Part shown: positions 1-64,000 of the stretch, in pieces
How the letters are laid out: every line of letters begins with the position of its first letter
Numbering within the stretch: the stretch's first letter is position 1
Source of the DNA: a virus
Virus record (IMG/VR): IMGVR_UViG_3300044645_002754
Span: 6,803 to 70,802 of that record
DNA length: 64,000 bases
Direction: 5' to 3' (one strand)
Program-made: the position numbers and the translations under genes
The notes under the pieces: generated by a model
What the model was told of the DNA's origin: nothing
The model's input: the letters and a program-made list of their open reading frames with translations, nothing else
The model's database searches: none

Positions 1-1507
1 CACTGGCAAAACCAATCGCCGCAATGTTCAGTGCTTGCCTCCCAATGTCAAATGTGGTGGGCGCTGCATCCCTCCGAACTGGGATTGCCGTCTCAAAGGG
101 CAGGGCACCAATTCAGAACTCCGTGTTCACAGCTTTGACCCTCTGAAGGGTGCCGCCTCTGTCCAACGCGGCCTGACCGAAGTTCGTCGTGGTGTGTTGC
201 AGGGCAATCCAGCCCGAGTTCAGCGAGGCCGTGGCGCCATCGAGCGCGGTGTCGTAAAGCTCGTGCCCGGCAACAATCTGGAGCAGAAAAAACAGTTGCG
301 CCAAAACCTGGAAAAGCATGGTGCTGCGATTGGCGCTGTGCTCGGTGTCGCAAGCCTTGGCTACGCCTTCCGAAAAGGCATCAACAACCCCACGTTCCTG
401 CGCACCACGTTTGGCCGAAACGTCAAAACCGCCATTGACGATGGCGTCGAGCGCGTTTTGGGCGCCGTTCCCATCCTCGGTCCTCGCCGCCAAGCAGTTC
501 AAGCTGCGGCCTCGGGTTTCCGCGATCAAAACGCCTTCCAGATTGCGCGTTCCACCAACTGGGGACCGACTTCTCAGGTCGAGCGGCTTCGAGATCTCAA
601 CCCCGCAGGGCTGGCGGATACACCCCTGACCTCAACGCACCGCAATGCCCACAGCGCCCTTTCGAGCGCGCTCAACACCGTCAACAACAGCCCTTCCAAT
701 AACCACGCTGAGTGGGCAGCACGACATCGCGCTGCTTTCTGGAATGCCAATGTCGGCCGGAACAAGGAAAACGTCTTCGCTGAAGCCTCAGCTCAGAGCT
801 TTCTCCAGCGTCAGTTCAGTTTTTCGACTGCCGATGCCAAGGACACGTCCTCGATCAAAAGGGCGCTAACGAATTACTTCACCGAGGAGAAGCAGAGCCT
901 GACCGCTCTGGCCAAACAACAGGGCTTCGGGATTGGTAAAAAGGCCCTGACCGATGACGAAATCACTGATTTCACAACGCGCCTGGCTCGGGCAGGTGGC
1001 TATGGCACTCAAATGACCGAGGACGTGCAGAAACACCTGAGCGCCGTCATGAAAAGTACGCCCAAGGGCACCACTGATCGGCTCTACAGCGCCACCGTCA
1101 AAGGCTTTGACTCCTATTACAAGGAGCTTGGAAGTATTTTCTCCAACAGTGCTGGTGCTCCCACCATCACCAAAGAGCAGCGAGCTGCTGGGCTTAGTGA
1201 GCTGATCAAAACTGCCGATACCGTTCGTGGACGCTACCTCTCCAATCAACTGGGCCTCGGCGCCCGCATCGCTGGCGAGGGGCATAGCGAACTGATCAGC
1301 AGCGCTTTCTACGCCACCCGTGTTGTCGGCACGCGGGGCAGCACCTACTCCGTAACCGACCGCCTCGCAACTCAGGCGGCCACTGAGTTGACTGGACGCC
1401 GCATCGGTCCTGCCGAAGCGTTCGAGGTGCTCCGCACCGAGTTCGGCTTCACCGGCATTCGTCGTGCTCGGGGCAGCAGCGCAGGGCGCAATCGTGGACG
1501 TCGTTGA
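1..1507 (+). CDS. Hypothetical head-region protein with a CGxxCIxxxxxC motif (5'-truncated by the window edge)
   Basis: Frame is open from the window edge; KCGGRCIPPNWDCR motif followed by a long variable region with a hydrophobic segment. Confidence 0.7.
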   Translation, partial: TGKTNRRNVQCLPPNVKCGGRCIPPNWDCRLKGQGTNSELRVHSFDPLKGAASVQRGLTEVRRGVLQGNPARVQRGRGAIERGVVKLVPGNNLEQKKQLRQNLEKHGAAIGAVLGVASLGYAFRKGINNPTFLRTTFGRNVKTAIDDGVERVLGAVPILGPRRQAVQAAASGFRDQNAFQIARSTNWGPTSQVERLRDLNPAGLADTPLTSTHRNAHSALSSALNTVNNSPSNNHAEWAARHRAAFWNANVGRNKENVFAEASAQSFLQRQFSFSTADAKDTSSIKRALTNYFTEEKQSLTALAKQQGFGIGKKALTDDEITDFTTRLARAGGYGTQMTEDVQKHLSAVMKSTPKGTTDRLYSATVKGFDSYYKELGSIFSNSAGAPTITKEQRAAGLSELIKTADTVRGRYLSNQLGLGARIAGEGHSELISSAFYATRVVGTRGSTYSVTDRLATQAATELTGRRIGPAEAFEVLRTEFGFTGIRRARGSSAGRNRGRR

Positions 1508-2363
1508 GCGCTACAACCAGGCCCTGCGCACAGCCGAGGACGGCACGCTGCGCCTGCTCAACCGCGTCCTCGACACCAGCTTCAACAACCTCGTCCGCCG
1601 CGCTTGCATCCACATGCGTACCGGAGCCGCTGACCCCACGCAGCGCAACCTGGCCCTTCTCCAAGAGTTCCGGCAACTGGTCCCGGCCTACCGCCCCGAC
1701 CGCGTCGACGCCTACGACCGGATCTTCCGCAACCTTGTCCAAACAGCGAGCCGCTACGGCCTGACCGTCGCCGACGAGCTCACCGGCCTGGTGCAAACCG
1801 GCCCCCGCGTCGACGCAACCATCCCCATCGAAGCCGCCTTCGCCTCCGCCGCCCAGGCCCGGGGCTTCCTACGCAAACACGGTGAGACCTTCGCCAGCAG
1901 CGCTGCCGAGATCGTCACCCAGGGCATCGTCGAAGGCCGCGCTACCGACGCCATCGTCCACGACATGCGCTCTCGCCTCGGCGTTGTGAAATCCCGCGCC
2001 GACGTCATCGTCCGCACCGAAAGCCTGCGGGCCTACAACGACGCCTCCAACACGTACTACGCCGCCCAGGGCATCGATCTGGTGATGTACTACGCCACGG
2101 CGGATGACCGCAGCTGCGCCTATTGCGCCCCGAGAGCGGGCCAGATCTATCGCCGCCCAGAGATCCGCGTCCCCCTGCACCCGCGCTGCCGCTGTTACCT
2201 CGCCCCTTGGACAAACGAGGCCGACAGCCTCGACCCGGACTACGCAGCTATGCAGAAATCGCATCAGCGCGATGTAGCCCGTGCTTTGGAAGCAACGCGC
2301 ATCGAGCCTGTTGCCCTGAACAAGGCCGCCGTCTTCGAGCAGATCGCGCCGGTTCCGCTCTAA
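1494..2363 (+). CDS. Head morphogenesis / minor capsid protein (SPP1 gp7 / Mu F-like)
   Basis: RADVIVRTE, DDRSCAYCAPRAG and PLHPRCRC motifs; GTG at 1494 is the likely start. Confidence 0.9.
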   Translation: MDVVERYNQALRTAEDGTLRLLNRVLDTSFNNLVRRACIHMRTGAADPTQRNLALLQEFRQLVPAYRPDRVDAYDRIFRNLVQTASRYGLTVADELTGLVQTGPRVDATIPIEAAFASAAQARGFLRKHGETFASSAAEIVTQGIVEGRATDAIVHDMRSRLGVVKSRADVIVRTESLRAYNDASNTYYAAQGIDLVMYYATADDRSCAYCAPRAGQIYRRPEIRVPLHPRCRCYLAPWTNEADSLDPDYAAMQKSHQRDVARALEATRIEPVALNKAAVFEQIAPVPL

Positions 2364-2415
2364 CGGCCCTCCATAGCCTGGCTTATACAGCCTGGGCGGA
2401 CGCGCCCTGCTCGCT

Positions 2416-3405
2416 ATGCCTGCCACCAAGAAGTCCGCCGCCTACGAAAAGGGTCTGCGCGAAGGCCGCGCCGACAAGAGCAAGCCCTCCATCGAGATCG
2501 AAATCAACCCCGAGGGCGAAGAGGAAGAGGAGATGGGCACCGAAGAGATGGACGGCGCCAAGCCTCACTCCCGCAAGCGCAGTGCCAAAGGCGCGAAGAA
2601 CACCAAAGCCCCGATGGATGCCGAGTGCGGATGCATGGGCAAGGGCCGTAAGGGCAAAGCCTCCTGCGACGGCAGCTGCGGCAAGTCCATGAAGGACGGC
2701 AGCTACGCCAAAAAGATGGACTGCAACGATGCCCTGAGCCCGCAGGAGTACCTCGCGGCCTGCGATCTTGGCATCCAGCACCGCTCCCGCGCCTACATCC
2801 GTTCTCGGCTCGACGCCGCTGAGCGCCTGGACCTCAAGTGCGGTGCCGGCTCGATCTCCGAGGGCGAAAAATGCACCAAGGGCACGGCGCAGAAAGCTCA
2901 AGCACCTCAAGGTAAAGGTGGCCGCGTCCGTGGCGCGCTTGAGAATGCAGCAATCATCGCCGGCGGTGCTGGCACTGCATTCAGCTACGGACAAGTGGCA
3001 GTCAATGCACTGCGTGGGAACTTTGCCGGGGCCTCTAAAGCCCTGCAACGCGAAGGTGCATTTGCGTCTTTAGCCGGTGCGGGTATTGCGGCAAAAGGAG
3101 CACGAACCAAAAACAAGGTGCTTCAACAAGAAGGACTGAAGACAATCGGAGCTGGAGCAACAGCTATAGGAGCCGGTCATCTGCTTGGGGGTGGCTACAC
3201 CAAAGGACTCAGCGTCCCTAAACCATCGACCGCAGGACTTAAACGGGGAGTCTCAAATTTGGTAGGTCGCGCCGCCGCTGCCAAGAGCAACGTCACCTAT
3301 CGCACAGCCAAATCACAGTTCGAGCGGATGTACAACCGCCCCGGCCGCCGCGACTCGGTCTACGCCGCCGGCTTCTCCCCCGAGCTCGACCAACTCGCCA
3401 TCTGA
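2416..3405 (+). CDS. Hypothetical head-region protein (Cys motif, RxD motifs)
   Basis: 329-aa ORF with phage codon bias; RLDLKCGAGSISEGEKC motif; lower-GC internal segment about 2880-3300. Confidence 0.75.
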   Translation: MPATKKSAAYEKGLREGRADKSKPSIEIEINPEGEEEEEMGTEEMDGAKPHSRKRSAKGAKNTKAPMDAECGCMGKGRKGKASCDGSCGKSMKDGSYAKKMDCNDALSPQEYLAACDLGIQHRSRAYIRSRLDAAERLDLKCGAGSISEGEKCTKGTAQKAQAPQGKGGRVRGALENAAIIAGGAGTAFSYGQVAVNALRGNFAGASKALQREGAFASLAGAGIAAKGARTKNKVLQQEGLKTIGAGATAIGAGHLLGGGYTKGLSVPKPSTAGLKRGVSNLVGRAAAAKSNVTYRTAKSQFERMYNRPGRRDSVYAAGFSPELDQLAI

Positions 3406-3408
3406 GCC

Positions 3409-4263
3409 ATGGCCCTGACTCCGGCCACCGTCCGCATCGACGCCTGCTGGAAGGGCTACGTCCAGGTCGGGATGAAGCGCAAGGGCAAGCGTGAGGTGCC
3501 CAACTGCGTTCCCGCCTCCTCGGGCGTAGCCAAGCCCCGCGCTCAGAAGGACACCGAGGACGACAAGAAGTACACCAAGGTCGTCACCAACCCCGAGACC
3601 GGCCGCAAGAACAAGGTCCGCTATGGCGCCAAGGGCTACCGCATCGCTCCTGGCACTGACAAAGGCGACCGCTACTGCGCCCGCAGCTTCGGTGACATGA
3701 AATCCGAGGGCTACGACTGCTCCGGCGCTGAGAAGAACACCCCGCTCTGCTTGTCCCGGGCGAAGTGGAAGTGCTCCGGCAAGACCAGCCGCCGCGATGC
3801 CGATGGCCAAGCCTGCGGCCAGGGCCACATCGCCCGAGGCAAGACCTGCCACAAACGCGGCGCCTTCCCCACCGGTAAAGCCATCGCCGCTGGCCTGACC
3901 GCCGGTGCCGTTGCAGCCTTGACCTTCAAGGGCAGTCGCAAGGCGATCCTTGGTAGCCCCGCTGCACTTCGCCGCACAGCGCAACGCGCCGTCACCGAGG
4001 CCGTCCACAAAGCCACCGCCCCCGACCCCTCGATGCGCCTGACCCCCAAGGCGTTCAACGAGGCCAAGAAAGCTCTCAAGAACACCGGCATCCCCGGTGG
4101 CATCCGCCGGCACAACCTGACCCTTGAAGCGCTCCGCCGCAAACACGAGCCCGGCTACCGCAAGCCTCGCTTCCCTGATCGGCGCGACAACTACATCCAC
4201 CAGTACGCCACGACCTACATCGATCCCGCCCGCCAACGCCCATTCGGAACACCGCTGGGCTGA
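3409..4263 (+). CDS. Hypothetical head-region protein (CWKGY...VPNCVP, RYCARS and CGQGHIxxxKTC modules)
   Basis: 284-aa ORF made of short Cys-containing modules seen in phage head-associated proteins. Confidence 0.75.
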   Translation: MALTPATVRIDACWKGYVQVGMKRKGKREVPNCVPASSGVAKPRAQKDTEDDKKYTKVVTNPETGRKNKVRYGAKGYRIAPGTDKGDRYCARSFGDMKSEGYDCSGAEKNTPLCLSRAKWKCSGKTSRRDADGQACGQGHIARGKTCHKRGAFPTGKAIAAGLTAGAVAALTFKGSRKAILGSPAALRRTAQRAVTEAVHKATAPDPSMRLTPKAFNEAKKALKNTGIPGGIRRHNLTLEALRRKHEPGYRKPRFPDRRDNYIHQYATTYIDPARQRPFGTPLG

Positions 4264-4273
4264 CCTCCACACA

Positions 4274-4477
4274 ATGAGCTCAGTTCCCCGAGCTCGTGTG
4301 CAGGACAGCGACGTGAAACCGGCCCGACCACCCGAGCACGCCTACACCCGCATCTGGTTCTGGAACCTCGCCGGGGCCCAAACCCTGCTCTGCCCCGTCC
4401 ACGAGGCCGCTGACATCCGCCAACGCCTCCTCTCCGAGGGCGCCATCGTTTGGCACACCGAGGTCTACAACGCCTAG
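4274..4477 (+). CDS. Small hypothetical protein
   Basis: ATG 4274 follows the previous stop; C-rich codon bias. Confidence 0.55.
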   Translation: MSSVPRARVQDSDVKPARPPEHAYTRIWFWNLAGAQTLLCPVHEAADIRQRLLSEGAIVWHTEVYNA

Positions 4478-4689
4478 ATCCCCTCGATCAATTTGTGGAG
4501 CGAAATGCCATAAAGCTCGCTTAAAACGAACAGCTTTGTAAGTGAGATCTCAACTTCTCCCTTTTCCAAGCGGCTATAGGCAGCTTGACTGACACAAAGC
4601 GCTTCTGCAGCCTGCATCTGTGTCAGTCCAGCATGCACCCTTAAGCCTTTAATGCGACGACACATCGCCAACTGCCTGTGGATGGCCAC
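4474..4689 (-). CDS. XRE-family helix-turn-helix protein
   Basis: IKGLRVHAGLTQMQAAEALCVSQAAYSRLEKG is a classic HTH_3 pattern. Confidence 0.85.
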   Translation of the reverse strand: MAIHRQLAMCRRIKGLRVHAGLTQMQAAEALCVSQAAYSRLEKGEVEISLTKLFVLSELYGISLHKLIEGI

Positions 4690-4751
4690 AGAGATCTACT
4701 CGCTCACCGTTTAAGGCTACTCATTACAAACAGGACCCGTAATGTGGTCCC

Positions 4752-6056
4752 ATGGAAACATCTGTTTCTCGCTACGACTTCGCACCCATTACGGGAAGCG
4801 AAACCACCGAGGAGGGTTACCTCCGCGTTTGGTGTCGTGCAGCGCGCACGGGCACGCAGCTCTATCGGCGTGCAGATGGATCCCAAGTCCGGGAATATCG
4901 CCCCCCTGAGGAGGTGAGCAGCCCTGACTCGCTCTCCACGTTCGGCATGAAACCCGCAACGTGGGGTCACCCGCCCGTTCTTCTCGACGCCGCGAACACC
5001 AAGCAGTACCAAATCGGCTACTCCGGTAGCCAAGTCCGGTACAACGACGGTTTCGTGGAGGTCGCCCTCGTCGTCACCGACCAGGACGCCATCGAAAAGA
5101 TCAAGCGCAAAGACGCCACCGAGGTGTCTGCTGGCTACAAGGTCGATTTCGACCCCACCCCCGGTCTCACCCCCGAGGGCGAGGAGTACGCCGGCATCCA
5201 GCGCAACATCCGGGTGAACCACATCGCCATCGTCCCCCGCGGCCGGGCTGGCCCGGAGGTACGTCTCCTTCTGGATCGCATGGATGCGGCTGACGCCGTG
5301 GCCTTCGACTCAGATCTGGCCCGAATTCCCGGGTCGGCGCTCCAGCCCTGTACACATGAATCTCCCGTTATGGCCACCGTCAAACTTGACGGCCTGGAGA
5401 TCGATCTGCCCGCAGAAGCAGCAACGGCGGTCCAGTCCTTCGCACGGGACATGGAGCGCCAACTCAAAGCTGTTACTGCCGAGCGCGACGAGCTGAACTC
5501 CAAGCTCGACTCGCTCCAGGGCGACCTCGACTCCATCGCCTACGAAAAAGAAGCCGCCGAAGGCCGGGCCGACGCTCTCGAAGAGCGCATGGCTGAGCTG
5601 GAGAGCGGCTCTCCCCGCATCGACACCGCCGAGCTCGACCAACTCGTCGCCGCTCGTCTGTCGACCCTGCAAAAGCTGGCCCCCGCCTTCGCCGAGGACT
5701 TCAAGTTCGACGGCATCGACGACGCCAGCCTCTACACCCAAGCCTTCGAGAACCTCACCGGCAACGCGCCGCGTGAGGACGCTGAACCCGCCTACATCCA
5801 AGGCGTGGTGGACGGCATCCTTGCCGCCCGCTCCGACGAGGACGGCGAAGAAGGCGAGGGTGAAGAGGCAGAAGCCGGCGAAGAAGCTCCCGAGGCTGAA
5901 GGCGACGAGCCCGAAACCAAGGAAGACCGCGCCGACAGCACCGCTTCCCTCCGGGACGCCCTGAAAGGCGCCGGCCGTGGCACCGCCTCCCCGGTAGACA
6001 CCTACCGCTCGCGGATGGCGGATGCCTGGAAGCGTCCCCTCACCGCCACCAAGTAA
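4752..6056 (+). CDS. DUF2213-type prohead protease fused to a scaffold
   Basis: TEEGYL..ARTGTQLY, EVSAGY and NHIAIVPRGRAGPEVRL motifs; coiled-coil acidic C-terminal half; upstream of capsid genes. Confidence 0.88.
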   Translation: METSVSRYDFAPITGSETTEEGYLRVWCRAARTGTQLYRRADGSQVREYRPPEEVSSPDSLSTFGMKPATWGHPPVLLDAANTKQYQIGYSGSQVRYNDGFVEVALVVTDQDAIEKIKRKDATEVSAGYKVDFDPTPGLTPEGEEYAGIQRNIRVNHIAIVPRGRAGPEVRLLLDRMDAADAVAFDSDLARIPGSALQPCTHESPVMATVKLDGLEIDLPAEAATAVQSFARDMERQLKAVTAERDELNSKLDSLQGDLDSIAYEKEAAEGRADALEERMAELESGSPRIDTAELDQLVAARLSTLQKLAPAFAEDFKFDGIDDASLYTQAFENLTGNAPREDAEPAYIQGVVDGILAARSDEDGEEGEGEEAEAGEEAPEAEGDEPETKEDRADSTASLRDALKGAGRGTASPVDTYRSRMADAWKRPLTATK

Positions 6057-6068
6057 GGAGCACCTTCC

Positions 6069-6683
6069 ATGGCCGTTACTTTCACCGCCACCACTGTCGC
6101 GAACCCCTCCGGGGCTCAAGGCAGCTACCCCCTCTCCCTGATCAAGGGTCACGAGGGCATGCTGGCTGACCTGCAGGCTTACGTCTGCCGCAGCTACCGC
6201 AACCAATCCGGCGCCGCCCTCCCCTACGGCGTTCTGGTTGCCACCGACAACACCCCCACCAGCAACGACCCCCTGGCCGTTGAGATCGCGACCGGCACCA
6301 CCCTGATCCAGGGCATGGCCGTCAGCTCTCAGGTCCTCGAGGGCGCCAGCCTCGGCTCCAGCTACACCCCGGTACCCACCCCGGTGTACAGCGACGGCCG
6401 CTACGGCTACCCCGACAAAGAGACCGTAAACGTGGTCTCCAAAGGTGTTGTGTGGGTGTACTCCACCGCCGCCATCGCCCTCGGTGATGCCGTGCGTTTC
6501 TTCAAAGCTGACCACAGCGGCACCGTCGCCGGCGCCTTCCTGGGTCGCTTCACCAAAACCGCCGTTGCCAACAAGACCGTCGAGATCACCGCAGGTGCTC
6601 GCTGGCTGTCTGAAACCTCGGCTGCCGGCCTGGTCCTGCTGGAGATTGACATCCCCGGCATGACCTACTCCGCCGACGCTTGA
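6069..6683 (+). CDS. Capsid decoration / minor capsid protein
   Basis: Lies between protease and major capsid gene; AAGGAG RBS; VNVVSKGVVWV motif. Confidence 0.75.
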   Translation: MAVTFTATTVANPSGAQGSYPLSLIKGHEGMLADLQAYVCRSYRNQSGAALPYGVLVATDNTPTSNDPLAVEIATGTTLIQGMAVSSQVLEGASLGSSYTPVPTPVYSDGRYGYPDKETVNVVSKGVVWVYSTAAIALGDAVRFFKADHSGTVAGAFLGRFTKTAVANKTVEITAGARWLSETSAAGLVLLEIDIPGMTYSADA

Positions 6684-6700
6684 TCACGGAGCTTCCTGCC

Positions 6701-7618
6701 ATGACCACTGAAATCCGTAACGACGAGGTCGGCGTTTTCCTCGCTCGCGAGCTGGAAACCATCCTTGCTCGCACCTTCGAGGTCGAGTACGCCGACATCA
6801 AGTACAGCCAGCTGATCCCCCTCTCCTCCGAGGTCGGGAACGGTGCTGACTCCTTCACCTATCGCGTCTTCGACAAGCAAGGCTCGATGAAGGTGATTGG
6901 TGACAAAGCCCAAGATCTGCCCCGCGCTGACGTGCTCCGCAAGGAAGTCACCCTGCCGGTTCGCAGCATCGGTGGCTCCTTCGCCTACACCATCCAGGAA
7001 ACCCGTGCCGCCGCCATGGTGCCCGGCATGAACCTGGAGCAGCGCCGTGCCAACGCCGTGCGCCGCGCCTACGAGGAGAAGGTGCAAGAGATCGCCTACT
7101 TCGGCGACTCCGCCTCCGGCATGAAGGGCTTCTTCAACAACGATCAGGTCGACAAGACCGTGCCGAACAAGTGGTTCGACACGGCTGGCGTGACCACCGA
7201 CGAAATGCTGGAGCTCCTGAACGAAGCGCCCACCCGCCTCGTGCAGAACTCCAACATGAAGGAGATGCCCAACACGATGCTGGTGCCCTACAACGTGTAC
7301 CGCATCATCTCCACCACCCCCCGTTCGACCACCTCGGACACCACGGTGATGGAGTTCTTCCTGCGCACCAACCCGATGATCAGCTCCATCGAGCCGATCA
7401 ACGAGCTGGAAGCCAGCAAGTCCAGCGGCGCCCTCTCCAAGGACCGCGTGGTGGTGTACGACCGCAGCCCCGACAAGCTGCAGCTGCACATCCCCCAGCC
7501 CCTGGAGTTCCTGCCTCCCCTCCGCCAAGCCCTCGAGTTCAGCGTGGCTGCCCACGCCCGAATCGGTGGCCTCGCGCTCTACTACCCCAAGAGCGCCATG
7601 GTGCTTGAAAAGGCGTAA
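6701..7618 (+). CDS. Major capsid protein (DUF2184-type, HK97 fold)
   Basis: FLARELETI, IAYFGD..GMKGFFN and RIGGLALYYP motifs; very strong codon bias. Confidence 0.9.
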   Translation: MTTEIRNDEVGVFLARELETILARTFEVEYADIKYSQLIPLSSEVGNGADSFTYRVFDKQGSMKVIGDKAQDLPRADVLRKEVTLPVRSIGGSFAYTIQETRAAAMVPGMNLEQRRANAVRRAYEEKVQEIAYFGDSASGMKGFFNNDQVDKTVPNKWFDTAGVTTDEMLELLNEAPTRLVQNSNMKEMPNTMLVPYNVYRIISTTPRSTTSDTTVMEFFLRTNPMISSIEPINELEASKSSGALSKDRVVVYDRSPDKLQLHIPQPLEFLPPLRQALEFSVAAHARIGGLALYYPKSAMVLEKA

Positions 7619-7675
7619 TCTTTGCGCCTTTTCCATCCCAGACAGAATGGGATGGCACATCATCTTCACCCAGTC

Positions 7676-8089
7676 ATGATCATCGTTTACCGCCCCGAGC
7701 TCGAAAACCCCCCGATGGACAAGGAGTGTTCCATCGGCTTCTCGTTCGTCGGTGGCGGCGGTCTCTCCGATCACATCCAGGTCAACTCAGGCGTCACCCG
7801 TGACTTCCCCGAGCACATCTGGAACCAGATCAAGGACTACGACGTGGTCAAAAACCTCCTCTCCCTCGGCGCCCTGCGCATCGAGACCGAGGAGCCGACG
7901 GAAACCAAAGCTGCTCCACGCGAAGCCAGCGACTCCATCGCCGACATGCCCATCACCCAGGCCATGAGCCTGATTGAGGACAGCTTCGACCTGGAGCAGC
8001 TCCGTCGGTGGGACGCCAAAGAGTCCCGCATCCGGGTGAAGAACGCGATTGCCAAGCGCATCAGCGCCATCACTGAAGGCAACGGCTAA
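7676..8089 (+). CDS. Hypothetical virion protein
   Basis: ORF after the major capsid gene, translationally coupled to the next gene. Confidence 0.7.
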   Translation: MIIVYRPELENPPMDKECSIGFSFVGGGGLSDHIQVNSGVTRDFPEHIWNQIKDYDVVKNLLSLGALRIETEEPTETKAAPREASDSIADMPITQAMSLIEDSFDLEQLRRWDAKESRIRVKNAIAKRISAITEGNG

Positions 8090-8397
8090 TGGCTGTCCCC
8101 TCCGCCAACGCATTTCTCCTCCGCTTCCCCGAGTTCGGCGAGCAATCGCTCTCGGTGATCGAAGGCGCGTTGGCCGAGGCCGGTCGCACCACTCCTGCGA
8201 CCACCTGGGGCACCACCCACACCGAGGCCGTCAGCTACCTGGCCGCCCACCTCTTGGCTTCACGCACCATCCAAATCGGCCTCCAAGTCGGCACTGCATC
8301 CGGCTCCCCCAGCGGGAGCCTGATCGAGTCGACCCTCTACGGCCAGGAGTACCAAAGGCTCCAAAACAGCCTTCCCCTCAGCGGTTTCGCCTGGTGA
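8089..8397 (+). CDS. Head-tail adaptor (DUF4054-like)
   Basis: FLLRFPEF, YLAAHLL and STLYGQEY motifs. Confidence 0.85.
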   Translation: MAVPSANAFLLRFPEFGEQSLSVIEGALAEAGRTTPATTWGTTHTEAVSYLAAHLLASRTIQIGLQVGTASGSPSGSLIESTLYGQEYQRLQNSLPLSGFAW

Positions 8398-8400
8398 GCC

Positions 8401-8799
8401 ATGGCCATCCCGGCATCCACCCTCGCCAACTACGCCCCCTGGGGTAACGCCCAGCTGGCCTTCGAAGTTGGCACGGGGTTTGCCACGACGGATCCCGCCA
8501 CCGGCAACGCCATCCAGACCACCGAGACCCTGGAGTACCTCGCCGCCTTCACCCTCCAAGCCCCCAGCTGGAAGCCCGAAAGCGGAGTCGACTCCACCAC
8601 CTACTCCTGCCGAGGCCGTCTACTGAGCCCCGCGATCCTCGATCCCCGCATCACCAACGGCTCCCAAGCCGACTGTGTGATCAACGGCTACCGAGGGCGC
8701 TTCGAGCTCATCTTCGACCTGGCGATGGACAGCGCCCACCGGCGTGACCTGCGCCAATCCATCGAAGGCACCTTCCGCGTTGTGGGGGGACCGACCTAA
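8401..8799 (+). CDS. Putative head closure protein
   Basis: Synteny and size. Confidence 0.55.
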   Translation: MAIPASTLANYAPWGNAQLAFEVGTGFATTDPATGNAIQTTETLEYLAAFTLQAPSWKPESGVDSTTYSCRGRLLSPAILDPRITNGSQADCVINGYRGRFELIFDLAMDSAHRRDLRQSIEGTFRVVGGPT

Positions 8800-9173
8800 T
8801 GGCCCGCCCCCAACCGCAACTCAGCCAAGCCCTCGAACTTGCCACCGCCCAAGCGGTCCGCGAGCTCGGCACCTGGCTCGACGCCCGCTTCTCCGAGGAG
8901 ATCTCCTCCGTGAAATGGGAGTACCCCACCCCGCCCCAAGTGCGGGACATCGTGGACACCGGCCGTCTCCGCGCCAGCCAGACGCGCACCGTCAACTCCG
9001 ACGGTTCCGTCACCTTCACCTGGCCGGTCGACTACGCCCAACAAGTCCACGAGGGCGGCGTATCCACCACCGGCATGCGCTTCCCGGGCCGCCCCTGGAC
9101 CAAAGCCCCCCTTGAGGGAGCCGCCTCCAAGTTCGGCCAACTGCTGCGCTCTGCCTTGGAGAAGCAGCAATGA
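8799..9173 (+). CDS. Neck / tail completion protein (HK97 gp10-like)
   Basis: IVDTGRLRASQ, YAQQVHEG and PGRPW motifs. Confidence 0.8.
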   Translation: MARPQPQLSQALELATAQAVRELGTWLDARFSEEISSVKWEYPTPPQVRDIVDTGRLRASQTRTVNSDGSVTFTWPVDYAQQVHEGGVSTTGMRFPGRPWTKAPLEGAASKFGQLLRSALEKQQ

Positions 9174-9643
9174 CGATCTCGACCCACTGCCCCCCGGTTA
9201 CTGCTCTTCGGAGCACCCTTGAGCGCCACATCCTCGATCTCTTCGAGGACGACGGCTCCACCCTCAAGGCGTACACCGCCTGGCCTGGGTACTACACGCT
9301 CCCCGATACCAGCCGCGTCCCTGCGGTCTACGTCGCCGGCGCCACGATGGTCCCCTCCAACTGGGCGATCACCGGCATCGAGTGCGTCATCGAGGACGTT
9401 CCCGAGATCACCAGCCCCGGCTCGATGAGCGGAGTCCTGTCCTTCGAGACCTGGACGGTCCGCTTCACGAACTACGGCACCAAGGAAGGCACCCGAATGC
9501 CGGTCTCGCTGCTGGACATCAGCCGCCGTCTGGCCCGCGCCTTCCCACGGGACCAAGTCACGTACATGGCCCGGACCGAGGTCACCTTCGAGGCCCTCAC
9601 GGCCCGCATCCGCGGAGCCGTTCTGAACCCCCCGATCCCTTAA
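9170..9643 (+). CDS. Putative tail terminator
   Basis: Directly before the tail tube gene; ATGA overlap. Confidence 0.55.
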   Translation: MTISTHCPPVTALRSTLERHILDLFEDDGSTLKAYTAWPGYYTLPDTSRVPAVYVAGATMVPSNWAITGIECVIEDVPEITSPGSMSGVLSFETWTVRFTNYGTKEGTRMPVSLLDISRRLARAFPRDQVTYMARTEVTFEALTARIRGAVLNPPIP

Positions 9644-9655
9644 GGAGTCACCACA

Positions 9656-10666
9656 ATGGCCGACTACGCCATCGGGCTGTCGTTCCACAAGGCTCACCGG
9701 ACCATCGTCCGTGCCGTGGACCTGACACCCCCCTGCCGCTACTTCGCTTCCCGCGACGCCGCCGGCATGATCACCCTGCCCACCCTCGACGCCGGCTCCA
9801 GCTACGTCGAACTGCAGGGCATCACCCAGACCAGCTTCCAGATCAACGACAACAACCAGGAGTTCCGTCTCCTCGGTGACGACGGTTGGATGGACAGCGT
9901 CATCACCGGTTCCTCCGTGCAGGCATCGGTGACCGCCTACTTCCTGAAGGACGCCGAAATCCCCGCCGGCCAAAACTGCCCCACCTTCCGCGGCAACTAC
10001 GACGAGGGCTTCAACCTCATCCAGAAAGCCCGCTACAACAAGGACTTCGAGATCTACATCGAATTCCTGAAGGAACTGGGCCAGGCCAACGGCTCCTCCG
10101 GTAACTACATCTACGACTTCACCGGCTTCAACGCGGTGATCCAGAACTACCAGGAGTCCATGAACGCCGAAGGTCTCACCGAGATCACCTTCGACCTCAT
10201 GTCCCGCGCCCGCCCCGTCTTCGGCCGCTACGACGGTGGCTCCACCCCGATCAGCTTCGGCGGCGTCCAGTCCAGCCTCTTGTTCACCGCACCCTCCAGC
10301 GGCACCCGCCGCTACGCCGTGGTCCCTGCCGACAACGCTTCGGCTGTGGTGGTGGGCAACGACCTGACCGTGACCTACACCTCCGACGGCACTGCCGCCC
10401 TGACCCAACTGGCCCTCGGCCAGACCGATGGCAGCGGCTTCCGCCTGGAAGTGGCCTCCACCGGTGCCAAGGTCGACGCTGCTGTCACCCTGGCCAGCAA
10501 CGTGGTGACCATCAACCCGAGCGCGAACCTCTCGGCCGCCACCATCTACCGCCTGCGTGTCGCCGACGGCGCCATCACCCAGGCTGTGGACGCCAACGGC
10601 AACGCTTCTGCCTCTGGCATCAAGCGTCCGCTGCAGGGCTTCACCACCACCTTCCGCACCGCCTGA
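9656..10666 (+). CDS. Major tail tube protein with a C-terminal Ig-like domain
   Basis: AAGGAG RBS; strong codon bias; C-terminal VVTINPSANLSAATIYRLRV...TTFRT is Big_5-like; followed by a terminator. Confidence 0.8.
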   Translation: MADYAIGLSFHKAHRTIVRAVDLTPPCRYFASRDAAGMITLPTLDAGSSYVELQGITQTSFQINDNNQEFRLLGDDGWMDSVITGSSVQASVTAYFLKDAEIPAGQNCPTFRGNYDEGFNLIQKARYNKDFEIYIEFLKELGQANGSSGNYIYDFTGFNAVIQNYQESMNAEGLTEITFDLMSRARPVFGRYDGGSTPISFGGVQSSLLFTAPSSGTRRYAVVPADNASAVVVGNDLTVTYTSDGTAALTQLALGQTDGSGFRLEVASTGAKVDAAVTLASNVVTINPSANLSAATIYRLRVADGAITQAVDANGNASASGIKRPLQGFTTTFRTA

Positions 10667-10690
10667 TCCCGAGCGCGGTTCTTTACCTCC

Positions 10691-10715
10691 AGGCCCCGAA
10701 CTCCGGGGCCTTTTT
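10691..10715 (+). terminator. Rho-independent terminator
   Basis: AGGCCCCG-aactc-CGGGGCCT-TTTT. Confidence 0.85.
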
Positions 10716-10724
10716 CATGCCGTC

Positions 10725-10958
10725 ATGCACCACGATCTCCTTCTCAACCCGATCAACACGGTCTACGCAGTGAACTGCCGGGTAGAGGGCTCCACGCTCC
10801 ACTGTGGTGCCCTGTACCTGGAGCCCCTGATCCCCTCACAGCATATACGCCTAGCGTATAACGACGCTAGTCTGGACGTAGAACTTCCCCTTGAGCTGCT
10901 CAACCTCCCGGACGCAACACGAGCCTGGGAAGTAGACCTCCCCCTCTGCGATGAGTAA
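10725..10958 (+). CDS. Small hypothetical protein
   Basis: ATG 10725, 77 aa. Confidence 0.55.
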   Translation: MHHDLLLNPINTVYAVNCRVEGSTLHCGALYLEPLIPSQHIRLAYNDASLDVELPLELLNLPDATRAWEVDLPLCDE

Positions 10959-11501
10959 TTAAGGGCGGCTCCCTCCTCTCAGCAGCTGCGACACACGCAC
11001 GCTTGACACCCCGAAGTGCTGGGCTAGCACCCGAGTTGTGGCCTGGGTCTCGGCGTATAAGCGTCTCAGCTCATCAACCTGAAAATCATTAAGCACAGCT
11101 CGTGGGTGCTGCTCGCCTCGACAAGTTCGTCCATGCTTTTGCCTGTCGTCGGCATTCTCTTGAGCGGTGCCGTAGACGAGGTTCTCAAGCCTGTTGTTGT
11201 CGACATCTCCGTCTAGGTGACGGGTGACAAGGCCGCAGGGCCTTTGGCCATAAAACGTTGCTGTGACAAGCTTGTGGACAGCGACATAGCATCTCGTACC
11301 TTCTCGGCAAAGGATCACGCCCCAGTAGCCCGTTGTCATCTTGATGGGCTTCAAGATGACACCTTTTCGGCATCGTGTGACAGAGCTGAACCCCTGAACG
11401 TATGTGCTGACACGATCTTCAGACTTGATTCGCCCGTGAGAGGAAGCCTGGTAGAGGTCTCCCCACTCCGGGATAGGCTTCCAGATTTCCACACAGCACA
11501 T
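10959..11501 (-). CDS. NUMOD4/HNH homing endonuclease
   Basis: EIWKPIPEWGDLYQASSHGRIKS (NUMOD4); VHKLVTATF..RHLDGDVDNNRLENL..ENADD (HNH); antisense and lower GC. Confidence 0.9.
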   Translation of the reverse strand: MCCVEIWKPIPEWGDLYQASSHGRIKSEDRVSTYVQGFSSVTRCRKGVILKPIKMTTGYWGVILCREGTRCYVAVHKLVTATFYGQRPCGLVTRHLDGDVDNNRLENLVYGTAQENADDRQKHGRTCRGEQHPRAVLNDFQVDELRRLYAETQATTRVLAQHFGVSSVRVSQLLRGGSRP

Positions 11502-11569
11502 CCCTACAGCGCCAACTCTATACGCTGAGCGGATATCGGCGGTACAATTGGTTCAGCACACCCGCCGCT

Positions 11570-12118
11570 ATGTCGAAATACGCCAGCCTTCTCTTCTCCC
11601 CTGAGAAGTACCACGAGATCGGCCCCTTCCGCTTCCCGATCTACAACGATCTTGTGCCTGGCGAAGCAAAGGGTATCGAGGAAATCTCACGGAAGCAGTC
11701 CAAATCCACCTTCCGTTCGATCAAACTCGCACAACGCATCGCAAAAGACAAAGGAATTAGCACCAAAGAAGCCGTCGACCTCCTCAGCCAGGCCGGCGAA
11801 GAAGCCAATCAAGACCTCCTCTACGACTACGCCAGCGACCTCGAAGAGCTCCAGAAAGACACCATCGGAGCTGTCGCCCAGCAGGTCGCCTTCGTGACCC
11901 TGTTCATGCGCTACCGCGGAGAAGCCAAGCTCCCAGGCGCCGACGACTGGTCCAAGCTCCCCGATTGGAGCGAGGACGACACCGAAGCCATGCCAACCAA
12001 AGTCATGGAAGACGTGTTCTCCCTGATTCTCTGGGAGCGCGATGGCTGGCCGGAGCCTGACGCGGGAAACGATTCGGAGGCCGAACCCGAGTTCAGCCCA
12101 CCCCGGAAGAAGTCCTAG
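11570..12118 (+). CDS. Tail assembly chaperone (gpG-like)
   Basis: Between tail tube and tape measure genes; in-frame G GGA AAC slippery site near the 3' end. Confidence 0.85.
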   Translation: MSKYASLLFSPEKYHEIGPFRFPIYNDLVPGEAKGIEEISRKQSKSTFRSIKLAQRIAKDKGISTKEAVDLLSQAGEEANQDLLYDYASDLEELQKDTIGAVAQQVAFVTLFMRYRGEAKLPGADDWSKLPDWSEDDTEAMPTKVMEDVFSLILWERDGWPEPDAGNDSEAEPEFSPPRKKS

Positions 12119-12549
12119 CCGAGGCCGAGGCGCACCTCCGCTCCCCGATCACCAACTGGGATGCGATCTACGTGCGCCTCCGCACTTCCGCCCTCGGAGC
12201 AGACTTCCCTGCGGAGCGTTTCCTACGCACCCCAATTAGCACGGTGCGCTGGGTCTTGCGCGAGCTCGACGATCAGGAAAAAGCCCAGGCGAACATCAAC
12301 GCAATCACCTCAGCGCGCCTGACCAACCTCGTGCTGCAGGTTGCTCACGGCTTCTCCAACTCCAAGCGCGCCGCACCCAAATCAAAGCCCGAGGACTTCC
12401 TTCCCTTCCCCAACTGGAGACCCTCCAACCAAGAGGCCGACGGCCCCGATCAGCCAACCAAATTCATCCTCAGCGAGCTGCTCCGCAACCGCCAAATCCC
12501 AATGCACGTCTTCGTCGCCCTCATCACCCCCTCCGAGAGCCGGCCGTAG
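12064..12549 (+). CDS. Tail assembly chaperone, -1 frameshift extension (gpGT-like)
   Basis: The -1 frame is open from GGGAAAC (12064-12070) to TAG 12549. Confidence 0.85.
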   Translation, partial: GKRFGGRTRVQPTPEEVLAEAEAHLRSPITNWDAIYVRLRTSALGADFPAERFLRTPISTVRWVLRELDDQEKAQANINAITSARLTNLVLQVAHGFSNSKRAAPKSKPEDFLPFPNWRPSNQEADGPDQPTKFILSELLRNRQIPMHVFVALITPSESRP

Positions 12550-12576
12550 CATACGGATAACGAATAGCGCTGGTTG

Positions 12577-15500
12577 GTGGCAGATTTTCGCCTGCGGGTC
12601 ACAGCGGAAACGCAGGACGCGGAGCGCAAACTGCGTGCCGTAGACAAGACAGCGGCCGAAGCCACCAAGAACCGCAACATCAAGGTTGATGTCTCCAGCT
12701 TCCAGGACATCAACAAACGCTTCAAAGACATCAACGCGAGTGTCAAAGAAGCTGGCAACAACATCCAGACCTTCTACCGCTTCAGCAAAAACATCCCCGG
12801 AATCGGCGAGCGCGTCCGCGAGGTCGAGGGTCTCGCCAAGGGCACGGCAAACCTTGCCCGCTCCGCCCCCGAGTCCGCCGCTGCTCTGCGCGAGAACGCC
12901 AAAGCCGGGGCCATCCTCTCCAACTCGTTCGAGGCCGCCGGCGGTGCTGCCGGTCGCCTGATCAACAACCTGGCCAAGGCCGGCTTCGCCCTCTTCGCCG
13001 TCAAGGAAGCGGTCGGCCTTGTCCAAGCAGCCTTCGGTGGCTTCTTCAACGAGACCATCGGCCGCGAGATCAAGCTCCGCGAGACGATCCTCAAGACCCA
13101 GACCACCCTCGCCTCTACCAACAAGGTCTTCCGCAACGGCACGGAGATCACCGACCCGTACCAAAAGATCGTTGCCCTGACCGGCGAGGTCGCCAAGCGC
13201 ATCGACAGCATCCGAGAGCGCTCCATCGCCCTGGCCGGCGTCACCTCCAACGAGGTGATCGAAGTCTTCGGCATCGTTGCCTCCCAGATCGGTCAAATCG
13301 GTGGGGGCCTGAAAGACGCCGAAGACCTGGCAATCAACTTCGCCGCCGCCCTCGGCACCTTCGGCATCCCCCTGTACCAGGCGCGCCAAGAGATCGGCTC
13401 GATCCTCCGGGGTGACATCACCACCGACTCCTACCTGGCCAAAGCGCTGGGTATCACCAACCAGGACGTCGCCAACGCCAAGACCCAGGCCGGCGGTGTT
13501 ATCAAATTCCTCGAGGAGCGCCTCGCCGCCTCAGTGGCCGGCCAGCGGATCGCCGCTCAAGGCTTCTCCGGTGTCGTCTCCAACATCCGCGACCTTGGCG
13601 AACTGATCAGCCAGAAGTTCGGCGCCGGTCTGCTCAACCCCATGCTCGGGGGCCTGACCAAAGTCTTCGACTTCCTCTTCAAGATCCGCGAAGAGGTCTT
13701 CGCCATCAGCGAGGGCCTTGGCCGCGGACTGGGCTCCCTGCTGAGCACCAACCTCAGCGCTATCAGCGGTGGCTCGGCCCTGTTTGGACAAATAGGCGCC
13801 GGTGCCGAAGGATTCGCCGCCCAGCTCACCGAGAGCGTCAAAAAAGCCTTCGCTTCCCTCCAGGCCAGCGCCAACACGGTCATCGCGCCGCTGCGCAATC
13901 TGTTCGAAGAGATCGCCAAGTCCATCGGTTTGGTGGGCGCTGGCCTGGCCCGTCTTGCCCAGGGCTTCCTCTCGATCCAAATCGAGAACTTCAAAGCCCT
14001 CGTCCAGATCTTCTCCAACCTCAGCGAGGCCGTCACCGCGTTCTCCGCAGTTCTGGGGCAAGTCCTCCGCGCCTACGGCCAGCTCCTGCAGGTTCCCTTC
14101 GTCCAGTACCTCAGCCAGATCTCTGCGCAGTTCCAACTGCTTGAAAAGATCGGCGTGATGTCCGTGATCAAGCTCGGCTTTGCGGCCGGCGCGTTGATCG
14201 CGGCCTGGACGCCGATTGTCACCTTCGTCCAGGGCCTCGTCGCCCGGATCGCCACGTTGCTCGGTGGCCTGGTCATCGCCGTCGGTGCTGCGTTCACCCG
14301 TCTGGGGGCTGTCGTCGCTGCCTTCGCGGCCACGCTCACCGCCACCTACCCCGCTGCTGAAGCCCTGAAACAGCAGCTGCTGGGCCTGGCCACTTCACTG
14401 ACAGCAGCCGGCACTGCCGCAGATAAGGCCGGTGTCTCTGTGACCCGTTTCGGCGGAGCCACGACCGCAGCAGCCCGCGCTGCCGGCACCGCAATCCTGA
14501 GCTTCGTCAAGTTCAACCTGATCCTGCTGGCGATCCAAATCGCCGTCACCGTCCTGGTGGACCTCTTCGGCCGCTTCCAGCGCGCCCAAGAGGAAGCCAC
14601 CCGCTCCGAGCGCGCCGCCGAAGCCCTCCGCCGCCTCCAAACCAAGTACAAAGACGTCGGTGACGCCGCGGACAGCGCCACCAAATCAGCCCGCGACTTC
14701 GAGCAAGCCCTCGTCGATGCCGAGTACGGCAAGAACCTCGACGCCCTCGAAAAAGTCCGCGAAAAGATCAACCAGATCCGCTACGAGCTCAAGCCCGGCA
14801 TCCAGAGCTGGCGCGAGTTCTGGGATGCGCTCTCCGGCTCCGAGGTCGGGCGCTTCGAGGAGCGCTCTCGCCAAATGCTCCAGGGCCTCCAGGCCGAAGA
14901 GCAGAAGATCAAGGGACAACTCAGCGCCGTCGACCGCGAGCGCGACAAGCGAAGCATCAACGAAAAGATCACCCTCGAGGCCGAGAAACGGGTCAACCTC
15001 GAAAAAGAGATCGGGGACCTACGCAAGCAGCAGGACGACCAGCTCTTCCAGCTGCGCCAGCAACGCGCCCAAAAGGAAGTCGACATCTTCCGCGCCGCTG
15101 GTGAGCTCCGCATCTTCCAGATGGAGCAGGCGAACAAGAAGCTCATCGAGGGCGAAGAAGGCGCCTCCGCTGCAGCGCTCGACGCCCTGAACAACTACCT
15201 GTCCATCCGCGAGCGAGGCGAGCTGGACATCGAATCCGGCAAGAAACAGCTGGTGATCGAGGCCGCCAACCTGGAGCGCCAGATCTCGGACTACCGGCTC
15301 GAGAACGAGAAGAAGATCGCTGAGATCCGCAAGCGCGCCGGTGATTACGAGAAGAACGTCTCGGATTACCGCCGTCAGCTGGCTGGCCAGAGCCCCGTCG
15401 GTGGTGCAACGGGCCTGACCCAGGGCAACACCGGAACCAGCTCCAGCGGTCCCCACTTCCACGTCTCCGGCGCTGGCAGCGAGGCCGAAGCCCGCGCCAT

Positions 15501-17649
15501 CTTTGCCCCTGACGTCAATCGCCAACTGACGCTGACCGATAGACCCGGCAGCGCACGCAGCGGTGGTCGCACGCATCAGGGCTACGACCTCGCAGGACCC
15601 GCCGGAACCCCGCTGAACCTGGCCCAGGGCTACACCCTGCAGAACTTCACCCGCGACCCCAAAGGACTCGGCGGCAACTACGCCACCATCGCTGGGCCCA
15701 AGGGCCAGAGCTACAAGGTCATGCACCTGGCTGACCCGGGCTCGGCCTACAAAGGCCCGGGCAGTGCCGTGGCAGCACCCCAAGCTCCGTCCTTCGCGGA
15801 CGTCGCTGCGCCTGCCGTGGAGAAGTACGCCTCCGCGGTCCGCTCCCTGTCCTCCGCCATGGAGCGCCTCCGCGCACTCCAAGAGGCCCTCACCAACGCC
15901 AAGACTGCCGCTGCCTTCGAGGAAATCGCCAAGGCGGCCTTCCCCAAGATCAACGTCGAGCAGTACAAGGATCAGCTCGTCGAAGCCCAGACCGCTCTCG
16001 CAGCCCTGGCAGCCACCTCAGGCCAGGCTTACGACCCCGAGGCCCTCAAGCTCTCCGTCGACGAGATCGCCAAGCGCAAGATCCAAGAGCGCGAAATCGC
16101 CGAGATCCTCACCAAGGCCGAAGCACAGCGCAAAGCCGGCAAGCTCTCCGAGGCCGAATTCAACAAACTCAAGGACTCCCTCAAAGCCAAACAGGCCGAC
16201 TACCTCAAGCAGCTCGAAGCCGAGCGCAAGCTCCGCCAGCAGGTCCTGGAGATCACGCGCCAGCAACAGGCCGTCGAGGATCTCCGCGCCTCCACCCAGA
16301 AGGTGGGCTTCGACCTCCAACGCGCCCGTGTCCAAGGGACAGCCGCGATGGGCGAAGCCTTCGCTGGTGACGACCCCATGCTGCGTCGCCGCGCCGAGGC
16401 CGAAGCAGCCATCGCCCAAAAGCGCATCGAGCTCGAGGAGAAGTACGGCAAAAACAGCGCGCAAGCGCAGGAAGAACTGCGCAAATTCGCTGAAGCCACC
16501 CGCGCTGCCGCCGGAAAGCTCGCCGCCATCGACAAGGAAGTCGCCAACTTCCAGAAGGCCATGGCCCTGATCCGCGAGAGCGCCCGCACGATCACCGATG
16601 GCTTCAAGGGCTTCACCAAGACCGTCCTGACCGGCGGCGACATCCAAGAAGCCATGGTCACGATGCTCGAAGGCATCACCGACAAGTTCTTGAACATGGC
16701 CCTCGACGCCGCGTTCAAGCCCCTCGAAGACCTACTGGCCCAGAACTTCAAAGACTTCTTCGGCGTCGAGGACCCCACCCAGGCCCTCCAAGCCGAAAAC
16801 AACGCTGCGCTCTCGGCCAACACCGCTGCACTGAACAGCGTTGCTGCTGCACTTGGCGGCACCGGCGCTGCGGGCCCAGTACCCATCCCCGTCGAGCCCT
16901 ACAAACCCGGCGCCCCAGCAGGCGGTGACAACCCCGAGGCCGCAGCCAACGGCGCCGCTGCTCAATCCGCCCAACAGGCCGCCGAAGCCACCAACCAACA
17001 AGCCGAAGCCAACAAGAAAGCAGCCGAGAGCGCCAAGGGTGCTGGCCAAGGCATGGCGGGCCTCACCAACGTCATTGGCGGCCTGGCCGGCATCGCTGCT
17101 GGGGCCGGTGCCATCGCCGGCGGCGTCGGAATGATGGGCAAAGGCGGCACCTACAACACCCTGATGGGCCTGGCCGGCATCTTCGGTGGCATCGGTGGCA
17201 TCGCCGGTGGCTTCACCGGATTCTTCCGCGCCTCCGGCGGCCCGGTCTCCGCCAACCGCCCCTACATCGTGGGCGAACAGGGCCCCGAGCTCTTCTCCCC
17301 AGCTGGGAACGGCACGATCACCTCCAACCAGGACCTGTTCTCCGCCAACCGCGGTGCCATGGGCGGTGCCTCAGCCGGTGGTTCCGATCCCTTCTCCCAG
17401 AACCGCTCCGCCATCTCCTACAGCCAGGCGGCCATGGAGCGCCGCACCGAGACCGAGCGCGCCCAACGCGCCGTCTCCAACCCCAGCCCCATCGACATCC
17501 GCTACGAGGCCAGCGTCATCAACAACGTCGAATACGTCACCACCGACCAATTCCGCAGCGGCCTCAACCAAGCCGCCGAGCGTGGCCGCGCCCTTGCCTA
17601 CAACGGCATCCAGAACAGCACCAAAGTCCGTAGCCGCCTCGGAGTCTGA
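12577..17649 (+). CDS. Tape measure protein with an embedded M23-like peptidase domain
   Basis: About 1690 aa, Ala-rich and helical; C-terminal RASGGPV..YIVGEQGPELF; HxGxD and HxH motifs at 15421-15730. Confidence 0.92.
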   Translation: MADFRLRVTAETQDAERKLRAVDKTAAEATKNRNIKVDVSSFQDINKRFKDINASVKEAGNNIQTFYRFSKNIPGIGERVREVEGLAKGTANLARSAPESAAALRENAKAGAILSNSFEAAGGAAGRLINNLAKAGFALFAVKEAVGLVQAAFGGFFNETIGREIKLRETILKTQTTLASTNKVFRNGTEITDPYQKIVALTGEVAKRIDSIRERSIALAGVTSNEVIEVFGIVASQIGQIGGGLKDAEDLAINFAAALGTFGIPLYQARQEIGSILRGDITTDSYLAKALGITNQDVANAKTQAGGVIKFLEERLAASVAGQRIAAQGFSGVVSNIRDLGELISQKFGAGLLNPMLGGLTKVFDFLFKIREEVFAISEGLGRGLGSLLSTNLSAISGGSALFGQIGAGAEGFAAQLTESVKKAFASLQASANTVIAPLRNLFEEIAKSIGLVGAGLARLAQGFLSIQIENFKALVQIFSNLSEAVTAFSAVLGQVLRAYGQLLQVPFVQYLSQISAQFQLLEKIGVMSVIKLGFAAGALIAAWTPIVTFVQGLVARIATLLGGLVIAVGAAFTRLGAVVAAFAATLTATYPAAEALKQQLLGLATSLTAAGTAADKAGVSVTRFGGATTAAARAAGTAILSFVKFNLILLAIQIAVTVLVDLFGRFQRAQEEATRSERAAEALRRLQTKYKDVGDAADSATKSARDFEQALVDAEYGKNLDALEKVREKINQIRYELKPGIQSWREFWDALSGSEVGRFEERSRQMLQGLQAEEQKIKGQLSAVDRERDKRSINEKITLEAEKRVNLEKEIGDLRKQQDDQLFQLRQQRAQKEVDIFRAAGELRIFQMEQANKKLIEGEEGASAAALDALNNYLSIRERGELDIESGKKQLVIEAANLERQISDYRLENEKKIAEIRKRAGDYEKNVSDYRRQLAGQSPVGGATGLTQGNTGTSSSGPHFHVSGAGSEAEARAIFAPDVNRQLTLTDRPGSARSGGRTHQGYDLAGPAGTPLNLAQGYTLQNFTRDPKGLGGNYATIAGPKGQSYKVMHLADPGSAYKGPGSAVAAPQAPSFADVAAPAVEKYASAVRSLSSAMERLRALQEALTNAKTAAAFEEIAKAAFPKINVEQYKDQLVEAQTALAALAATSGQAYDPEALKLSVDEIAKRKIQEREIAEILTKAEAQRKAGKLSEAEFNKLKDSLKAKQADYLKQLEAERKLRQQVLEITRQQQAVEDLRASTQKVGFDLQRARVQGTAAMGEAFAGDDPMLRRRAEAEAAIAQKRIELEEKYGKNSAQAQEELRKFAEATRAAAGKLAAIDKEVANFQKAMALIRESARTITDGFKGFTKTVLTGGDIQEAMVTMLEGITDKFLNMALDAAFKPLEDLLAQNFKDFFGVEDPTQALQAENNAALSANTAALNSVAAALGGTGAAGPVPIPVEPYKPGAPAGGDNPEAAANGAAAQSAQQAAEATNQQAEANKKAAESAKGAGQGMAGLTNVIGGLAGIAAGAGAIAGGVGMMGKGGTYNTLMGLAGIFGGIGGIAGGFTGFFRASGGPVSANRPYIVGEQGPELFSPAGNGTITSNQDLFSANRGAMGGASAGGSDPFSQNRSAISYSQAAMERRTETERAQRAVSNPSPIDIRYEASVINNVEYVTTDQFRSGLNQAAERGRALAYNGIQNSTKVRSRLGV

Positions 17650-18122
17650 TGGCCAACCTCGCCCTCGCCAACTACATCCGCTTCAAGACCAAAGCCGGGG
17701 CCTACACCAGCTACGCCTTCGCCAACTTCCACATCCAAGAAACCCGCACCTACAACAACGTCGACTACACCTTCGTGCCCTTCGCCCTGAGCGGCATGAC
17801 CAGCAGCCGCGGTGGCGACCGCCCCGAGTCCGCCCTCGTCACCCCCTGCACCCAACTCTCGATGCAACTCCTCACCGAGGCCGTCGAATCCAAGTGGCTG
17901 CTGGAGATCAAAACCGTGCTGCTCGACAGCGATACATTTCAAGAGACCGCATTGATTTCGACAGAAATGTGGTCAGTCACGCGCCTTGATCACGACCTTC
18001 AAAAGATCAACGTTCGTCTGACCTCTCCCTTAGACGCGGTGAAAGGGACCGTCCCCCGTCGCTACCTCCACACCCGACTGGTCGGGGCCGTTCCCGGCAC
18101 GGGCAACATCACCGTTTCATGA
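17649..18122 (+). CDS. Minor tail / tail tip protein
   Basis: Directly after the tape measure gene; TGATG coupling. Confidence 0.65.
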   Translation: MANLALANYIRFKTKAGAYTSYAFANFHIQETRTYNNVDYTFVPFALSGMTSSRGGDRPESALVTPCTQLSMQLLTEAVESKWLLEIKTVLLDSDTFQETALISTEMWSVTRLDHDLQKINVRLTSPLDAVKGTVPRRYLHTRLVGAVPGTGNITVS

Positions 18123-18514
18123 ACCAGACAGCCACCATCCCCACCTGGAGAAGGTTCATCGGCCTCCCCCACGCCCTCGCCGCTGACCCCCACCAAGGAG
18201 AAGCAGCGGACTGTCTGCTCGTCGCTTTTTCCGTCCTCACCGAGGCCGGCCGCCCTCACCCCGAACCCAACCCGCACTGGTTCGAACTCGCCCGCGCCAG
18301 CCGCTGGAGCGAACTGCAAACGATCTGGTCGGACCTGACCGAACCCCTCTCCGGCCCCGAGCCCTACGCCGTCACCCTGATCAAAAACGGTCCCGCCGGC
18401 CTGGGCGTCGGCGTGGTCGTCGACGACGGCCTGCTGATCACCCACCACCGGCGCGGGGTCAGCTGGGTTCCGCTCTCAGCCCTCAAGCCCCTGAGCTTCG
18501 CGAGGTTCAAGTGA
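18119..18514 (+). CDS. Tail assembly protein, NlpC/P60-like (lambda K-like)
   Basis: FIGLPH..ADCLL motif; position before the tip protein. Confidence 0.6.
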   Translation: MNQTATIPTWRRFIGLPHALAADPHQGEAADCLLVAFSVLTEAGRPHPEPNPHWFELARASRWSELQTIWSDLTEPLSGPEPYAVTLIKNGPAGLGVGVVVDDGLLITHHRRGVSWVPLSALKPLSFARFK

Positions 18515-21500
18515 TGCCTGAAGGTCCACCGCTCCTTCCCTCAGACAAGTACCTCGCCCAGATGCTCGGCCTCACCGAGGACGAGTACCGCTACTTCATG
18601 GCGGAGGTCCGGGCCAACGCCAGAGAACAACCCGCTCCTGCGGTGGAGGCCGGCCTCGAAACCCTGGTCACCATTGCTCTGGTGGCCACGCTGATCTCCA
18701 TCGGCCTGACCATCGCCGCCAGCTTCTTCAAGCCCAAGCCAGCCGAACCCCCGCGCCTCGCCTCGCGCAACCTCCAAGGCGACACGGTCAACAACATCCG
18801 CCGCTACGCCCCGCGCTACGGCTTCGACGCCCAGCAGGACATCATCCAGCTCGGCGACACGATCCCCCTTGTCTACGCAAGGCGCCAACTGATCAATGGC
18901 ACCTACTACGGCGGCATCCGCGTCAACCTGACCCTGCTCTGGTCCCAGCTCTGGAGCCTCGGTGGCAGCCAGCTCCTGCGTGCCATCTTCCTGCTGGCCG
19001 AGGGCGAGGTCGAAAGCATCGACACCAACGGCTTCGCCATCGGCAACAACTCCATTGGCAGCTACGACCTCGCCAACAACGCTGCCAACCAGTCCGGCTC
19101 CCGGATCACGATCTACTTCCGCCCCAACGGCGGCCGCATCCAATCCACCGACCGCATCGCCGGCCGCAGCGCCCTGGCCGACCCCGCCAACGCTGTCAAC
19201 TCCGGCGGCCTGGACGTCTACCAGCTGCGCTCCATCAACGGCGACTACGAATCCGACTTCTCCTACGCCACCAAACCCAGCACCCAGACGACGTTTGGCC
19301 TGTACAGCCCCATCGGCAATAACCTCGGGCTGCGCATCAACCCCCAAGTCCGCCCCAAAGTCCAAGCCCAGCTCAAAAAGAAGAACGATCAAGGCGACGC
19401 CCTGGTCGTCTGCGTCCTCGACATCACGGCCGACACCCTGCGCCAAAAGCAGAACGCCTTCTTCTCCAGCCGCAGTGGCCTGATCTCCGGTTCCGTCTCA
19501 ACGATTGGCGCCACCTGCACCTACCGTCTCGACGCGAGCTCGGACGCCAGCACAACCTTCAGCGCATCCGCGGGCGGCGAAACCCACGACGAGAAATGCG
19601 CTGACGTCGCCGCCACCGTTTCCGGCCGCCAGCGCACCTGGGACGACGCCATCACCGTCGGTGACATGTACCGGATCGGATCGGCCCTCGCGATCTGCAC
19701 TGCCCGCAACCCCTCCGACGACGTCTTCAACAGCGACGCCGACTTCCTGCCCCTCGGGGGCGGCACCAGCATCGAAGCCACCTTCACAGTGGTCCGCGCC
19801 GGCCAATCCGACTTCACCACAACCGCCGACATCACCGCCGACGGCAAATCCGGAGTCGCCCGCAAGACGGCCACCAACGGCAGCCACCTCTTCCGCGTCG
19901 CCCTCGGTGACGTCTCCACGATGCGAGCCTGCCGCATCCTCGAGATCGGCATCCGCTCCGGCCTCGGGGTCCGCATCAGCGGCCTCTGCAACTTCCGCGA
20001 CACCCTCACCTACACCGAGACCGACGGCAAAGCCTGTTACAACAAACAGGGCAGCACCATCAGCAGCGGCAACGTCCTCCAGGTCCAGCAGTACGCCAGC
20101 GGCTCGATGTCCTCCTCGGAGGAGCGCTACAGCTTCTTCCGCCTCTACTACCGCGAGTCCGGCACCAGCAACGAATTCACGATGCTCCCCCAGTGCTTCG
20201 GGGTCCGCAGCATCACCCAGCAGAGCGTCTTCAACTACCTGCGCATCCAAATGCCGCAGAACAAGCGCTGGGAATTCCGCTTCGAACCCCTGAGCGGCTG
20301 GGAAATCCGCAACAACATCGCTGTCGGCAACCTCGAAGTCCTCGACAGCCGCATCTCCACTGTCCGCACTGTCGACGACGGCAACGGCGTCTACATCAGC
20401 TTCAACGGCGAACAAGTCATCCGCTCCATCGAAACCTTCAAGCTCACCTGCGTCGAGCGCACCACCTCGATGGGTATGTCCTTCGCGGACGAAAACAGCT
20501 ACGTCGATGCCTGGGGCAAACTCGCCGAGACCTTCATCTACGAAGAAGTCGTCAGCAGCGCAGGCAGCAACGCCGAGCACGAGATCGTCTACGTCAACGA
20601 GATCGCCGAAAACCCCGTCGTCCCCACCTACGACAACCTGGCCATCGTCGGCATCAACGCCCGCTCCTCCGTGGAGTGGCAGAACTTCAGCCAGTTCTCT
20701 GCCTACGTCACCGGTGGCCTCAAGGTCCGCCGCCTCACCGAGAACGACACCCTCGGCTGCTCCCACCTCTTCCCCGACATCCTGCGGGACCTGCTCCTCT
20801 CCACCCGCTACGGCTCAGGCGACTCGATCACTGAGGACCAAATTGACACCGACGCCTTCCGCTACGCCGCCCAGTGGTGCGAGCAGCGCGGCTACTACTT
20901 CGACGGCGCCTTGGTCGGCCGCCAAAACCTGAGGGTCTGGGCCGCCGACGTCGCCGCCTACAGCCTCCTCGAATTCACGATCAAGGACGGCAAGTTCTCC
21001 CTGAGCCCCGCGCTGCGCTTCCCCTCCGAGGGCGCTGTCCCAATCAGGGCCCTGTTCACCGCGGGCAACATCGTCGAGAACACCTTCCGCCTGGAGTACA
21101 TGGACGAGGCGGACCGCCTCCCCATCCAAGCCTCCATCAAATGGAGGGAAGAACGCGCCAGCAACGACCCCACCAACCCCGGCCTCTTCCCCACCGAGCG
21201 CGAATTCCTGATCCGCGAAGCCTCAGGCTCCGCTACCGACACCATCGAGTCCTACGACCTCTCGGACTCTGTCACCAACAAGGCCCAGGCCATCGACTTC
21301 GGCAAGTACGTCCTGCGCATGCGCCGGGTGATCACGCACTCGGTCAAATTCCAGACCACCCCCGATGGCATCACCGCCGGCCTGGCCCCGGGTGATTTCA
21401 TCCGCGTGGCGATGGACGTCACCCACTACGACGAGTTCAACAACGGCATCGTCACCTCGGATGGCGTGCTGGTGAGCACCACACCCCTGGCCGACGGTCC

Positions 21501-21768
21501 TCACGACGTGATCGCCTGGAGCCGGGGCTCAACCCCGCCCCAAGACACCCAGCTCATCGTCAACAACGGCTTTGCTAGCCCCAAAAACATCATCTTTGCC
21601 GTCAAGCGGATCGACCGCCAGGTCCGTACCTACAAAGTGGAATCGATCAGCCTCACCGAGAACGGCGCCATCGACATCGAAGCCGTCCACTTCCCGACCG
21701 AAGCAAACGGCACTCTTAGCCTGACTAAGGACTGGGACGACCCCGCGGCCTGGGTCATAAGCGAATGA
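18514..21768 (+). CDS. Tail tip / central fibre protein (lambda J-like)
   Basis: 1084 aa; LGDTIPLVY, DLLLSTRYG, LFTAGNIVE and LAPGDFIRV motifs. Confidence 0.8.
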   Translation: MPEGPPLLPSDKYLAQMLGLTEDEYRYFMAEVRANAREQPAPAVEAGLETLVTIALVATLISIGLTIAASFFKPKPAEPPRLASRNLQGDTVNNIRRYAPRYGFDAQQDIIQLGDTIPLVYARRQLINGTYYGGIRVNLTLLWSQLWSLGGSQLLRAIFLLAEGEVESIDTNGFAIGNNSIGSYDLANNAANQSGSRITIYFRPNGGRIQSTDRIAGRSALADPANAVNSGGLDVYQLRSINGDYESDFSYATKPSTQTTFGLYSPIGNNLGLRINPQVRPKVQAQLKKKNDQGDALVVCVLDITADTLRQKQNAFFSSRSGLISGSVSTIGATCTYRLDASSDASTTFSASAGGETHDEKCADVAATVSGRQRTWDDAITVGDMYRIGSALAICTARNPSDDVFNSDADFLPLGGGTSIEATFTVVRAGQSDFTTTADITADGKSGVARKTATNGSHLFRVALGDVSTMRACRILEIGIRSGLGVRISGLCNFRDTLTYTETDGKACYNKQGSTISSGNVLQVQQYASGSMSSSEERYSFFRLYYRESGTSNEFTMLPQCFGVRSITQQSVFNYLRIQMPQNKRWEFRFEPLSGWEIRNNIAVGNLEVLDSRISTVRTVDDGNGVYISFNGEQVIRSIETFKLTCVERTTSMGMSFADENSYVDAWGKLAETFIYEEVVSSAGSNAEHEIVYVNEIAENPVVPTYDNLAIVGINARSSVEWQNFSQFSAYVTGGLKVRRLTENDTLGCSHLFPDILRDLLLSTRYGSGDSITEDQIDTDAFRYAAQWCEQRGYYFDGALVGRQNLRVWAADVAAYSLLEFTIKDGKFSLSPALRFPSEGAVPIRALFTAGNIVENTFRLEYMDEADRLPIQASIKWREERASNDPTNPGLFPTEREFLIREASGSATDTIESYDLSDSVTNKAQAIDFGKYVLRMRRVITHSVKFQTTPDGITAGLAPGDFIRVAMDVTHYDEFNNGIVTSDGVLVSTTPLADGPHDVIAWSRGSTPPQDTQLIVNNGFASPKNIIFAVKRIDRQVRTYKVESISLTENGAIDIEAVHFPTEANGTLSLTKDWDDPAAWVISE

Positions 21769-22157
21769 CCGTAGCTTTCCCCGCACTGCGCCCAAGCAAC
21801 CGCACCTACCAAGCGGGCCAATTCCCGGTGTCTGTGGTCACGGCCCAAAGCGGAGTCACCGTCCGCCGGCTCTACGCCAACAAGCGCAGCCGCTCCAGCC
21901 TCGATCTCGACTTCAGCAACATCAGCGATAGCGACGCCGCGGCGATCTTGGCCTGCTACGAACAGGCCCGTGGCACCTTCGACGACCTCACCCTTCCCGA
22001 AGAAGTCACCGCAGGAGCACAAAACGACCTCGCAGTCCTCTTGCGCGAGACCGGCTCCGGCCTGCGCTGGTATTTCAGCGAAGCCCCCAGCATCGAGAGC
22101 GCATTCAACGGCCGCAGTTCCGTGCGAGTGCGTCTCGAAGCCACTCGTAATCTGTAA
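21765..22157 (+). CDS. Minor tail protein
   Basis: Coupled ORF in the tail module. Confidence 0.6.
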   Translation: MTVAFPALRPSNRTYQAGQFPVSVVTAQSGVTVRRLYANKRSRSSLDLDFSNISDSDAAAILACYEQARGTFDDLTLPEEVTAGAQNDLAVLLRETGSGLRWYFSEAPSIESAFNGRSSVRVRLEATRNL

Positions 22158-22174
22158 TCACAAGGTCAACGGCA

Positions 22175-22570
22175 ATGGCAGTCCTTACCGCTTCCTATGC
22201 AGAGCTGCGTTGGAACGGGCAGCGCGTAGCCAAAGTCCGTGACCTCAGCCTGGACATCACCAAAGACGCCCTCGAAACCACCAGCCTCGGGGACCAAGAC
22301 CGCACCTATGTCGAGGGTGTGCGCGGCACCTCCGGCAGCGGCACCGTGCTCTACGACAACCAGGACGGTGGCACCGTCAACCTGCTGAACACCATCTTCA
22401 CCACCAAGACCAACCTCGACGCCCTGACCCTGTCGCTCAACACCACGCAAGGCATCCAATTCGAGGCCCCCGTTGTCCTGACAAGCGTCGGCGCCCAGAT
22501 CTCGACGGGCGAAGTGATCAGCTGCAGCATCCAGTTCCAACTGAGCGGCACCGTTAGCGGGAGGTTCTAA
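22175..22570 (+). CDS. Tail-tube-fold protein
   Basis: LSLDITKDALETTSLGD..RTYVEG..SGSGT resembles the tail tube fold. Confidence 0.65.
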   Translation: MAVLTASYAELRWNGQRVAKVRDLSLDITKDALETTSLGDQDRTYVEGVRGTSGSGTVLYDNQDGGTVNLLNTIFTTKTNLDALTLSLNTTQGIQFEAPVVLTSVGAQISTGEVISCSIQFQLSGTVSGRF

Positions 22571-23676
22571 TGCCCCTACTTGGACAAGGTGGCAGCCTCA
22601 AGCTCCGGCGCGGCTGGCCTGACGCAAGTGTGCTGAGCCCCAGCGGCGTCAACATCACCAACCGCAGCATCCTGCTGCGCAACCAAGCATTCTGGACCGG
22701 CGACGCCATCCGCATCGTCTGCGAGCCCGGCATCCCCTTCGACACCAACAACGACACCTACGCCGACTGCCCCGATGGCCACGGTGTCTACTACGGCAGC
22801 AACTGGGCTCTCGGTCCCAACCGCACCCACCTGACGAGCCCGACCTCGGCTTTCTACGCCGCCGGCAACCCGCAGTTCTACGCCCGCACCGCCTCCACCG
22901 GTTTCACCCAGGCCCTGAGCGTCTACATGCACCGCGACCAACTGGATCGCGTCAGCTTCTACAGCACCGAGGCCGCTGCCATCAACGGCGCCATGGCGGA
23001 TCGCCTCGTCTTTAAGGACGTGGATTTCGGCGCCATGATCGTCGCCGCCGACGGCAGCCCGGACTACCAAAACGCCCTGCTGGACTGCGCCGGCGACATC
23101 GGTGACTATCGCTTCTCCGACATTGAGGAGGAAGTCAGCCTGACCTCGATCTGCGACATGGCCCCAAGCTTCGCCCAGGCATACCCAGGCTCCGAGGACT
23201 ACGACAACGCCGAGGTCCTACCCGCCAACAGCGCCGAAGGCCGCCCCTGGAAAATCCAAGCCTGGCTGCGCGACTGGACCCTGAACCTCAGCGGTCCCGA
23301 GGTCGACACCACAGCCGTCGGCGAAAAGTTCGGCGACGCCGTCAAAGCCATCGTCACCGGCGGAGGCAGCCTGGACTTCATCATCGAGCGCACCTACCGC
23401 AGCGGCTACGAAGACCCCACCGGCCTGATGCGCCTGCTTCTCCTCGTACAGAACGGCTGCAAGGCAGAAGCAAAGTTTTACTTGGTTGAGAACAGAACTG
23501 GCACTGCAGCGAACAACACTTGCACTCCAGAGCAACGCCTTGCAGGAGATCTCTACTACCAGTGCGACATTCTGATCACCTCCTCGGCCATCAACACGAG
23601 GGCGGAAGACATGATCGCCGGCTCCGCTGACTTCGTCACAACAGGCCCAATCGCCCTCAAGATGGGCGCTGCATAG
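22570..23676 (+). CDS. Structural protein with a tail-tube-like C-terminal domain
   Basis: DWTLNLSGPEVDTTAVGE..TGGGSLDF motif. Confidence 0.6.
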   Translation: MPLLGQGGSLKLRRGWPDASVLSPSGVNITNRSILLRNQAFWTGDAIRIVCEPGIPFDTNNDTYADCPDGHGVYYGSNWALGPNRTHLTSPTSAFYAAGNPQFYARTASTGFTQALSVYMHRDQLDRVSFYSTEAAAINGAMADRLVFKDVDFGAMIVAADGSPDYQNALLDCAGDIGDYRFSDIEEEVSLTSICDMAPSFAQAYPGSEDYDNAEVLPANSAEGRPWKIQAWLRDWTLNLSGPEVDTTAVGEKFGDAVKAIVTGGGSLDFIIERTYRSGYEDPTGLMRLLLLVQNGCKAEAKFYLVENRTGTAANNTCTPEQRLAGDLYYQCDILITSSAINTRAEDMIAGSADFVTTGPIALKMGAA

Positions 23677-23714
23677 CGGCGATAGATTGCGCTTAGCGTA
23701 TAAGCCGATCTCGC

Positions 23715-26700
23715 GTGGCCCAACTGACGAAGGCTGGTGCCTCGGGTGCCCTTGATGACATCAATGCGACGCAGTCCCAGTTCCGCGGACAAATGGGCGT
23801 CGTGGTTGACGCTCTCAAGCAAGTCATCGGCAACGCAAATATCGATGCAGCATCTGCAAGCGCCAGTTTTCTCAACTACCGCTACGTCCTTTACGTCAAC
23901 CCAATAACAGGCTCAGACGATTACGCCAGCGGCAACTACAACGCAAATACATCACCCCCAATCGTCAACCAGCAGCTGACCTGCGGTTACACAGCCCTAC
24001 GCCCGTTCAAAACCCTCAACCGAGCCCTCGCCGAGGCCGCCCGCCTCTCCATCCAGCTCGGCAGCAGCAACGACGATTACGACCGCGTTGTTGTCCACTG
24101 CTCGGTCGGTGAGCACATCATCGACAACGCTGTCGCAGACACGGTGGTCGCCGCCTGGAGCGACGGCACCCCGAGCGCGGCCCAGCTCCGCTCCTTCAAC
24201 AAGTCCAGCAAGGCTGGCCTGATCCTGCCCCGCGGCGTCTCGATCATCGGCGAGGACCTGCGCAAGACCGTCATCCGCCCGGCCTTCGTCCCCGCCTCCA
24301 ACGGCAACGCCTCAACCGGGCGCAGCGCCATCTTCCGGATCACGGGCGGATCGTTCTTCTTCAACTTCACCTTCAAGGACAACCTCAGCACAGCCAGCAG
24401 CCACCACCTGCTGAGCTGCTTCGAGTTCTGCAACGCGACCGACCTCCAGGAGTACTACGACAAGATCGAGACCGCCTTTGGCCTGAACACAACGGCCTCG
24501 GAGATCCGCCCCGGCGAGACCGAGATCGTGGCCCCTGCCCCTGCCGGCACCCCCACCAACGCCACCGACACGACCGTCGGCTCGTCGCCCTACGTCTTCA
24601 ACTGCTCGGTCCGCTCCGACTACGGCCTCTGCGGCATCTACGCCGACGGCAACGAAGTCACCGGCCTCCAATCCCTGGTCTGCGCCCAGTTCACCAACGT
24701 CTCCCTCCAAAAAGACCTGAGCGCCTGGGAGCTGTACTCCGGTGGCAACTGGGTCTCGATCTCGACCTACAGCGAATACATCAACGCGGACATCAACAAC
24801 ATCCGCCTGAAGGTCTCCGGCAACTTCGACCCCCAGACCGGCACCTACGCCACTGACTACCGCAGCTTTGCCTTCAAGGCCATCCGAGGCGCCTTCATCC
24901 AGGAGGTCTCGAACTTCGTCATCGGCGATGCCGTCCACCACTGGAGCTCCAGCGGCGGCGAGATCTCGATGAACAACAGCAACAGCTCGTTCGGCCACTA
25001 CGCGCTGTTGTCCGACAACTTCCGTGGCTGTGGCACCGGCTCCGGCTCCCTCCCCCAGGACAGCGGCTTCGCCACCCGCGCCGTGCGTCGCCCCCTCCAA
25101 ATCAAGACCGACGGCACCAACCTTCGCCAGATCACCCTGGGCACCCTGTCGAGCAACGCTTACGTCTCTGCGAGCGGCTACATCGAGCTCAGCTCGAACA
25201 TCGACATCGCCGCCCTGCTGACCTCCGAGGGCTACAGCCTCAAGGAAGACCATTACATCTGGATCGAGAACCTGAACCGCGAGGTCGGCCCTGGCTACAT
25301 CCCCGGCAACATCCCCGGCTCCACGGCGGTCAACGTCCGCGCTCAGCTCGCCGCCACGCCGTTCAACAGCGCGACACCCAACCGCATCTACGTCAAGGCC
25401 AACGGCAACAACAACATCTCCACGATCACCAACACCGAGCTCGCGGGCAACCGCGTCTTCCTGCGCCGCATCGTCGACACCCGCTCCGCCGAAGAACGCG
25501 AATACGCCCTGATCATCAGCAACAGCAACCTCACCAGCAGCCGCCGGCCAGTCGGAAACTTCGTTTTCCGCGTCGACGGCGCTGGTTCAGTGGCCAACCA
25601 GCTCGACCCCACCAACGGTGCCAACGAGGTCTTCATCATCAGCGACGTCGAGACCACCACAGTCAGCGCCCCCATCGCCAGCACCAACTACTACAAGGTG
25701 ACGCTGCGCCCAGGTGATTCTGCCTCCAGCTTCACCGCAAACACCTACTACCGCCCAGCTGACCCGGTCGTCCAAAACAACCGAGTACGCAAGCGCAAAT
25801 CCAGCGGATCCGACGCCTCATTTGACAGCAGCAACTGGGTCGACGCAGCCGTCCTGCTCCCCGACGCCCGCGGCATCGAACTCAGCCGGGGAAACATCGC
25901 TCCCCAAATCATCCTCGACAAGGACGTCAGCAACGACCCCACCAGCACCACGCTTGGGATCACCTTCGCCACTGACTCCGATTACCTGGCCCAACTGCGC
26001 AGCAGCGCCGACTTCATTGCGATCGGCCTGCTGATGTCCAAGCTGGGCTACAGCAACACGGACACGGGATACGAGCAGGCCAGCATGGCCTCCAAGATCC
26101 TCGAACCGCAAACCAGCTCGTCTACCCGGGACTGGAACCCAGCGGATGCAGCCTCGCCCGCTCCGAACGGCAAGCTCACCGCCAAAGCAGCCTGGCCCAC
26201 GGCCTTCAACCGCCCGAGCCTGGTCCGTGCCTTCGGCCAAGCCTTCGAGTGGGTGGGCTACGGCAACTACACCAAAGCCATCCCCCGCTACCAATTCACG
26301 ACGCTCAGCGACCAGTTGCGCATCGACGCGCTGAGCATGAGCGTCCGCGGTGGCCGGGTCTACAACACCGGTTTCACCGAGGACGGCCTGCTTGTCCAAG
26401 GTGACCAGATCCGCGACCTTTCTACCGGCCGTGATCTCTCGACCGACTCCGTCGGCCTGGGTGGGCTGAACGGCGACCAGTTCATCCCCACGTATTTCAA
26501 CAGCAACATCACCATCGGTGGCACCCTCAACGTCCAAGGGGCCACGACGCTCGGCGGCAGCCTTGCCGTAACCGGTCAAGTCACCCAGATGACCTTTGCC
26601 TCAGGTGTTCTGCCTGACGCAAGCACAACCCAGAGAGGCATCATCGAGATCGCCACCGCAGACGAGGTCAAAGCCTTCGTCTCGGACACCCTCGCGGTTA

Positions 26701-27617
26701 CCCCCGCCACCTTGATCCAGGCTCTGGGCGACGCCATCAAGAGCGTGGTCAATCTGCGCCTGAGCCTTTCCAGCAGCAGTGCTGTACCGAGCGCGAACCA
26801 AGCAAACTCGACCTCGCTCTACGTCCATCCCTACAACGGCAACGAGCTCGCGCTCTACAACAGCAGCCTGCAGCGTTGGTACGTGCTCAAGTTCAGCGGC
26901 GTCCAAACCTTCAGTCTGAGCCCAGCCAACACCCCCAACCAGAACTACGACGTCTACCTGTACAACTCAGGAACGATCCTCAACCCTGTGCTGGCCATTG
27001 ACTTCGCAGCCTGGAGTGGGGACACCACGCCTCCGGCCCGTACCACGCAAGACGGGGTTATCTGCAAGAACAACAACGCGGAGCGTCGTCTCGTCGGTGT
27101 GCTGCGCACCACTTCTGCGGGTACAAGCACCATCGATCTCGGTGGGACCATCGCTGCGGCCAACAGCGCCAGTTTCCCCCGCATCTATCTCTCGAACCTG
27201 TACAACACGTATGACGCAAGGGCCGTCTACTTCTTCGGCTCCAGCTGGAACGTGACGCAGTGGCCCGCTTGGAGCGTGGTCCCGACCTCGGTCTACGCCA
27301 CCAACCCACGCATCAGCTGGGTGCAGGCAAGCGACACTCTCGCAACGGCGTTCCTGGACATCTACAACAATCCGGGAGCCGCTGGGAACGCAGCAGGCGC
27401 AGTTTGTTATGTCGCTCCAGGCATTGATAGCACTTCGGGCCCCCCTGATGACGCCTTCTACGGCGAAGTGCAGTCCGACAACAGCACTGCAGGTTCCCAG
27501 TGGATGCGCGCACTATCAGCGGGCAAACACGACCTCTACTACTTGTACAAGCAAAGCGGTGCGTCCGTGATCAACGAGCACCCTGCTCACGGAATGATCG
27601 TCTCTGTCAAGGTGTAA
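23715..27617 (+). CDS. Large tail fibre / spike protein
   Basis: 1300 aa; LYVNP..GSDD, RPFKTLNRAL and LPRGVSIIGEDLRKT motifs of cyanophage-like structural proteins. Confidence 0.75.
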   Translation: MAQLTKAGASGALDDINATQSQFRGQMGVVVDALKQVIGNANIDAASASASFLNYRYVLYVNPITGSDDYASGNYNANTSPPIVNQQLTCGYTALRPFKTLNRALAEAARLSIQLGSSNDDYDRVVVHCSVGEHIIDNAVADTVVAAWSDGTPSAAQLRSFNKSSKAGLILPRGVSIIGEDLRKTVIRPAFVPASNGNASTGRSAIFRITGGSFFFNFTFKDNLSTASSHHLLSCFEFCNATDLQEYYDKIETAFGLNTTASEIRPGETEIVAPAPAGTPTNATDTTVGSSPYVFNCSVRSDYGLCGIYADGNEVTGLQSLVCAQFTNVSLQKDLSAWELYSGGNWVSISTYSEYINADINNIRLKVSGNFDPQTGTYATDYRSFAFKAIRGAFIQEVSNFVIGDAVHHWSSSGGEISMNNSNSSFGHYALLSDNFRGCGTGSGSLPQDSGFATRAVRRPLQIKTDGTNLRQITLGTLSSNAYVSASGYIELSSNIDIAALLTSEGYSLKEDHYIWIENLNREVGPGYIPGNIPGSTAVNVRAQLAATPFNSATPNRIYVKANGNNNISTITNTELAGNRVFLRRIVDTRSAEEREYALIISNSNLTSSRRPVGNFVFRVDGAGSVANQLDPTNGANEVFIISDVETTTVSAPIASTNYYKVTLRPGDSASSFTANTYYRPADPVVQNNRVRKRKSSGSDASFDSSNWVDAAVLLPDARGIELSRGNIAPQIILDKDVSNDPTSTTLGITFATDSDYLAQLRSSADFIAIGLLMSKLGYSNTDTGYEQASMASKILEPQTSSSTRDWNPADAASPAPNGKLTAKAAWPTAFNRPSLVRAFGQAFEWVGYGNYTKAIPRYQFTTLSDQLRIDALSMSVRGGRVYNTGFTEDGLLVQGDQIRDLSTGRDLSTDSVGLGGLNGDQFIPTYFNSNITIGGTLNVQGATTLGGSLAVTGQVTQMTFASGVLPDASTTQRGIIEIATADEVKAFVSDTLAVTPATLIQALGDAIKSVVNLRLSLSSSSAVPSANQANSTSLYVHPYNGNELALYNSSLQRWYVLKFSGVQTFSLSPANTPNQNYDVYLYNSGTILNPVLAIDFAAWSGDTTPPARTTQDGVICKNNNAERRLVGVLRTTSAGTSTIDLGGTIAAANSASFPRIYLSNLYNTYDARAVYFFGSSWNVTQWPAWSVVPTSVYATNPRISWVQASDTLATAFLDIYNNPGAAGNAAGAVCYVAPGIDSTSGPPDDAFYGEVQSDNSTAGSQWMRALSAGKHDLYYLYKQSGASVINEHPAHGMIVSVKV

Positions 27618-27619
27618 CC

Positions 27620-27817
27620 ATGGCCAAAGCCAAGCTCAAAATCACCACCGCCCAATGGGCAGGGCCTGACCAGTCACTGGTCCGCCTGACCTTCAGCGAT
27701 GGCACCACCTTCGCCACCTACCCCGAGGACGGCAGCCCTGACATCTACGCCGACGTCCTTCTGCGTGAATGGCTCGCCGCCGGCAACGAAATAGCGCCTG
27801 CACCCGAGGCTCCATAG
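27620..27817 (+). CDS. Small fibre-associated protein
   Basis: EWLAAGNEIAPA motif shared with 33537 and 34873. Confidence 0.65.
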   Translation: MAKAKLKITTAQWAGPDQSLVRLTFSDGTTFATYPEDGSPDIYADVLLREWLAAGNEIAPAPEAP

Positions 27818-27860
27818 CCTTGAAGTAGCCCGGAATCGGGCCTCTTCGCCTGCATAGGCC

Positions 27861-28169
27861 ATGTCACTTCAGATCCGCCTCAAGAACAGCGGCGTCCAGG
27901 GCAAAGAGCCCCTCGCCGCCGACCTCGCGTACTCCGAGCTCGCCATCAACTGGAACGCGGCGGAGCCCTTCCTCGCGATCAAGGACAGCAACAACGTAAT
28001 CCGCCGCATCGCCGGGGTTCGCATCGGGAACACTGCTCCAGCGACCCCGAGCCCGGGCGAATTCTGGATCGACACGAGCACGACGGTTTACAGCAGCCCT
28101 GTCTTCCGCGCCTACGTCGACAACACCATCGGGTGGCTAACGCTCAACACCGACGACGGCACGTTCTGA
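27861..28169 (+). CDS. Small fibre adaptor-like protein
   Basis: N-terminal IRLKNS..KEP..L.YSELAIN; C-terminal DDGTF. Confidence 0.7.
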   Translation: MSLQIRLKNSGVQGKEPLAADLAYSELAINWNAAEPFLAIKDSNNVIRRIAGVRIGNTAPATPSPGEFWIDTSTTVYSSPVFRAYVDNTIGWLTLNTDDGTF

Positions 28170-28228
28170 GCGCTTTCCCCCCTCCATAACTTGGGATGTA
28201 ACGCTCATCCCCTCGGGGAGTTAAGAGC

Positions 28229-30598
28229 TTGGCCCTCCAGCATCTCCGCACTGCGACGGCGAACAAGCGTCCGGTTGCCTCCTCCATGGCAGTCGGCCAA
28301 CTCGCCATCAACTACGAGGCGTCAAGTCCTGGCGTTTACTTCAAAGATTCCGCAGGCGCGCTGGTCAAAGCCGGCCCCCTGCACATCGGCGCAACCGCCC
28401 CCAACGTCAGCCCTGCAGCAGGCGGCGCCACAGGCAACACACTCGGTGAGTTCTGGCTCGACACCGCCACAGCTGGCCAGTACATCCTGAAGATCTGGGA
28501 CGGGACTGCCTGGCGTTCCATCACCGTCAACAGCTCCCAGATTGCTGACGGCAGCATCGTCAACGCCGACATCAACGCGAGTGCGGCCATCGCGCACTCC
28601 AAGCTGGCGTCGATGACCTCCGCGCAGGTCCTGCTCGGCAACGCCAGCAACGTCCCGACCTCGACCACGGTCTCTGGCGACGTCACCATCTCCAACACCG
28701 GCGTCACCGCGATCAGCTCCGGTGTGATCGTCAACGCCGACATCAACGCAAGCGCAGCGATTGCGCACTCGAAGCTCGCGAGCCTGACCGCCGGCAACGT
28801 CCTGCTTGGCAACGCCAGCAACGTCCCCACTTCCACTGCGCTCAGCGGAGACGTCACAGTCACGAGCGCGGGCGTCACCGCGATTAAGTCCTCGGTTGCC
28901 CTGGGCGGCTCCCCCACGACCACCACCCAGACCGCAGGCACCAACAACACGACGATTGCAACCACAGCCTTCGTCTCCACCGCAGTCGACGCGGCCCGCC
29001 AGGGCCTGACGGTCAAACAAGCCTGCCGAGCAGCCACCACCGCAAACATCACGCTCTCGGCAACCCAAACCATCGATGGCGTCGCCGTCGTGGCTGGTGA
29101 GCGGGTCCTGGTGAAAAACCAGACCACCGGCTCCCAAAACGGCATTTACGTCGTTGCTGCAGGCGCCTGGACCCGCGCCACCGATTTCGACGCGGACTCC
29201 GACGTCGTCGACGGAGCCTTCACCTTCATCGAAGAAGGCACGAGCAACGCAGACAGCGGTTGGGTCCTCACCACGGACGCCCCCATTGTTGTGGGCACCA
29301 CGGCGCTGGCCTTCGCCCAGTTCTCCGGCGCAGGTCAGATCACCGCCGGAGCCGGCCTCACCAAGAGTGGCAACACCCTTGATGTCGGCACCGCGAGCAC
29401 GTCGCGCATCGTGGTCAACGCGGACAACATCGACCTCGCCACAACCGGCGTCGGTGCAGGGACCTACCGCTCCGTCACGGTCGACACTTACGGCCGGGTG
29501 ACCGCCGGCACCACTCCCACCACCTTCGCCGGCTACGGGATCTCGGACACGAGCGCGAACCTTGCCGCAGCCATTACCGACGAAACCGGCACCGGCGCCC
29601 TGGTCTTCGCCGGGTCCCCAGCGCTCACCGGCACACCGACTGCACCGACCGCGGTCGCTGACACCAACACCACTCAGGTGGCGACCACCGCCTACGTGAT
29701 CGGCCAAGCGTCGAGCACGACGCCGGTCATAAACGGCACAGCGGCAGTGGGGACCTCCCTGAAATACGCCCGCGCCGATCACGTCCACGCCTCAGACACC
29801 ACAAAGGCGAACCTGGCGAGCCCGACGTTCACCGGTACGCCTGCTGCACCGACAGCCGTCGCAGATACGAACACGACGCAGGTCGCCACCACGGCCTATG
29901 TCGTCGGACAAGCCGCCAGCGCCAACCCCCTGGTCAACGGCACCGTGGCAGTTGGCACCTCGCTCCGATACGCCCGCCAAGACCACGTCCACCCCACGGA
30001 CACCACGAGGGCGGCAGTCGCAAGCCCCACCTTCACAGGCACCCCGGCTGCACCGACCGCCGCTGCAGACACCAACACCACCCAACTGGCCACGACCGCA
30101 TACGTCGTCGGCCAAGCCGGCAGTGCCACGCCCCTAATTAACGGCACTGCCGCGGTGGGTACGTCCCTGCGCTACTCGCGTCAGGACCACGTCCATCCCA
30201 CGGACACCACGAGGGCGCCGCTCGCGAGCCCAACCTTCACAGGAACGGTAACTCTGCCTGCGGTCTCATACACCGGGAACGTGAGTTCCACCGCAACCGG
30301 CTTCTTCGACCTGCCGGTGGGTACCACGGCCCAACGCCCTGGCAGCCCGAACTCGGGGATGATCCGCTTCAACACGGACATCGTCCAGTTCGAGGGATAC
30401 AACGGCACCGCCTGGTCTGCCGTGGGAGGTGGGGCCCGTGGCGGAGGCTCCGACCAAGTGTTCTTCGAGAACGACACAACCGTCAGCTCGAACTACACCA
30501 TCACGACCAACAAAAACGCCGTCTCGGCGGGCCCCGTAGTTGTGGCAGCCGGGGTCACGGTCACAATCCCAAGTGGAAGCTCTTGGGTCATTGTTTAG
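28229..30598 (+). CDS. Tail fibre protein with internal repeats
   Basis: Thr/Ala-rich; 2x57-aa and 3x68-aa repeats; IDGV....ERVLVKNQ...NGIY module. Confidence 0.8.
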   Translation: MALQHLRTATANKRPVASSMAVGQLAINYEASSPGVYFKDSAGALVKAGPLHIGATAPNVSPAAGGATGNTLGEFWLDTATAGQYILKIWDGTAWRSITVNSSQIADGSIVNADINASAAIAHSKLASMTSAQVLLGNASNVPTSTTVSGDVTISNTGVTAISSGVIVNADINASAAIAHSKLASLTAGNVLLGNASNVPTSTALSGDVTVTSAGVTAIKSSVALGGSPTTTTQTAGTNNTTIATTAFVSTAVDAARQGLTVKQACRAATTANITLSATQTIDGVAVVAGERVLVKNQTTGSQNGIYVVAAGAWTRATDFDADSDVVDGAFTFIEEGTSNADSGWVLTTDAPIVVGTTALAFAQFSGAGQITAGAGLTKSGNTLDVGTASTSRIVVNADNIDLATTGVGAGTYRSVTVDTYGRVTAGTTPTTFAGYGISDTSANLAAAITDETGTGALVFAGSPALTGTPTAPTAVADTNTTQVATTAYVIGQASSTTPVINGTAAVGTSLKYARADHVHASDTTKANLASPTFTGTPAAPTAVADTNTTQVATTAYVVGQAASANPLVNGTVAVGTSLRYARQDHVHPTDTTRAAVASPTFTGTPAAPTAAADTNTTQLATTAYVVGQAGSATPLINGTAAVGTSLRYSRQDHVHPTDTTRAPLASPTFTGTVTLPAVSYTGNVSSTATGFFDLPVGTTAQRPGSPNSGMIRFNTDIVQFEGYNGTAWSAVGGGARGGGSDQVFFENDTTVSSNYTITTNKNAVSAGPVVVAAGVTVTIPSGSSWVIV

Positions 30599-30610
30599 GA
30601 GTACTACACC

Positions 30611-31927
30611 ATGCCTATCACTCTCAACGGAAACGGATCAATCAGCGGCCTCGACAGCGTCGTTAGTAACAGCACAGTCACAGCACTTGGATTTATTCCC
30701 TCCGGCTCTACTGCAGTCAGCGATGGTATTTTTCTTCCTGGCGCCAACAGCTTGGGCCTCGCAACCGCAAGCACCCAGCGAGTCCACATTGACTCCTCAG
30801 GCCGTGTAGGGATTGGCAAAACTCCCGATGCAACAGCATTTCCAGTTGTAGGCGGTTTGCAATTAGCAGGAGGCGCCAATCTTTTTTCCTGGGGAAACTT
30901 TGGCGGCACATATTTAACAGCAAATGCTTTTTATAATGGCTCAAATTGGATTTATCAAGCAAATAATGCATCTAGTGTGTATATTGCTGCAGATGGTAAT
31001 CACGTGTGGTTAAGAGCCTCAAGTGGGACTGCTGGCAATACTGCAACACTTTTAGAAAGCGCCCGTATCGACACCTCGGGTCGCCTTTTAGTTGGCACGT
31101 CTACTGCGCGTGACTTTTTTGGAGGTACTGACACACCAGCACTGCAAGTAGAAGGCATCGGAAACGCTGGCAGAGAATTGTCAGTAACTTCTTCAACTGC
31201 TAGTGGCAGTGGTGGGGTTGTATTGCTTGCCAAACAAAGAAGTGGCGCCGTTGGCGGTCAGACGATTGTCCAGTCTGGCGATCAACTCGGTTACTTGGGT
31301 TTCCAGGGCAGCGATGGCGCCAAAATGCTTGCCGGTGCAGCAATAGAGGCAACCGTTGATGGCACGCCTGGAGTTAATGATCTCCCGACGAGATTAGTGT
31401 TCTCCACTACCGCCGACGGAGCGAGCAGCCCGACGGAGAGGATGAGGATTACTTCCACCGGCCAGATGCGTCTTGCTGGGGCGGGCATCACATTTAACGG
31501 TGACACGGCAACAGCTAACGAGCTGGATGATTACGAAGAAGGTACTTGGACACCGGTGCTTAGCTTTGGAGGAGGAAGTGTTGGCATTTCGTATACTACA
31601 GCGCCCGTTGGTTATTACACCAGAATAGGACGATTGGTATATGCTCAGCTTGGCTTTAGATTAAGCAATAAAGGAAGCTCAACTGGCGACGTTGCGGTCA
31701 GTGGACTGCCTTTCACCATCAGTGGTGTCGGTTCATTCCTGCACGCAACAGCAGCAGTAAATGCACATTTTCTTACGGCATCTGGAGTAATTGTCCATGC
31801 GTTAGCCGCTGGTGGCACTTCTATTAATTACAGAAAAGTAAACGACAGCAACGCTGATACGTCGCTAAGAGACTCTGATTTTACCAACACTGTTGGTTTT
31901 TATCACAGTCTGGTGTATTTCACATAG
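30611..31927 (+). CDS. Tail fibre / receptor-binding protein
   Basis: IDSSGRVGIG repeats, LVFSTTADGASSPTERMRI and LDDYEEGTWTP; AT-richer than flanks. Confidence 0.8.
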   Translation: MPITLNGNGSISGLDSVVSNSTVTALGFIPSGSTAVSDGIFLPGANSLGLATASTQRVHIDSSGRVGIGKTPDATAFPVVGGLQLAGGANLFSWGNFGGTYLTANAFYNGSNWIYQANNASSVYIAADGNHVWLRASSGTAGNTATLLESARIDTSGRLLVGTSTARDFFGGTDTPALQVEGIGNAGRELSVTSSTASGSGGVVLLAKQRSGAVGGQTIVQSGDQLGYLGFQGSDGAKMLAGAAIEATVDGTPGVNDLPTRLVFSTTADGASSPTERMRITSTGQMRLAGAGITFNGDTATANELDDYEEGTWTPVLSFGGGSVGISYTTAPVGYYTRIGRLVYAQLGFRLSNKGSSTGDVAVSGLPFTISGVGSFLHATAAVNAHFLTASGVIVHALAAGGTSINYRKVNDSNADTSLRDSDFTNTVGFYHSLVYFT

Positions 31928-31988
31928 TTCTAGCCCGCAATGGCTCAAAACTAAACCCTAAACCTGTCGAATCCGGAGGATTCCCCTA

Positions 31989-32243
31989 ATGGCATTTACC
32001 GAACGTAAAGAGCACAAACTTGAAATCATCCCCCCGTTCTCCATCATCCAGTGCCGTGAAGCAAGCATTGTGGAGAAAGATGGTGTTGAAGTCGGTCGTA
32101 CTTATCACCGCCACTGTCGCACCCCAGGAGAAGACGTGAGCCAAGACTGCGCCGAACTGCAAGCTGTGGCAACTGCGCTGTGGACCCCGGATGTAATCGC
32201 AGCCTATGCGGCTTATCAAGCATCACTGAATCAGCCTGGGTAG
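31989..32243 (+). CDS. Small fibre-associated protein (chaperone-like)
   Basis: GGAGG RBS; EKDGVEVGRTYHRH..ALWTPDVIAAY. Confidence 0.7.
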   Translation: MAFTERKEHKLEIIPPFSIIQCREASIVEKDGVEVGRTYHRHCRTPGEDVSQDCAELQAVATALWTPDVIAAYAAYQASLNQPG

Positions 32244-32310
32244 TCCTAGTCACTAATTCTATGACCTACATCATTTCTCAGAACTATCCCGCCGCCCTGG
32301 AGGCAACCCC

Positions 32311-33534
32311 ATGACCATCCGCCTCAACTCCAGCACCAGCGGTTACACCGAGCTCGATGCCCCCGCCATCGGCGGCAACAACACCCTGCGCCTGCCCGGT
32401 GACAACGGCACCAGCGGCTACCTGATGCAGACCGACGGCAGCGGCAACCTGTCCTGGTGCGACCCCTCGAGCCTGCTCAGCCCCTACCGCAACCGCGTTA
32501 TCAATGGCGACATGCGGATCGATCAGAGAAACGCTGGGGCGGCGGTCTCAATTTCGAATAACACGCTATGGCCTGTTGATCGATTTCCTGTTTCAAGTGT
32601 GTGCGATGGTGTTATTTCTGGTCAGCGTAGTTCTGTTGCGCCCGCAGGCTTTACAAACTCACTTCTGATCACTGTGACTACAGCTGACGCAACTATAGGT
32701 GCTACTCAGTATAATATGATTCGGCAGGTTATTGAGGGCTTTAACGTTGCAGACCTGGGCTGGGGTTCAGCCGACGCACAAACGGTAACCTTGTCGTTTT
32801 GGGTCCGTTCTAGCGTTACAGGAACATTCGGCGGAGCCGTACAAAATGCTAGCGAAAACAGGGCCTATGCTTTCACATACTCAATAGCAGTCGCCAATAC
32901 CTGGGAGAAAAAGACGATCACAATTCCTGGAGACACTACAGGCACCTGGGCCAAAGATAACACACAGGGAATGATAATTAACTGGAGCCTCGGTGTTGGC
33001 ACCACTTATTCCTCAACGGCCAACTCTTGGGCCGCTCAATCAAGCTTTAGCGCAACCGGAAGCACCGCGCTGCTTAACACGTTGAACGCCACCTTCTACA
33101 TCACCGGCGTCCAACTTGAAGCCGGCACCGTCGCCACCCCGTTTGAGCGAAGAAGCTATGGTCATGAGTTGAGTTTGTGTCAGAGATATTGCTTCAGATT
33201 TGGAGCAATAGTTGGAGCCTCCGGAGGCCATGTTTACCCGAGATTTCCACTGGGATTTGCCGTCTCGGCTACAGAGGCGTACATTATCTTCGAGCACCCA
33301 GTACCAATGAGATCCCAAGCAAGATCTCTGGTCACAACTGCTCCAAATGGGATTGAGATCATAACCGGAGGTTATGTCGACACTTCTTTCACTACATCAT
33401 TAGGATCGGATACCAATACAGACACAACAACATTTATTGCCTTTGGCAGCATTAGCACTACAGCTTCTTCAGTATTTGTAGCGCGGTTCTACAATTCTGC
33501 CTCAGCAAACTTTCTGGTCTCTGCGGAGCTTTAA
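32311..33534 (+). CDS. Fibre / carbohydrate-binding-like protein, paralogue 1
   Basis: NRVINGDMRIDQRNAG, TLSFWVRSS and ITGVQLEAG..ATPFERRSYGHELSLCQRY motifs. Confidence 0.75.
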   Translation: MTIRLNSSTSGYTELDAPAIGGNNTLRLPGDNGTSGYLMQTDGSGNLSWCDPSSLLSPYRNRVINGDMRIDQRNAGAAVSISNNTLWPVDRFPVSSVCDGVISGQRSSVAPAGFTNSLLITVTTADATIGATQYNMIRQVIEGFNVADLGWGSADAQTVTLSFWVRSSVTGTFGGAVQNASENRAYAFTYSIAVANTWEKKTITIPGDTTGTWAKDNTQGMIINWSLGVGTTYSSTANSWAAQSSFSATGSTALLNTLNATFYITGVQLEAGTVATPFERRSYGHELSLCQRYCFRFGAIVGASGGHVYPRFPLGFAVSATEAYIIFEHPVPMRSQARSLVTTAPNGIEIITGGYVDTSFTTSLGSDTNTDTTTFIAFGSISTTASSVFVARFYNSASANFLVSAEL

Positions 33535-33536
33535 TC

Positions 33537-33788
33537 ATGACCACTTTAGATTGGAAAACGATCCTCCATTCTGATGGATCTATCGCTTACTGGCGAAGAC
33601 TTTCAGATGGTCGCCAAGAATCCGTCACGCCCGATCACCCCGAGTTTCTCGCTTGGCTCGCCGAGGGCAACACCCCCGAGCCTGCACCCGAGCCCACTCC
33701 TCCACCGGAGCTCACCCCTGAACAAAAACTGGCCGCCTCGGGCCTCAGCGTCGAGGACCTCCGCCAACTCCTCGGACTGGACCCATGA
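33537..33788 (+). CDS. Small Pro-rich partner protein 1
   Basis: WLAEGNTPEPAPEP..ELTPEQKLAASGL. Confidence 0.7.
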   Translation: MTTLDWKTILHSDGSIAYWRRLSDGRQESVTPDHPEFLAWLAEGNTPEPAPEPTPPPELTPEQKLAASGLSVEDLRQLLGLDP

Positions 33789-34870
33789 GCAGCATCAACG
33801 TCATCAACATCAAGCACCCGAGTGCGTCCAGCAACGCCATCACGCTGGCCGCCGACGGCTCCGCCTTCATTAACACCGGCGTCCTCGCCTCCCGCAACCG
33901 CATCATCAACGGAGATATGCGGATCGACCAGCGCAACGCTGGGGCGAGTGTGACGATCAACGACGGTGTAATCTACACATTAGACCGTTGGGCCGCTAAC
34001 GATAATAGTGACGGGTCATTTACAGTTCAGAGATCCACCGTTGCTCCTGCTGGTTTCACAAACTCACTGCTTTGTACGGTTGCATCTGCAGACACTTCGC
34101 TTGCAAGCAATCAGTTCGCTTACATCTCTCAAATCATAGAAGGCTTCAACACTGGTGATTTGAACTTCGGCAGTGCCAATGCCAGAACCGTAACGCTTTC
34201 GTTCTGGGTTCGGTCAAGTCTGACTGGCACGTTTGGAGGATCGCTTCGTAATGGAGTTGCTGACAGAAGTTACCCGTTCACCTATTCCATTGCAGCAGCT
34301 AACACCTGGGAATACAAAACAATCACCATTGCTGGTGACACGACCGGAACGTGGGCAACTGACAACAGCGCCGGAATTGGGGTGTTCTTTGGCTTGGGGG
34401 TCGGCTCCGCTACTAGCGGGGCAGCTGGTGCATGGACTGCTGCAAACTGTGTGTCCGCCACAGGTGCTACTAGTGTTATCGGCACCAACAGCGCCACCTT
34501 CTACATCACCGGCGTTCAGCTTGAGGCCGGCAGTATTGCAACACCTTTTGAGCGTAGAAGCTACGGGCTGGAGCTTCAGCTCTGTCAGCGCTACTTTGAA
34601 ATACAGGATCTAGGTGCTGTAACTACAGCATATGTCAGCGGTGGTTACAACTACCACGTTGGCATGGTGCGCTGGAAAGTAACCAAAAGAGTGGCCCCTA
34701 CCACGAATACCCCTGCCGTTGGCAACTATCAACCAGGGGGCGGATCTGGCACAGCGTCCGTAAGCAGCGCGACGGTTGACGGCGGCCTTCTCCTTTCCGG
34801 AAGCACTAATATGACATTCCCGAACCAATGGCTAGGCGGCACAATTCTCACCATTTCAGCGGAGCTTTGA
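33785..34870 (+). CDS. Fibre / carbohydrate-binding-like protein, paralogue 2
   Basis: Same motifs as 32311; both end in SAEL. Confidence 0.75.
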   Translation: MSSINVINIKHPSASSNAITLAADGSAFINTGVLASRNRIINGDMRIDQRNAGASVTINDGVIYTLDRWAANDNSDGSFTVQRSTVAPAGFTNSLLCTVASADTSLASNQFAYISQIIEGFNTGDLNFGSANARTVTLSFWVRSSLTGTFGGSLRNGVADRSYPFTYSIAAANTWEYKTITIAGDTTGTWATDNSAGIGVFFGLGVGSATSGAAGAWTAANCVSATGATSVIGTNSATFYITGVQLEAGSIATPFERRSYGLELQLCQRYFEIQDLGAVTTAYVSGGYNYHVGMVRWKVTKRVAPTTNTPAVGNYQPGGGSGTASVSSATVDGGLLLSGSTNMTFPNQWLGGTILTISAEL

Positions 34871-34872
34871 AA

Positions 34873-35130
34873 ATGAACGCCATCAGTTACAGGTTGATGC
34901 CTAAATGGATGAATGTCATCCAGCGGATTGATGAAAACGGAGAGTGCTTTTCAATCCCCTTCGACCCCGCCAACACCGACTTCCAGGCGTACCTGGAGTG
35001 GGTTGCGCAAGGCGGTGTACCCGAGCCTGCCCCCGAGCCCGATCCCGTCCCCGAGCTGACGCCCGCCGAAAAACTCGCCTCCAGCGGCCTAACAGTCGCC
35101 GAACTCAAAGACCTCCTCGGCCTCACCTAA
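34873..35130 (+). CDS. Small Pro-rich partner protein 2
   Basis: IPFDPANTDFQAYLEWV..PEPAPEP..ELTPAEKLASSGL. Confidence 0.7.
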   Translation: MNAISYRLMPKWMNVIQRIDENGECFSIPFDPANTDFQAYLEWVAQGGVPEPAPEPDPVPELTPAEKLASSGLTVAELKDLLGLT

Positions 35131-35166
35131 CCCCCATCCATAACCTGAAACAACTGCCCCTCAGGT

Positions 35167-35310
35167 GTGGCCGTCAAGAGCAAATCCGGCATCTCCGCTA
35201 CCCGCCGCACCTTCCAACCCGGCCCACCCAAAACAACCGCCCAAGGCCAGGGCCAGCACTCGCGCCCTGAACGCCGAGGACGCAAAAAGCTCCGCGGCCA
35301 AGGCCGCTAA
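35167..35310 (+). CDS. 47-aa basic peptide (not in the ORF track)
   Basis: GTG..TAA encoding MAVKSKSG...KTTAQGQGQHSRPERRGRKKLRGQGR. Confidence 0.65.
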   Translation: MAVKSKSGISATRRTFQPGPPKTTAQGQGQHSRPERRGRKKLRGQGR

Positions 35311-35350
35311 TCACCCTCGATAGCCTGACTGAGTAGCAACCACTCAGGTC

Positions 35351-35596
35351 GTGGTCGAGGTCTTTGCCGCCGTCATCGGTTCCGCCATCACCGTCGGAGC
35401 CATGGGCATCGGTGCCAACACCAGACGAACCACCGAAGGCCGCGACGCCGTCATCAAACTGACCGCCGCCGTCGAGAACGTCGCCGTCCGCCTCGAAGAA
35501 CTCCACGTCGACATCCGCGCTGACCGCAAAGAGACCTACCAACGTCTCAACGGCCTCGAACAGCGCGTCGCCAAGCTCGAGGCCATCTCCCCGTGA
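35351..35596 (+). CDS. Small membrane-anchored coiled-coil protein (possible lysis accessory)
   Basis: N-terminal hydrophobic helix followed by a coiled coil. Confidence 0.6.
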   Translation: MVEVFAAVIGSAITVGAMGIGANTRRTTEGRDAVIKLTAAVENVAVRLEELHVDIRADRKETYQRLNGLEQRVAKLEAISP

Positions 35597-35856
35597 GTAA
35601 CCCCGCCGTCGTCGCCCTTGTCCTCAGGCTGCTCGTCGGCTGTTACAGCTACATGCTGCTCATGGCCAGCGCCAACGTCCTGAGCTGCGAACTCCGCCGC
35701 CCCGGCCAATGCGGCAACCAGTGGACCCAAGCCTTCACCGTCGCCGGCGGCGCCGCCTCCACCCTCTGGGCCTACATCACCGACTCCCCCGCGCAAGCGC
35801 GCACCCCCTCTGACCGAGGGCGGTCCCGCAATCCCTTCGGAGGACCCACCTCATGA
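35593..35856 (+). CDS. Small membrane protein (holin candidate)
   Basis: Two hydrophobic segments; GTGA overlap. Confidence 0.5.
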   Translation: MSNPAVVALVLRLLVGCYSYMLLMASANVLSCELRRPGQCGNQWTQAFTVAGGAASTLWAYITDSPAQARTPSDRGRSRNPFGGPTS

Positions 35857-36119
35857 AATCCTTCCTCATCCGCATCGCCAAAGCGCTGCTCAAAGCCGCC
35901 CTCGATGAGGGCCTCCGCCGCGCCCTCCCCACCGTGTACAAGCAGCTCGACGCCGAAGTGCCCCTGCTCCTGTACAACAACGCTCCCCCGAGCTCGGTCC
36001 AAGGTGCAGTCGCCAGCGCCATCTCCAACGCCACCGGCCATCGCGCCTCCCCTACCGAAATCGAGGCTGTAATCGGTCTCTACGACCCCATCAAAGCGGC
36101 CATCAACCGCCTTCGCTGA
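35853..36119 (+). CDS. Hypothetical protein
   Basis: ATGA-coupled; codon bias. Confidence 0.65.
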   Translation: MKSFLIRIAKALLKAALDEGLRRALPTVYKQLDAEVPLLLYNNAPPSSVQGAVASAISNATGHRASPTEIEAVIGLYDPIKAAINRLR

Positions 36120-36150
36120 CGCCGATACACTGCCTCAGGAGGTCACAGTC

Positions 36151-36492
36151 ATGATCCAGCCTGGGGTCTACAACATCAAACTCCAGCGCCGCGCTGACTA
36201 CAGCGTCCTCCTGGAATTCAAGGACGCCAACAAAGCCGTCATCGACCTGACTGGCTGGACCGTCGCTGCCCAAGTTTGGGACCAAGGCCGCTCCACGAAA
36301 TACGCCGACTTCTCCGTCGACTACGTCAACCGGCCCCAAGGCCGAGTACGACTTCGCCTGGCCTACAGCGCCACCTCCACCTTCCCCAACGAGAGCGCCT
36401 ACGACGTCCTGCTGCTCAACCCTGCCGGCGAGCGCGAGTACTACCTCGAAGGCACAATCCTTGCAGCTGAAGGCTACACATCTGTGTCATGA
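36151..36492 (+). CDS. Virion structural protein (BppU-N-like)
   Basis: IDLTGWTVAAQV..YDVLL..YYLEG motif; AGGAGG RBS. Confidence 0.65.
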   Translation: MIQPGVYNIKLQRRADYSVLLEFKDANKAVIDLTGWTVAAQVWDQGRSTKYADFSVDYVNRPQGRVRLRLAYSATSTFPNESAYDVLLLNPAGEREYYLEGTILAAEGYTSVS

Positions 36493-36776
36493 CCTTCATA
36501 AACGTCACCACAACTCAAGCAGAGATCACGATCACCGAAGAAAACGGTGCGATCACTGCGATCACGACACCCGCGAGCCCGGGGGTCATCACTGCCTACA
36601 CCGAAGGCCCCCAAGGCGCTCCCGGCGCTGCCATCGCCTCCATCGGCCAAATCCCTGACGTCGACACGAGCGCGGTGACCGACGGCTCGGTCCTTGTCTA
36701 CGACAGCTCCAGCTCCAAGTTCAAAGCAAACAACGTCTGGACGACCTCAACACTTTCGGATGGTGGCAACTTTTAG
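36489..36776 (+). CDS. Small fibre-like protein
   Basis: GPQGAPG, DVDTSAVTDGSVLVYD and C-terminal DGGNF. Confidence 0.7.
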   Translation: MTFINVTTTQAEITITEENGAITAITTPASPGVITAYTEGPQGAPGAAIASIGQIPDVDTSAVTDGSVLVYDSSSSKFKANNVWTTSTLSDGGNF

Positions 36777-36833
36777 TCGCCCTACGTCTCCAAACAGCGG
36801 CGATAACTTAGGGCAATGCTCTTCCGCCGGTAG

Positions 36834-38303
36834 ATGGCCAACACTCTGAGGATCAAGCGCCGCGCCAGCGGCTCTCCCGGCGCCCCTACCTCGCTCGCCA
36901 ACGCCGAGCTCGCTTACAACGAGGTCGATGACGTCCTCTACTACGGCAAGGGCACCGGCGGCGCCGGCGGAACAGCAACCACCATCCCTGCAATCGCCGG
37001 CGCAGGTGCCTACCTCACGCTGAGCACGGCTCAGACAGTCAGCGGAAACAAGACCTTCACCGGGGACGTAATCGTCCCCACCCAGCTAACTGCCGACAGC
37101 AGCACCAAGGCAGCCAGCACCGCCTTCGTGAAGGCGCAGAACTACCTCACCGGCAACCAAACAATCACCTTCACCGGTGACGCCACGGGCTCGGGTACGA
37201 CCTCGGTTGCTCTGACCCTGGCGAACAGCGGTGTCACCGCCGGCACCTACACCAAGATCACCTTCAACGCGAAGGGCCTGGCCACCTCCGGCACCACCCT
37301 GGCTGCCAGCGACATCCCAACGCTGACCGCCGCCAAGATCAGCGACTTCGACACCCAGGTCCGCACCAACCGCCTGGATCAGCTGACCGCGCCCACCGCG
37401 GATGTCACGCTCAACAGCCGCAAGATCACCAACCTGGCGGACCCCACCGGGGCCCAAGACGCCGCCACCAAGGCATACGTCGACGCCACCAAGCAGGGCC
37501 TCGACGTCAAGGACTCCTGCCGCGCCGCCACCACAGCCAACATCACGCTGAACGGCACCCAGACCGTCGACGGCATCGCACTGAGCGCCGGCGACCGTGT
37601 CCTGGTGAAGAACCAGACCACCGCCTCCGAGAACGGCCTCTACACCGTTGTCTCCGGTGGCGCCTGGACCCGCACCACTGACGCCGATACCTCGGCAAAG
37701 GTGACCTCAGGCATGTTCACCTTCGTCGAGGCCGGCACCACCAACGCCGACTCCGGCTGGGTCCTGACCACCGACGGCACAATCACCCTCGGCACCACCG
37801 CCCTCGCCTTCACCCAGTTCTCGGGTGCCGGCCAAATCACCGCCGGCGCAGGTCTGACCAAGACCGGCAACACCCTCGACGTCGTCACTGCGAGCGCGAC
37901 CCGCATCGTCGTCAACGCCGACTCGATTGACCTGGCTACAACCGGCATAACCGCCGGCACCTACATCTCGACCACGGTCGATGCGTACGGCCGCATCACC
38001 GCCGGCACCAACCCCACAACCCTGTCTGGCTACGGCATCGTCGATGCCCAGCCTCTCGACGCCACGCTGACCGCCCTGGCCGGCGTCACCACGAGCGCGA
38101 ACCAGCTCATCTACGCCACTGGCTCCGACGCCTTCACCACCACGAGCCTGACCGCCTTCGGCCGCAGCATCCTCGACGACGCCGACGCCACCGCAGGGCG
38201 CACCACCCTGGGCCTCGGCACCATCGCCACACAAAACGCCAACAACGTGGCCATCACCGGTGGGACGATCGACAACATCGACCTCGACGGCGGCGTCTTC
38301 TAA
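36834..38303 (+). CDS. Tail fibre protein (partly paralogous to 28229)
   Basis: ITNLADPT..DAATKAYVD and RVLVKNQT module; C-terminal DGGVF. Confidence 0.8.
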   Translation: MANTLRIKRRASGSPGAPTSLANAELAYNEVDDVLYYGKGTGGAGGTATTIPAIAGAGAYLTLSTAQTVSGNKTFTGDVIVPTQLTADSSTKAASTAFVKAQNYLTGNQTITFTGDATGSGTTSVALTLANSGVTAGTYTKITFNAKGLATSGTTLAASDIPTLTAAKISDFDTQVRTNRLDQLTAPTADVTLNSRKITNLADPTGAQDAATKAYVDATKQGLDVKDSCRAATTANITLNGTQTVDGIALSAGDRVLVKNQTTASENGLYTVVSGGAWTRTTDADTSAKVTSGMFTFVEAGTTNADSGWVLTTDGTITLGTTALAFTQFSGAGQITAGAGLTKTGNTLDVVTASATRIVVNADSIDLATTGITAGTYISTTVDAYGRITAGTNPTTLSGYGIVDAQPLDATLTALAGVTTSANQLIYATGSDAFTTTSLTAFGRSILDDADATAGRTTLGLGTIATQNANNVAITGGTIDNIDLDGGVF

Positions 38304-38351
38304 AGCGCTCCGCCGTCTGTCCAGCCTCCCTAGGCACCCGAGGACGGCCAC

Positions 38352-38534
38352 ATGGCAAACACGATCAAGCTCAAGCGCTCCGCTGTGCAAAACAAAGTCC
38401 CCACCACCGGGGACCTCCAGCTCGGCGAGCTCGCCATCAACACCTACGACGGCCGGCTCTACGTCAAAAAAGACACCGGCGTCGCCTCCGTCGTCCAGAT
38501 CGGCTACGACCTAATCGACGACGGCACCTACTGA
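38352..38534 (+). CDS. 60-aa fibre adaptor-like protein
   Basis: IKLKRSAVQNKVP..L..GELAINTYDGRLY; C-terminal DDGTY; GAGG RBS. Confidence 0.75.
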   Translation: MANTIKLKRSAVQNKVPTTGDLQLGELAINTYDGRLYVKKDTGVASVVQIGYDLIDDGTY

Positions 38535-38674
38535 GCCCCAAACCCCGGCGGACCCGGGTCCCGCCCAGTCGTGAGCACCTTCACCGCCCTCGCATAGAAC
38601 GGGCTATCGGTCTTCCCTGCCTTCTCCAGGGCCTCCTTGACCTTCGCCCAGTTCTCCCGAGTGCGGTCGTCCAT
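38528..38674 (-). CDS. 48-aa hypothetical protein (not in the ORF track)
   Basis: TGATG-coupled to the endolysin; MDDRTRENWAKVKEALEKAGKTDSPFYARA... Confidence 0.65.
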   Translation of the reverse strand: MDDRTRENWAKVKEALEKAGKTDSPFYARAVKVLTTGRDPGPPGFGAQ

Positions 38675-39819
38675 CAGTAGATCCACTCCGCCGCGGGCCT
38701 AACCCCGGCCCCGGGCACAAAGCCCCCACCCCCGCGGGTGTCCAAATGGATGAACCCCCGAGGACGGCCGTCGCCCAGCCCTCCGGTCCAGCGCACCCGG
38801 ATCCACTGGTAGAAGCTCTCCAGGCTCCGGTCGACCGGATAGATGTCGAACGCCTCCCCCGTGGTGTGCTTCGAGCCCGGCACCCCGCCCACTTGGGAAT
38901 TGATCGGCTCCGGCCTGTAGAAGCTCGTCACCCCGAGGGGCCGCCCCCACGCCAAGCGCACCTTTTCAAACTCCGCAGCAGTCCGCAGCAACTTGCTGCG
39001 CACAGAAGCGCTCTGCCCCGGAACGCGGCGCCGATCCCACTGCAGCACCTCCCCCACCGTCAGGTGCGGGGTCACCAAGCAATCAAAGTCCCCCCAATCC
39101 ACCGAGGACGGCATGGCTTCGCCGCCCCGCTGCGCCTTGGACCAGTGCGACTCAAACAGGTACCAAGTACCCGCGCCCCCGGCCAACTCAACCTTGGCGT
39201 GCCCGTCGGCCGGCACCTCCGTGTATGCAGCAACTGCATAGTCCTTGCCCTTGACCACCGCCACCTTCTCCTTGTCCCCGAGCTCACTTGCCTGAACGGG
39301 CTTTTTCTTGAGCCAGGTGTCCTGCCGCGCCTCGATCTCGAACAGGATCGGCTTGGGCGCCGCCTTCACCACCTCCGGCTCCGCACCCGAGTTCGGGGCC
39401 TTCTCGTCCATCAGCCGGATCAGCTTCTCCGCGTAGGCCGGGTCCGTGGCGTAGCCCTGCTTCACGAGCTCCTTAGCCGCCGCCTCCCGCGTCGCCGCCC
39501 TGTTGACGCCCTCGTAGCCCTCCCAGTCCTTGTACCAGCGCGTCACGAGGTACTGGACACAGGCCCCGAGGTCGGGGAAGTCCATGAACTCGGCGTCGAC
39601 ATGCACCCGAGCTCCGTTGATGAACTCAGTCGTCGGCTTGACCGTGCCCTTGCCCTTGATGCCGAAGTAGTTGTTCCGCCCGCTGGTGTGCTCAAACCAG
39701 CCGCTCTCCAGCGCCGCCTGCGCAGCCACAAGCTCGGGGAACTTCGCCCCCGCTGCCTTGGCCGCCGCCAGGACCCCATCCCAGCTCGCGGGGTAGGCGG
39801 TCTTCTTGCTGCTGGCCAT
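38674..39819 (-). CDS. Endolysin: GH73 glucosaminidase plus M15 peptidase
   Basis: AQAALESGW..NNYFGIKG..GYATDPAY (GH73); VTSFYRP..N..VGG...SKH..GEAFD..FIHLD (M15). Confidence 0.9.
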   Translation of the reverse strand: MASSKKTAYPASWDGVLAAAKAAGAKFPELVAAQAALESGWFEHTSGRNNYFGIKGKGTVKPTTEFINGARVHVDAEFMDFPDLGACVQYLVTRWYKDWEGYEGVNRAATREAAAKELVKQGYATDPAYAEKLIRLMDEKAPNSGAEPEVVKAAPKPILFEIEARQDTWLKKKPVQASELGDKEKVAVVKGKDYAVAAYTEVPADGHAKVELAGGAGTWYLFESHWSKAQRGGEAMPSSVDWGDFDCLVTPHLTVGEVLQWDRRRVPGQSASVRSKLLRTAAEFEKVRLAWGRPLGVTSFYRPEPINSQVGGVPGSKHTTGEAFDIYPVDRSLESFYQWIRVRWTGGLGDGRPRGFIHLDTRGGGGFVPGAGVRPAAEWIY

Positions 39820-39843
39820 GCGCAACGTGCGTATGAACCAGGC

Positions 39844-39865
39844 TATCGGTCCACTATCGGTCCAC
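39844..39865 (+). repeat. Integrase arm-type sites, left pair
   Basis: TATCGGTCCAC twice in tandem. Confidence 0.75.
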
Positions 39866-39926
39866 TCTGTGATGCCAGATCATCAAGGTCTCAGCCACCG
39901 CAACGCTTTCTGGAGACCCCTTAACT

Positions 39927-39970
39927 CTTTGGGGTAGTGGGGGTCGTGGGTTCAAATCCCGCCGCTCCGA
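39927..39970 (+). other. attP core = 3' half of tRNA-Pro(GGG)
   Basis: CTTTGGGGTAGTGGGGGTCGTGGGTTCAAATCCCGCCGCTCCGA gives anticodon loop, T-arm and 3' acceptor strand; no 5' half; next to the integrase. Confidence 0.88.
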
Positions 39971-40001
39971 TTCAGTAAAACCGGCACTTTCCAGTCGCCA
40001 C

Positions 40002-40030
40002 GCCGCTTCTCCCCCGAGAGCGGCTTTTTT
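40002..40030 (+). terminator. Terminator downstream of the tRNA fragment
   Basis: GCCGCTTCTC-CCCC-GAGAGCGGC-TTTTTT. Confidence 0.75.
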
Positions 40031-40076
40031 ATTTGGTCGCTCCAGGGCCCAAATAGACCTAGCCTGACGGCGAAAA

Positions 40077-40096
40077 CGGTCCACCTTTCGGTCCAC
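40077..40096 (+). repeat. Integrase arm-type sites, right pair
   Basis: CGGTCCAC at 40077 and 40089. Confidence 0.75.
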
Positions 40097-40099
40097 CCG

Positions 40100-41158
40100 G
40101 TGCCCCTCGAAGCCGCCCTCGGGGAACTCAACGCCCGCCTCAAAGCCGGCGGCCACCGCTGCACCATCGAGCAGCGCAAAGCCTCGCTTGTGCTCCGGGC
40201 CACCCTGGTGGACCGCTCCGATCCGGCCCTCAAGCGCCGCCAACGGATCAGCCTCGGCCTGCCCGCCGTCCTCGCCGCCCTCGGTGAAGCGGAGGACAAG
40301 GCCCACCTCCTCTCCCGGCAACTGCGCACCGGCACCTTCTGCTGGGAAGCCTGGGACACCCCCGAAGGCCCCGCCGCCATCACCGTCGCGGAGTTCCGCA
40401 CGGCCGCCCAGCGACTCCACGCCAGCAAGTACCGCAAGGAACCCGAGCGCGGTGCCAGCGCCTGGTCCAAGAAATGGGCCCCCGCCCTGCGCAAGCTCCC
40501 GCCCTCGGGCGCCATCACCGAAGTCTCCCTGCTCCGGGTCATCCGCTCCATGCCCGCCGGCAGCGCCTCCCGCCGCGACCAGGGCAACCTCCTGACCCAA
40601 GTGGCCAAGTCCCTGGGCCTAGAGACCAGCGCCCTCCTCGAAGCCTGCCGCGGCTACGGCGTCGACAAGCTCACCGAGCGCGACATCCCCACCGACGAGG
40701 CCATCGAGGCCGCGTTCAAGCAAATCCGCCAGCCGCACTGGCGCTGGACCTTCGGGATGTGCGCTGCCTATGGCCTTCGTCCCCACGAGTGCGCTGAGCT
40801 CACCTGGCTCGAGGACGACTGGATCGAGGTCCACGACAAGACCAAAACAGGCGCCCGTCGTGTCACCCCGTGCCCGAGCGCCTGGATCAAGCTCTTCGAG
40901 CTACGGGACCTCCCGCGCCCCACGCAAAGCGCCCGCACCCTGACCAAGGTCTTCAACGACGCCCTGGACCGGGCCCAGGTGAGCATCAAGCCCTACAACC
41001 TCCGCCACGCCTACGCCCTGCGCCTGCTGTCCAAAGGCGTCTCCGCCGACCTCGGTGCCCGCCTGATGGGCCACAGCCTCCAGGTCCACCAGTCCACCTA
41101 CCAGCGCTGGATCGAGGGCGACCGCATCCAGAAGGCCATGCAGGGCATTTCGCTTTAG
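40100..41158 (+). CDS. int: Tyrosine integrase
   Basis: YGLRPHE, KTKTG.R, YNLRHAYA and LMGHS..VH..TY motifs. Confidence 0.92.
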   Translation: MPLEAALGELNARLKAGGHRCTIEQRKASLVLRATLVDRSDPALKRRQRISLGLPAVLAALGEAEDKAHLLSRQLRTGTFCWEAWDTPEGPAAITVAEFRTAAQRLHASKYRKEPERGASAWSKKWAPALRKLPPSGAITEVSLLRVIRSMPAGSASRRDQGNLLTQVAKSLGLETSALLEACRGYGVDKLTERDIPTDEAIEAAFKQIRQPHWRWTFGMCAAYGLRPHECAELTWLEDDWIEVHDKTKTGARRVTPCPSAWIKLFELRDLPRPTQSARTLTKVFNDALDRAQVSIKPYNLRHAYALRLLSKGVSADLGARLMGHSLQVHQSTYQRWIEGDRIQKAMQGISL

Positions 41159-41195
41159 GTTGGGCTAGCATCTATCCAGATCCGGTTAGACCTTC

Positions 41196-41471
41196 GTGGA
41201 CGAGATCCTCAACCGCCTCGATGCCCTTGAGCGGACCCTCGTGGCCCTAATCGAAAGCAAGCAGACCCCAGCCAGCAACGACTGGGTCGACTCCAAAGAG
41301 TTCTGCCGCCTGGTTGGGCTGCGCGACACCAAAGCCCTGGTGTACCAGATGTCCAAGGGCATCATCCACGGCCCCGCCATCAAGAACATCGGCACCGCCA
41401 AGCGCCCGCGTTACCGCTTCCATCGCGTCAAAGCCGTCAACCAGTTCCTGAATAGGACAGTCAGCGCCTAA
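41196..41471 (+). CDS. Putative excisionase / HTH DNA-binding protein
   Basis: WVDSKEFCRLVG...RYRF, small and basic, next to int. Confidence 0.6.
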   Translation: MDEILNRLDALERTLVALIESKQTPASNDWVDSKEFCRLVGLRDTKALVYQMSKGIIHGPAIKNIGTAKRPRYRFHRVKAVNQFLNRTVSA

Positions 41472-41679
41472 CGCTTTTCCAGTACCGATCCTCTGCCTTG
41501 GCCTCCCAGGCCCGGTGTTGAGCGAGCCGCGCCGAAGCCCGAGCCCGTTTCTTGCTCAGGTTCCAGTCACTGAAGAACTCCGCATCAGCAACAAGTCGCT
41601 GCAACAGCCCATTTGGCAGCTTGCGGACCACCTTCTCCAAGCGACGCAACAACACGGCTCTGACTTCGAGCTCGGTCAA
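41461..41679 (-). CDS. Hypothetical protein
   Basis: Basic 72-aa ORF downstream of polA. Confidence 0.5.
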   Translation of the reverse strand: MTELEVRAVLLRRLEKVVRKLPNGLLQRLVADAEFFSDWNLSKKRARASARLAQHRAWEAKAEDRYWKSVRR

Positions 41680-41933
41680 CCGCCCACCGAGAACAACAGC
41701 TCGACGTACCGCCGTCCATCAATCTCCATCCCACGCCCATCTCCGACCACGAGCCCATCGAAGTGGTCCTCGAGCCTGGTGGTCAGCACATCCATCACCG
41801 CCATAGCTTCGACGACCGCGTCAACGCTCGGCGCCGCATCGATTGCCTCGGCGATGTCCTCCATCAACACGCAGTAGAAGGAGCGATCCCGGGGCACAAA
41901 TTGTGGGGCCATGGATGTAGCGCCACTACCCAA
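41676..41933 (-). CDS. Hypothetical protein
   Basis: ORF downstream of polA; start uncertain. Confidence 0.5.
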   Translation of the reverse strand: MGSGATSMAPQFVPRDRSFYCVLMEDIAEAIDAAPSVDAVVEAMAVMDVLTTRLEDHFDGLVVGDGRGMEIDGRRYVELLFSVGG

Positions 41934-41948
41934 GGCTACGGATGACCG

Positions 41949-43898
41949 TTATTTGGCATCCGCCCAAGTCTTGCCAGAGGACACCTCAGCAACGATGGGC
42001 ACATGGGTGCAGACCTCTGACCCCGCCGACTCCATCGACTCCTTTAGCACCGTTCCCCAGTGCTCAGCGCGATCCTCACGCACCTCGAGGACGATTTCAT
42101 CGTGGACCATGGCGATCAATTTGGCCTCACCAGCCGGCGCCTGAACAACGTGGCGCCACAGCTTGTCAATCGCGATCTTGGCGATGTCACCTGCGGTGCC
42201 CTGCACCTGCGTGTTGATCCGCGTCGTGTACTTGTCGTTGAAGCCAACCAACATCCGCCGGCGCCCAATCGCGGTGTTCACCGCCTTCGTGGTCTTGGTG
42301 CCTTCGCTCTGCTGCCAGGCATAGAGCGTGGGGTACGCAGCTCTGAAGCCCTCGACGATCTGCCGCGCCTCGTCGAGTTCCATGTCGAGCCCGTACTGCG
42401 CGACTGCCTGCTTCTGCAACGTCGCCGGCCCCGCGCCATACAGCAACCCGAAATTGGCCACCTTCGCTGAGGTCCTGGCCTCCTTGGTGACGTCCTCGAG
42501 GGCGACACCGGTCATCAAAGCGGCGGTCTCGGTGTGCAGGTCACGCCCCGCCCTATACGCCTCTCGCATCTTCTCCTCCCCCGAGAGCTCAGCCGCCACT
42601 CGCAGCTCCACCTGGGAGAAGTCAGCCACAACGAGCACATAGCCGGCCTCGGCAACGAACTTGCTGCGAAAATCCTTGCCCCGATTGACCTGCTGAAGGT
42701 TGGGAGACGCTGCGCTGAGCCTCCCCGTCTCAGTCCCCATTTGCCTGTAATTGCAATGGATCCGGCCATCCGGCCCCACGGACTCCAGGAGCTTTTCAAT
42801 GTTCGAAACCTTGGTGACCGCTGTCTTCCAGTTCAGGTATTGATCGATCAGCTCATAGTCCTTGCGCAGGAACGCCAACAGGTTCTGATCCAGGCTCGGG
42901 GCGCCCTTCTCATCCGGGGGTAGCAGGATGCCCGCCTGCTCAAAGCGCTCGGCCATCTGCTTCGGCGAGCGCGGGTTGAAGCCCTTGTAGACCTTGGTTC
43001 CCAGCCGCTTCGAACCGGAATCCTTCTCCCTGGTGTTGACGCTGCCATCAGGATCACGCGGCAGCCACGAGTGCGGATCATCCGGCAGGTTCGCCCGGAT
43101 CTCCTTGTCGAGGTGCTCCAGAAACAGGGTTTTCAGAGCCTCAGCCTCCTGGGTCAGCGACAGCCGCAGGTCCTCTGCCCCAGGCTTGTCGAAGCCAAAC
43201 CCGTGCCACTGCATCGTTGCGATGGGCCGGAGCACCCGCATCTCCAGCAGAAACAGATCCCAGAGCGTGAAGTTCGCCCGAATCCGCTGACTCCTGAGGC
43301 TCTCCGCCAACTCATCCGCCAGGAACGGCAAGCAGATCACGTCACGCGCCGCGTACTCGACCATCTCGCTGGTGATCTCGCCGGACCAATCCGCCTTCTG
43401 CAGCTCCTTGGCCAAGGGCAGCTTGAGCACCCGGTCCACCAATGAGCCGAGGTCGTTCTTGGCCCCGGTCCCGTTATTGATGATCTTCGCGGCAATCATG
43501 GTGTCAAACAGCACACCACCGAGGACGATGTTCTCTCCTCGCAAGAAATTCAGATCAAACGCAGCGTTCTGCAAGACCTTTCGGTTAGGCCCTTCCAATA
43601 AATCTCTGAGCTCACGTAACCCAGGTGAATCCCACGGCACACTCCTCTCGCCCTCGGCGCGCCAACCGTCGAGGTCAACAATCAGTGCAAAATCTTTAGT
43701 CCCAACCTGAATTAGCCGCACCTGATTCGTCAGCGGATCAAGGCCGGTCGTTTCCGTGTCAACGCCAAGAAACCCGTCTACAGCTGCGATCTCAGCGATA
43801 CGACGTTGTAATAGGCCCACCTGATGGGGACCCTGAACAAAGTCGAAATCCAGACGTGTCAGGGCATCAACCCTTTCCTGTGTTTTTAGGGATGGCAT
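41949..43898 (-). CDS. polA: Family A DNA polymerase with 3'-5' exonuclease
   Basis: VDTETTGL, NAAFDL, YAARD, ETGRLS..PNLQQ, ADFSQVELR, KVANFGLLYG and VHDEI motifs. Confidence 0.96.
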   Translation of the reverse strand: MPSLKTQERVDALTRLDFDFVQGPHQVGLLQRRIAEIAAVDGFLGVDTETTGLDPLTNQVRLIQVGTKDFALIVDLDGWRAEGERSVPWDSPGLRELRDLLEGPNRKVLQNAAFDLNFLRGENIVLGGVLFDTMIAAKIINNGTGAKNDLGSLVDRVLKLPLAKELQKADWSGEITSEMVEYAARDVICLPFLADELAESLRSQRIRANFTLWDLFLLEMRVLRPIATMQWHGFGFDKPGAEDLRLSLTQEAEALKTLFLEHLDKEIRANLPDDPHSWLPRDPDGSVNTREKDSGSKRLGTKVYKGFNPRSPKQMAERFEQAGILLPPDEKGAPSLDQNLLAFLRKDYELIDQYLNWKTAVTKVSNIEKLLESVGPDGRIHCNYRQMGTETGRLSAASPNLQQVNRGKDFRSKFVAEAGYVLVVADFSQVELRVAAELSGEEKMREAYRAGRDLHTETAALMTGVALEDVTKEARTSAKVANFGLLYGAGPATLQKQAVAQYGLDMELDEARQIVEGFRAAYPTLYAWQQSEGTKTTKAVNTAIGRRRMLVGFNDKYTTRINTQVQGTAGDIAKIAIDKLWRHVVQAPAGEAKLIAMVHDEIVLEVREDRAEHWGTVLKESMESAGSEVCTHVPIVAEVSSGKTWADAK

Positions 43899-43921
43899 TG
43901 TGGTGTAACGGCGTTTTGTGG

Positions 43922-44149
43922 ATGGACCACCTCTCGCTGAAGTTCGCGGAGCAATCCGCGCTGCGCATGGTGGACAGCTGCACCGACCTCGAGCAGCTCA
44001 AGCCGCTGACTCGCAGCTTGGTCAAAGGACATTTCGAAGCCAAAGCCCTGATCTGCCTGCTGCTGGAGCAACAGATCGAAGCCCTCGGCCGAGATCGGTG
44101 TGAAGGGTGCCCATCCGTTTTCGGAACTGATCAGGCGCCAGCAAGCTGA
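43922..44149 (+). CDS. Small hypothetical protein
   Basis: ATG 43922; plausible codon usage. Confidence 0.5.
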   Translation: MDHLSLKFAEQSALRMVDSCTDLEQLKPLTRSLVKGHFEAKALICLLLEQQIEALGRDRCEGCPSVFGTDQAPAS

Positions 44150-44895
44150 GCCTTGAAACGCTGGAGCGTCTCGACCAGCCAGGAACGGCGATAGCTCTTC
44201 ACTTGGCGAGGAGCACCATCAACAAACTGCTGGCGAGTCGGGGGCTCTTCACCAAAGTCCTCGCGGTAGGCGTTCGCCACCAGGATCCCGGCGGAGCGGT
44301 ACTTGGTCCGGGGCAGCACCTCTTGGAACACCTCCATCCAGGCATCGCTCAGGGTCAGCTCGTCTTCCCCAGCCAGCGCGGGCACTGAACCCGAGCTCGC
44401 GGACAGCACGTTGCTGCGCACGATGTCCTTGAACAGCAGCTCGTCGCGCTGATCCATCCCGCCGAGCTTCTCGAACAGAGCCACGCTCCGCTCCACGAGG
44501 GCGACAACTTCAGCAGCACCGAGCCTGGGCGTCGATGTTTTCTGAGGTTGAGCAGCACCCTGGAAGCCCTCAATGAACCAGCCGTCCATCCAGACCGCGA
44601 ACGGCGCCGAAATCCACCGGGCCAGATCCACGGCGACTTGGGGATGGACCCAGGTACCGCCGCCATGGCCCTGACGCGAAACGATCAGGTCAAACACCGG
44701 AATTTCCGTTGTTTGGGACAGGGCGTCCAAATACTGCTGGCACCGATCCGACTCCCGGTAGTCAGACCAGCGCTTCTCATTGGCCCGGCACATGGCCGTG
44801 GCGTTGACGAAGCCGTCGGTGGTCCGGCGGCTGATCGGGGTCCCGTTCCAGGAACGCGACACCAGCTTGTTGCTATCCATCGAGAAGAAAGACAT
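44131..44895 (-). CDS. KilA-N domain DNA-binding protein
   Basis: DGFVNATAMC and GGTWVHPQVAVDLARWIS motifs. Confidence 0.92.
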   Translation of the reverse strand: MSFFSMDSNKLVSRSWNGTPISRRTTDGFVNATAMCRANEKRWSDYRESDRCQQYLDALSQTTEIPVFDLIVSRQGHGGGTWVHPQVAVDLARWISAPFAVWMDGWFIEGFQGAAQPQKTSTPRLGAAEVVALVERSVALFEKLGGMDQRDELLFKDIVRSNVLSASSGSVPALAGEDELTLSDAWMEVFQEVLPRTKYRSAGILVANAYREDFGEEPPTRQQFVDGAPRQVKSYRRSWLVETLQRFKAQLAGA

Positions 44896-45072
44896 GTAGG
44901 TTGTGCGGAGCCCTGCTCCGGATGTGGTTGTCGGAGCGGCGCGGCCACCAGCGGTGAACGGTGGTGACGCAGGGGGAGGAGGTTGCACTCCTCCCTTTGC
45001 CGTATCTGGTCAGCCTAGCCCCGATTCAGGAACTGCAAGCAGTCATCCACACCAGGGCTAGGGGCATGAGGC

Positions 45073-47883
45073 TCAGCCGGCCCTAAACCCAGCGTCGAGG
45101 TCGTCCCAGTCGACGACGGCCTCGGGCCTGGGCTCCTGTGCCCACACAGGCGGAGCCACCGGCTGACCACCGGATTCAGGGTGACTGATCACGGCCTCGG
45201 CCTCGGCACCGACGTCCTCCGAGCCAACTTCAGGGACGCCCTCGGGGCCCCTTATACCGAGTGTGGGCGTGTCATTTGCCCATTGCTCCTTGGAATCGCC
45301 CTCGGGGACTGGCGTTTGACCAATGGACAACCTGTCCTGTTCTGGATGTTGTCCATTGCTTTTCTGAACTGGTTGGCTCGGCTCAGAGCAATGGACACCG
45401 TACTCGGCAGAAACTGCTGTGTCCATTGCTTTTTCCTGTTCCTGCAATGGGTTTGAAGGACGAATCGACAAAAGTCCCCTCGTAGTAGGCAACGCACGCG
45501 CGCGTGAGGGAGGGAGTGTGTACGTCTGTACTGGTTTGTCGGCTCCATCCACAACCGTCTTCTTCCCGAGGACGAGGACGCCATCGTCAACCCATCGATC
45601 AAGCCAACGCTTCACGGTCCGACTCGCCGGAGCCCGGCGCCCCTGACCCCCCATCTCCTCGACCAGCGACTCCCACACCTCCTTCGCCGTCAGACGGTCC
45701 ACGAGAGCGTCACCGTCCTCACCCCGCGCCTTGAGGACTTGGTCCTTCACGATCCGCAGCGCCATGGTGTGGGGCTCCGGATCACCCTGGCCCTGGTCCT
45801 CCCGCCGCTCGGTCGGGGTGTAGTCCCACACCGAGTACGCGAAGTCGTGGTCCCGCTCCACCACCAGCAAGTCGCCCTGGCGCCCGAGCCTGGACTTCTT
45901 GATCTGGATCATCCGGCAGCTGGACGGAACCCGCCCCCGCTCGCGCAGCGCCTCACGCTCATCCTCCGAGAGCGTCCGCAGGTGCCACTGCTCATCCACC
46001 GCAGCGATCAGGTAGCGCGTGCCCCTGGCATCGCCATTGGCGTTGTCGTGGTGAATCCAGATGATCGATGTCGCCGGGAACCCTGAGTCGTCCGGATCGC
46101 CGTTCTTCTCCGCGTAGTAATAGAAGGGGCTGGCGAACGCCTTGTCCTTCTCCTCGACCTGCATCTTGGTGCTGCAGGAGCCGATCGAGTCGACGACCAC
46201 CAGCGCCGGCTTGTAGGCCCGGATCCACTCCGCAAACTCGTGCGTGTGGTTGATCTGGAAGCCGCGCTTCACGATGAACCACTTGTCGAGGGCGGGGTTG
46301 ATGCCGTTGTCCTCGCAGTCCCGCAGCAGCTTGGCCGGGTTCTGATCGTTCTGAATCCAGAGCACCGGGCCCTGCTTCACCGGCAGCTCAATGCCGCGGA
46401 TCCGCATCGTTTCGCCGCGCCCGACGACCTTGGCCAGGCCCATGCAGGCCGACGTTTTCCCGAGGCCGCCGGCCGCGTGCAGCATCACCTGGGTGGGCCG
46501 CATCAACAGGTTCGGCACCAGGAACTGCATCTGCTCCACGTCCTGCCACCACTCCTTCTTCTGGTTGTTGCGGCGGCTGTCCTCGTAGTACCGGTACTCA
46601 TCCATGGCAGCCAGGCACTGCTGGCCCGTCAGCCTCCGGCCGGTCTCAGCCGCCAAGCCCGCCATCCGCCCGAGCCTGATCGCCGGGTTGAGCTCCTCAT
46701 CGTGGATCTTGATCAGCGCCTCGTGAAACTGGCGCTCATCCATCACCAGCCGCGGGGCCTCCTTTGTGATTTGCGCCCGCGCATCCTCTGGGTAGTTGAA
46801 GCCGAGCTTGGTAGTGATCTCCGCGACGTACCGCTCCAGGTCCGGGCCCTGGGGCCGCTCGGCATACAGGTCATTGACCGTGACCTTGTGAACGAAGTCG
46901 AGAACGTCACCGCCAACCCCGCACGCCTTGCAATCCCAGCAGCCCGACTCTGCCGAGTACTGGAAGCTGGTCCCTGACTGCCCGCCATGCCATGGGCACC
47001 CGGACATCATCTGGGGCTTGTTGCCCCCGCGCTCCTTCCACCCGTACTTGTCGAACACCGGATGGTTGAACACCAGATCATCCAACCGAGGCCGCAGCAG
47101 CCGCTGCACCTCCTCCTTGAAGAACCAGCCACGGATCTGCCGTGACGGAATCGCCGTCTCCCCGAGCTCGGCATCCAATGCCTTCTGGTCGGCATCGCTC
47201 AGCCACTGCACCGGTTTGCGGTGGTCCCGCAGAACATCGAGCACCCAAGCCGGTGCCGGAGCGACCTTCGCCTCGTTGTAGTTCAGCCAGCGATACGGCT
47301 TACCTGTGTCGGGGTGGGGCGAGCCCGGCACCACGCTCTGGCACTGGTTGAAGCGCAGCACCACCTCCTCGTACTGGGGCGCTTCGCTCGCCTCGGCCTT
47401 CCCGGCCTGACGTTCGACATCGCTGTGTCCCAGGTGCCAACTGCCGTCAGCACGCAGGATCAGCGTCTTGACATGCCGAAGCTCAGGGACAATCGACTGA
47501 GGCACCCGGTACAGCAGCTGCCGCCGCCCCGGCTTCCCCGATGTCCACGACATCGTGCGCTCCTCACCGAGCGCGTCGTAGTCGTCGCCTGCGGCATCCT
47601 TGTACCGACCGTCCGCCTCCGGCCCATCAATATCCAGGGCAATCAGGCCCCCCGAGAACTCCCCGGTGACCACACCGAGGCCGGCGTAGGCCCTGTTCGT
47701 CTTATAGGCATCGATGCAAAGCTCCCGGGTCAGGGGCTTGGTGCTCCACTCCTTGACGAAAGTTGCTTTCCCTGCCACGGGGACAAAAGTCCACCACTCG
47801 GGGAAAACGCCCTCCCGCAGGAGATCGATGGCACGCTTCCCCTTGTCCGGGAACGCACCGCTTGCGGCTGGTACAGCTGTCAT
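45073..47883 (-). CDS. Prim-Pol primase + Zn finger + RecA/AAA helicase
   Basis: GVVTGEFSGGLIALDIDG, SVVPGSPHP, CPWH..CWDCKAC, Walker A AAGGLGKT, Walker B LVVVDS; ATG 47883. Confidence 0.9.
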   Translation of the reverse strand: MTAVPAASGAFPDKGKRAIDLLREGVFPEWWTFVPVAGKATFVKEWSTKPLTRELCIDAYKTNRAYAGLGVVTGEFSGGLIALDIDGPEADGRYKDAAGDDYDALGEERTMSWTSGKPGRRQLLYRVPQSIVPELRHVKTLILRADGSWHLGHSDVERQAGKAEASEAPQYEEVVLRFNQCQSVVPGSPHPDTGKPYRWLNYNEAKVAPAPAWVLDVLRDHRKPVQWLSDADQKALDAELGETAIPSRQIRGWFFKEEVQRLLRPRLDDLVFNHPVFDKYGWKERGGNKPQMMSGCPWHGGQSGTSFQYSAESGCWDCKACGVGGDVLDFVHKVTVNDLYAERPQGPDLERYVAEITTKLGFNYPEDARAQITKEAPRLVMDERQFHEALIKIHDEELNPAIRLGRMAGLAAETGRRLTGQQCLAAMDEYRYYEDSRRNNQKKEWWQDVEQMQFLVPNLLMRPTQVMLHAAGGLGKTSACMGLAKVVGRGETMRIRGIELPVKQGPVLWIQNDQNPAKLLRDCEDNGINPALDKWFIVKRGFQINHTHEFAEWIRAYKPALVVVDSIGSCSTKMQVEEKDKAFASPFYYYAEKNGDPDDSGFPATSIIWIHHDNANGDARGTRYLIAAVDEQWHLRTLSEDEREALRERGRVPSSCRMIQIKKSRLGRQGDLLVVERDHDFAYSVWDYTPTERREDQGQGDPEPHTMALRIVKDQVLKARGEDGDALVDRLTAKEVWESLVEEMGGQGRRAPASRTVKRWLDRWVDDGVLVLGKKTVVDGADKPVQTYTLPPSRARALPTTRGLLSIRPSNPLQEQEKAMDTAVSAEYGVHCSEPSQPVQKSNGQHPEQDRLSIGQTPVPEGDSKEQWANDTPTLGIRGPEGVPEVGSEDVGAEAEAVISHPESGGQPVAPPVWAQEPRPEAVVDWDDLDAGFRAG
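45277..45452. repeat. Iteron-like TGTCCATTGC repeats (candidate replication origin)
   Basis: Six exact or near copies in alternating orientation in an AT-richer patch. Confidence 0.55.
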
Positions 47884-47922
47884 GTAAGTTTTGGACGCTT
47901 GAGACTTGTCCTTCAGGACGCC

Positions 47923-47957
47923 AGAGCCCCCGCCCCTGACCAGGCCGGGGGCTTTTT
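47923..47957 (+). terminator. Terminator-like hairpin
   Basis: AGCCCCCG...CGGGGGCT-TTTT. Confidence 0.6.
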
Positions 47958-48131
47958 GCTGGTCGGCGCCCATCCAGGACAAGCCACCGTACCGGCGCAA
48001 CCTGAATCGGACAAGCTGCAAATCCTGCGGATTTTGTGGAAAGGATGCCGACTTCGGCCGCAACCTTTTAAGGTTGGGTTGAACCCTTAAAGCCTTCAGG
48101 CGCAGAACTGGTGCCCAACCACACCGTTTCA

Positions 48132-48845
48132 ATGGCTCAGCCTCGACTGGAACGGGAAGTCGATCCCCTCACCCAGTTCGAGGGAGGCGTCCAGACCTTC
48201 GCCCTGCTGTTCACCCGCTGGATGGACACCAACGGCTGGTCACACCCAACGATGGTGACCCTGGCCAAAGCTTGCCTCGGCGGAACCGGCTGGCTCCACA
48301 GCAGCCAGATCAGCGGCCTCCGCCACGGGCGCCTCCTCAGCCCCGGCCCCCGGACCTTCATCGCTGTCGAGCGGCTCAACTTCTATATCCACCGCTACGC
48401 CACCACGAAAAAACTGCTCCCGGGCACCCCGGGCAGCAACCTCTACGCCAAGGCGTTCGCCATCACCGAGAACGACAAACCGCCCGAGCTCGGCTGGTGG
48501 GTCGAAGTCTTCTGCGGCCAACGCATCCCCCAGGACATCGACCTCCGTCAGACCTTCTTCACTGACGACCAAGCCACCAAGATCTCCAGCAGCTGGGGCG
48601 GGATGATCCGGAAGCTGATGATCCAGAAGGACATGGACATCATCGTTGAACTGGACCGGGTGCTCCGCGAGAGCTACCCCGCCAAGGATGCTGAACGTCT
48701 AAGCCGCGTCGCCAGCGTCATCCAGAACCGTGAGACCTGGAGCGCCCAGGAACTGGTGAACGAGCTCCCCGCCATCAGCAACCTCACCGCGAGCCTGGGC
48801 GGCCCCAAAACCGAGAGCGACCTGCTCCGCGCCCTCAAAGACTGA
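48132..48845 (+). CDS. Hypothetical protein, possible repressor (HTH-like N-terminus)
   Basis: Divergent from the replication genes; WSHPTMVTLA..LHSSQISGLRHG. Confidence 0.55.
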   Translation: MAQPRLEREVDPLTQFEGGVQTFALLFTRWMDTNGWSHPTMVTLAKACLGGTGWLHSSQISGLRHGRLLSPGPRTFIAVERLNFYIHRYATTKKLLPGTPGSNLYAKAFAITENDKPPELGWWVEVFCGQRIPQDIDLRQTFFTDDQATKISSSWGGMIRKLMIQKDMDIIVELDRVLRESYPAKDAERLSRVASVIQNRETWSAQELVNELPAISNLTASLGGPKTESDLLRALKD

Positions 48846-48932
48846 ATCCGCGCACCGCGCCACCATCTGTGGTGTCAACGGCTCCTTGCACACCATATGG
48901 GGCGGCTAGATTGAGGGGACTGCTTCTAGTTC

Positions 48933-49400
48933 GTGGACGTCACCTCCTTATTCGCCCCGGCACACGCTTCCCGACCGCTGCAGGCGATCAACTGGGAGTA
49001 CAAACACCTTTTTGACATCGAATTCATCGGTGAATCGGACCAGGAGTTCGTCCGCCTCATCTATGAAGACGACGAAAGCGGGGAAATGCACACCCTGCTG
49101 TGTGGCCGCCAGCATTACCGCCATCTGGGCCCATACATCGCTGACTTCCGCGCCTGGAAATCAGACCCCTACGCCCACGAAAACACTGTCATCCCAATCG
49201 CTCTGAGCCCCTGCGGTCGCGCTGTGTTCAGCCTCGCCGGCGCTGAGCACGACCACCCAGAGCTGGCCAGGCGCAACGTCAACGTCAAACTCCACCCCGA
49301 GGCCGCTCACCAAATCCGGAAAGCGGCCAAAGCCCGCGGCATGACTGGGGCCGAGCTCGTACTGACAGCCCTCCTCAAATCTGCATCCAAATTCGGTTGA
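48933..49400 (+). CDS. Hypothetical protein with a C-terminal RHH-like segment
   Basis: VNVKLHPEAAHQIRKAAKARGMTGAELV. Confidence 0.6.
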   Translation: MDVTSLFAPAHASRPLQAINWEYKHLFDIEFIGESDQEFVRLIYEDDESGEMHTLLCGRQHYRHLGPYIADFRAWKSDPYAHENTVIPIALSPCGRAVFSLAGAEHDHPELARRNVNVKLHPEAAHQIRKAAKARGMTGAELVLTALLKSASKFG

Positions 49401-49438
49401 CATCACGGGCTTAGGCTGACTTCAGTCGACCCTTCCGA

Positions 49439-49633
49439 GTGAGCACCAAGCACCGTCTTTACGGCGAGCTCAAGCGCAAACGGCATCTGTATCTCACGGA
49501 CACCGCACACACTCATCTGGTCGACCTGGCACACAGCTCTGGCTCTTCCCCCTCCGAGGTCTGCGAGCAGATCATTCGGAACCACGCCACCGCCGCCGCC
49601 ATCCCAGTCACCTCGGCATCTGACGCCCCATGA
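49439..49633 (+). CDS. Ribbon-helix-helix protein
   Basis: RHLYLTDTAHTHLVDLA..SPSEVCEQIIR. Confidence 0.65.
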   Translation: MSTKHRLYGELKRKRHLYLTDTAHTHLVDLAHSSGSSPSEVCEQIIRNHATAAAIPVTSASDAP

Positions 49634-50169
49634 CATCCGCATTCCTTTCCCTCGACCTTGTCGAAGAGATCTCCAAGGAGTCTTCGAGCAACGGTCGCTA
49701 CCTGAACCCCGCCAAACTCACCGGCGAAAAGCGTCTCCGCTTCTTCGGTGAAGGCATCACGGGTTACAGCGCCTGGACCATCGACAAGAAACCAATCCGC
49801 TGGGAAGCCAAGCCCGCCGAACTCCCCCCGAACCTGGCTCCCGACCTGAGCGGCAAAGTCACGCTCAAGCGCTTCCTGGCCGGCGTGGTCTACGACTACG
49901 AGGCCGGTGACTTCAAGATCCTGGAGATCACCCAGCGCACCCTGATGGACCAACTGTTCAAGTTCATCAAGGACGAGGACTACGGCGACCCCACCGGCTA
50001 CGACATCAAGATCAACAAGACCGGTGAAGGCAAAGAGACCGAGTACTCCCTCGTCGCTGCCCCGCCGAAGTCCGTCACCAAGGACATGGCCACCGCTTTC
50101 GAGAACCTGACCTGCAACTTGAAAGCCTTGTTCGATGGCGACGACCCTTGGGCTGAAGCTGCTGCCTGA
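49630..50169 (+). CDS. ssDNA-binding protein-like
   Basis: VYDYEAGDFKILEITQ..YGDPTGYDIKINKTG..TEY; acidic/aromatic tail. Confidence 0.65.
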   Translation: MTSAFLSLDLVEEISKESSSNGRYLNPAKLTGEKRLRFFGEGITGYSAWTIDKKPIRWEAKPAELPPNLAPDLSGKVTLKRFLAGVVYDYEAGDFKILEITQRTLMDQLFKFIKDEDYGDPTGYDIKINKTGEGKETEYSLVAAPPKSVTKDMATAFENLTCNLKALFDGDDPWAEAAA

Positions 50170-50188
50170 GTTCACCAGTTCCTGAACG

Positions 50189-50212
50189 GGGCGGGCCGTA
50201 ACCCGCCCTTTT
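50189..50212 (+). terminator. Rho-independent terminator
   Basis: GGGCGGG-ccgtaa-CCCGCCC-TTTT. Confidence 0.8.
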
Positions 50213-50240
50213 CGATACTGTTGGCAAAACCTTTGTGCCC

Positions 50241-50495
50241 ATGTCCGCGAACCAGCCGCCTCTCCTGCACGTCTACGCACGAAATGTCGAGCACTGTGCG
50301 TTCAAGCGCGGTTGGTCGACGCCTCGACTGGCCACAGAACTCGGCGTCTCGCTGAACACGCTCAACCGCATCCGCTTCGGCCGCAGCCGCTACCTCGACC
50401 CCGAGGTCTTCACAGCGCTGCTGGAGCTGTTCGGTTGTGAACCCAACGACCTCCTGCTCCCCCAGCCCGGCATTGACTACGCCATCACTGACTGA
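50241..50495 (+). CDS. XRE/Cro-like HTH protein
   Basis: WSTPRLATELGVSLNTLNRI..LFGCEPNDLL. Confidence 0.8.
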   Translation: MSANQPPLLHVYARNVEHCAFKRGWSTPRLATELGVSLNTLNRIRFGRSRYLDPEVFTALLELFGCEPNDLLLPQPGIDYAITD

Positions 50496-51180
50496 ACGTC
50501 TCCGGGCTCTCCCCCGCTACGAGCCTGTCCGCTCCCACGAGGGCGACGAGCGTCTCTACGCCACCCCCGTCGGCTCCTGCCCCTCGGTCACCACGATCCT
50601 CTCCGGCTCCCGCGACAACTCCGGCCTCGAAGCCTGGCGCGAATCCGTCGGCCACGAGCGCGCTGACTTCATCAGTTCCCTGGCCTGCTTCCGGGGCAAC
50701 AACCACCACCTAGCAATCGAGCGGTACCTCACCGACGGCACCGAGCCCGGCTTCGACTTCCTCCAGACCCCCTACTGGAAGAGCACCAAGTCCTTCCTCA
50801 CCACCGTCGACGCACCGCTCCTCCTTGAGGGCGCGATCTGGCACCCCGACGGCTTCGCCGGCACGCTCGACTGCCTCGCCTACCTCGCCGAAGACGGTCT
50901 CCAACCGACATTGCTCGACTGGAAAACGGCTGACACCCCCCGCAAGCCCGACAAGATTTACGAGTACTCGCTGCAATGCGCCGCGTACACCGCCGCAGCG
51001 AACTACGTCTACGGCCACCTGGGCCTGCACATCACCCAGGCCAAGATCGTCATCGCCATCGCGGACTCCCCTCCGCAGATCGAGACCCTCGACGCCCGGG
51101 CCCTCGAACAGCTCTACAAACACTTCCTCGCCCGGCTGAAGCGCTTCACCTTCAGCCGAGCCCGGAGGTCAAAACGATGA
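50473..51180 (+). CDS. PD-(D/E)XK exonuclease
   Basis: PSVTTILS, FAGTLDC, LLDWKT and LQCAAY motifs. Confidence 0.85.
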   Translation: MTTPSLTERLRALPRYEPVRSHEGDERLYATPVGSCPSVTTILSGSRDNSGLEAWRESVGHERADFISSLACFRGNNHHLAIERYLTDGTEPGFDFLQTPYWKSTKSFLTTVDAPLLLEGAIWHPDGFAGTLDCLAYLAEDGLQPTLLDWKTADTPRKPDKIYEYSLQCAAYTAAANYVYGHLGLHITQAKIVIAIADSPPQIETLDARALEQLYKHFLARLKRFTFSRARRSKR

Positions 51181-51572
51181 AGCGCGAACAAAACAAGGTC
51201 GAGGAATACCTGAGTTCCGCCATCGCCGGCTCGCTCATCGGCCAAATCGCCAGCCGCCGCGAGCTCAGCTTCTACACGCTGCTGGGCCCCAGTTTTGACG
51301 GCGACTCCCCCGAACTCCGCGCCCTCAGCGACGAACTCACCGAGCTCGGCATCAACCCCGACCTCCTCGCCAACCACGCCCTCTCCAGCCTGGTCGCCCT
51401 CTTCGTCGAAGAGAGCAACGCCAACTTGATCGTCTGCCAATACACCTCGCTCCTCTGGTCAATCCTCGGCGACCCCAAAAACGGGGGCAAACCCCCCGAG
51501 ATCTACCGCAAAGCCGGCGTCGCAATGCACCTCGCCCTCCTCGGAATCCTCGACCCCTCCTTCCCCGAGTAA
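51177..51572 (+). CDS. Hypothetical protein
   Basis: ATGA-coupled; GGAGG RBS. Confidence 0.65.
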   Translation: MKREQNKVEEYLSSAIAGSLIGQIASRRELSFYTLLGPSFDGDSPELRALSDELTELGINPDLLANHALSSLVALFVEESNANLIVCQYTSLLWSILGDPKNGGKPPEIYRKAGVAMHLALLGILDPSFPE

Positions 51573-51579
51573 CCCAGTC

Positions 51580-52155
51580 ATGCGCACCCCACCCCGTCTG
51601 ATCGGCCTCTACAGCCCGGCCCCCCGCTCCGGCAAAACCACCATCGCCCGCTACCTGATCGACGCGGGCTACGAAACCATCTCCTTCGCCCACCCCATCA
51701 AGCGCATGGCCACGGTCCTGCTGATGGAACTCGGCCACGACCTCGACACCATCAACCGCCTCCTCGAGTACGGCAAAGGCGACACCATCCCCGGCATCAA
51801 AACCAACCTCCGCCACATCCTCCAAACCCTCGGCACGGAGTGGGGCCGCGACTGCATCCACCCCGAGCTCTGGCTGATGTGCTGGGAGCACGCCGCCACC
51901 CGCCAACTCAACAACGGCTTCAACGTCGTCTGCGACGACATCCGCTACCCCAACGAAGCCGCCCTGATCCGCCGTCTCGGCGGCGAAATCTGGTGCGTCA
52001 CCCGCCCCCACACCGAGCGCGGCACCAGCCACTCCTCCGAGGGCTCCCTCGACAACTACCCCCTCTTCGACCGCCGCATCCTCAACGACGGCACCTTGCT
52101 CAACCTCTACGAGCGCATCCAACAAATCCTGACCCCCCAATCCATCGCCGTCTAA
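51580..52155 (+). CDS. Deoxynucleoside monophosphate kinase
   Basis: RSGKTT, SFAHPIK, RHILQTLGTEWGR, DDIRYPNE and HSSE motifs. Confidence 0.9.
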   Translation: MRTPPRLIGLYSPAPRSGKTTIARYLIDAGYETISFAHPIKRMATVLLMELGHDLDTINRLLEYGKGDTIPGIKTNLRHILQTLGTEWGRDCIHPELWLMCWEHAATRQLNNGFNVVCDDIRYPNEAALIRRLGGEIWCVTRPHTERGTSHSSEGSLDNYPLFDRRILNDGTLLNLYERIQQILTPQSIAV

Positions 52156-52157
52156 CC

Positions 52158-52409
52158 ATGCCCCCCATCCCCACCAAATCCGTAACCCTGGCCCCCGAGC
52201 CCGGCGACATCCGCACCTACCCCTGGCGCTTCCAACTCGGCGAGCTCGTCTACATCAAAGGCTGGCCCCTCGACGAAGTCCTCACCGTCATCGGCGGCGA
52301 ACTCTGGCTCGGCTTCCCCCACCTCCGCCTGTACCACCGGGACGGCACCACCTGGCGTGTCCCCCAGCTGCACTGTTCCTCCAAACCGATCAGCTTCCGC
52401 AAGCCCTGA
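52158..52409 (+). CDS. Hypothetical protein
   Basis: ATG 52158; codon bias. Confidence 0.6.
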   Translation: MPPIPTKSVTLAPEPGDIRTYPWRFQLGELVYIKGWPLDEVLTVIGGELWLGFPHLRLYHRDGTTWRVPQLHCSSKPISFRKP

Positions 52410-52412
52410 CGC

Positions 52413-53036
52413 ATGCCCGCCGAGTTCGTCCACTGCACCCCCGACGCCGAGCGCCTCATTGTCAAGATGGCCCGCGTCAGCAACCCCGACAACGCCGACA
52501 ACTGGGACACCGGACCCAAGCTGCTGCGCTACCTCATCGCGCACCGCCACTGGTCCCCCTTCGAGATGGCCTCGCTCTGCCTCCGCCTCGAAACCGAGCG
52601 CGACATCGCGGCCCAACTCCTGCGCCACCGCAGCTTCTCCTTCCAGGAGTACTCAACCCGCTACGCCCGCACCACCCTGGCCGAGTGCCCGCCCCAGCGT
52701 CTCCAAGACACCACCAACCGTCAAAACAGCCTGGACACCATCCCCTTCGCGATGAAGTCCTACTGGGACCTTCGTCTCGGCCGCGTCATCGGTGACGCCT
52801 TCCTCCTCTACGAAGACATGCTCACCGAGGGCGTCGCCAAAGAAACCGCCCGCCGCATCCTGCCGCTCTGCACCCCCACCACGCTGTACATGCACGGCAC
52901 GCTGCGCAGCTGGATCCACTACATCGACGTCCGTTGCGACCCCGGCACCCAACTCGAACACCGCGAGCTCGCCACAGAGTGCAAAGCAATTTTTACTACC
53001 CAATTCCCCACCATCGCTGAAGCGGCTTGGCCATAG
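52413..53036 (+). CDS. thyX: FAD-dependent thymidylate synthase
   Basis: HWSPFE and QLLRHRSFSFQEYSTRY signature. Confidence 0.96.
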   Translation: MPAEFVHCTPDAERLIVKMARVSNPDNADNWDTGPKLLRYLIAHRHWSPFEMASLCLRLETERDIAAQLLRHRSFSFQEYSTRYARTTLAECPPQRLQDTTNRQNSLDTIPFAMKSYWDLRLGRVIGDAFLLYEDMLTEGVAKETARRILPLCTPTTLYMHGTLRSWIHYIDVRCDPGTQLEHRELATECKAIFTTQFPTIAEAAWP

Positions 53037-53045
53037 CACCAAGCT

Positions 53046-53167
53046 CTGGGCCTCCTTTTTAGGTGTAAGTCCCTGGTTTTGCGGCACCCTGCATCGCCTT
53101 GCAGCGCGGCGCACGGCCCCGCACAGCGGTGCGCCGCAAAGCACAGCTCCCCGCACCGAGTCGGGGA
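53046..53167 (+). ncRNA. Pentamer-repeat RNA candidate, unit 1
   Basis: Leader with AGGTGTAAGTCCC; 14 xGC-NN pentamers at 53080-53149; hairpin TCCCCG-CACCGAGT-CGGGGA. Confidence 0.75.
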
Positions 53168-53196
53168 CCCCAACCCCTACGAGGAACTCACCATCA

Positions 53197-53865
53197 ATGG
53201 CTTTTCTCCGCTATTCAGTAGAGCTAACAGGCACAGCACCTTTGCTCTGCTCTAACAATTGCACAATCGATCAACTCGGCACTCCAGCTGACATCCTTGG
53301 CTGGTACCACAAGATCCCGCAGAAGAAGCGAGAGCTCCGCGTAGAGCGTTCAATGCGCAACTTTCATTGGCTTTTCAGCGGCTACTGGAAACACGAAGGT
53401 GCGGTCCAGCACCCTTCAGAGACAGATGGCTGCGATGTTTTCGAGAACTACGCTGATCCGATTCTTCCCGCTCCCAACTTGCAGCGCTGTTTGCGTGATG
53501 CTGCAACGGCGTGGAAGCTTGGTAAAGACGTCTCACGCTCCACAATCGTGGAGAACGACTCCCCAATTACATACAACGGCCCGCGAGAAGCCCGCGCCAT
53601 GCTCAAAGATGGGCGTTTCTACAGTTGCCGCCCTAATGGCAGAGGGAACATGGCTATCCGCGTCATGTTCCCTGAATGGAGCGTCCGCTTCCGCGTGCTG
53701 ATTAACGACGAAATCATGGGAGAACGGGATTTTGTCAAGATTCTTGATCGCGCAGGAGTAGCTGAAGGCTTGGGAGCCTGGCGCCCTGGCAGCCCTAAGG
53801 GCGGGCGTTTCGGCCGCTTTTCTGTTACTGATTTCACCCCGCTCTCATTTGAGGAGGCCGAGTGA
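53197..53865 (+). CDS. Stand-alone Cas7/RAMP-like protein
   Basis: VELTGTAPLL (first strand), ILPAPNLQRCLRDAA (RAMP helix), FPEWSVRFRV, Gly-rich loop AGVAEGLGAWRP...GRFGRFSV; GAGG RBS. Confidence 0.8.
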   Translation: MAFLRYSVELTGTAPLLCSNNCTIDQLGTPADILGWYHKIPQKKRELRVERSMRNFHWLFSGYWKHEGAVQHPSETDGCDVFENYADPILPAPNLQRCLRDAATAWKLGKDVSRSTIVENDSPITYNGPREARAMLKDGRFYSCRPNGRGNMAIRVMFPEWSVRFRVLINDEIMGERDFVKILDRAGVAEGLGAWRPGSPKGGRFGRFSVTDFTPLSFEEAE

Positions 53866-54371
53866 TGGAAACTCATAACGCCACAATTGACTACATCAAC
53901 CTGCGCAAAGGAGACCGCATCGAGGCCGACGTCGTTTGGAACTTCTACGCTTTGCTCAAACCCGAGGTTTATCAGAACTGGATCGACGAGCACGGCAACG
54001 AAGATCTAGCCAAAGCGGCACACATGCCCCAAACTCTCGTCCGAGTTCGCGACTGGATCGACGCACGCCGTAACGCACTGGACCTTCCCCCTCTCGTTAT
54101 CAACACTAAAAACACCGGGCTCAATGTTCTCAACGACGAAGAGGCCAGTCGTTACCTCTCCGACCGTGCTTTCGCCGGTCTGCGCCAGCACGCCAAGAAC
54201 ACCGGCAGACTGATCGCAGCGGTTGACGAGACACAGCTCAGCTCTGCCGCGTTGCGTGAACACGAAAGCCGATTGCGTACACATAGCTTCGTTCTTGCTT
54301 CCACCCATGGGGCCCAGACGATGCTTCGCAAGCTGCGCCGGGAGGGCAGAGAGGCTCCCAAGCTGAAGTAA
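53865..54371 (+). CDS. Partner protein of the RAMP-like gene
   Basis: TGATG coupling; same atypical codon usage; 168 aa. Confidence 0.75.
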   Translation: METHNATIDYINLRKGDRIEADVVWNFYALLKPEVYQNWIDEHGNEDLAKAAHMPQTLVRVRDWIDARRNALDLPPLVINTKNTGLNVLNDEEASRYLSDRAFAGLRQHAKNTGRLIAAVDETQLSSAALREHESRLRTHSFVLASTHGAQTMLRKLRREGREAPKLK

Positions 54372-54372
54372 T

Positions 54373-54484
54373 CCCTGGGCTTCCTTCCGAGGTGTAAGTC
54401 CCAGGGCCGCCGCATTGCTCCGCGTCGCATCGCACCGCGCCACTTCGCCCCGCAAAGCCTAGGCCCCCACACCGAGTTGAGGGC
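54373..54484 (+). ncRNA. Pentamer-repeat RNA candidate, unit 2
   Basis: CCCTGGG...AGGTGTAAGTCCCAGGG hairpin; 10 pentamers at 54411-54460; hairpin GCCCcCA-CACCGAGT-TGaGGGC. Confidence 0.75.
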
Positions 54485-54486
54485 AC

Positions 54487-54613
54487 CAACCCAACACAGA
54501 GTCCCGGCTCTCTGGTGGGTTGACCTACCACCGCCGCCGTGCATCGCATCGCTCACCTCCGCAACCCACCGCCGTGCTCCGCAGCGCAACGACCTCTGCA
54601 CCGAGTCAGAGGT
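54487..54613 (+). ncRNA. Pentamer-repeat RNA candidate, unit 3
   Basis: CAACCCA...TGGGTTG hairpin; 11-12 pentamers at 54530-54589; hairpin ACCTCTG-CACCGAGT-CAGAGGT. Confidence 0.75.
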
Positions 54614-54631
54614 ACTACACAAGAACAACAA

Positions 54632-54979
54632 ATGACTCAACCCTTACGCATCACAATCGAGTCAACCGCCGATGGATATCTGCGGTGGGAGATGGTTTGC
54701 GGTCCGGACGGAAAGCTCCATTTCGCAGGCACGTCGCCGCTGCTCGAAAGATGTTTTGAGGATTTGATCAGAGCCCAATGGACCCTCGCCGACCACCTCA
54801 CAGCTGACCCGGACCCCGAGCCCGACTGGCTGCCTGACCCACCCGCGCACCAGACGCCCATCCCCGAGGTCCATCCGACCGCTGGCGCTGCGCTCCCCGT
54901 GCAACAGGACATCCCAGCCGGCGGCCATCTAACTAAACCTTCCGAACTTTTTTACCCTCACCCATCCAGTTCTGGTTGA
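54632..54979 (+). CDS. Hypothetical protein
   Basis: ATG 54632; 5' half has atypical codons, 3' half is C-rich. Confidence 0.6.
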   Translation: MTQPLRITIESTADGYLRWEMVCGPDGKLHFAGTSPLLERCFEDLIRAQWTLADHLTADPDPEPDWLPDPPAHQTPIPEVHPTAGAALPVQQDIPAGGHLTKPSELFYPHPSSSG

Positions 54980-54989
54980 CAATGCCCGC

Positions 54990-55865
54990 ATGTCTCAATC
55001 AGAAGTACACAGCTATCTGACCGAGATCGGTCGCCACCCGGTCCTCTCGAAAGAGGCCCAGCTGCGGCATTGCCAGCGCATCTACGCCTGGGTCCACCAC
55101 GAGGCCGGCCGCGACGCAGCCCCCGACCGCATCCGCCGCTCCGGCTCCCGCTCCATGGAGGTGATGATCCGCACCAACCTCCGCCTGGTCGTCTCCATCG
55201 CCAAGCGCTACCAGGGTCGGGGCCTGGACCTCGCCGACCTCATCCAAGAAGGCAACCTGGGCCTGATCCGCGGCCTCGAGCTCTACGACCCGACCCGCGG
55301 CTACGCCGTCTCCACCTACGCCTACTGGTGGATCCGCCAAGCCATCACCCGGGCCCTCCACACCCACGCCCGCTCGATCCGCCTGCCAATCAACACCCAC
55401 GAACTGCTCGCCCGCATCCAGCGCTTCACCACCGAGCACACCAGCCTCTACGGCACCGCCCCCACCGTGCTCCAAATCGCCGAATACACCGACACCAGCC
55501 CTGAGCGCATCGCCCAAGTCCTCCAAACCCACACGCTGACCGCCTGCTCCTCCCTCGACGCCATCACCACCGAGGGCGGCACCACAATCATCGACCTCAT
55601 CCCCTCCCCCACCGAATCCAACGAAAGCGAACCGGACGAAGTCCTCGCCCTCGACGCCAACAAAGAAGCCGTCCAAGCAGCCCTCGCGGCCCTGAACCCC
55701 ACCGAATTCCGGATCATCCAAGCCTCCTTCTTCCAGGGCCGCACGCTCAAAGACATCGCCACCGAGTTCGGTTTCAGCCGCTGCCGCGCCGGCCAAATCC
55801 AAAAAACCGCCATCCGCAAACTCCGCATCACCCTGTCCCTCGCTGGCCACGCCCCCACCCCATGA
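54990..55865 (+). CDS. RNA polymerase sigma-70 family factor (RpoD-like, cyanobacterial type)
   Basis: YLTEIGRHPVL, NLRLVVSIAKRY, DLIQEGNLGL, STYAYWWIRQAI and a region 4 HTH. Confidence 0.95.
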   Translation: MSQSEVHSYLTEIGRHPVLSKEAQLRHCQRIYAWVHHEAGRDAAPDRIRRSGSRSMEVMIRTNLRLVVSIAKRYQGRGLDLADLIQEGNLGLIRGLELYDPTRGYAVSTYAYWWIRQAITRALHTHARSIRLPINTHELLARIQRFTTEHTSLYGTAPTVLQIAEYTDTSPERIAQVLQTHTLTACSSLDAITTEGGTTIIDLIPSPTESNESEPDEVLALDANKEAVQAALAALNPTEFRIIQASFFQGRTLKDIATEFGFSRCRAGQIQKTAIRKLRITLSLAGHAPTP

Positions 55866-56047
55866 GCCCCTCCCCCATCGTTCCCCTGCGCTGGTACGAA
55901 CTCTGGATGCTCCGCTTCCTCTCCCGCAGCCCCCGCATCCAACGCATCACGATTTGGCAGGCCAGCCTCGAGCCCGTCGCCCCGGCCCAACCCGACCTCG
56001 TGGAGCAGCTCGAATCCCTGTACGAGGGCCCCCCAGCCCAGCGGTAG
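55862..56047 (+). CDS. Small hypothetical protein
   Basis: ATGA-coupled. Confidence 0.6.
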   Translation: MSPSPIVPLRWYELWMLRFLSRSPRIQRITIWQASLEPVAPAQPDLVEQLESLYEGPPAQR

Positions 56048-56075
56048 AGTTGCGGTAACTCCCCTAGAACGTCAA

Positions 56076-56453
56076 GTGCCCGCCAAGAAGCCTGTCCCCA
56101 GAGCCGAATTCTTCGCCATCTGCGAGGACCATTACCGGCGGGACGGCTTCGTGAAGTGGGCTGCAGTCGCGGAACAACTCGGCGTGACCCGCCAAGCAGT
56201 AGCCGTGCGCCTTGAGAAGGCAGTACGGAATGGCCACCTGTCGGAAGATGACTACAAGCGCTGGGCTGGAACCAAGGCCAGAGAGGTGTTCTCCACCGAG
56301 CGCGAGGCCGAACGCCAGGAGAAGAAAAGACGCACAATCGCGACCTTATTAACCCCAGAGAACCACGACTGGGTAACCAACGAATGCGCACGACGCCACA
56401 TTCGGTCGGGCGATTTAATAAACGAACTTATTAACGGAGCCCGAATCAAATAG
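56076..56453 (+). CDS. HTH DNA-binding protein
   Basis: WAAVAEQLGVTRQAVAVRL. Confidence 0.7.
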   Translation: MPAKKPVPRAEFFAICEDHYRRDGFVKWAAVAEQLGVTRQAVAVRLEKAVRNGHLSEDDYKRWAGTKAREVFSTEREAERQEKKRRTIATLLTPENHDWVTNECARRHIRSGDLINELINGARIK

Positions 56454-56563
56454 GCGAATACCAACACATACATATTAAATTTTTACTGGCCCGGCGATGT
56501 GCAATCACTCGCCCCCATGTCTCACGGCAAGACTCAGTGAGACCCAGGGTTTTCCGCAGGGGG

Positions 56564-56820
56564 TTGACGGGTGCGCCGAGTTGCCGTAGGATGCTCTCAC
56601 GCGCGCACGCGCCGCGCGTTCTATCTCTGCCCGAGCATCCCCACGGGCTCGCTCTGCAGGGGTTGACGGATCGCCCGATTACCCCTTACCTTGGTTTCAA
56701 CGGATCGAAAGCACCCGCGGCCGTCGCGCCCGGTTCTCCGCTCTCGCTCCCAGGCCACCGGCTCGCCCGGCAGCCGCCAAACCCAGGGGGTTGACGGATC
56801 GCCCGATTAACCCTTACCAT
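56564..56820 (+). promoter_or_regulatory. Three tandem sigma-70-type promoters
   Basis: TTGACG-17-TAGGAT (56564), TTGACG-18-TACCTT (56663), TTGACG-18-TACCAT (56791); the last two are near-identical ~32-nt repeats. Confidence 0.75.
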
Positions 56821-57416
56821 TCAGAGGCAACCGATTCAGGAAGCGAACATGCACTGACCCATAGCGCAACCGAACAAGCGCGGCCGGCCTGGCGGATCCC
56901 AGGAGCGATAGCTGTGGCAGCGTCCGGACTGACTGGGCGCTAGCTGTGGGCAACGGCTTTCATGCCGGCCTCACGTACGACCTGCTCGGATCACACCGAG
57001 CACGACGACCGGCACCGACATACCCAAACGCCATAACGACGGGCGATAGCGGGTGAGGTGCTCAGTAGCCGATGGTTGGGGTGCTCATGGCGAACGCGGA
57101 ACCTCCTGCAGAGGGGTGCTGCCACCGGTGTTTGTTTAGGGAGCGCTCCTGCAGGGCTCCCGGCGTCCTCCTAACCGAGGGCGTGGTGCGCCGGCCCCTT
57201 AACGCCCGGCCTGCAGGCATGGTGGTTCTGATCCACCCGGTGTCCGTCCCGCTGACTGACAACGGTGGCCGCGTGCCCACCGTGGCAACGAGCACTCGGC
57301 TCTGCTCAGCACGCACAAAACATCTCCCCCAGAAGTTCCCCCTGGCGCACTGCGTCCGGGGGTCTTTTGGCTGAGGTGCTTTGCATCTCCATCCCTCTCA
57401 AGCTGTGAGTTCAGCC

Positions 57417-57650
57417 ATGCAATTCGACTCACGCCGGGCCACCTGCCCCGGCTACCTGGAGTTCATCTGGCGCACCGACACCCCCCTCCCCGAGGGCGCC
57501 AACCCACAAGCCATCGCCTACATCACCGACACCTACAGCACCCCGCGCAAGCCCTGGTTCTGCGGTGTCTACGGCATCCACGTCGTCGAAGGCGCCTCCA
57601 TCGCCTCCGTCAAGTCCGAGCTGTTCGCCCTGATCGAAGCCGGCCAATGA
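57417..57650 (+). CDS. Small early hypothetical protein
   Basis: Strong codon bias; first of a coupled gene run. Confidence 0.7.
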   Translation: MQFDSRRATCPGYLEFIWRTDTPLPEGANPQAIAYITDTYSTPRKPWFCGVYGIHVVEGASIASVKSELFALIEAGQ

Positions 57651-57877
57651 TCACCACCCACGCCACCGAGCACGACTTCTCCCGTTGGGAAGCTCACGCC
57701 AAAACCCTCGACGCCTACTCCCTCCGCTACGTCATCTCCGACTGCAAGCAAGCTGCAGCCGGCATGTTCGGGTGGAATCCTTCCCGCGAGGGCTACTACC
57801 TCGACCAAGCCGCCACCTACGGCATGGAACTGACGCGCCGCAACCGCCAGCTCCCGCCCGCCTTGCGCCACCGCTAA
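57647..57877 (+). CDS. Small early hypothetical protein
   Basis: ATGA-coupled. Confidence 0.7.
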   Translation: MITTHATEHDFSRWEAHAKTLDAYSLRYVISDCKQAAAGMFGWNPSREGYYLDQAATYGMELTRRNRQLPPALRHR

Positions 57878-57900
57878 CCGATTCAGGAACTGCACACGCC

Positions 57901-58068
57901 ATGACCGCAACGCTCCACATCCATCCGGAGGACTTCGACGCCCTCCTCAAATACTTCGCTCGCGCAAACCAGCTCCATTACGACGGCTACTGCACCGAGG
58001 ACGAGTTCAACACCGTGCAGGACTACATCGACCAGATCAAAGACCTCGCCCTGAACTACCGCCAATGA
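57901..58068 (+). CDS. Small early hypothetical protein
   Basis: AGGA RBS; codon bias. Confidence 0.65.
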   Translation: MTATLHIHPEDFDALLKYFARANQLHYDGYCTEDEFNTVQDYIDQIKDLALNYRQ

Positions 58069-58268
58069 AAACCCACTTCCACGATCCGGCCCAACCACCT
58101 GTCACTCCCGAGCAACTGCGCTCCGTAGGTGTGGACCCCACCGACCTCTATTGGTCCGGCACGTTCCGCTCGTGGCGCTTCGCTGGCGCCACTGCCAGCC
58201 GCTCCCCTTACTTCTCCACCGGCCAGATCCTCCACGAGCTCGGCCTCACCCCCGACCCCCGCGCCTGA
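58065..58268 (+). CDS. Small early hypothetical protein
   Basis: ATGA-coupled. Confidence 0.65.
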   Translation: MKTHFHDPAQPPVTPEQLRSVGVDPTDLYWSGTFRSWRFAGATASRSPYFSTGQILHELGLTPDPRA

Positions 58269-58273
58269 CAACC

Positions 58274-58558
58274 ATGCTCATCATCGACACCTGCTCCGGC
58301 ACCGTCCTCGCCGCCGAGTACTGCGTCCTCGTGCCTGACGCCGCCCTCACCGAGGCCGAATGGGACGCCCTCGACGCCATGTCCGACAGCGAAGTGTCCG
58401 CCCTCGCCCGAGAGCGTGGCCGGCCAATCCTTCCGGACGCTCAAGCCCTCGACGCTGTCGCGGAGTTCTTGTCCGGTGAGGACTGGTCCTCCGAATACAT
58501 CGAAGCAGTAGCTGACACGGTCCGCGCCACAGGCCGCACCATCGCCGACCTGCCATGA
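58274..58558 (+). CDS. Small acidic early protein
   Basis: Codon bias; acidic composition. Confidence 0.65.
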   Translation: MLIIDTCSGTVLAAEYCVLVPDAALTEAEWDALDAMSDSEVSALARERGRPILPDAQALDAVAEFLSGEDWSSEYIEAVADTVRATGRTIADLP

Positions 58559-58755
58559 CCATCACCTTCTCCCGATCCCACGGCGGCTATGTCGTCCGCC
58601 TCGACCGCAACCTGATCGGCCTACTGCTGGCGCCGCGCCCCCACGAACAGGACTGGCGCATCCTCACCGAGCACGGCGACTGCGCCAGCGCCCCCACGTT
58701 GCAGGACGCCAAGCGCCTCGCCGCCGACTTCCTCATCCTCGATCACGCCGCCTAA
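58555..58755 (+). CDS. Small early hypothetical protein
   Basis: ATGA-coupled. Confidence 0.65.
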   Translation: MTITFSRSHGGYVVRLDRNLIGLLLAPRPHEQDWRILTEHGDCASAPTLQDAKRLAADFLILDHAA

Positions 58756-58760
58756 CCGCC

Positions 58761-59147
58761 ATGGCTACCCGCTCCGCCATCGGCTACGCCCTGCCCTCCG
58801 GCAAGGTGCGCGCCGTCTACTGCCACTGGGATGGCTACCCCGCCCACCAGCTGCCCATCCTCGAAGAGCACTACCCCACCTTGTCCAAGGTGCGCGAGCT
58901 CATCCGCCCGGGCTCAATGTCCGCGCTCCGCACCTCCCAAATCTGGGAGTCCGAAGCCACCCGCGACCCCCAACCCCTCTACCACCACGAGCGCGGTGCC
59001 GGCCCCTGGTCCGCCGGTGACGGCGGCTACGGCGACCCCCCGTTCTCCGTGCCCGATGCCGACGCCCCCTCCCACTGGGCCAAGTACGGCTGCGAGCACC
59101 TCTACATCTTCCGCCCCGGCTACGGCTGGTTCCACTACGAGCTCTGA
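58761..59147 (+). CDS. Conserved phage protein (TRSxIG...YCHWDGYP family)
   Basis: MATRSAIG..VYCHWDGYP..EHLYIF motif. Confidence 0.8.
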   Translation: MATRSAIGYALPSGKVRAVYCHWDGYPAHQLPILEEHYPTLSKVRELIRPGSMSALRTSQIWESEATRDPQPLYHHERGAGPWSAGDGGYGDPPFSVPDADAPSHWAKYGCEHLYIFRPGYGWFHYEL

Positions 59148-59150
59148 CCC

Positions 59151-59855
59151 ATGCCCACCAACCCCAACGGTCGAGTCCTCTACGAGGGCCCGTCCCTGCT
59201 CGATGGCGCCCCCATCGTCGTCATCGCCACCGGCTTCGCCGAGCGCTCAGGCAACGCCAAGACCGGCTCGATGATCCAAACCTGGATCCTCCGCCAGGAC
59301 ATCCCCCCTCACCACGCCTTCCGCGGCCCCGAGGGCGGCTCGGTCTGCGGCGACTGCTCCCACCGCCTCAATGACACCTGCTACGTCTCCTGGTGGCAGG
59401 CCCCGCTCGCCGTCTGGAACTGCTGGCACCACGGCGCCGGCTACGCCCCGGCTTCTCCGGCTGACTTCGACGACGTGCTCCTTCGCATCGGCTCCGGTGG
59501 TGACCCATGCGCTGTGCCCGAGCACGTCTGGCTTCCACTGATCAGCCGCGTAGCGGCCCACACCGGGTACACCCACCAATGGCGCAACCCCGTCGCTGCC
59601 TGGGCCCGGGGCGTGCTTCAAGCCAGCTGCGACGGCTTCGCCGACTACCTCGACGCCACCGCCCACGGCTGGGCCACCTTCCTCGTGACCCCTCCGGATG
59701 CGCCCGCCCCGGCCGGCACCGTCCACTGCGCCGCCTCTGCCGAGCGCGGCCACAAAACCACCTGCGCTGCCTGCACCCTCTGCGACGGCGCCACCACCAA
59801 CGTCGTAATCCACGCCCACGGCTCCCGCGCCTCCCGCGTGGCCCTCCGTAACTGA
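59151..59855 (+). CDS. Conserved Cys-rich phage protein (possible metal/Fe-S binding)
   Basis: NAKTGSMIQTWIL, VCGDC..CYV, TGYTHQW and CAACTLC..HG motifs. Confidence 0.8.
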   Translation: MPTNPNGRVLYEGPSLLDGAPIVVIATGFAERSGNAKTGSMIQTWILRQDIPPHHAFRGPEGGSVCGDCSHRLNDTCYVSWWQAPLAVWNCWHHGAGYAPASPADFDDVLLRIGSGGDPCAVPEHVWLPLISRVAAHTGYTHQWRNPVAAWARGVLQASCDGFADYLDATAHGWATFLVTPPDAPAPAGTVHCAASAERGHKTTCAACTLCDGATTNVVIHAHGSRASRVALRN

Positions 59856-59874
59856 TTCCTGAATTGGTTGACTC

Positions 59875-60060
59875 ATGACCAGCCTCCGCCCAAGATCTCA
59901 ACGTCGCCCCCGCGCCCCCATGCCCCCCTGGCTTGCCGCCGAGCACCTCGCCGGCTTCGTCCTTGGCCTGGCCCTCGCCGCCATGGCCATCGACCACGGA
60001 ATGCAGCACCCCACCAACACGCTGCCCAGCCCTGTCCCCACCACCTACCCGGGCCCATGA
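59875..60060 (+). CDS. Small membrane protein
   Basis: Single hydrophobic helix LAGFVLGLALAAMAI. Confidence 0.55.
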   Translation: MTSLRPRSQRRPRAPMPPWLAAEHLAGFVLGLALAAMAIDHGMQHPTNTLPSPVPTTYPGP

Positions 60061-60260
60061 CCTACTGCCCTGACCCCCGCACCCTCGATCCCCCGGACGA
60101 GCTCCCCTGCTCCCCACCTCACCCCGTCTGGCACTTCCTCTCCGACGACTTGGAGCACGAGCACTGGGTCGACGACCCCACCGAGGTCGACGACTACCTC
60201 GCCGCCTACGCCGAGCGCGGCGCTCCCTTCACCCTGCGCCAGCTCCTCATCGAGGACTGA
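60057..60260 (+). CDS. Small acidic hypothetical protein
   Basis: ATGA-coupled. Confidence 0.6.
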   Translation: MTYCPDPRTLDPPDELPCSPPHPVWHFLSDDLEHEHWVDDPTEVDDYLAAYAERGAPFTLRQLLIED

Positions 60261-60290
60261 GCGCCTCCATCCCTCTCATCCCTCACTGCT

Positions 60291-60656
60291 GTGACAACCA
60301 CCATCACCCGGGCCCCCGCGCCCAGCGTCCGGCGCAAACGCGCCTACGTCCCAACCGGCGACGTCGGCCGCCACCTCTCCCGCGCCGCCGAACTCCAAGC
60401 CCAAATCGCTGAGCTCACCGCCCTCTACGACACCGAGCGCGACTGGCTCCGCACCCACATGGCCGGCCAATCCCTCGCAACCCTCGAGCTCGGCCCAATC
60501 CGCTGCACCCTCAAATCCCGCAGCCGCTGGACCTACAGCCCCGAAACCCAGCGCGACATGCAGGCCATCGCCGTCACCCAGAAGTGGGAGCAGAAGCAAG
60601 GCATCGCGCAGAACGACCCCACCTACTACGTCGCCCTCACCCACAGCGAGTCATGA
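60291..60656 (+). CDS. Hypothetical protein
   Basis: Codon bias. Confidence 0.7.
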   Translation: MTTTITRAPAPSVRRKRAYVPTGDVGRHLSRAAELQAQIAELTALYDTERDWLRTHMAGQSLATLELGPIRCTLKSRSRWTYSPETQRDMQAIAVTQKWEQKQGIAQNDPTYYVALTHSES

Positions 60657-60853
60657 CTGTTACCCAGCTATCCCCAACCCAGCTGCACCGCACCGTCGCC
60701 TCCATGGAGCGCCACGGCGGTGGCTTCTGCCGCGCCCTCGCTGGCGCCTGGTACCTCGCGGACCGCAACAACAAGGCCCGCATCGAGGCTGCCTTCGCCC
60801 ACCTCCTCGCCGACTACTCCCCCGGCTCCGGCTTCTACGAGGACGAGTACTAA
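60653..60853 (+). CDS. Small hypothetical protein (GGGF..ALA.AW..AD..N family)
   Basis: MERHGGGFCRALAGAWYLADRNNKARIEAAF. Confidence 0.7.
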   Translation: MTVTQLSPTQLHRTVASMERHGGGFCRALAGAWYLADRNNKARIEAAFAHLLADYSPGSGFYEDEY

Positions 60854-60856
60854 CCC

Positions 60857-61048
60857 ATGACCACCAGCTACCTCCGCCTCTGGTACCGCTTCGACGGCAC
60901 CTGGCACAACCGCGTCTACGCCACCGAGGACCCCGAGTGGCGTAGCGCCTTCACCAGCCTCAGCGGGTCTCGATACAACGTCCGTATCGAGTACCTGCAC
61001 GACCGCCCCACGCATGACGGCACCAACACCTACTGCCAAGCGGCCTGA
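60857..61048 (+). CDS. Small hypothetical protein
   Basis: Codon bias. Confidence 0.6.
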   Translation: MTTSYLRLWYRFDGTWHNRVYATEDPEWRSAFTSLSGSRYNVRIEYLHDRPTHDGTNTYCQAA

Positions 61049-61056
61049 TCCACGCA

Positions 61057-61317
61057 ATGACCCCGACTTCGACACCTGGACCTACGGCACCGAGCCCATT
61101 CCCGGCGACAACACCTGGACAACGCCCCGAGCCCTACGCCCACGCCCGCTGGCAAGCCGGCTGGACCCATGACTCCGGGGTCTGGATCGCCCCCGACGGC
61201 ACCACTGCCGCCGACTGGGCGCTCGAAGGCAACCCCTTCCCCGAGGACGACGGTTACCTCAACTGGGCCGATGCCTACTGGCACTACGAACACCTCGACA
61301 ACTCCCCCACCCCATGA
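61057..61317 (+). CDS. Small Trp-rich hypothetical protein
   Basis: Codon bias. Confidence 0.6.
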   Translation: MTPTSTPGPTAPSPFPATTPGQRPEPYAHARWQAGWTHDSGVWIAPDGTTAADWALEGNPFPEDDGYLNWADAYWHYEHLDNSPTP

Positions 61318-61356
61318 CCAGAGCCGTGCTCTCGACCTTTGTTCCCGCATCTCCCC

Positions 61357-61557
61357 ATGACCCAGCTCCCACGTAAGCGCGACATCCCCATGCAATTCCG
61401 CGCCAGCCAACGCATCACGATCACCGTCCCCTACTCGGTGTTCAACCGCCTCAACGACCTCGCCCACAAGCAGGGGCGCTCGTTCTCGAACTGCGCCGCC
61501 TACTACCTGGAGCGCGGCATGGATTCCGTTTCTGGATCTTCTGGCCTCCTGTCCTGA
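61357..61557 (+). CDS. Ribbon-helix-helix protein
   Basis: RITITVPYSVFNRLNDLAHKQGRSFSNCAAYYLE. Confidence 0.8.
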   Translation: MTQLPRKRDIPMQFRASQRITITVPYSVFNRLNDLAHKQGRSFSNCAAYYLERGMDSVSGSSGLLS

Positions 61558-61562
61558 ATGGG

Positions 61563-61591
61563 TTGACCATTCATCCCATCCGCTCTACCTT
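61563..61591 (+). promoter_or_regulatory. Sigma-70-type promoter
   Basis: TTGACC-17-TACCTT upstream of the DUF932 gene. Confidence 0.6.
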
Positions 61592-61692
61592 CTCCTAGGT
61601 GGGCCGCACGCCCGTCCTCCCGAGGGGTGCGCCTCGGTCATCAACGCGCCCTCATCCACCCAGCGCTCGCCGCTGATCTCTCACCCCATGCA

Positions 61693-62769
61693 ATGACTTT
61701 CACCGCAAACCGCGTCACCACCGCCTACGCCGCCGACGGCAAGGGCCCCATGGTCTACGGCCGCTACCGAGACCGCGGCTACGCCGTCAACCCGCTGATC
61801 GGCCGCGTCGGCACGATGATCACCGAGAACGCCTCGGCCTCCGAAGCCTTCGCCATCGCCGGCCTGGACTGGTCAGCCGACAAGCGCCCCGCCTTCTTCA
61901 TGGGCCCCGACGGCCCGATGCAATCCCCCGAGCACTGCTCCATCGTCCGCAGCGACACCAACCAGCTCCTGGGCATCCACGGCTCGGGCTACACCCCGGT
62001 CCAGAACTCCTCGCTGATCAACCTCCTCGACTACCTGCGCGAGGACATCGAGATCGAGAACGTCCTCTCAATCCGGGACGGCCGCAAAGTCTTCGCCACC
62101 GCCTCAATCCACGTCGAGGACGAAGTCGTCCCCGGTGACCGCGTCCGCCGCTACCTCCACGCCTTCAACTCCTTCGACGGCTCCAGCTCCTTCGGCGTCT
62201 TCTTCTCCGACGTCCGCCTGGCCTGCGCCAACCAGCTCAGTTACCTCACCGGCAAAGCAGCGACGCGCGCTTCCAACGAAGGCCACGGCCTGCGCATGAA
62301 GCACACCACCTCTGTCACCGCCTTCGCTGAGCGCCTTCCCCACCTCATCGACCTCGAACGCCAATCCTTCCGGCGCTCCATCGACGAACTCCGCGACCTG
62401 GCCCACACCAAGCTCACAGCCGAGGTCGCCCGCCGCGTTCTCGAAGCCACCTACGCCGACAAGCTCGCCATCCCCATCAAGGACAAGGTCACCGGCGACA
62501 AGCGAGATCGCACCCTCAACGACCTCCCCGAGATCGGCATGATCCGCAGCCACTACACCGGTGACACGGGCCTGGGCATCAGCTCTATCCCTGGCATCAC
62601 CGGCACGGCCTACGGCCTGTTCAACGCCATCACCCAGTTCGAGACCCACGACGCCGGCCGCGCCAAGGACGAAACCGAGCGCGCCCGCGCCCGCCTCGAA
62701 TCCCTCTGGGGTGGCGACGCCTCTCGCCGAATCGCCCGTGCCCGCGAAGCCTGCCTCGCTCTGGTGTGA
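61693..62769 (+). CDS. DUF932 / phage-plasmid conserved protein
   Basis: AGLDW, VRSDT..LG...YTPVQN, NSFDGSSS, VRLACANQL and GTAYGLFNAIT motifs. Confidence 0.88.
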   Translation: MTFTANRVTTAYAADGKGPMVYGRYRDRGYAVNPLIGRVGTMITENASASEAFAIAGLDWSADKRPAFFMGPDGPMQSPEHCSIVRSDTNQLLGIHGSGYTPVQNSSLINLLDYLREDIEIENVLSIRDGRKVFATASIHVEDEVVPGDRVRRYLHAFNSFDGSSSFGVFFSDVRLACANQLSYLTGKAATRASNEGHGLRMKHTTSVTAFAERLPHLIDLERQSFRRSIDELRDLAHTKLTAEVARRVLEATYADKLAIPIKDKVTGDKRDRTLNDLPEIGMIRSHYTGDTGLGISSIPGITGTAYGLFNAITQFETHDAGRAKDETERARARLESLWGGDASRRIARAREACLALV

Positions 62770-63020
62770 TCAATTATGCGCGCTAGTTTCTACATCTAGC
62801 GCGCGATTTGATGCCTTAGGTATCACATGTCCCCTCGCATATCTGTCGCCTAAGGCACTCCCAAAGGCGCTATGCACGATCTGCATAGCTATCCGGTTCA
62901 GCATTATTCAGCAATCTGCTGCATATTGCACGCATTGCACCAATACGCAGCTTTAGTGCTGCATACTGCTCATCCCGCTGTGCATGGCACACCAGGCACA
63001 CGGGCTCTTTTCCCCCTGAA

Positions 63021-63314
63021 ATGACCTCAAACGCCGTAATCATCTCGAAGAACCCTGCTGTCATCGACTGGCTCAATGACAAAGGCATTCACGCCCCCGT
63101 CCTCGAGCACGTAGTCCCGTTGGACGTCGCCCACAAGCACGTCTACGGAACGGTTCCCTATTGGCTTGCAGCCTTCGCCGATTGCATCACTGAGGTCAAC
63201 ATCCCCGGCTTAGATCGCCCCTCCCGCGAGCGCTTCCTCCGCGGCGACATCACCATCCAGGAGATGGACGCTGCGGGCGCCGAGCTCGTCACCTACCGAG
63301 TCCGCCCTGTCTGA
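63021..63314 (+). CDS. Csx16 (VVA1548)-like protein
   Basis: IISKNPAVIDWL..VYGTVPYWLAA..RGDITIQEMDAAGAELVTYRV parallels the Csx16 pattern as recalled. Confidence 0.6.
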   Translation: MTSNAVIISKNPAVIDWLNDKGIHAPVLEHVVPLDVAHKHVYGTVPYWLAAFADCITEVNIPGLDRPSRERFLRGDITIQEMDAAGAELVTYRVRPV

Positions 63315-63325
63315 TTAGTCCTTCA

Positions 63326-63529
63326 ATGTTGTCCGCTCAACGCCCATCGCAGACTTTCAACCTGTATTTAGGGGACGAAGATCTTTGCCTTCTCTTTGAC
63401 GCGCTCGACATCGTTCTCGACAGCGAGGACGAAGCCACTCGACAGTGGCTGTGCGAAACCGTGGACTATTCCACTTTTCGCCAACGCACCGAACATCTGC
63501 GATCACGCATTGCCGCGCACCTGAACTGA
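63326..63529 (+). CDS. Small hypothetical protein
   Basis: ATG-initiated 67-aa ORF. Confidence 0.5.
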   Translation: MLSAQRPSQTFNLYLGDEDLCLLFDALDIVLDSEDEATRQWLCETVDYSTFRQRTEHLRSRIAAHLN

Positions 63530-63537
63530 GCCCAAAC

Positions 63538-63569
63538 AAAAAGGACCTGGGATCTCACCCCCAGGTCCG
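63538..63569 (-). terminator. Terminator-like hairpin
   Basis: AAAAA-GGACCTGGG...CCCAGGTCC. Confidence 0.55.
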
Positions 63570-63698
63570 CTCATCCACACGGACAGCGCTGTGAATCTCT
63601 GCCCATGCAACGCCATTCTCCCACGCCCTCCCAGCTCCGGGCACCCCCATCCCCGCCCCGAGCACGCCCCCATACGCTGGAGTAGCCGGGCCAGTCCG

Positions 63699-64000
63699 AT
63701 GCAAATCCCCGACTCTCCCGAGGCCCTGTTCGAAGCGCTCGCGGACTCCTCCATCCGCGAGCTCTACCCCCGCTACGACGAGCTCGAACCCCGAAACCAA
63801 AAGCTGGTCCGCCTGCTCCACACCGAACTCACCAAAGGTGAGCTCAGTGACCGCACCTTCCAGCAATTCGTCGGCTTCGTCCTCATCCTCTGGCGCAGCT
63901 TCAACACCAGCGTCCTGCTCCACAACGCGAACCTGATCGACTCCGAGGACGAGATCGACACCGAATGGGTGGACACCGCCACCCACCTGGCCCGCATGGA
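63699..64000 (+). CDS. Hypothetical protein (3'-truncated)
   Basis: MQIPDSPEALFEAL... is open to the window edge. Confidence 0.65.
   Translation, partial: MQIPDSPEALFEALADSSIRELYPRYDELEPRNQKLVRLLHTELTKGELSDRTFQQFVGFVLILWRSFNTSVLLHNANLIDSEDEIDTEWVDTATHLARM

What the first reader, a model, noticed from the sequence alone, without database searches (positions are those of the whole stretch)
53148..54613. Invariant CACCGAGT loop on three different stems, plus a shared leader hairpin
Seen: the stems TCCCCG/CGGGGA (53148-53167), GCCCcCA/TGaGGGC (54463-54484) and ACCTCTG/CAGAGGT (54592-54613) differ in sequence but keep pairing and the same 8-nt loop. Units 1 and 2 share CTGGGC.TCCT...AGGTGTAAGTCCC (core at 53061 and 54390); unit 3 has a different 5' hairpin. 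Inference: this covariation indicates selection on RNA structure, as a processing, capping or protein-recognition handle that releases individual RNAs.
Basis: partly seen in the sequence, partly recalled or inferred. Interest (0 to 1): 0.75.

Follow-up and report, generated by a model that had tools for sequence, protein, structure and literature searches.

The report
Guide-RNA tails of a phage VIPR system

Summary
Three intergenic hairpins (53148-53167, 54463-54484, 54592-54613) carry the same 8-nt loop on three different stems.

They are not free-standing. Each closes a ~60-75-nt tract of 5-nt repeats (Y-G-C-N-N). The three units flank two genes.

Gene A (53197-53865) matches the solved SUSP1 Vipr protein (profile E 3.5e-38) and folds like Cas7/Csm3. 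The locus is therefore a VIPR system (Viral Interference Programmable Repeat, bioRxiv 2026): vipr, an accessory gene, one guide RNA (vrRNA) gene upstream and two downstream. The hairpins are the vrRNA 3' tails.

Six related loci have a GC-rich hairpin at the same place with unrelated stems, so structure is selected. Their loops are tetra- or pentaloops, and CACCGA lies at the 5' foot of the stem in 7 of 25 tails.

Under the published 1-nt-skip code, vrRNA3 matches a conserved gene of sibling phages. It scores 21 of 22 in one relative and 18-19 of 22 in nine more, with skipped letters at codon position 3. The phage's own copy scores 16 of 22, and both its Arg codons there are the rare AGA.

No RNA data exist. 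This is a new member of a known kind, with a variant repeat consensus and a simple hairpin tail.

The parts
53041..53078 (+). Conserved 5' element, copy a (CTGGGC.TCC...AGGTGTAAGTCCC), directly after the ThyX stop codon and before guide tract 1
   Evidence: Alignment of 8 copies from 7 loci has 21 invariant columns. It is conserved in sequence, with little covariation, so a hairpin is not proven.
53074..53147 (+). vrRNA1 guide tract: about 14 pentanucleotide repeats (n-n-y-G-C)
   Evidence: GC..GC at lag 5 = 12; 0 of 2000 dinucleotide shuffles reach it; G 13/14 and C 13-14/14 in phase.
53148..53167 (+). vrRNA1 3' tail hairpin: 6-bp stem, loop CACCGAGT
   Evidence: Unchanged in a diverged population contig that has 15 differences in the 80 nt downstream.
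53197..53865 (+). vipr gene (222 aa, RAMP/Cas7-like)
   Evidence: Profile against PDB hits 36pp_D 'SUSP1 Vipr protein' at E 3.5e-38; single sequence E 2.3e-11. AF2 pLDDT 89.5. Foldseek finds Csm3/Cmr4/Cas7 at E 4e-5 to 1e-3. phrog_4652.
53865..54371 (+). Accessory gene in the vap position (168 aa), start overlapping the vipr stop
   Evidence: Follows vipr in 7 of 7 loci at 48-52% identity. No Pfam hit, no fold match at E<=0.001, no similarity to the gene after vipr in phage wV8.
54370..54407 (+). Conserved 5' element, copy b, directly after the vap stop codon
54403..54462 (+). vrRNA2 guide tract: about 11 pentanucleotide repeats
   Evidence: Lag-5 count 7; 2 of 2000 shuffles reach it. Population variants fall on N-N letters, and one restores the conserved G.
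54463..54484 (+). vrRNA2 3' tail hairpin: 7-position stem with one A-A mismatch, loop CACCGAGT
   Evidence: A variant contig has C>T at 54472 in the loop.
54487..54530 (+). Inter-unit element between vrRNA2 and vrRNA3: hairpin 54487-54522, or alternative pairing 54513-54530 that uses the same TGGTGGG
   Evidence: The CYGGTGGGYT word lies between array units in all 7 loci, with changed inner stems. Its role is unknown.
54523..54591 (+). vrRNA3 guide tract: about 12-13 pentanucleotide repeats
   Evidence: Lag-5 count 6; 3 of 2000 shuffles reach it. The guide read from it matches gene C of relatives.
54592..54613 (+). vrRNA3 3' tail hairpin: 7-bp stem, loop CACCGAGT
54632..54979 (+). Gene C (115 aa, unknown function), directly upstream of the sigma-factor gene. 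Its homologues in sibling phages carry the predicted vrRNA3 target. The own site 54740-54771 is recoded.
   Evidence: Own site 16 of 22, relatives 18-21 of 22, same peptide LLERCFED... The only two AGA codons of the gene lie in the site, and AGA is 3 of 486 Arg codons in 14 long ORFs.
54990..55865 (+). Phage sigma-70-family factor gene (context; used to find relatives)
   Evidence: Pfam Sigma70_r2, r4 and others. 591 related stretches were found in viral contigs and 80 kept.

Best explanation
The region 53041-54613 is a VIPR locus of a ~70.8-kb lake-water phage. It holds vipr (53197-53865), an accessory gene (53865-54371) and three guide-RNA (vrRNA) genes, one upstream and two downstream.

Each vrRNA is about 80-90 nt. 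It has a tract of 11-14 pentanucleotide repeats, in which Y-G-C is held by the protein and the two variable letters read the target. A short GC-rich hairpin follows. The three CACCGAGT-loop hairpins are these 3' tails.

[quoted passage not shown] The cap should mark where the filament starts and protect or define the 3' end after the RNA is cut out of a longer transcript. No sigma-70-like promoter is seen inside the locus. The stem is needed as a shape. The shared loop word is the sequence-specific part in this phage.

At least vrRNA3 is aimed at the conserved gene just upstream of the sigma-factor gene in sibling phages that lack VIPR. The carrier escapes by synonymous recoding of its own copy.

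Shown here: protein homology, repeat periodicity, hairpin covariation, restriction of the units to vipr flanks, and the coded match with wobble phasing. Inferred: transcription, processing, Vipr binding to the tail, and silencing.
For: (1) Gene A is a Vipr. The profile hits PDB 36pp_D 'SUSP1 Vipr protein' at E 3.5e-38 and the single sequence at 2.3e-11. The model (pLDDT 89.5) matches Csm3/Cmr4/Cas7 chains, 43 of them at E<=0.001.

(2) The architecture equals the published one: vipr plus one accessory gene, long intergenic flanks, one ~100-nt vrRNA upstream and an array downstream, each a tract of 9-16 pentamers followed by a structured 3' tail (paper 10.64898/2026.04.26.720920, Results read).

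(3) Pentamer periodicity. GC at lag 5 scores 12, 7 and 6; 0, 2 and 3 of 2000 shuffles reach these values. Across 221 phased pentamers of 28 units the position before GC is 86% pyrimidine and the two after it are variable. The same test on known Vipr loci (wV8, LESphi2) shows GG at lag 5.

(4) Tails. In 23 distinct tails from 7 loci, 131 of 138 cells pair over six stem positions, against 40-90 of 138 (44 of 115 at shift +3) when the partner is slid by 1-3. Each position has 2-5 pair types.

(5) The units occur only beside vipr-vap. There are three in this genome. In three complete related genomes, the only other matches to the inter-unit word are two chance hits inside genes. Fifteen relatives of this phage that keep the flanking genes lack vipr, vap and the units.

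(6) Target. The vrRNA3 guide with 1-nt skip gives 21 of 22 in L034 and 18-19 of 22 in nine more of the 15 relatives, all at the same site of gene C. Shuffled-order controls reach at most 17-18. Skips of 0 and 2 reach at most 17. Only the N-N register recurs across loci (10 strand-loci at >=18 of 22, against 0-1 for the other registers, whose best scores are 17-19). Skipped letters fall on codon position 3 in all 11 sites.

(7) The own site scores 16 of 22, and both Arg codons in it are AGA, which is 0.6% of Arg codons elsewhere.

(8) Population variants in the tracts fall on N-N letters (4 of 6), the Y letter (1) or restore the conserved G (1).
Against: There is no RNA evidence. No RNA run holds the locus, so transcription, RNA ends and strand are inferred.

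The repeat triplet is Y-G-C, not the G-G-Y of the characterised systems.

The accessory protein has no detectable similarity to the gene after vipr in wV8 (prob 0.4%) and no fold match.

The tail here is a plain hairpin. The published SUSP1 tail is a ~40-nt sequence-invariant pseudoknot, and I found no convincing pseudoknot partner for the loop (only 4-nt complements, read).

The loop word is not conserved as a loop in relatives, so its role is open.

vrRNA1 and vrRNA2 have no match above controls in 1.19 Mb of held sequence.

Whole-region folding is no better than shuffles.
Confidence: 0.85

Rival explanations
1. The hairpins are ordinary mRNA punctuation: processing sites (for example RNase III or RNase E) or 3'-end stabilisers and terminators that separate cistrons. 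They have no link to guide RNAs.
For: They lie between genes, 18-30 nt before start codons for units 1 and 3. The unit 1 hairpin read on the - strand passes a terminator-like scan. No internal promoter is seen, so processing of a long transcript is needed anyway.
Against: No T-run follows the hairpins on the + strand. The 15 sibling phages with the same flanking genes have none of them. They occur only beside vipr-vap and always after a pentamer tract. This reading explains neither the 5-nt periodicity nor the coded match to gene C.
Confidence: 0.06
2. The ~130-nt units are DNA-level recombination repeats that move the two-gene cassette between phages, like the promoter-stem-loop cassettes flanking variable genes in T4-type phages (recalled, not checked here). 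The hairpins are incidental.
For: vipr-vap is a compositional island (GC 52-58% against ~65%, with the C-skew lost). It is absent from 15 syntenic relatives and sits in other gene contexts in L119-L124. The closest relative L033 has other AT-rich genes at the same spot, flanked by 27-nt direct repeats.
Against: Units 1 and 2 are only 72-81% alike, which is poor for homologous exchange. Stems co-vary while their sequence is free, which DNA repeats do not need. The periodic tract and the Vipr homology give a direct function. The two readings can co-exist: a mobile module whose flanks are its RNA genes.
Confidence: 0.05
3. The conserved word and hairpin form a promoter or operator for the phage sigma factor encoded 380 nt downstream, or for another DNA-binding protein.
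For: A sigma-70-family gene follows at 54990. The motif is over-represented in the window.
Against: Relatives with 52-77% identical sigma factors have no such hairpins within 5 kb. Other VIPR loci have the hairpins next to unrelated genes. Different stem sequences argue against a sequence-specific duplex DNA site.
Confidence: 0.03

Closest known systems
Type II VIPR system of Escherichia phage SUSP1 (Vipr, vap1, four vrRNAs). Sources: bioRxiv 10.64898/2026.04.26.720920 (Results sections and passages read); 10.64898/2026.04.26.720927 (passages); 10.64898/2026.10.15.759431 (passages); PDB 36pp.
   Same: Homologous Vipr protein. Two-gene locus, with one vrRNA upstream and an array downstream. ~80-100-nt units made of a pentamer tract plus a structured 3' tail. 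Target read by the two variable letters with one skipped base, the skipped base falling on codon position 3. Aimed at a competing mobile element. Lower self-match than non-self match.
   Different: The conserved triplet is Y-G-C instead of G-G-Y. Two Vipr residues that the structure paper's legend names as contacts of the first G (H17, D175) are S and A/T in this clade, but H and D in wV8 and LESphi2. The tail is a 20-22-nt hairpin whose stem differs between the three vrRNAs of one phage, not a ~40-nt invariant pseudoknot. The accessory protein is not detectably related. The predicted target is a sibling phage's own conserved gene rather than a satellite.
VIPR of the Pseudomonas fulva prophage clade; a relative was examined here, Pseudomonas phage LESphi2 (L138).
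   Same: Vipr homologue at 29% identity. GC-rich tracts of GGC-NN repeats upstream of vipr. A ~163-aa gene follows vipr, with a weak resemblance to gene B (hhalign E 0.008, prob 5%).
   Different: The first repeat letter is G there. According to a passage of 10.64898/2026.04.26.720927, that clade lacks a 3' pseudoknot fiducial. Its tails were not analysed here.
Class 1 CRISPR crRNA with its repeat-derived hairpin handle and Cas7 backbone
   Same: A RAMP fold protein that, by the published model, polymerises along a guide RNA whose variable part is capped by a conserved structured handle.
   Different: There is no repeat-spacer array, no Cas6/Cas5/large subunit and no adaptation genes. The guide is read discontinuously (2 of every 5 RNA letters against 2 of every 3 DNA letters). 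The system is carried by a phage.

Membership tests
VIPR system | Vipr protein: a minimal RAMP homologous to the characterised Vipr | tested here: met
   PDB 36pp_D 'SUSP1 Vipr protein' at E 3.5e-38 (profile) and 2.3e-11 (single sequence). Cas7-family fold matches.
VIPR system | A vipr-accessory gene (vap) next to vipr | tested here: met
   A 167-171-aa gene overlaps or abuts the vipr stop in 7 of 7 loci. This is membership by position and conservation only.
VIPR system | vap predicted to interact with DNA (types II, VI, VII: DNA-binding folds) | tested here: inconclusive
   The model is moderate (pLDDT 75). No Foldseek match at E<=0.001; the weak top rows are winged-helix regulators at E>1. 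Atlas structure rows with HTH families have TM 0.43-0.48.
VIPR system | Intergenic vrRNA genes with 9-16 tandem pentanucleotide repeats: a conserved triplet alternating with two variable letters | tested here: met
   About 14, 11 and 12-13 repeats. The lag-5 signal is reached by 0, 2 and 3 of 2000 shuffles. Logo from 221 pentamers.
VIPR system | Triplet consensus GGY | tested here: not met
   The consensus is Y-G-C (C 70%, T 16% at the first position). The paper allows 'a related consensus' in other types (fig. S17, legend seen only). The logos are in figures I could not see.
VIPR system | Conserved structured 3' tail directly after the tract | tested here: met
   There is a hairpin at the tract end in 28 of 28 units. 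24 tail windows were centred (23 distinct), leaving out four tails with odd loop lengths; they gave 131 of 138 paired cells against 40-90 of 138 slid.
VIPR system | Tail pseudoknot (SUSP1 clade feature, not general) | tested here: inconclusive
   Only 4-nt complements to the loop were seen downstream, by eye. No pseudoknot-aware folding was run.
VIPR system | Locus layout: one vrRNA upstream of vipr and an array downstream, same strand | tested here: met
   Unit 1 lies upstream and units 2 and 3 downstream, all on the + strand.
VIPR system | Targets obey the 1-nt skip rule, with skipped bases on codon wobble positions | tested here: met
   vrRNA3: 21 of 22 and 18-19 of 22 in 10 of 15 relatives. 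Controls reach at most 18, other skips at most 17, and other registers do not recur. Codon position 3 in 11 of 11 sites. vrRNA1 and vrRNA2: no target found in held sequence.
VIPR system | vrRNAs are expressed as ~100-nt RNAs and co-purify with Vipr | not testable with these tools
   24 lake-water DNA runs hold the locus; no RNA run does.
CRISPR array | Near-identical direct repeats of 25-40 nt separating unique spacers, usually with cas genes | tested here: not met
   Units are 72-81% alike over 36-82 nt, and their stems differ. There is only one RAMP gene and no other cas-like gene in the locus.
Any Rfam family (ribozymes, known phage RNAs) | Covariance-model match | tested here: not met
   0 matches at E<=1 in window 48000-60000 and in L119-L123.

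The most novel reading that the evidence does not exclude
This lake-phage clade runs a shifted VIPR code and a minimal tail. The protein-held triplet is Y-G-C, because the two residues that grip the first G in SUSP1 Vipr are replaced (H to S, D to A/T). The 3' cap is reduced to a bare hairpin of free stem sequence. Its only sequence-specific determinant is the word CACCGAG(U), which works either in the loop (this phage) or at the 5' foot of the stem (relatives). The system is used for warfare within one phage lineage. It silences the gene in front of the sigma-factor gene of VIPR-less siblings during co-infection, and the carrier is immune through Arg codon-family switching (CGN to AGA), the one synonymous change that a wobble-skipping code can see.
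Probability: 0.4. Interest if true: 0.65.

Novelty: new member of a known kind. Interest (0 to 1): 0.5.

Why it matters
VIPR was described only in 2026 and characterised in two enterobacterial/Pseudomonas clades. This is an uncultured freshwater example that can be read end to end from sequence: protein, three guides, tails, a predicted natural target and the carrier's escape.

It points to three testable things. First, the conserved triplet, and so the protein-RNA grip, can change together with two named residues. Second, a plain hairpin may suffice as a tail, which would simplify engineered guides. Third, targets can be a sibling phage's core gene, with self-immunity bought by synonymous Arg recoding.

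For the scan, it shows that 'same loop on different stems' plus a C-rich periodic tract beside a small unannotated gene is a usable signature for finding VIPR loci.

Tried and rejected
- **Motif scans of public collections.** CCGCAAAGC..CACCGAGT in viral contigs gave 32 hits, none with a stem of 4 or more pairs. Leader..loop in viral contigs gave 0 hits. The same pattern in metagenome contigs gave 7 hits, of which 6 were chance and 1 (L119) was a true relative.
- **Single-protein locus searches.** Searches with A and with B in viral contigs found nothing. An alignment of B found 5 loci.
- **Annotated phages.** DNA similarity found only sigma-factor and ThyX pieces. B has no tblastn hit.
- **Rfam.** No match.
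- **Promoters.** No sigma-70-like promoter in 52900-54700.
- **Sigma-factor promoter idea.** Rejected because relatives with the same sigma factor lack the hairpins.
- **Other ideas considered from memory only.** Chi-like reading of CTGGTGGG, integron attC, REP/RAYT and type III toxin-antitoxin repeats were dropped once Vipr homology appeared. None was tested.
- **Pro-rich 'CC' periodicity at 52146.** This turned out to be a small conserved ORF, not a guide tract.
- **MAFFT alignment of tails.** It mis-registered the stems, so pair counts were made on centred windows in a script. No covariance model was built.
- **RNA evidence.** No RNA holder is listed.
- **Targets of vrRNA1 and vrRNA2.** None was found above controls in 5 whole relatives, the own genome and all held loci.
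- **Guides of relatives.** Of 25 guides from relatives, 18 were long enough to test and none exceeded shuffled controls by more than one match in held sequence. The best were two marginal cases, 17 of 20 and 19 of 24.
- **Gene C function.** Unknown.
Full report
**What is there**

The window is bases 6803-70802 of a single 70.8-kb virus record with 63% GC. Near-identical DNA is held by 24 lake-water metagenome runs, and no RNA run holds it.

The three hairpins are exactly as described. CACCGAGT occurs 8 times in the window against 2.2 expected. Only the three intergenic copies are framed by stems of 6-7 positions. Such hairpins occur at 153 of 64000 positions, so chance is excluded.

The hairpins end three related ~130-nt units: U1 53041-53176, U2 54370-54492 and U3 54493-54615. 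These align with each other. By nhmmer they are the only three units in the genome.

**Surroundings**

The gene order is dNMP kinase (51580-52155), ThyX (52413-53036), U1, gene A (53197-53865), gene B (53865-54371), U2, U3, gene C (54632-54979) and a sigma-70-family factor (54990-55865).

A and B form a compositional island. Their GC is 52-58% against ~65% around them, and the strong C-skew of the neighbours is lost.

Using the sigma factor I fetched 80 related loci. The 15 closest (L033-L047) keep the kinase-...-sigma order, 11 of them with a recognisable gene C. They have no A, no B, no units and no CACCGAGT hairpin. The module is therefore an insertion in this phage.

**Relatives of the module**

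A two-motif scan of metagenome contigs gave 7 hits, one of them real: L119, with homologues of A (51% identity) and B (49%). An alignment of B then found five viral contigs, L120-L124.

All six loci have the same design: one to three units before A and two or three after B. In three complete genomes among them, the inter-unit word occurs only beside A-B, apart from two chance hits inside genes.

**Identity**

A profile of 43 A homologues hits one PDB sequence, 36pp chain D 'SUSP1 Vipr protein', at E 3.5e-38. The single sequence gives 2.3e-11. The AlphaFold model (pLDDT 89.5) matches Csm3, Cmr4 and other Cas7-family chains.

Vipr is the protein of VIPR systems. I read the Results of bioRxiv 10.64898/2026.04.26.720920 and passages of 10.64898/2026.04.26.720927 and 10.64898/2026.10.15.759431. 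They describe:

- a phage-borne two-gene locus (vipr, vap);
- ~100-nt vrRNAs, one upstream and an array downstream;
- each vrRNA built of 9-16 pentanucleotide repeats (conserved GGY alternating with variable NN) followed by an invariable structured 3' tail, which in SUSP1 is a pseudoknot capping the RNA's 3' end;
- target DNA read by the NN letters with one skipped base per repeat, the skipped base falling on codon wobble positions;
- targets in competing mobile elements.

**Tests of that reading here**

*Periodicity.* The stretch before each hairpin is 5-nt periodic. GC recurs at lag 5 twelve, seven and six times. Only 0, 2 and 3 of 2000 dinucleotide shuffles reach these values.

*Consensus.* Over 221 phased pentamers from 28 units the consensus is Y-G-C-N-N. 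The same test on the Vipr loci of phages wV8 and LESphi2 shows GG at lag 5, a positive control for the published GGY form.

*Tails.* Every one of the 28 units ends in a GC-rich hairpin directly after the tract. I centred 24 tail windows, 23 of them distinct; four tails with odd loop lengths were left out. In these, 131 of 138 cells pair over six stem positions. When the partner is slid by 1-3 columns, 40-90 of 138 pair (44 of 115 at shift +3). Each position shows 2-5 pair types, and there are 17 different 5' arm words. The hairpin is thus selected as a structure.

*Target code.* Taking the two variable letters of 11 pentamers of U3 and joining them with one free position gives a pattern. It matches the antisense strand of gene C in relative L034 at 21 of 22 letters, and nine further relatives at 18-19 of 22, always at the same site.

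- Guides with shuffled dinucleotide order reach at most 17-18.
- Spacings of 0 or 2 reach at most 17. Spacing 3 finds only the vrRNA gene itself.
- Taking any other two positions of the pentamer gives no recurrent match.
- The free positions fall on codon position 3 in all 11 sites.

*Self-avoidance.* The phage's own gene C encodes the same peptide (LLERCFEDLIR) but matches at only 16 of 22. Both Arg codons in the site are AGA where relatives have CGN. They are the only AGA codons of the gene, and AGA is 3 of 486 Arg codons in 14 long ORFs of this genome. I read this as self-target avoidance by the one kind of synonymous change that a wobble-skipping code can detect.

**What the hairpins are**

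They are the vrRNA 3' tails. [quoted passage not shown] A shared tail makes an RNA competent for Vipr complex formation (passage of 10.64898/2026.10.15.759431). No sigma-70-like promoter lies in 52900-54700, so the RNAs are probably cut from a longer transcript. The hairpin would then also fix or protect the 3' end. These functional steps are inferred.

**What is peculiar here**

*The loop.* Relatives have loops of 4-5 nt such as UUCG, GUAA, GCAA, UACG. The word is not lost, though. CACCGA lies directly 5' of the stem in 7 of 25 related tails, CACCG in 3, and CACAG/CGCAG in 12. The same short word is therefore presented single-stranded either at the foot of the stem or, in this phage, in the loop. 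I take it to be the sequence-specific part of the tail. What reads it (a terminal Vipr protomer, or a processing enzyme) is unknown.

*The triplet.* The first letter is Y where characterised systems have G. A figure-legend passage of the structure paper names H17 and D175 as the contacts of that G. In my alignment the two GGY-type proteins (wV8, LESphi2) have H and D there, while this phage and three relatives have S and A/T. The residues named for the second and third letters, R136 and R177, align with R in all six sequences (R155 and R196 here); the legend's Y176 aligns with an aromatic W/Y column (W195 here).

*The 5' elements.* CTGGGC.TCC...AGGTGTAAG follows a stop codon and precedes the first tract. 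It is invariant at 21 columns in 8 copies but shows little covariation, so 'leader hairpin' is not established. Between array units lies a different element, whose TGGTGGG can pair either upstream or downstream. Neither matches any Rfam family. They may be 5' processing signals.

**Population data**

One contig from another run differs at 13 places over 52982-54600.

- In the tracts, four changes hit N-N letters, one hits the Y letter and one restores the conserved G.
- One change is in the loop of U2 (54472 C>T).
- A second, more diverged contig keeps the U1 hairpin unchanged while the next 80 nt carry 15 differences.

These are single contigs and weak evidence.

**Limits**

- There is no RNA evidence.
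- vrRNA1 and vrRNA2 have no target in the 1.19 Mb I held. Public scans for them were not run.
- Gene B is a vap by position and conservation only.
- I could not see the supplementary logos and tables of the VIPR papers, so this clade may already be classified there. The main texts of two of the three papers do not contain the words YGC, CGCNN, freshwater, lake (searched in the October paper only), metagenom (searched in the first paper only) or sigma factor. A library search for vrRNA finds only the three VIPR preprints plus one paper with a single mention.

**Verdict**

The thing itself is a VIPR guide-RNA tail. The kind is known (2026 preprints), so this is a new member, with a variant repeat consensus, a minimal hairpin tail, and a predicted sibling-phage target with self-immunity by recoding.

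Noticed in passing
L033:3676-4031 (closest relative; same spot between the ThyX-like gene and gene C): Other AT-rich genes are inserted where this phage carries vipr-vap. A 27-nt direct repeat (3676-3702 and 4005-4031, 93% alike) includes the end of the upstream gene. The site looks like a hot spot for cassette gain.
   Followed up: partly
window 54487-54530; L119-L124 between array units: An inter-unit element has a nearly invariant CYGGTGGGYTG. It can pair either with an upstream CCCAxCAC arm or with a downstream CCTACCA, two mutually exclusive hairpins. It has no Rfam match. It may be a processing or switching signal between guide RNAs.
   Followed up: partly
window 52159-52409 (+): A small Pro-rich ORF of 83 aa lies between the dNMP kinase and ThyX genes and is conserved in L033. 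My GC3-based gene list missed it, and its CC periodicity mimicked a repeat tract.
   Followed up: partly
L121:1570-1610 and L120:1455-1500: Upstream arrays in these two relatives begin after a good sigma-70-like promoter (TTACAA, 17 nt, TAGAAT in L121, read by eye). This phage has none in its locus, so expression may differ between carriers.
   Followed up: no
window 45073-48132 (-): A 1019-aa protein has a primase-polymerase part 33% identical to one in Synechococcus phage S-LBS1. The sigma factor's nearest annotated DNA matches are also cyanosiphoviruses (S-CBS1, S-CBS3). This hints at a picocyanobacterial host, but nothing was tested.
   Followed up: no
window 30598-33603: A 3-kb stretch has no high-GC3 ORF in my crude gene list, possibly another compositionally foreign segment. 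It was not examined.
   Followed up: no
G007 (whole record of L035) near 65734-65743, inside its sigma-factor gene: The upstream guides of L123 and L124 give their best 1-nt-skip matches here (20 of 30 and 19 of 24). These are at or just above shuffled controls (19-20 and 17-18), so they are marginal and unconfirmed.
   Followed up: no
window 53265-53320 region of vipr (residues ~70-88): Vipr of this clade carries an ~18-residue insertion that is absent from the wV8 and LESphi2 proteins (alignment).
   Followed up: no

What the first reader, a model, noticed from the sequence alone, without database searches (positions are those of the whole stretch)
54530..54775. Unit 3 NN code matches the adjacent gene when every third base is skipped, and mismatches look like self-escape
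Seen: unit 3 NN = GC CG AT AT TC TC AA AC CG TC AG AA. Its gapped reverse complement is TTn CTn GAn CGn GTn TTn GAn GAn ATn ATn CGn GCn. The next gene at 54740-54775 reads CTg CTc GAa AGa TGt TTt GAg GAt TTg ATc AGa GCc. By hand, 18 of 24 specified bases and 7 of 12 dinucleotides match, and the skipped base is the codon wobble position. Two mismatches are Arg CGN vs AGA (AGA is rare in this phage) and one can be Leu TTR vs CTG. The only full mismatch falls on an irregular pentamer (CCC-AC). Inference: the guide targets the allele of this gene in related phages, while the resident copy has diverged to escape. Caveat: I saw a chance 15/24 in-frame match elsewhere (about 48648), so this needs a proper statistical test.
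Basis: partly seen in the sequence, partly recalled or inferred. Interest (0 to 1): 0.88.

Follow-up and report, generated by a model that had tools for sequence, protein, structure and literature searches.

The report
Phage VIPR guide beside recoded target
A lake-water phage carries a recently described CRISPR-like VIPR system, and one of its guide RNAs spells a conserved stretch of the neighbouring gene as rival phages write it, while the phage's own copy is recoded with rare codons so that it probably escapes.

Summary
Unit 3 (54530-54589) gives the stated NN series. Its gapped reverse complement matches 54740-54774 at 18 of 24 bases, in frame, with the skipped base at the wobble position. 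This is the best hit in the whole window. In 20,000 shuffles, P = 0.0006 for reaching 18 within 600 nt.

The locus is a VIPR system, described in three bioRxiv preprints of 2026. It has a Cas7-like Vipr gene, a vap gene and three vrRNAs built from CGC-NN pentamers instead of GGY-NN.

In 39 cassette-free homologues of the adjacent gene, the same site scores 20-23 of 24 in 37. That is above the published 80% target threshold. The resident copy scores 75%.

Two rare AGA arginine codons account for the resident's drop below 80%. The divergent 5' gene segment that travels with the cassette ends at the 3' edge of the target site.

The system class is already in print. This scan has also noted the layout of a guide beside a resistant allele on other DNA (e1-5745284, e1-5987686). 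Targets of vrRNA1 and vrRNA2 were not found.

The parts
53046..53167 (+). vrRNA1 gene (ends not mapped): 5' hairpin, repeat tract 53080-53149 of 12-14 xGC-NN pentamers, and a 3' tail hairpin at 53148-53167 with loop CACCGAGT
   Evidence: Period-5 scan and sequence and fold. No target was found.
53197..53865 (+). vipr: a 222-aa Cas7-like RAMP protein
   Evidence: phrog_4652, E 4.8e-20. AF2 model with pLDDT 90.3. Foldseek best hits are Csm3/Cmr4 chains, E 9e-6. 26% identical to the SUSP1 Vipr gene product, E 6e-18. It carries a glycine-rich C-terminal loop.
53865..54371 (+). vap: a 168-aa accessory gene whose start overlaps the vipr stop
   Evidence: ORF list. No Pfam or PHROG family. Marginal similarity to SUSP1 vap1, E 0.035. 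Atlas structural neighbours include HTH/MarR-type regulators at TM 0.43-0.48, which is only a lead.
54372..54484 (+). vrRNA2 gene (ends not mapped): 5' hairpin shared with vrRNA1, tract 54411-54460 of 9-10 pentamers, tail hairpin 54463-54484 with loop CACCGAGT
   Evidence: No convincing target.
54487..54613 (+). vrRNA3 gene (ends not mapped): tract 54530-54589 of 11-12 pentamers, tail hairpin 54592-54613 with loop CACCGAGT. This is the guide in the finding.
54632..54979 (+). 115-aa gene of unknown function, conserved in related phages and lying directly upstream of the sigma-factor gene. It is the target gene family of vrRNA3.
   Evidence: ORF. 39 homologue loci. 38 protein clusters. No Pfam family.
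54740..54774 (+). Resident near-cognate site for vrRNA3, codons 37-48 (LLERCFEDLIRA): 18/24 = 75% NN match, with skipped bases at codon third positions
   Evidence: Homologous sites elsewhere score 20-23/24 in 37 of 39 loci.
54776..54785 (.). Right-hand mosaic breakpoint. Upstream, identity to the closest relative (L119) is 56-69% with saturated wobble positions. Downstream it is 100%, 92% and 94% in successive 36-nt blocks.
   Evidence: A contig from run X24 also begins to align at 54779.
52941..53036 (+). 3' end of thyX with lowered GC3 (0.69 then 0.50, against 0.81-1.00 upstream) and lowered identity to the thyX of L101. This is the probable left edge of the mosaic module.
   Evidence: In L101/L103 and L086/L087, thyX directly abuts the target-gene homologue with no cassette.
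54990..55865 (+). Sigma-70 family gene 10 nt downstream of the target gene. It is the probable polar victim of silencing in rival phages (inferred).
   Evidence: Pfam Sigma70_r2/r3/r4. Same gene order in 20 of the 39 homologue loci.

Best explanation
The region 53046-54613 is a VIPR locus with a vipr RAMP gene, a vap gene and three vrRNAs. By analogy with the published SUSP1 system, Vipr protomers should coat each vrRNA, hide the constant CGC of each pentamer and present the NN pairs. The NN pairs would then read double-stranded DNA two bases at a time while skipping every third base. vrRNA3 is aimed at a conserved, wobble-aligned stretch (codons 37-48, LLER[C/V]FEDIIRA) of the small gene that precedes the sigma-factor gene in related, cassette-free lake phages. 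Binding there would silence that gene and probably the sigma gene behind it during co-infection. The carrier phage has its own copy of the target right next to the guide. That copy sits in a divergent 5' gene segment which forms one mosaic module with the cassette. Both of its arginine codons in the site are the rare AGA instead of CGN. This lowers the self-match from a possible 20/24 to 18/24, below the 80% level used in print to call targets. What is shown: the anatomy, the homology to SUSP1 Vipr, the match statistics, the allele comparison, the codon usage and the breakpoint. What is inferred: vrRNA expression, RNP formation, silencing, and that 75% is too low for binding.
For: System identity. 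The Vipr model has a Cas7 fold and is homologous to the gene at the SUSP1 VIPR locus. The SUSP1 locus has the same layout, with one array upstream and arrays downstream of vipr-vap. xGC-NN or GGC-NN arrays flank family members in 18 of 80 IMG/VR loci and in Gordonia phage Trine and Pseudomonas phage LESphi2. The published rule is a one-base skip, wobble-aligned, on dsDNA, with targets called at 80% or more and no self hits at 80% or more.

Target. A pattern allowing only the guide or the resident base at each position found 14 IMG/VR contigs. All are homologues of this gene: 13 score 21/24 and one scores 23/24. The protein-based fetch gave 39 loci, scoring 23 (1 locus), 21 (16), 20 (20), 19 (1) and 17 (1). 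These comprise 21 distinct site sequences, of which 19 score 20 or more. Skips of 0, 2 or 3 give 0 of 39 loci at 20 or more. Across 300 shuffled guides, the mean number of loci at 20 or more was 0.007. In a 641-kb test set, vrRNA3 was the only clear outlier among 40 vrRNAs.

Absence of the cassette in relatives. No vipr, vap or array was found in any of the 39 loci or in five whole relatives G001-G005.

Self-avoidance. The resident differs from the family consensus at three read positions, which are C in 39/39, A in 38/39 and C in 38/39 homologues. AGA is 3 of 38 Arg codons in vipr plus vap and 0 of 46 in thyX plus sigma. In the 5' segment of the target gene, AGA fills both Arg codons inside the site and neither of the two outside it.

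Linkage. The breakpoint lies at 54776-54785, directly after the site.

Co-occurrence. One contig in lake run X24 carries a target-type allele beside the carrier phage.
Against: No experiment here shows that vrRNA3 is made or that 75% escapes while 83-96% is bound. The 80% line is a bioinformatic convention, and the three preprints' main texts give no mismatch tolerance.

The whole first 48 codons are divergent, not just the site. At least 8 protein clusters share this allele class, so the Ile-to-Leu mismatch is probably ancestral to the class and not a specific escape change. I could not see DNA of that class: it is absent from viral contigs.

The 39 homologues are related to each other. They were found with peptide patterns, one of which (LERCFED) lies inside the site.

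One cassette-free complete relative (L118 = G003) also scores low, 17/24, with AGA at the second Arg. Low-matching alleles therefore exist without a linked guide.

Near-cognate self sites beside the cassette are not general: 0 of 40 vrRNAs reach P of 0.05 or less in their own locus.

vrRNA1 and vrRNA2 have no identified target.
Confidence: 0.72

Rival explanations
1. By-product of ancestry. vrRNA3 does target the gene family in rivals. However, the resident's low match only reflects the fact that the cassette sits next to a distantly related allele class with different codon usage. On this view the AGA codons were not selected to avoid the guide.
For: The first 48 codons are 56-69% identical to the closest relative, with wobble identity near 40%. 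GC3 is 0.60 in this segment and 0.59-0.66 in vipr and vap, against 0.86 in thyX and sigma. The same N-terminal allele class occurs in at least 8 other protein clusters, most with Leu at the Ile position.
Against: Within that same segment, the two Arg codons outside the site are CGC and CGG, and the two inside are both AGA. With AGA at 3 of 40 elsewhere in the module, two out of two has a chance of about 0.006. The amino-acid sequence would allow 21/24, yet every codon choice that can lower the match does lower it (and my count). The module boundary falls directly after the site.
Confidence: 0.17
2. Self-regulation. vrRNA3 is meant to bind its own neighbour weakly and tune expression of the resident gene and the sigma factor. 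It would not be directed at rivals.
For: The guide lies 150 nt from the site. The site is the best match in the whole genome record. The tolerance of VIPR for mismatches is not known.
Against: Foreign alleles match much better than the resident (37 of 39 at 20-23/24). The resident uses rare codons that lower the match. Published surveys found no self hits at 80% or more and describe lower self than non-self scores as avoidance of autoimmunity.
Confidence: 0.07
3. Chance. The 18/24 match has no meaning.
For: 18/24 is reached somewhere in the 64-kb window by 7.2% of shuffled guides, and three 17/24 hits exist elsewhere.
Against: P = 0.0006 for a hit this close to the unit. The same site in 37 of 39 homologues scores 20-23/24, only under the one-base skip. 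The match is in frame and wobble-aligned, as published for natural targets.
Confidence: 0.02

Closest known systems
Type II VIPR system of Escherichia phage SUSP1 and the Pseudomonas fulva prophage (bioRxiv 10.64898/2026.04.26.720920, Results and three Methods sections read; 10.64898/2026.04.26.720927, abstract and passages read)
   Same: A lone Cas7-like Vipr gene followed by a small vap gene. One vrRNA lies upstream and further vrRNAs downstream. vrRNAs consist of 9-16 pentamers with a constant triplet and a variable NN, followed by a structured 3' tail. A one-base-skip, wobble-aligned match to a coding sequence of a competing mobile element. No self hit at 80% or more. The SUSP1 locus itself was inspected here.
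   Different: The constant triplet is CGC (YGC), not GGY. This fits the paper's mention of alternative consensus repeats such as YNNNG, but I could not see which type this clade belongs to because supplements are closed. Vipr is only 26% identical. The tail is a simple hairpin with a conserved 8-nt loop; no pseudoknot is shown. The host is unknown (lake-water metagenomes). The target is a gene of sister phages that the carrier also possesses, not a satellite or prophage regulator.
Solo and VIPR-linked vrRNAs that target rivals' vrRNAs with lower self-match (bioRxiv 10.64898/2026.10.15.759431, sections 6, 8, 9, 17, 26 read)
   Same: The guide matches rivals better than the carrier's own homologous sequence. 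The authors read this as avoidance of autoimmunity. Guides are wobble-aligned on conserved codons.
   Different: In that work the self sequence is another vrRNA gene, while here it is a protein-coding gene next to the guide. That paper argues that the codon register prevents escape without amino-acid change. Here two six-fold-degenerate Arg codons give a synonymous route. The words allele and arginine do not occur in its main text.
Cas7 backbones of class 1 CRISPR-Cas effectors (Csm3/Cmr4)
   Same: RRM-based RAMP fold with a glycine-rich loop. These are the best structural matches of the Vipr model. They also show periodic interruption of guide-target pairing.
   Different: No CRISPR array was found by Tandem Repeats Finder, and no cas1, cas2 or large-subunit gene turned up near the locus (ORF list of 52000-57000 and Pfam on 5 proteins only). 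Period is 5 with 2 read bases, against period 6 with 5 read bases (the CRISPR period is recalled knowledge). Guides are hard-wired genes, not acquired spacers.

Membership tests
VIPR (Vipr + vrRNA + vap) | Vipr protein: a minimal RAMP (single RRM core, G-loop, thumb) related to the characterised Vipr proteins | tested here: met
   AF2 pLDDT 90.3. Foldseek top hits are Csm3/Cmr4, E 9e-6 to 1e-4. BLASTP to the SUSP1 locus protein gives E 6e-18 at 26% identity. A conserved GLG.WRP...GRF loop is present.
VIPR (Vipr + vrRNA + vap) | vrRNA genes: 9-16 tandem pentamers with a constant triplet and hypervariable NN, followed by a conserved 3' tail | tested here: met
   Three tracts of 10-14 pentamers. 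NN differs between units while GC at positions 2-3 is kept. All three are followed by a hairpin with the same 8-nt loop on different stems. The constant triplet is CGC, not GGY, so this is a variant consensus.
VIPR (Vipr + vrRNA + vap) | Minimal locus: vipr plus one vap gene, flanked by vrRNAs, carried by a virus | tested here: met
   ORFs and arrays. The record is a 70.8-kb virus genome estimated 100% complete. The layout matches SUSP1.
VIPR (Vipr + vrRNA + vap) | Targets follow the one-base-skip rule, usually wobble-aligned in coding sequence, at 80% NN match or more | tested here: met
   Met for vrRNA3: 37 of 39 homologue loci at 83-96% with skip 1, and 0 of 39 with skips 0, 2 or 3. No target was found for vrRNA1 or vrRNA2.
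VIPR (Vipr + vrRNA + vap) | No self-target at 80% or more in the carrier genome | tested here: met
   The best self match of vrRNA3 is 75%. There is no match with up to 3 mismatches in the whole 70.8-kb record.
VIPR (Vipr + vrRNA + vap) | vrRNAs are expressed and form an RNP with Vipr that binds dsDNA and represses transcription | not testable with these tools
   No RNA run holds the stretch. This needs sRNA-seq, pull-down and reporter assays.
CRISPR-Cas | Repeat-spacer array and adaptation or effector cas genes beside the RAMP | tested here: not met
   Tandem Repeats Finder shows no repeat-spacer array in the window. Rfam gives no hit. Pfam was run on 5 proteins only (vipr, vap, the 54632 gene, thyX, sigma) and named no cas family; vipr, vap and the 54632 gene have no Pfam family at all. 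No dedicated CRISPR finder was run and the window's other ORFs were not scanned for cas genes.

The most novel reading that the evidence does not exclude
The cassette and the recoded 5' end of its own target gene form a linked weapon-and-immunity module. In co-infection the guide would silence the sigma-factor operon of sister phages. Only genomes that take up the cassette together with the resistant allele would survive, so any crossover must fall beyond the target site, which is where the breakpoint lies. The module would then spread through a phage population by recombination, like a poison-antidote element. The resident allele would also show that a codon-register guide can be evaded synonymously through six-fold-degenerate Arg codons, contrary to the view that escape needs an amino-acid change. 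Two earlier notes of this scan on other phages (e1-5745284, e1-5987686) and a weaker second case here (L011 against L014) hint that the layout recurs. However, 0 of 40 vrRNAs tested in their own loci reached significance.
Probability: 0.28. Interest if true: 0.72.

Novelty: new member of a known kind. Interest (0 to 1): 0.5.

Why it matters
VIPR was published only in 2026, and its natural targets are known for few clades. This locus extends the one-base-skip rule to a CGC-NN clade in uncultured lake phages. It names a concrete target: a conserved motif of the gene in front of a phage sigma factor.

It also gives a clean natural self versus non-self pair. The sites encode almost the same peptide (Leu for Ile at one codon) at 75% versus 83-96% guide match, and two synonymous AGA codons make the difference around the 80% line. 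That is a ready-made substrate set for measuring VIPR mismatch tolerance. It would also test whether six-fold-degenerate codons are an escape route from a guide that reads codon positions 1 and 2. The main texts I read do not discuss this (supplements not seen).

The coincidence of the recombination breakpoint with the target edge suggests how such cassettes stay compatible with their carriers.

Tried and rejected
Chance was rejected, and so were skip rules 0, 2 and 3.

Targets of vrRNA1 and vrRNA2:
- Full-length gapped scans of five whole relatives and the window stayed at shuffle level.
- A 17-base core of vrRNA2 found 6 IMG/VR contigs of 37-53% GC. All are in frame, but the number is what chance predicts and the extension adds nothing.
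- An 18-base core of vrRNA1 found 0 contigs in viral contigs. It found 5 in genome contigs, extending to only 18-21 of 24, with hosts unrelated to one another. Both results are chance level.

Close relatives of the cassette:
- The single-protein scan of viral contigs found none.
- As a result, co-variation of guide and neighbouring allele among close relatives was not tested.

DNA of the resident's allele class: patterns IESTADGY and DGYLRWE recovered only the common allele class from viral contigs.

Generality of near-cognate self sites beside cassettes: 0 of 40 vrRNAs at P of 0.05 or less.

Family libraries:
- Rfam gave no hit.
- Pfam gave no family for vipr, vap or the target gene.
- PADLOC and NCBIfam were not run.

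Atlas:
- vap has only viral hypothetical neighbours, plus HTH-type models below TM 0.5.
- The target gene has nothing above 0.80.

Expression: no RNA holder is listed for the stretch.

Contigs of four lake runs were identical to the window over the cassette, so they gave no guide or target variants.

Supplements of the three preprints are closed. Type assignment, fig. S17 (alternative repeat logos) and Supplementary Fig. 3A (self versus non-self scores) could bear on novelty and were not seen.
Full report
**What is there.** The region 53046-54613 holds three non-coding units around two overlapping genes. Each unit has a tract of 10-14 pentamers. Positions 2-3 of each pentamer are almost always GC (mostly CGC or TGC), and the last two bases vary freely. 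Each tract is followed by a hairpin whose stems differ but whose 8-nt loop is the same. A period-5 scan of both strands finds these three tracts as the top scorers in the window. Rfam has no match and there are no tRNAs. Tandem Repeats Finder sees only a 15-nt echo of unit 2 and no CRISPR-like array.

**The observation.** Unit 3 at 54530-54589 gives exactly the NN series in the finding. Its gapped reverse complement matches 54740-54774 at 18 of 24 read bases, with 7 of 12 dinucleotides complete. The site starts 36 codons into the ORF 54632-54979, so every skipped base is a wobble position. It is the single best hit among 127,932 positions on both strands; three sites score 17 and two score 16. 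Shuffling the order of the dinucleotides, 7.2% of 3000 shuffles reach 18 somewhere in the window. Only 12 of 20,000 reach 18 within 600 nt of the unit, and 19 of 20,000 do so when single bases are shuffled.

**What the system is.** The 222-aa protein has no Pfam family. It belongs to phrog_4652, of unknown function.
- An alignment of 33 family members gave an AlphaFold model with mean pLDDT 90.3.
- The best matches of that model in the PDB are Cas7-type subunits Csm3 and Cmr4 (E 9e-6 and up, TM about 0.45).
- tblastn against GenBank phages finds 127 records, mostly Felixounavirus-like coliphages, plus Gordonia, Mycobacterium and Pseudomonas phages.
- Of 80 IMG/VR loci that encode family members, 18 carry xGC-NN tracts beside the gene. 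Gordonia phage Trine and Pseudomonas phage LESphi2 carry GGC-NN tracts. The detector only looks for GC at fixed phase, so lower-GC clades were not assessed.

[quoted passage not shown] I read its Results and three Methods sections. It describes VIPR:
- a Vipr RAMP protein and a vap gene;
- vrRNAs of 9-16 GGY/NN pentamers with a 3' tail;
- recognition of double-stranded DNA by the NN pairs with one target base skipped per unit, mostly at wobble positions of coding sequences;
- natural targets called at 80% NN match or more, and no self hits at that level.

The window's protein is 26% identical (E 6e-18) to the protein at the SUSP1 locus. That locus has the same layout of one array upstream and arrays downstream of two genes. 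The locus is therefore a VIPR system with a variant constant triplet. The paper mentions alternative consensus repeats, but the relevant figures and tables are in supplements that I could not open.

**The decisive test.**
- A pattern that allows only the guide base or the resident base at each read position found 14 IMG/VR contigs, where chance predicts far fewer than one. All are homologues of the adjacent gene. Thirteen score 21/24 and one scores 23/24.
- That search cannot return anything below 18, so I also fetched homologues by protein similarity. Two came from the single protein, both 20/24. Thirty-nine distinct loci came from an alignment of N-terminal domains.
- At the homologous site these 39 score 23 (1 locus), 21 (16), 20 (20), 19 (1) and 17 (1). 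So 37 of 39, and 19 of 21 distinct site sequences, are at 83% or more.
- With skips of 0, 2 or 3 bases, none of the 39 loci reaches 20. Across 300 shuffled guides, the mean number of loci at 20 or more was 0.007, and no single shuffle gave more than 2.
- One of the two peptide patterns used for the fetch lies inside the site, which may under-sample homologues with a different peptide there.
- Read positions are 96% conserved across the 39 sites, and skipped positions 83%. This mirrors what the October 2026 preprint reports for SUSP1 targets.

**The relatives lack the cassette.**
- None of the 39 loci has a vipr or vap homologue or a pentamer tract within 3.5 kb.
- Five whole relatives of 60-72 kb have none anywhere, using 33 family members as queries. 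Four of them are rated complete.
- In L101/L103 (and L086/L087), thyX runs straight into the target-gene homologue. The 1.6-kb cassette therefore sits exactly in that junction in the window.

**Why the resident copy scores low.** It differs from the family consensus at three read positions:
- 54749: C in 39 of 39 homologues;
- 54764: A in 38 of 39;
- 54770: C in 38 of 39.

Two of these turn Arg CGC into AGA, and the third belongs to an Ile-to-Leu change.

AGA is rare in this phage. It accounts for 0 of 46 Arg codons in thyX plus sigma and 3 of 38 in vipr plus vap. In the 5' segment of the target gene, the two Arg codons outside the site are CGC and CGG, while both inside are AGA. At the module's own AGA frequency, two out of two has a chance of about 0.006.

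By my count, the resident peptide could be written to match the guide at 21/24. Every codon choice that can lower the match is taken. With CGN at both arginines the site would score 20/24, above the 80% line; with AGA it scores 18/24, below it.

**Mosaic structure.**
- blastn against the homologue loci shows that the closest relatives (L119/L120, 92% identical on the left) lose similarity at 52406 and regain it inside the target gene.
- In 36-nt blocks, identity to L119 is 64, 56, 58 and 69% up to 54784, with wobble identity near 40%. It is then 100, 92 and 94%. The breakpoint therefore lies at 54776-54785, directly after the site.
- On the left, the last 96 nt of thyX drop in GC3 and in identity.
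- vipr, vap and the 5' gene segment share a lower GC3 of 0.59-0.66, against 0.86 in thyX and sigma.
- The cassette and the low-matching 5' gene segment thus form one module.
- A protein search shows that the segment belongs to an allele class found in at least 8 other clusters. Most have Leu at the Ile position and Val where the resident has Cys.
- The Leu mismatch is therefore probably inherited with the class. I could not obtain DNA for that class. This is the main open point for the claim of selected escape.

**Ecology.** The stretch is held by contigs of 24 lake-water runs. In four runs laid on it, the cassette is identical to the window. One short contig in run X24 carries a target-type allele and begins to align at 54779. 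Carrier and potential target therefore co-occur in at least one sample. No RNA run holds the stretch, which says nothing about expression.

**Mechanism, as inferred.** The cryo-EM preprint (abstract and passages read) gives the following picture:
- Vipr protomers polymerise on the vrRNA and sequester each constant triplet.
- They present the NN pairs, and the R-loop forms from the 3' tail towards the 5' end.

vrRNA3 is complementary to the coding strand of the target gene. The first preprint reports silencing from either strand. Binding at codons 37-48 would block transcription of the small gene. It would probably also block the sigma-70 family gene that follows it 10-14 nt downstream in the window and in 20 of the 39 loci. 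The function of the small gene itself is unknown.

**What is already known.** The class, the skip rule, wobble alignment and the use against competing elements are in print. Lower self than non-self scores as avoidance of autoimmunity are reported for vrRNA-targeting vrRNAs. In the main texts I found no report of a guide placed beside the carrier's own recoded copy of a protein-coding target. I also found no mention of six-fold-degenerate codons as a synonymous escape route. Searches for escape, allele, adjacent, neighbor, synonymous and arginine gave nothing relevant; supplements were not seen. The October preprint argues that escape requires amino-acid changes. The resident allele is a natural counter-example in principle.

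This scan's own earlier notes describe the same layout in two other phages. They are unchecked AI notes and I did not test them.

A weaker second case turned up here. A vrRNA of L011 matches the N-terminal codons of the neighbouring, divergently transcribed gene at 15/20 in its own genome and 17/20 in L014, in frame and wobble-aligned. Against generality, none of the 40 vrRNAs tested has a significant near-match within its own locus.

**Verdict.** Protection comes from a co-inherited divergent allele segment, in which the two AGA codons are the specific sign of avoidance. This is a new member of a known kind of system. It is of moderate interest as a natural test case for VIPR self versus non-self discrimination.

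Noticed in passing
L011:2762-2811 (guide), L011:2499-2527 and L014:2616-2644 (sites): A second possible case of a guide beside its own mismatched target. An L011 vrRNA matches codons 8-17 of the neighbouring, divergently transcribed 234-aa gene at 15/20 in L011 and 17/20 in the related phage L014, in frame with the skip at wobble. Shuffle controls reach 17, so it is weak on its own.
   Followed up: partly
L118:3609-3643 (= G003, a complete 70.7-kb relative without VIPR): The only other low-scoring allele of the target site: 17/24, with AGA at the second Arg and Leu-Leu for Ile-Ile. It could be an escape variant in a targeted lineage, or plain variation.
   Followed up: partly
window 54632-54775; proteins P0126, P0128, P0132, P0136, P0138, P0143, P0144, P0146: The resident's first 48 codons belong to a distinct allele class (ITIESTADGYLRWE...LHFAG) known from at least 8 protein clusters. 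Most have Val at the Cys position, which would match the guide's GT. No DNA for them was available.
   Followed up: partly
window 57259-57906: A mostly non-coding stretch downstream of the sigma-factor region is 86-94% identical to many relatives whose flanking genes are only about 70% identical. Such conservation suggests a functional RNA or regulatory region.
   Followed up: no
window 54410-54454, run X21 record 4: A 168-nt lake-water contig aligns to the vrRNA2 tract with 8 differences and continues on both sides as further CGC-NN pentamers. Other VIPR arrays of this repeat type therefore occur in the same water.
   Followed up: no
L160-L165: All six exact hits to the vrRNA2 core are in frame and encode G-[NK]-A-V-I-T-[DE]-[IM] in contigs of 37-53% GC. 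The number of hits fits chance, and a purine-first codon pattern favours in-frame hits.
   Followed up: partly
window 53061-53076 and 54390-54405: vrRNA1 and vrRNA2 share a 5' hairpin with the core AGGTGTAAGTCCC. vrRNA3 has a different 5' stem. The core is absent from all 137 loci fetched up to that point. Whether it is a promoter, a processing site or a 5' handle is open.
   Followed up: partly
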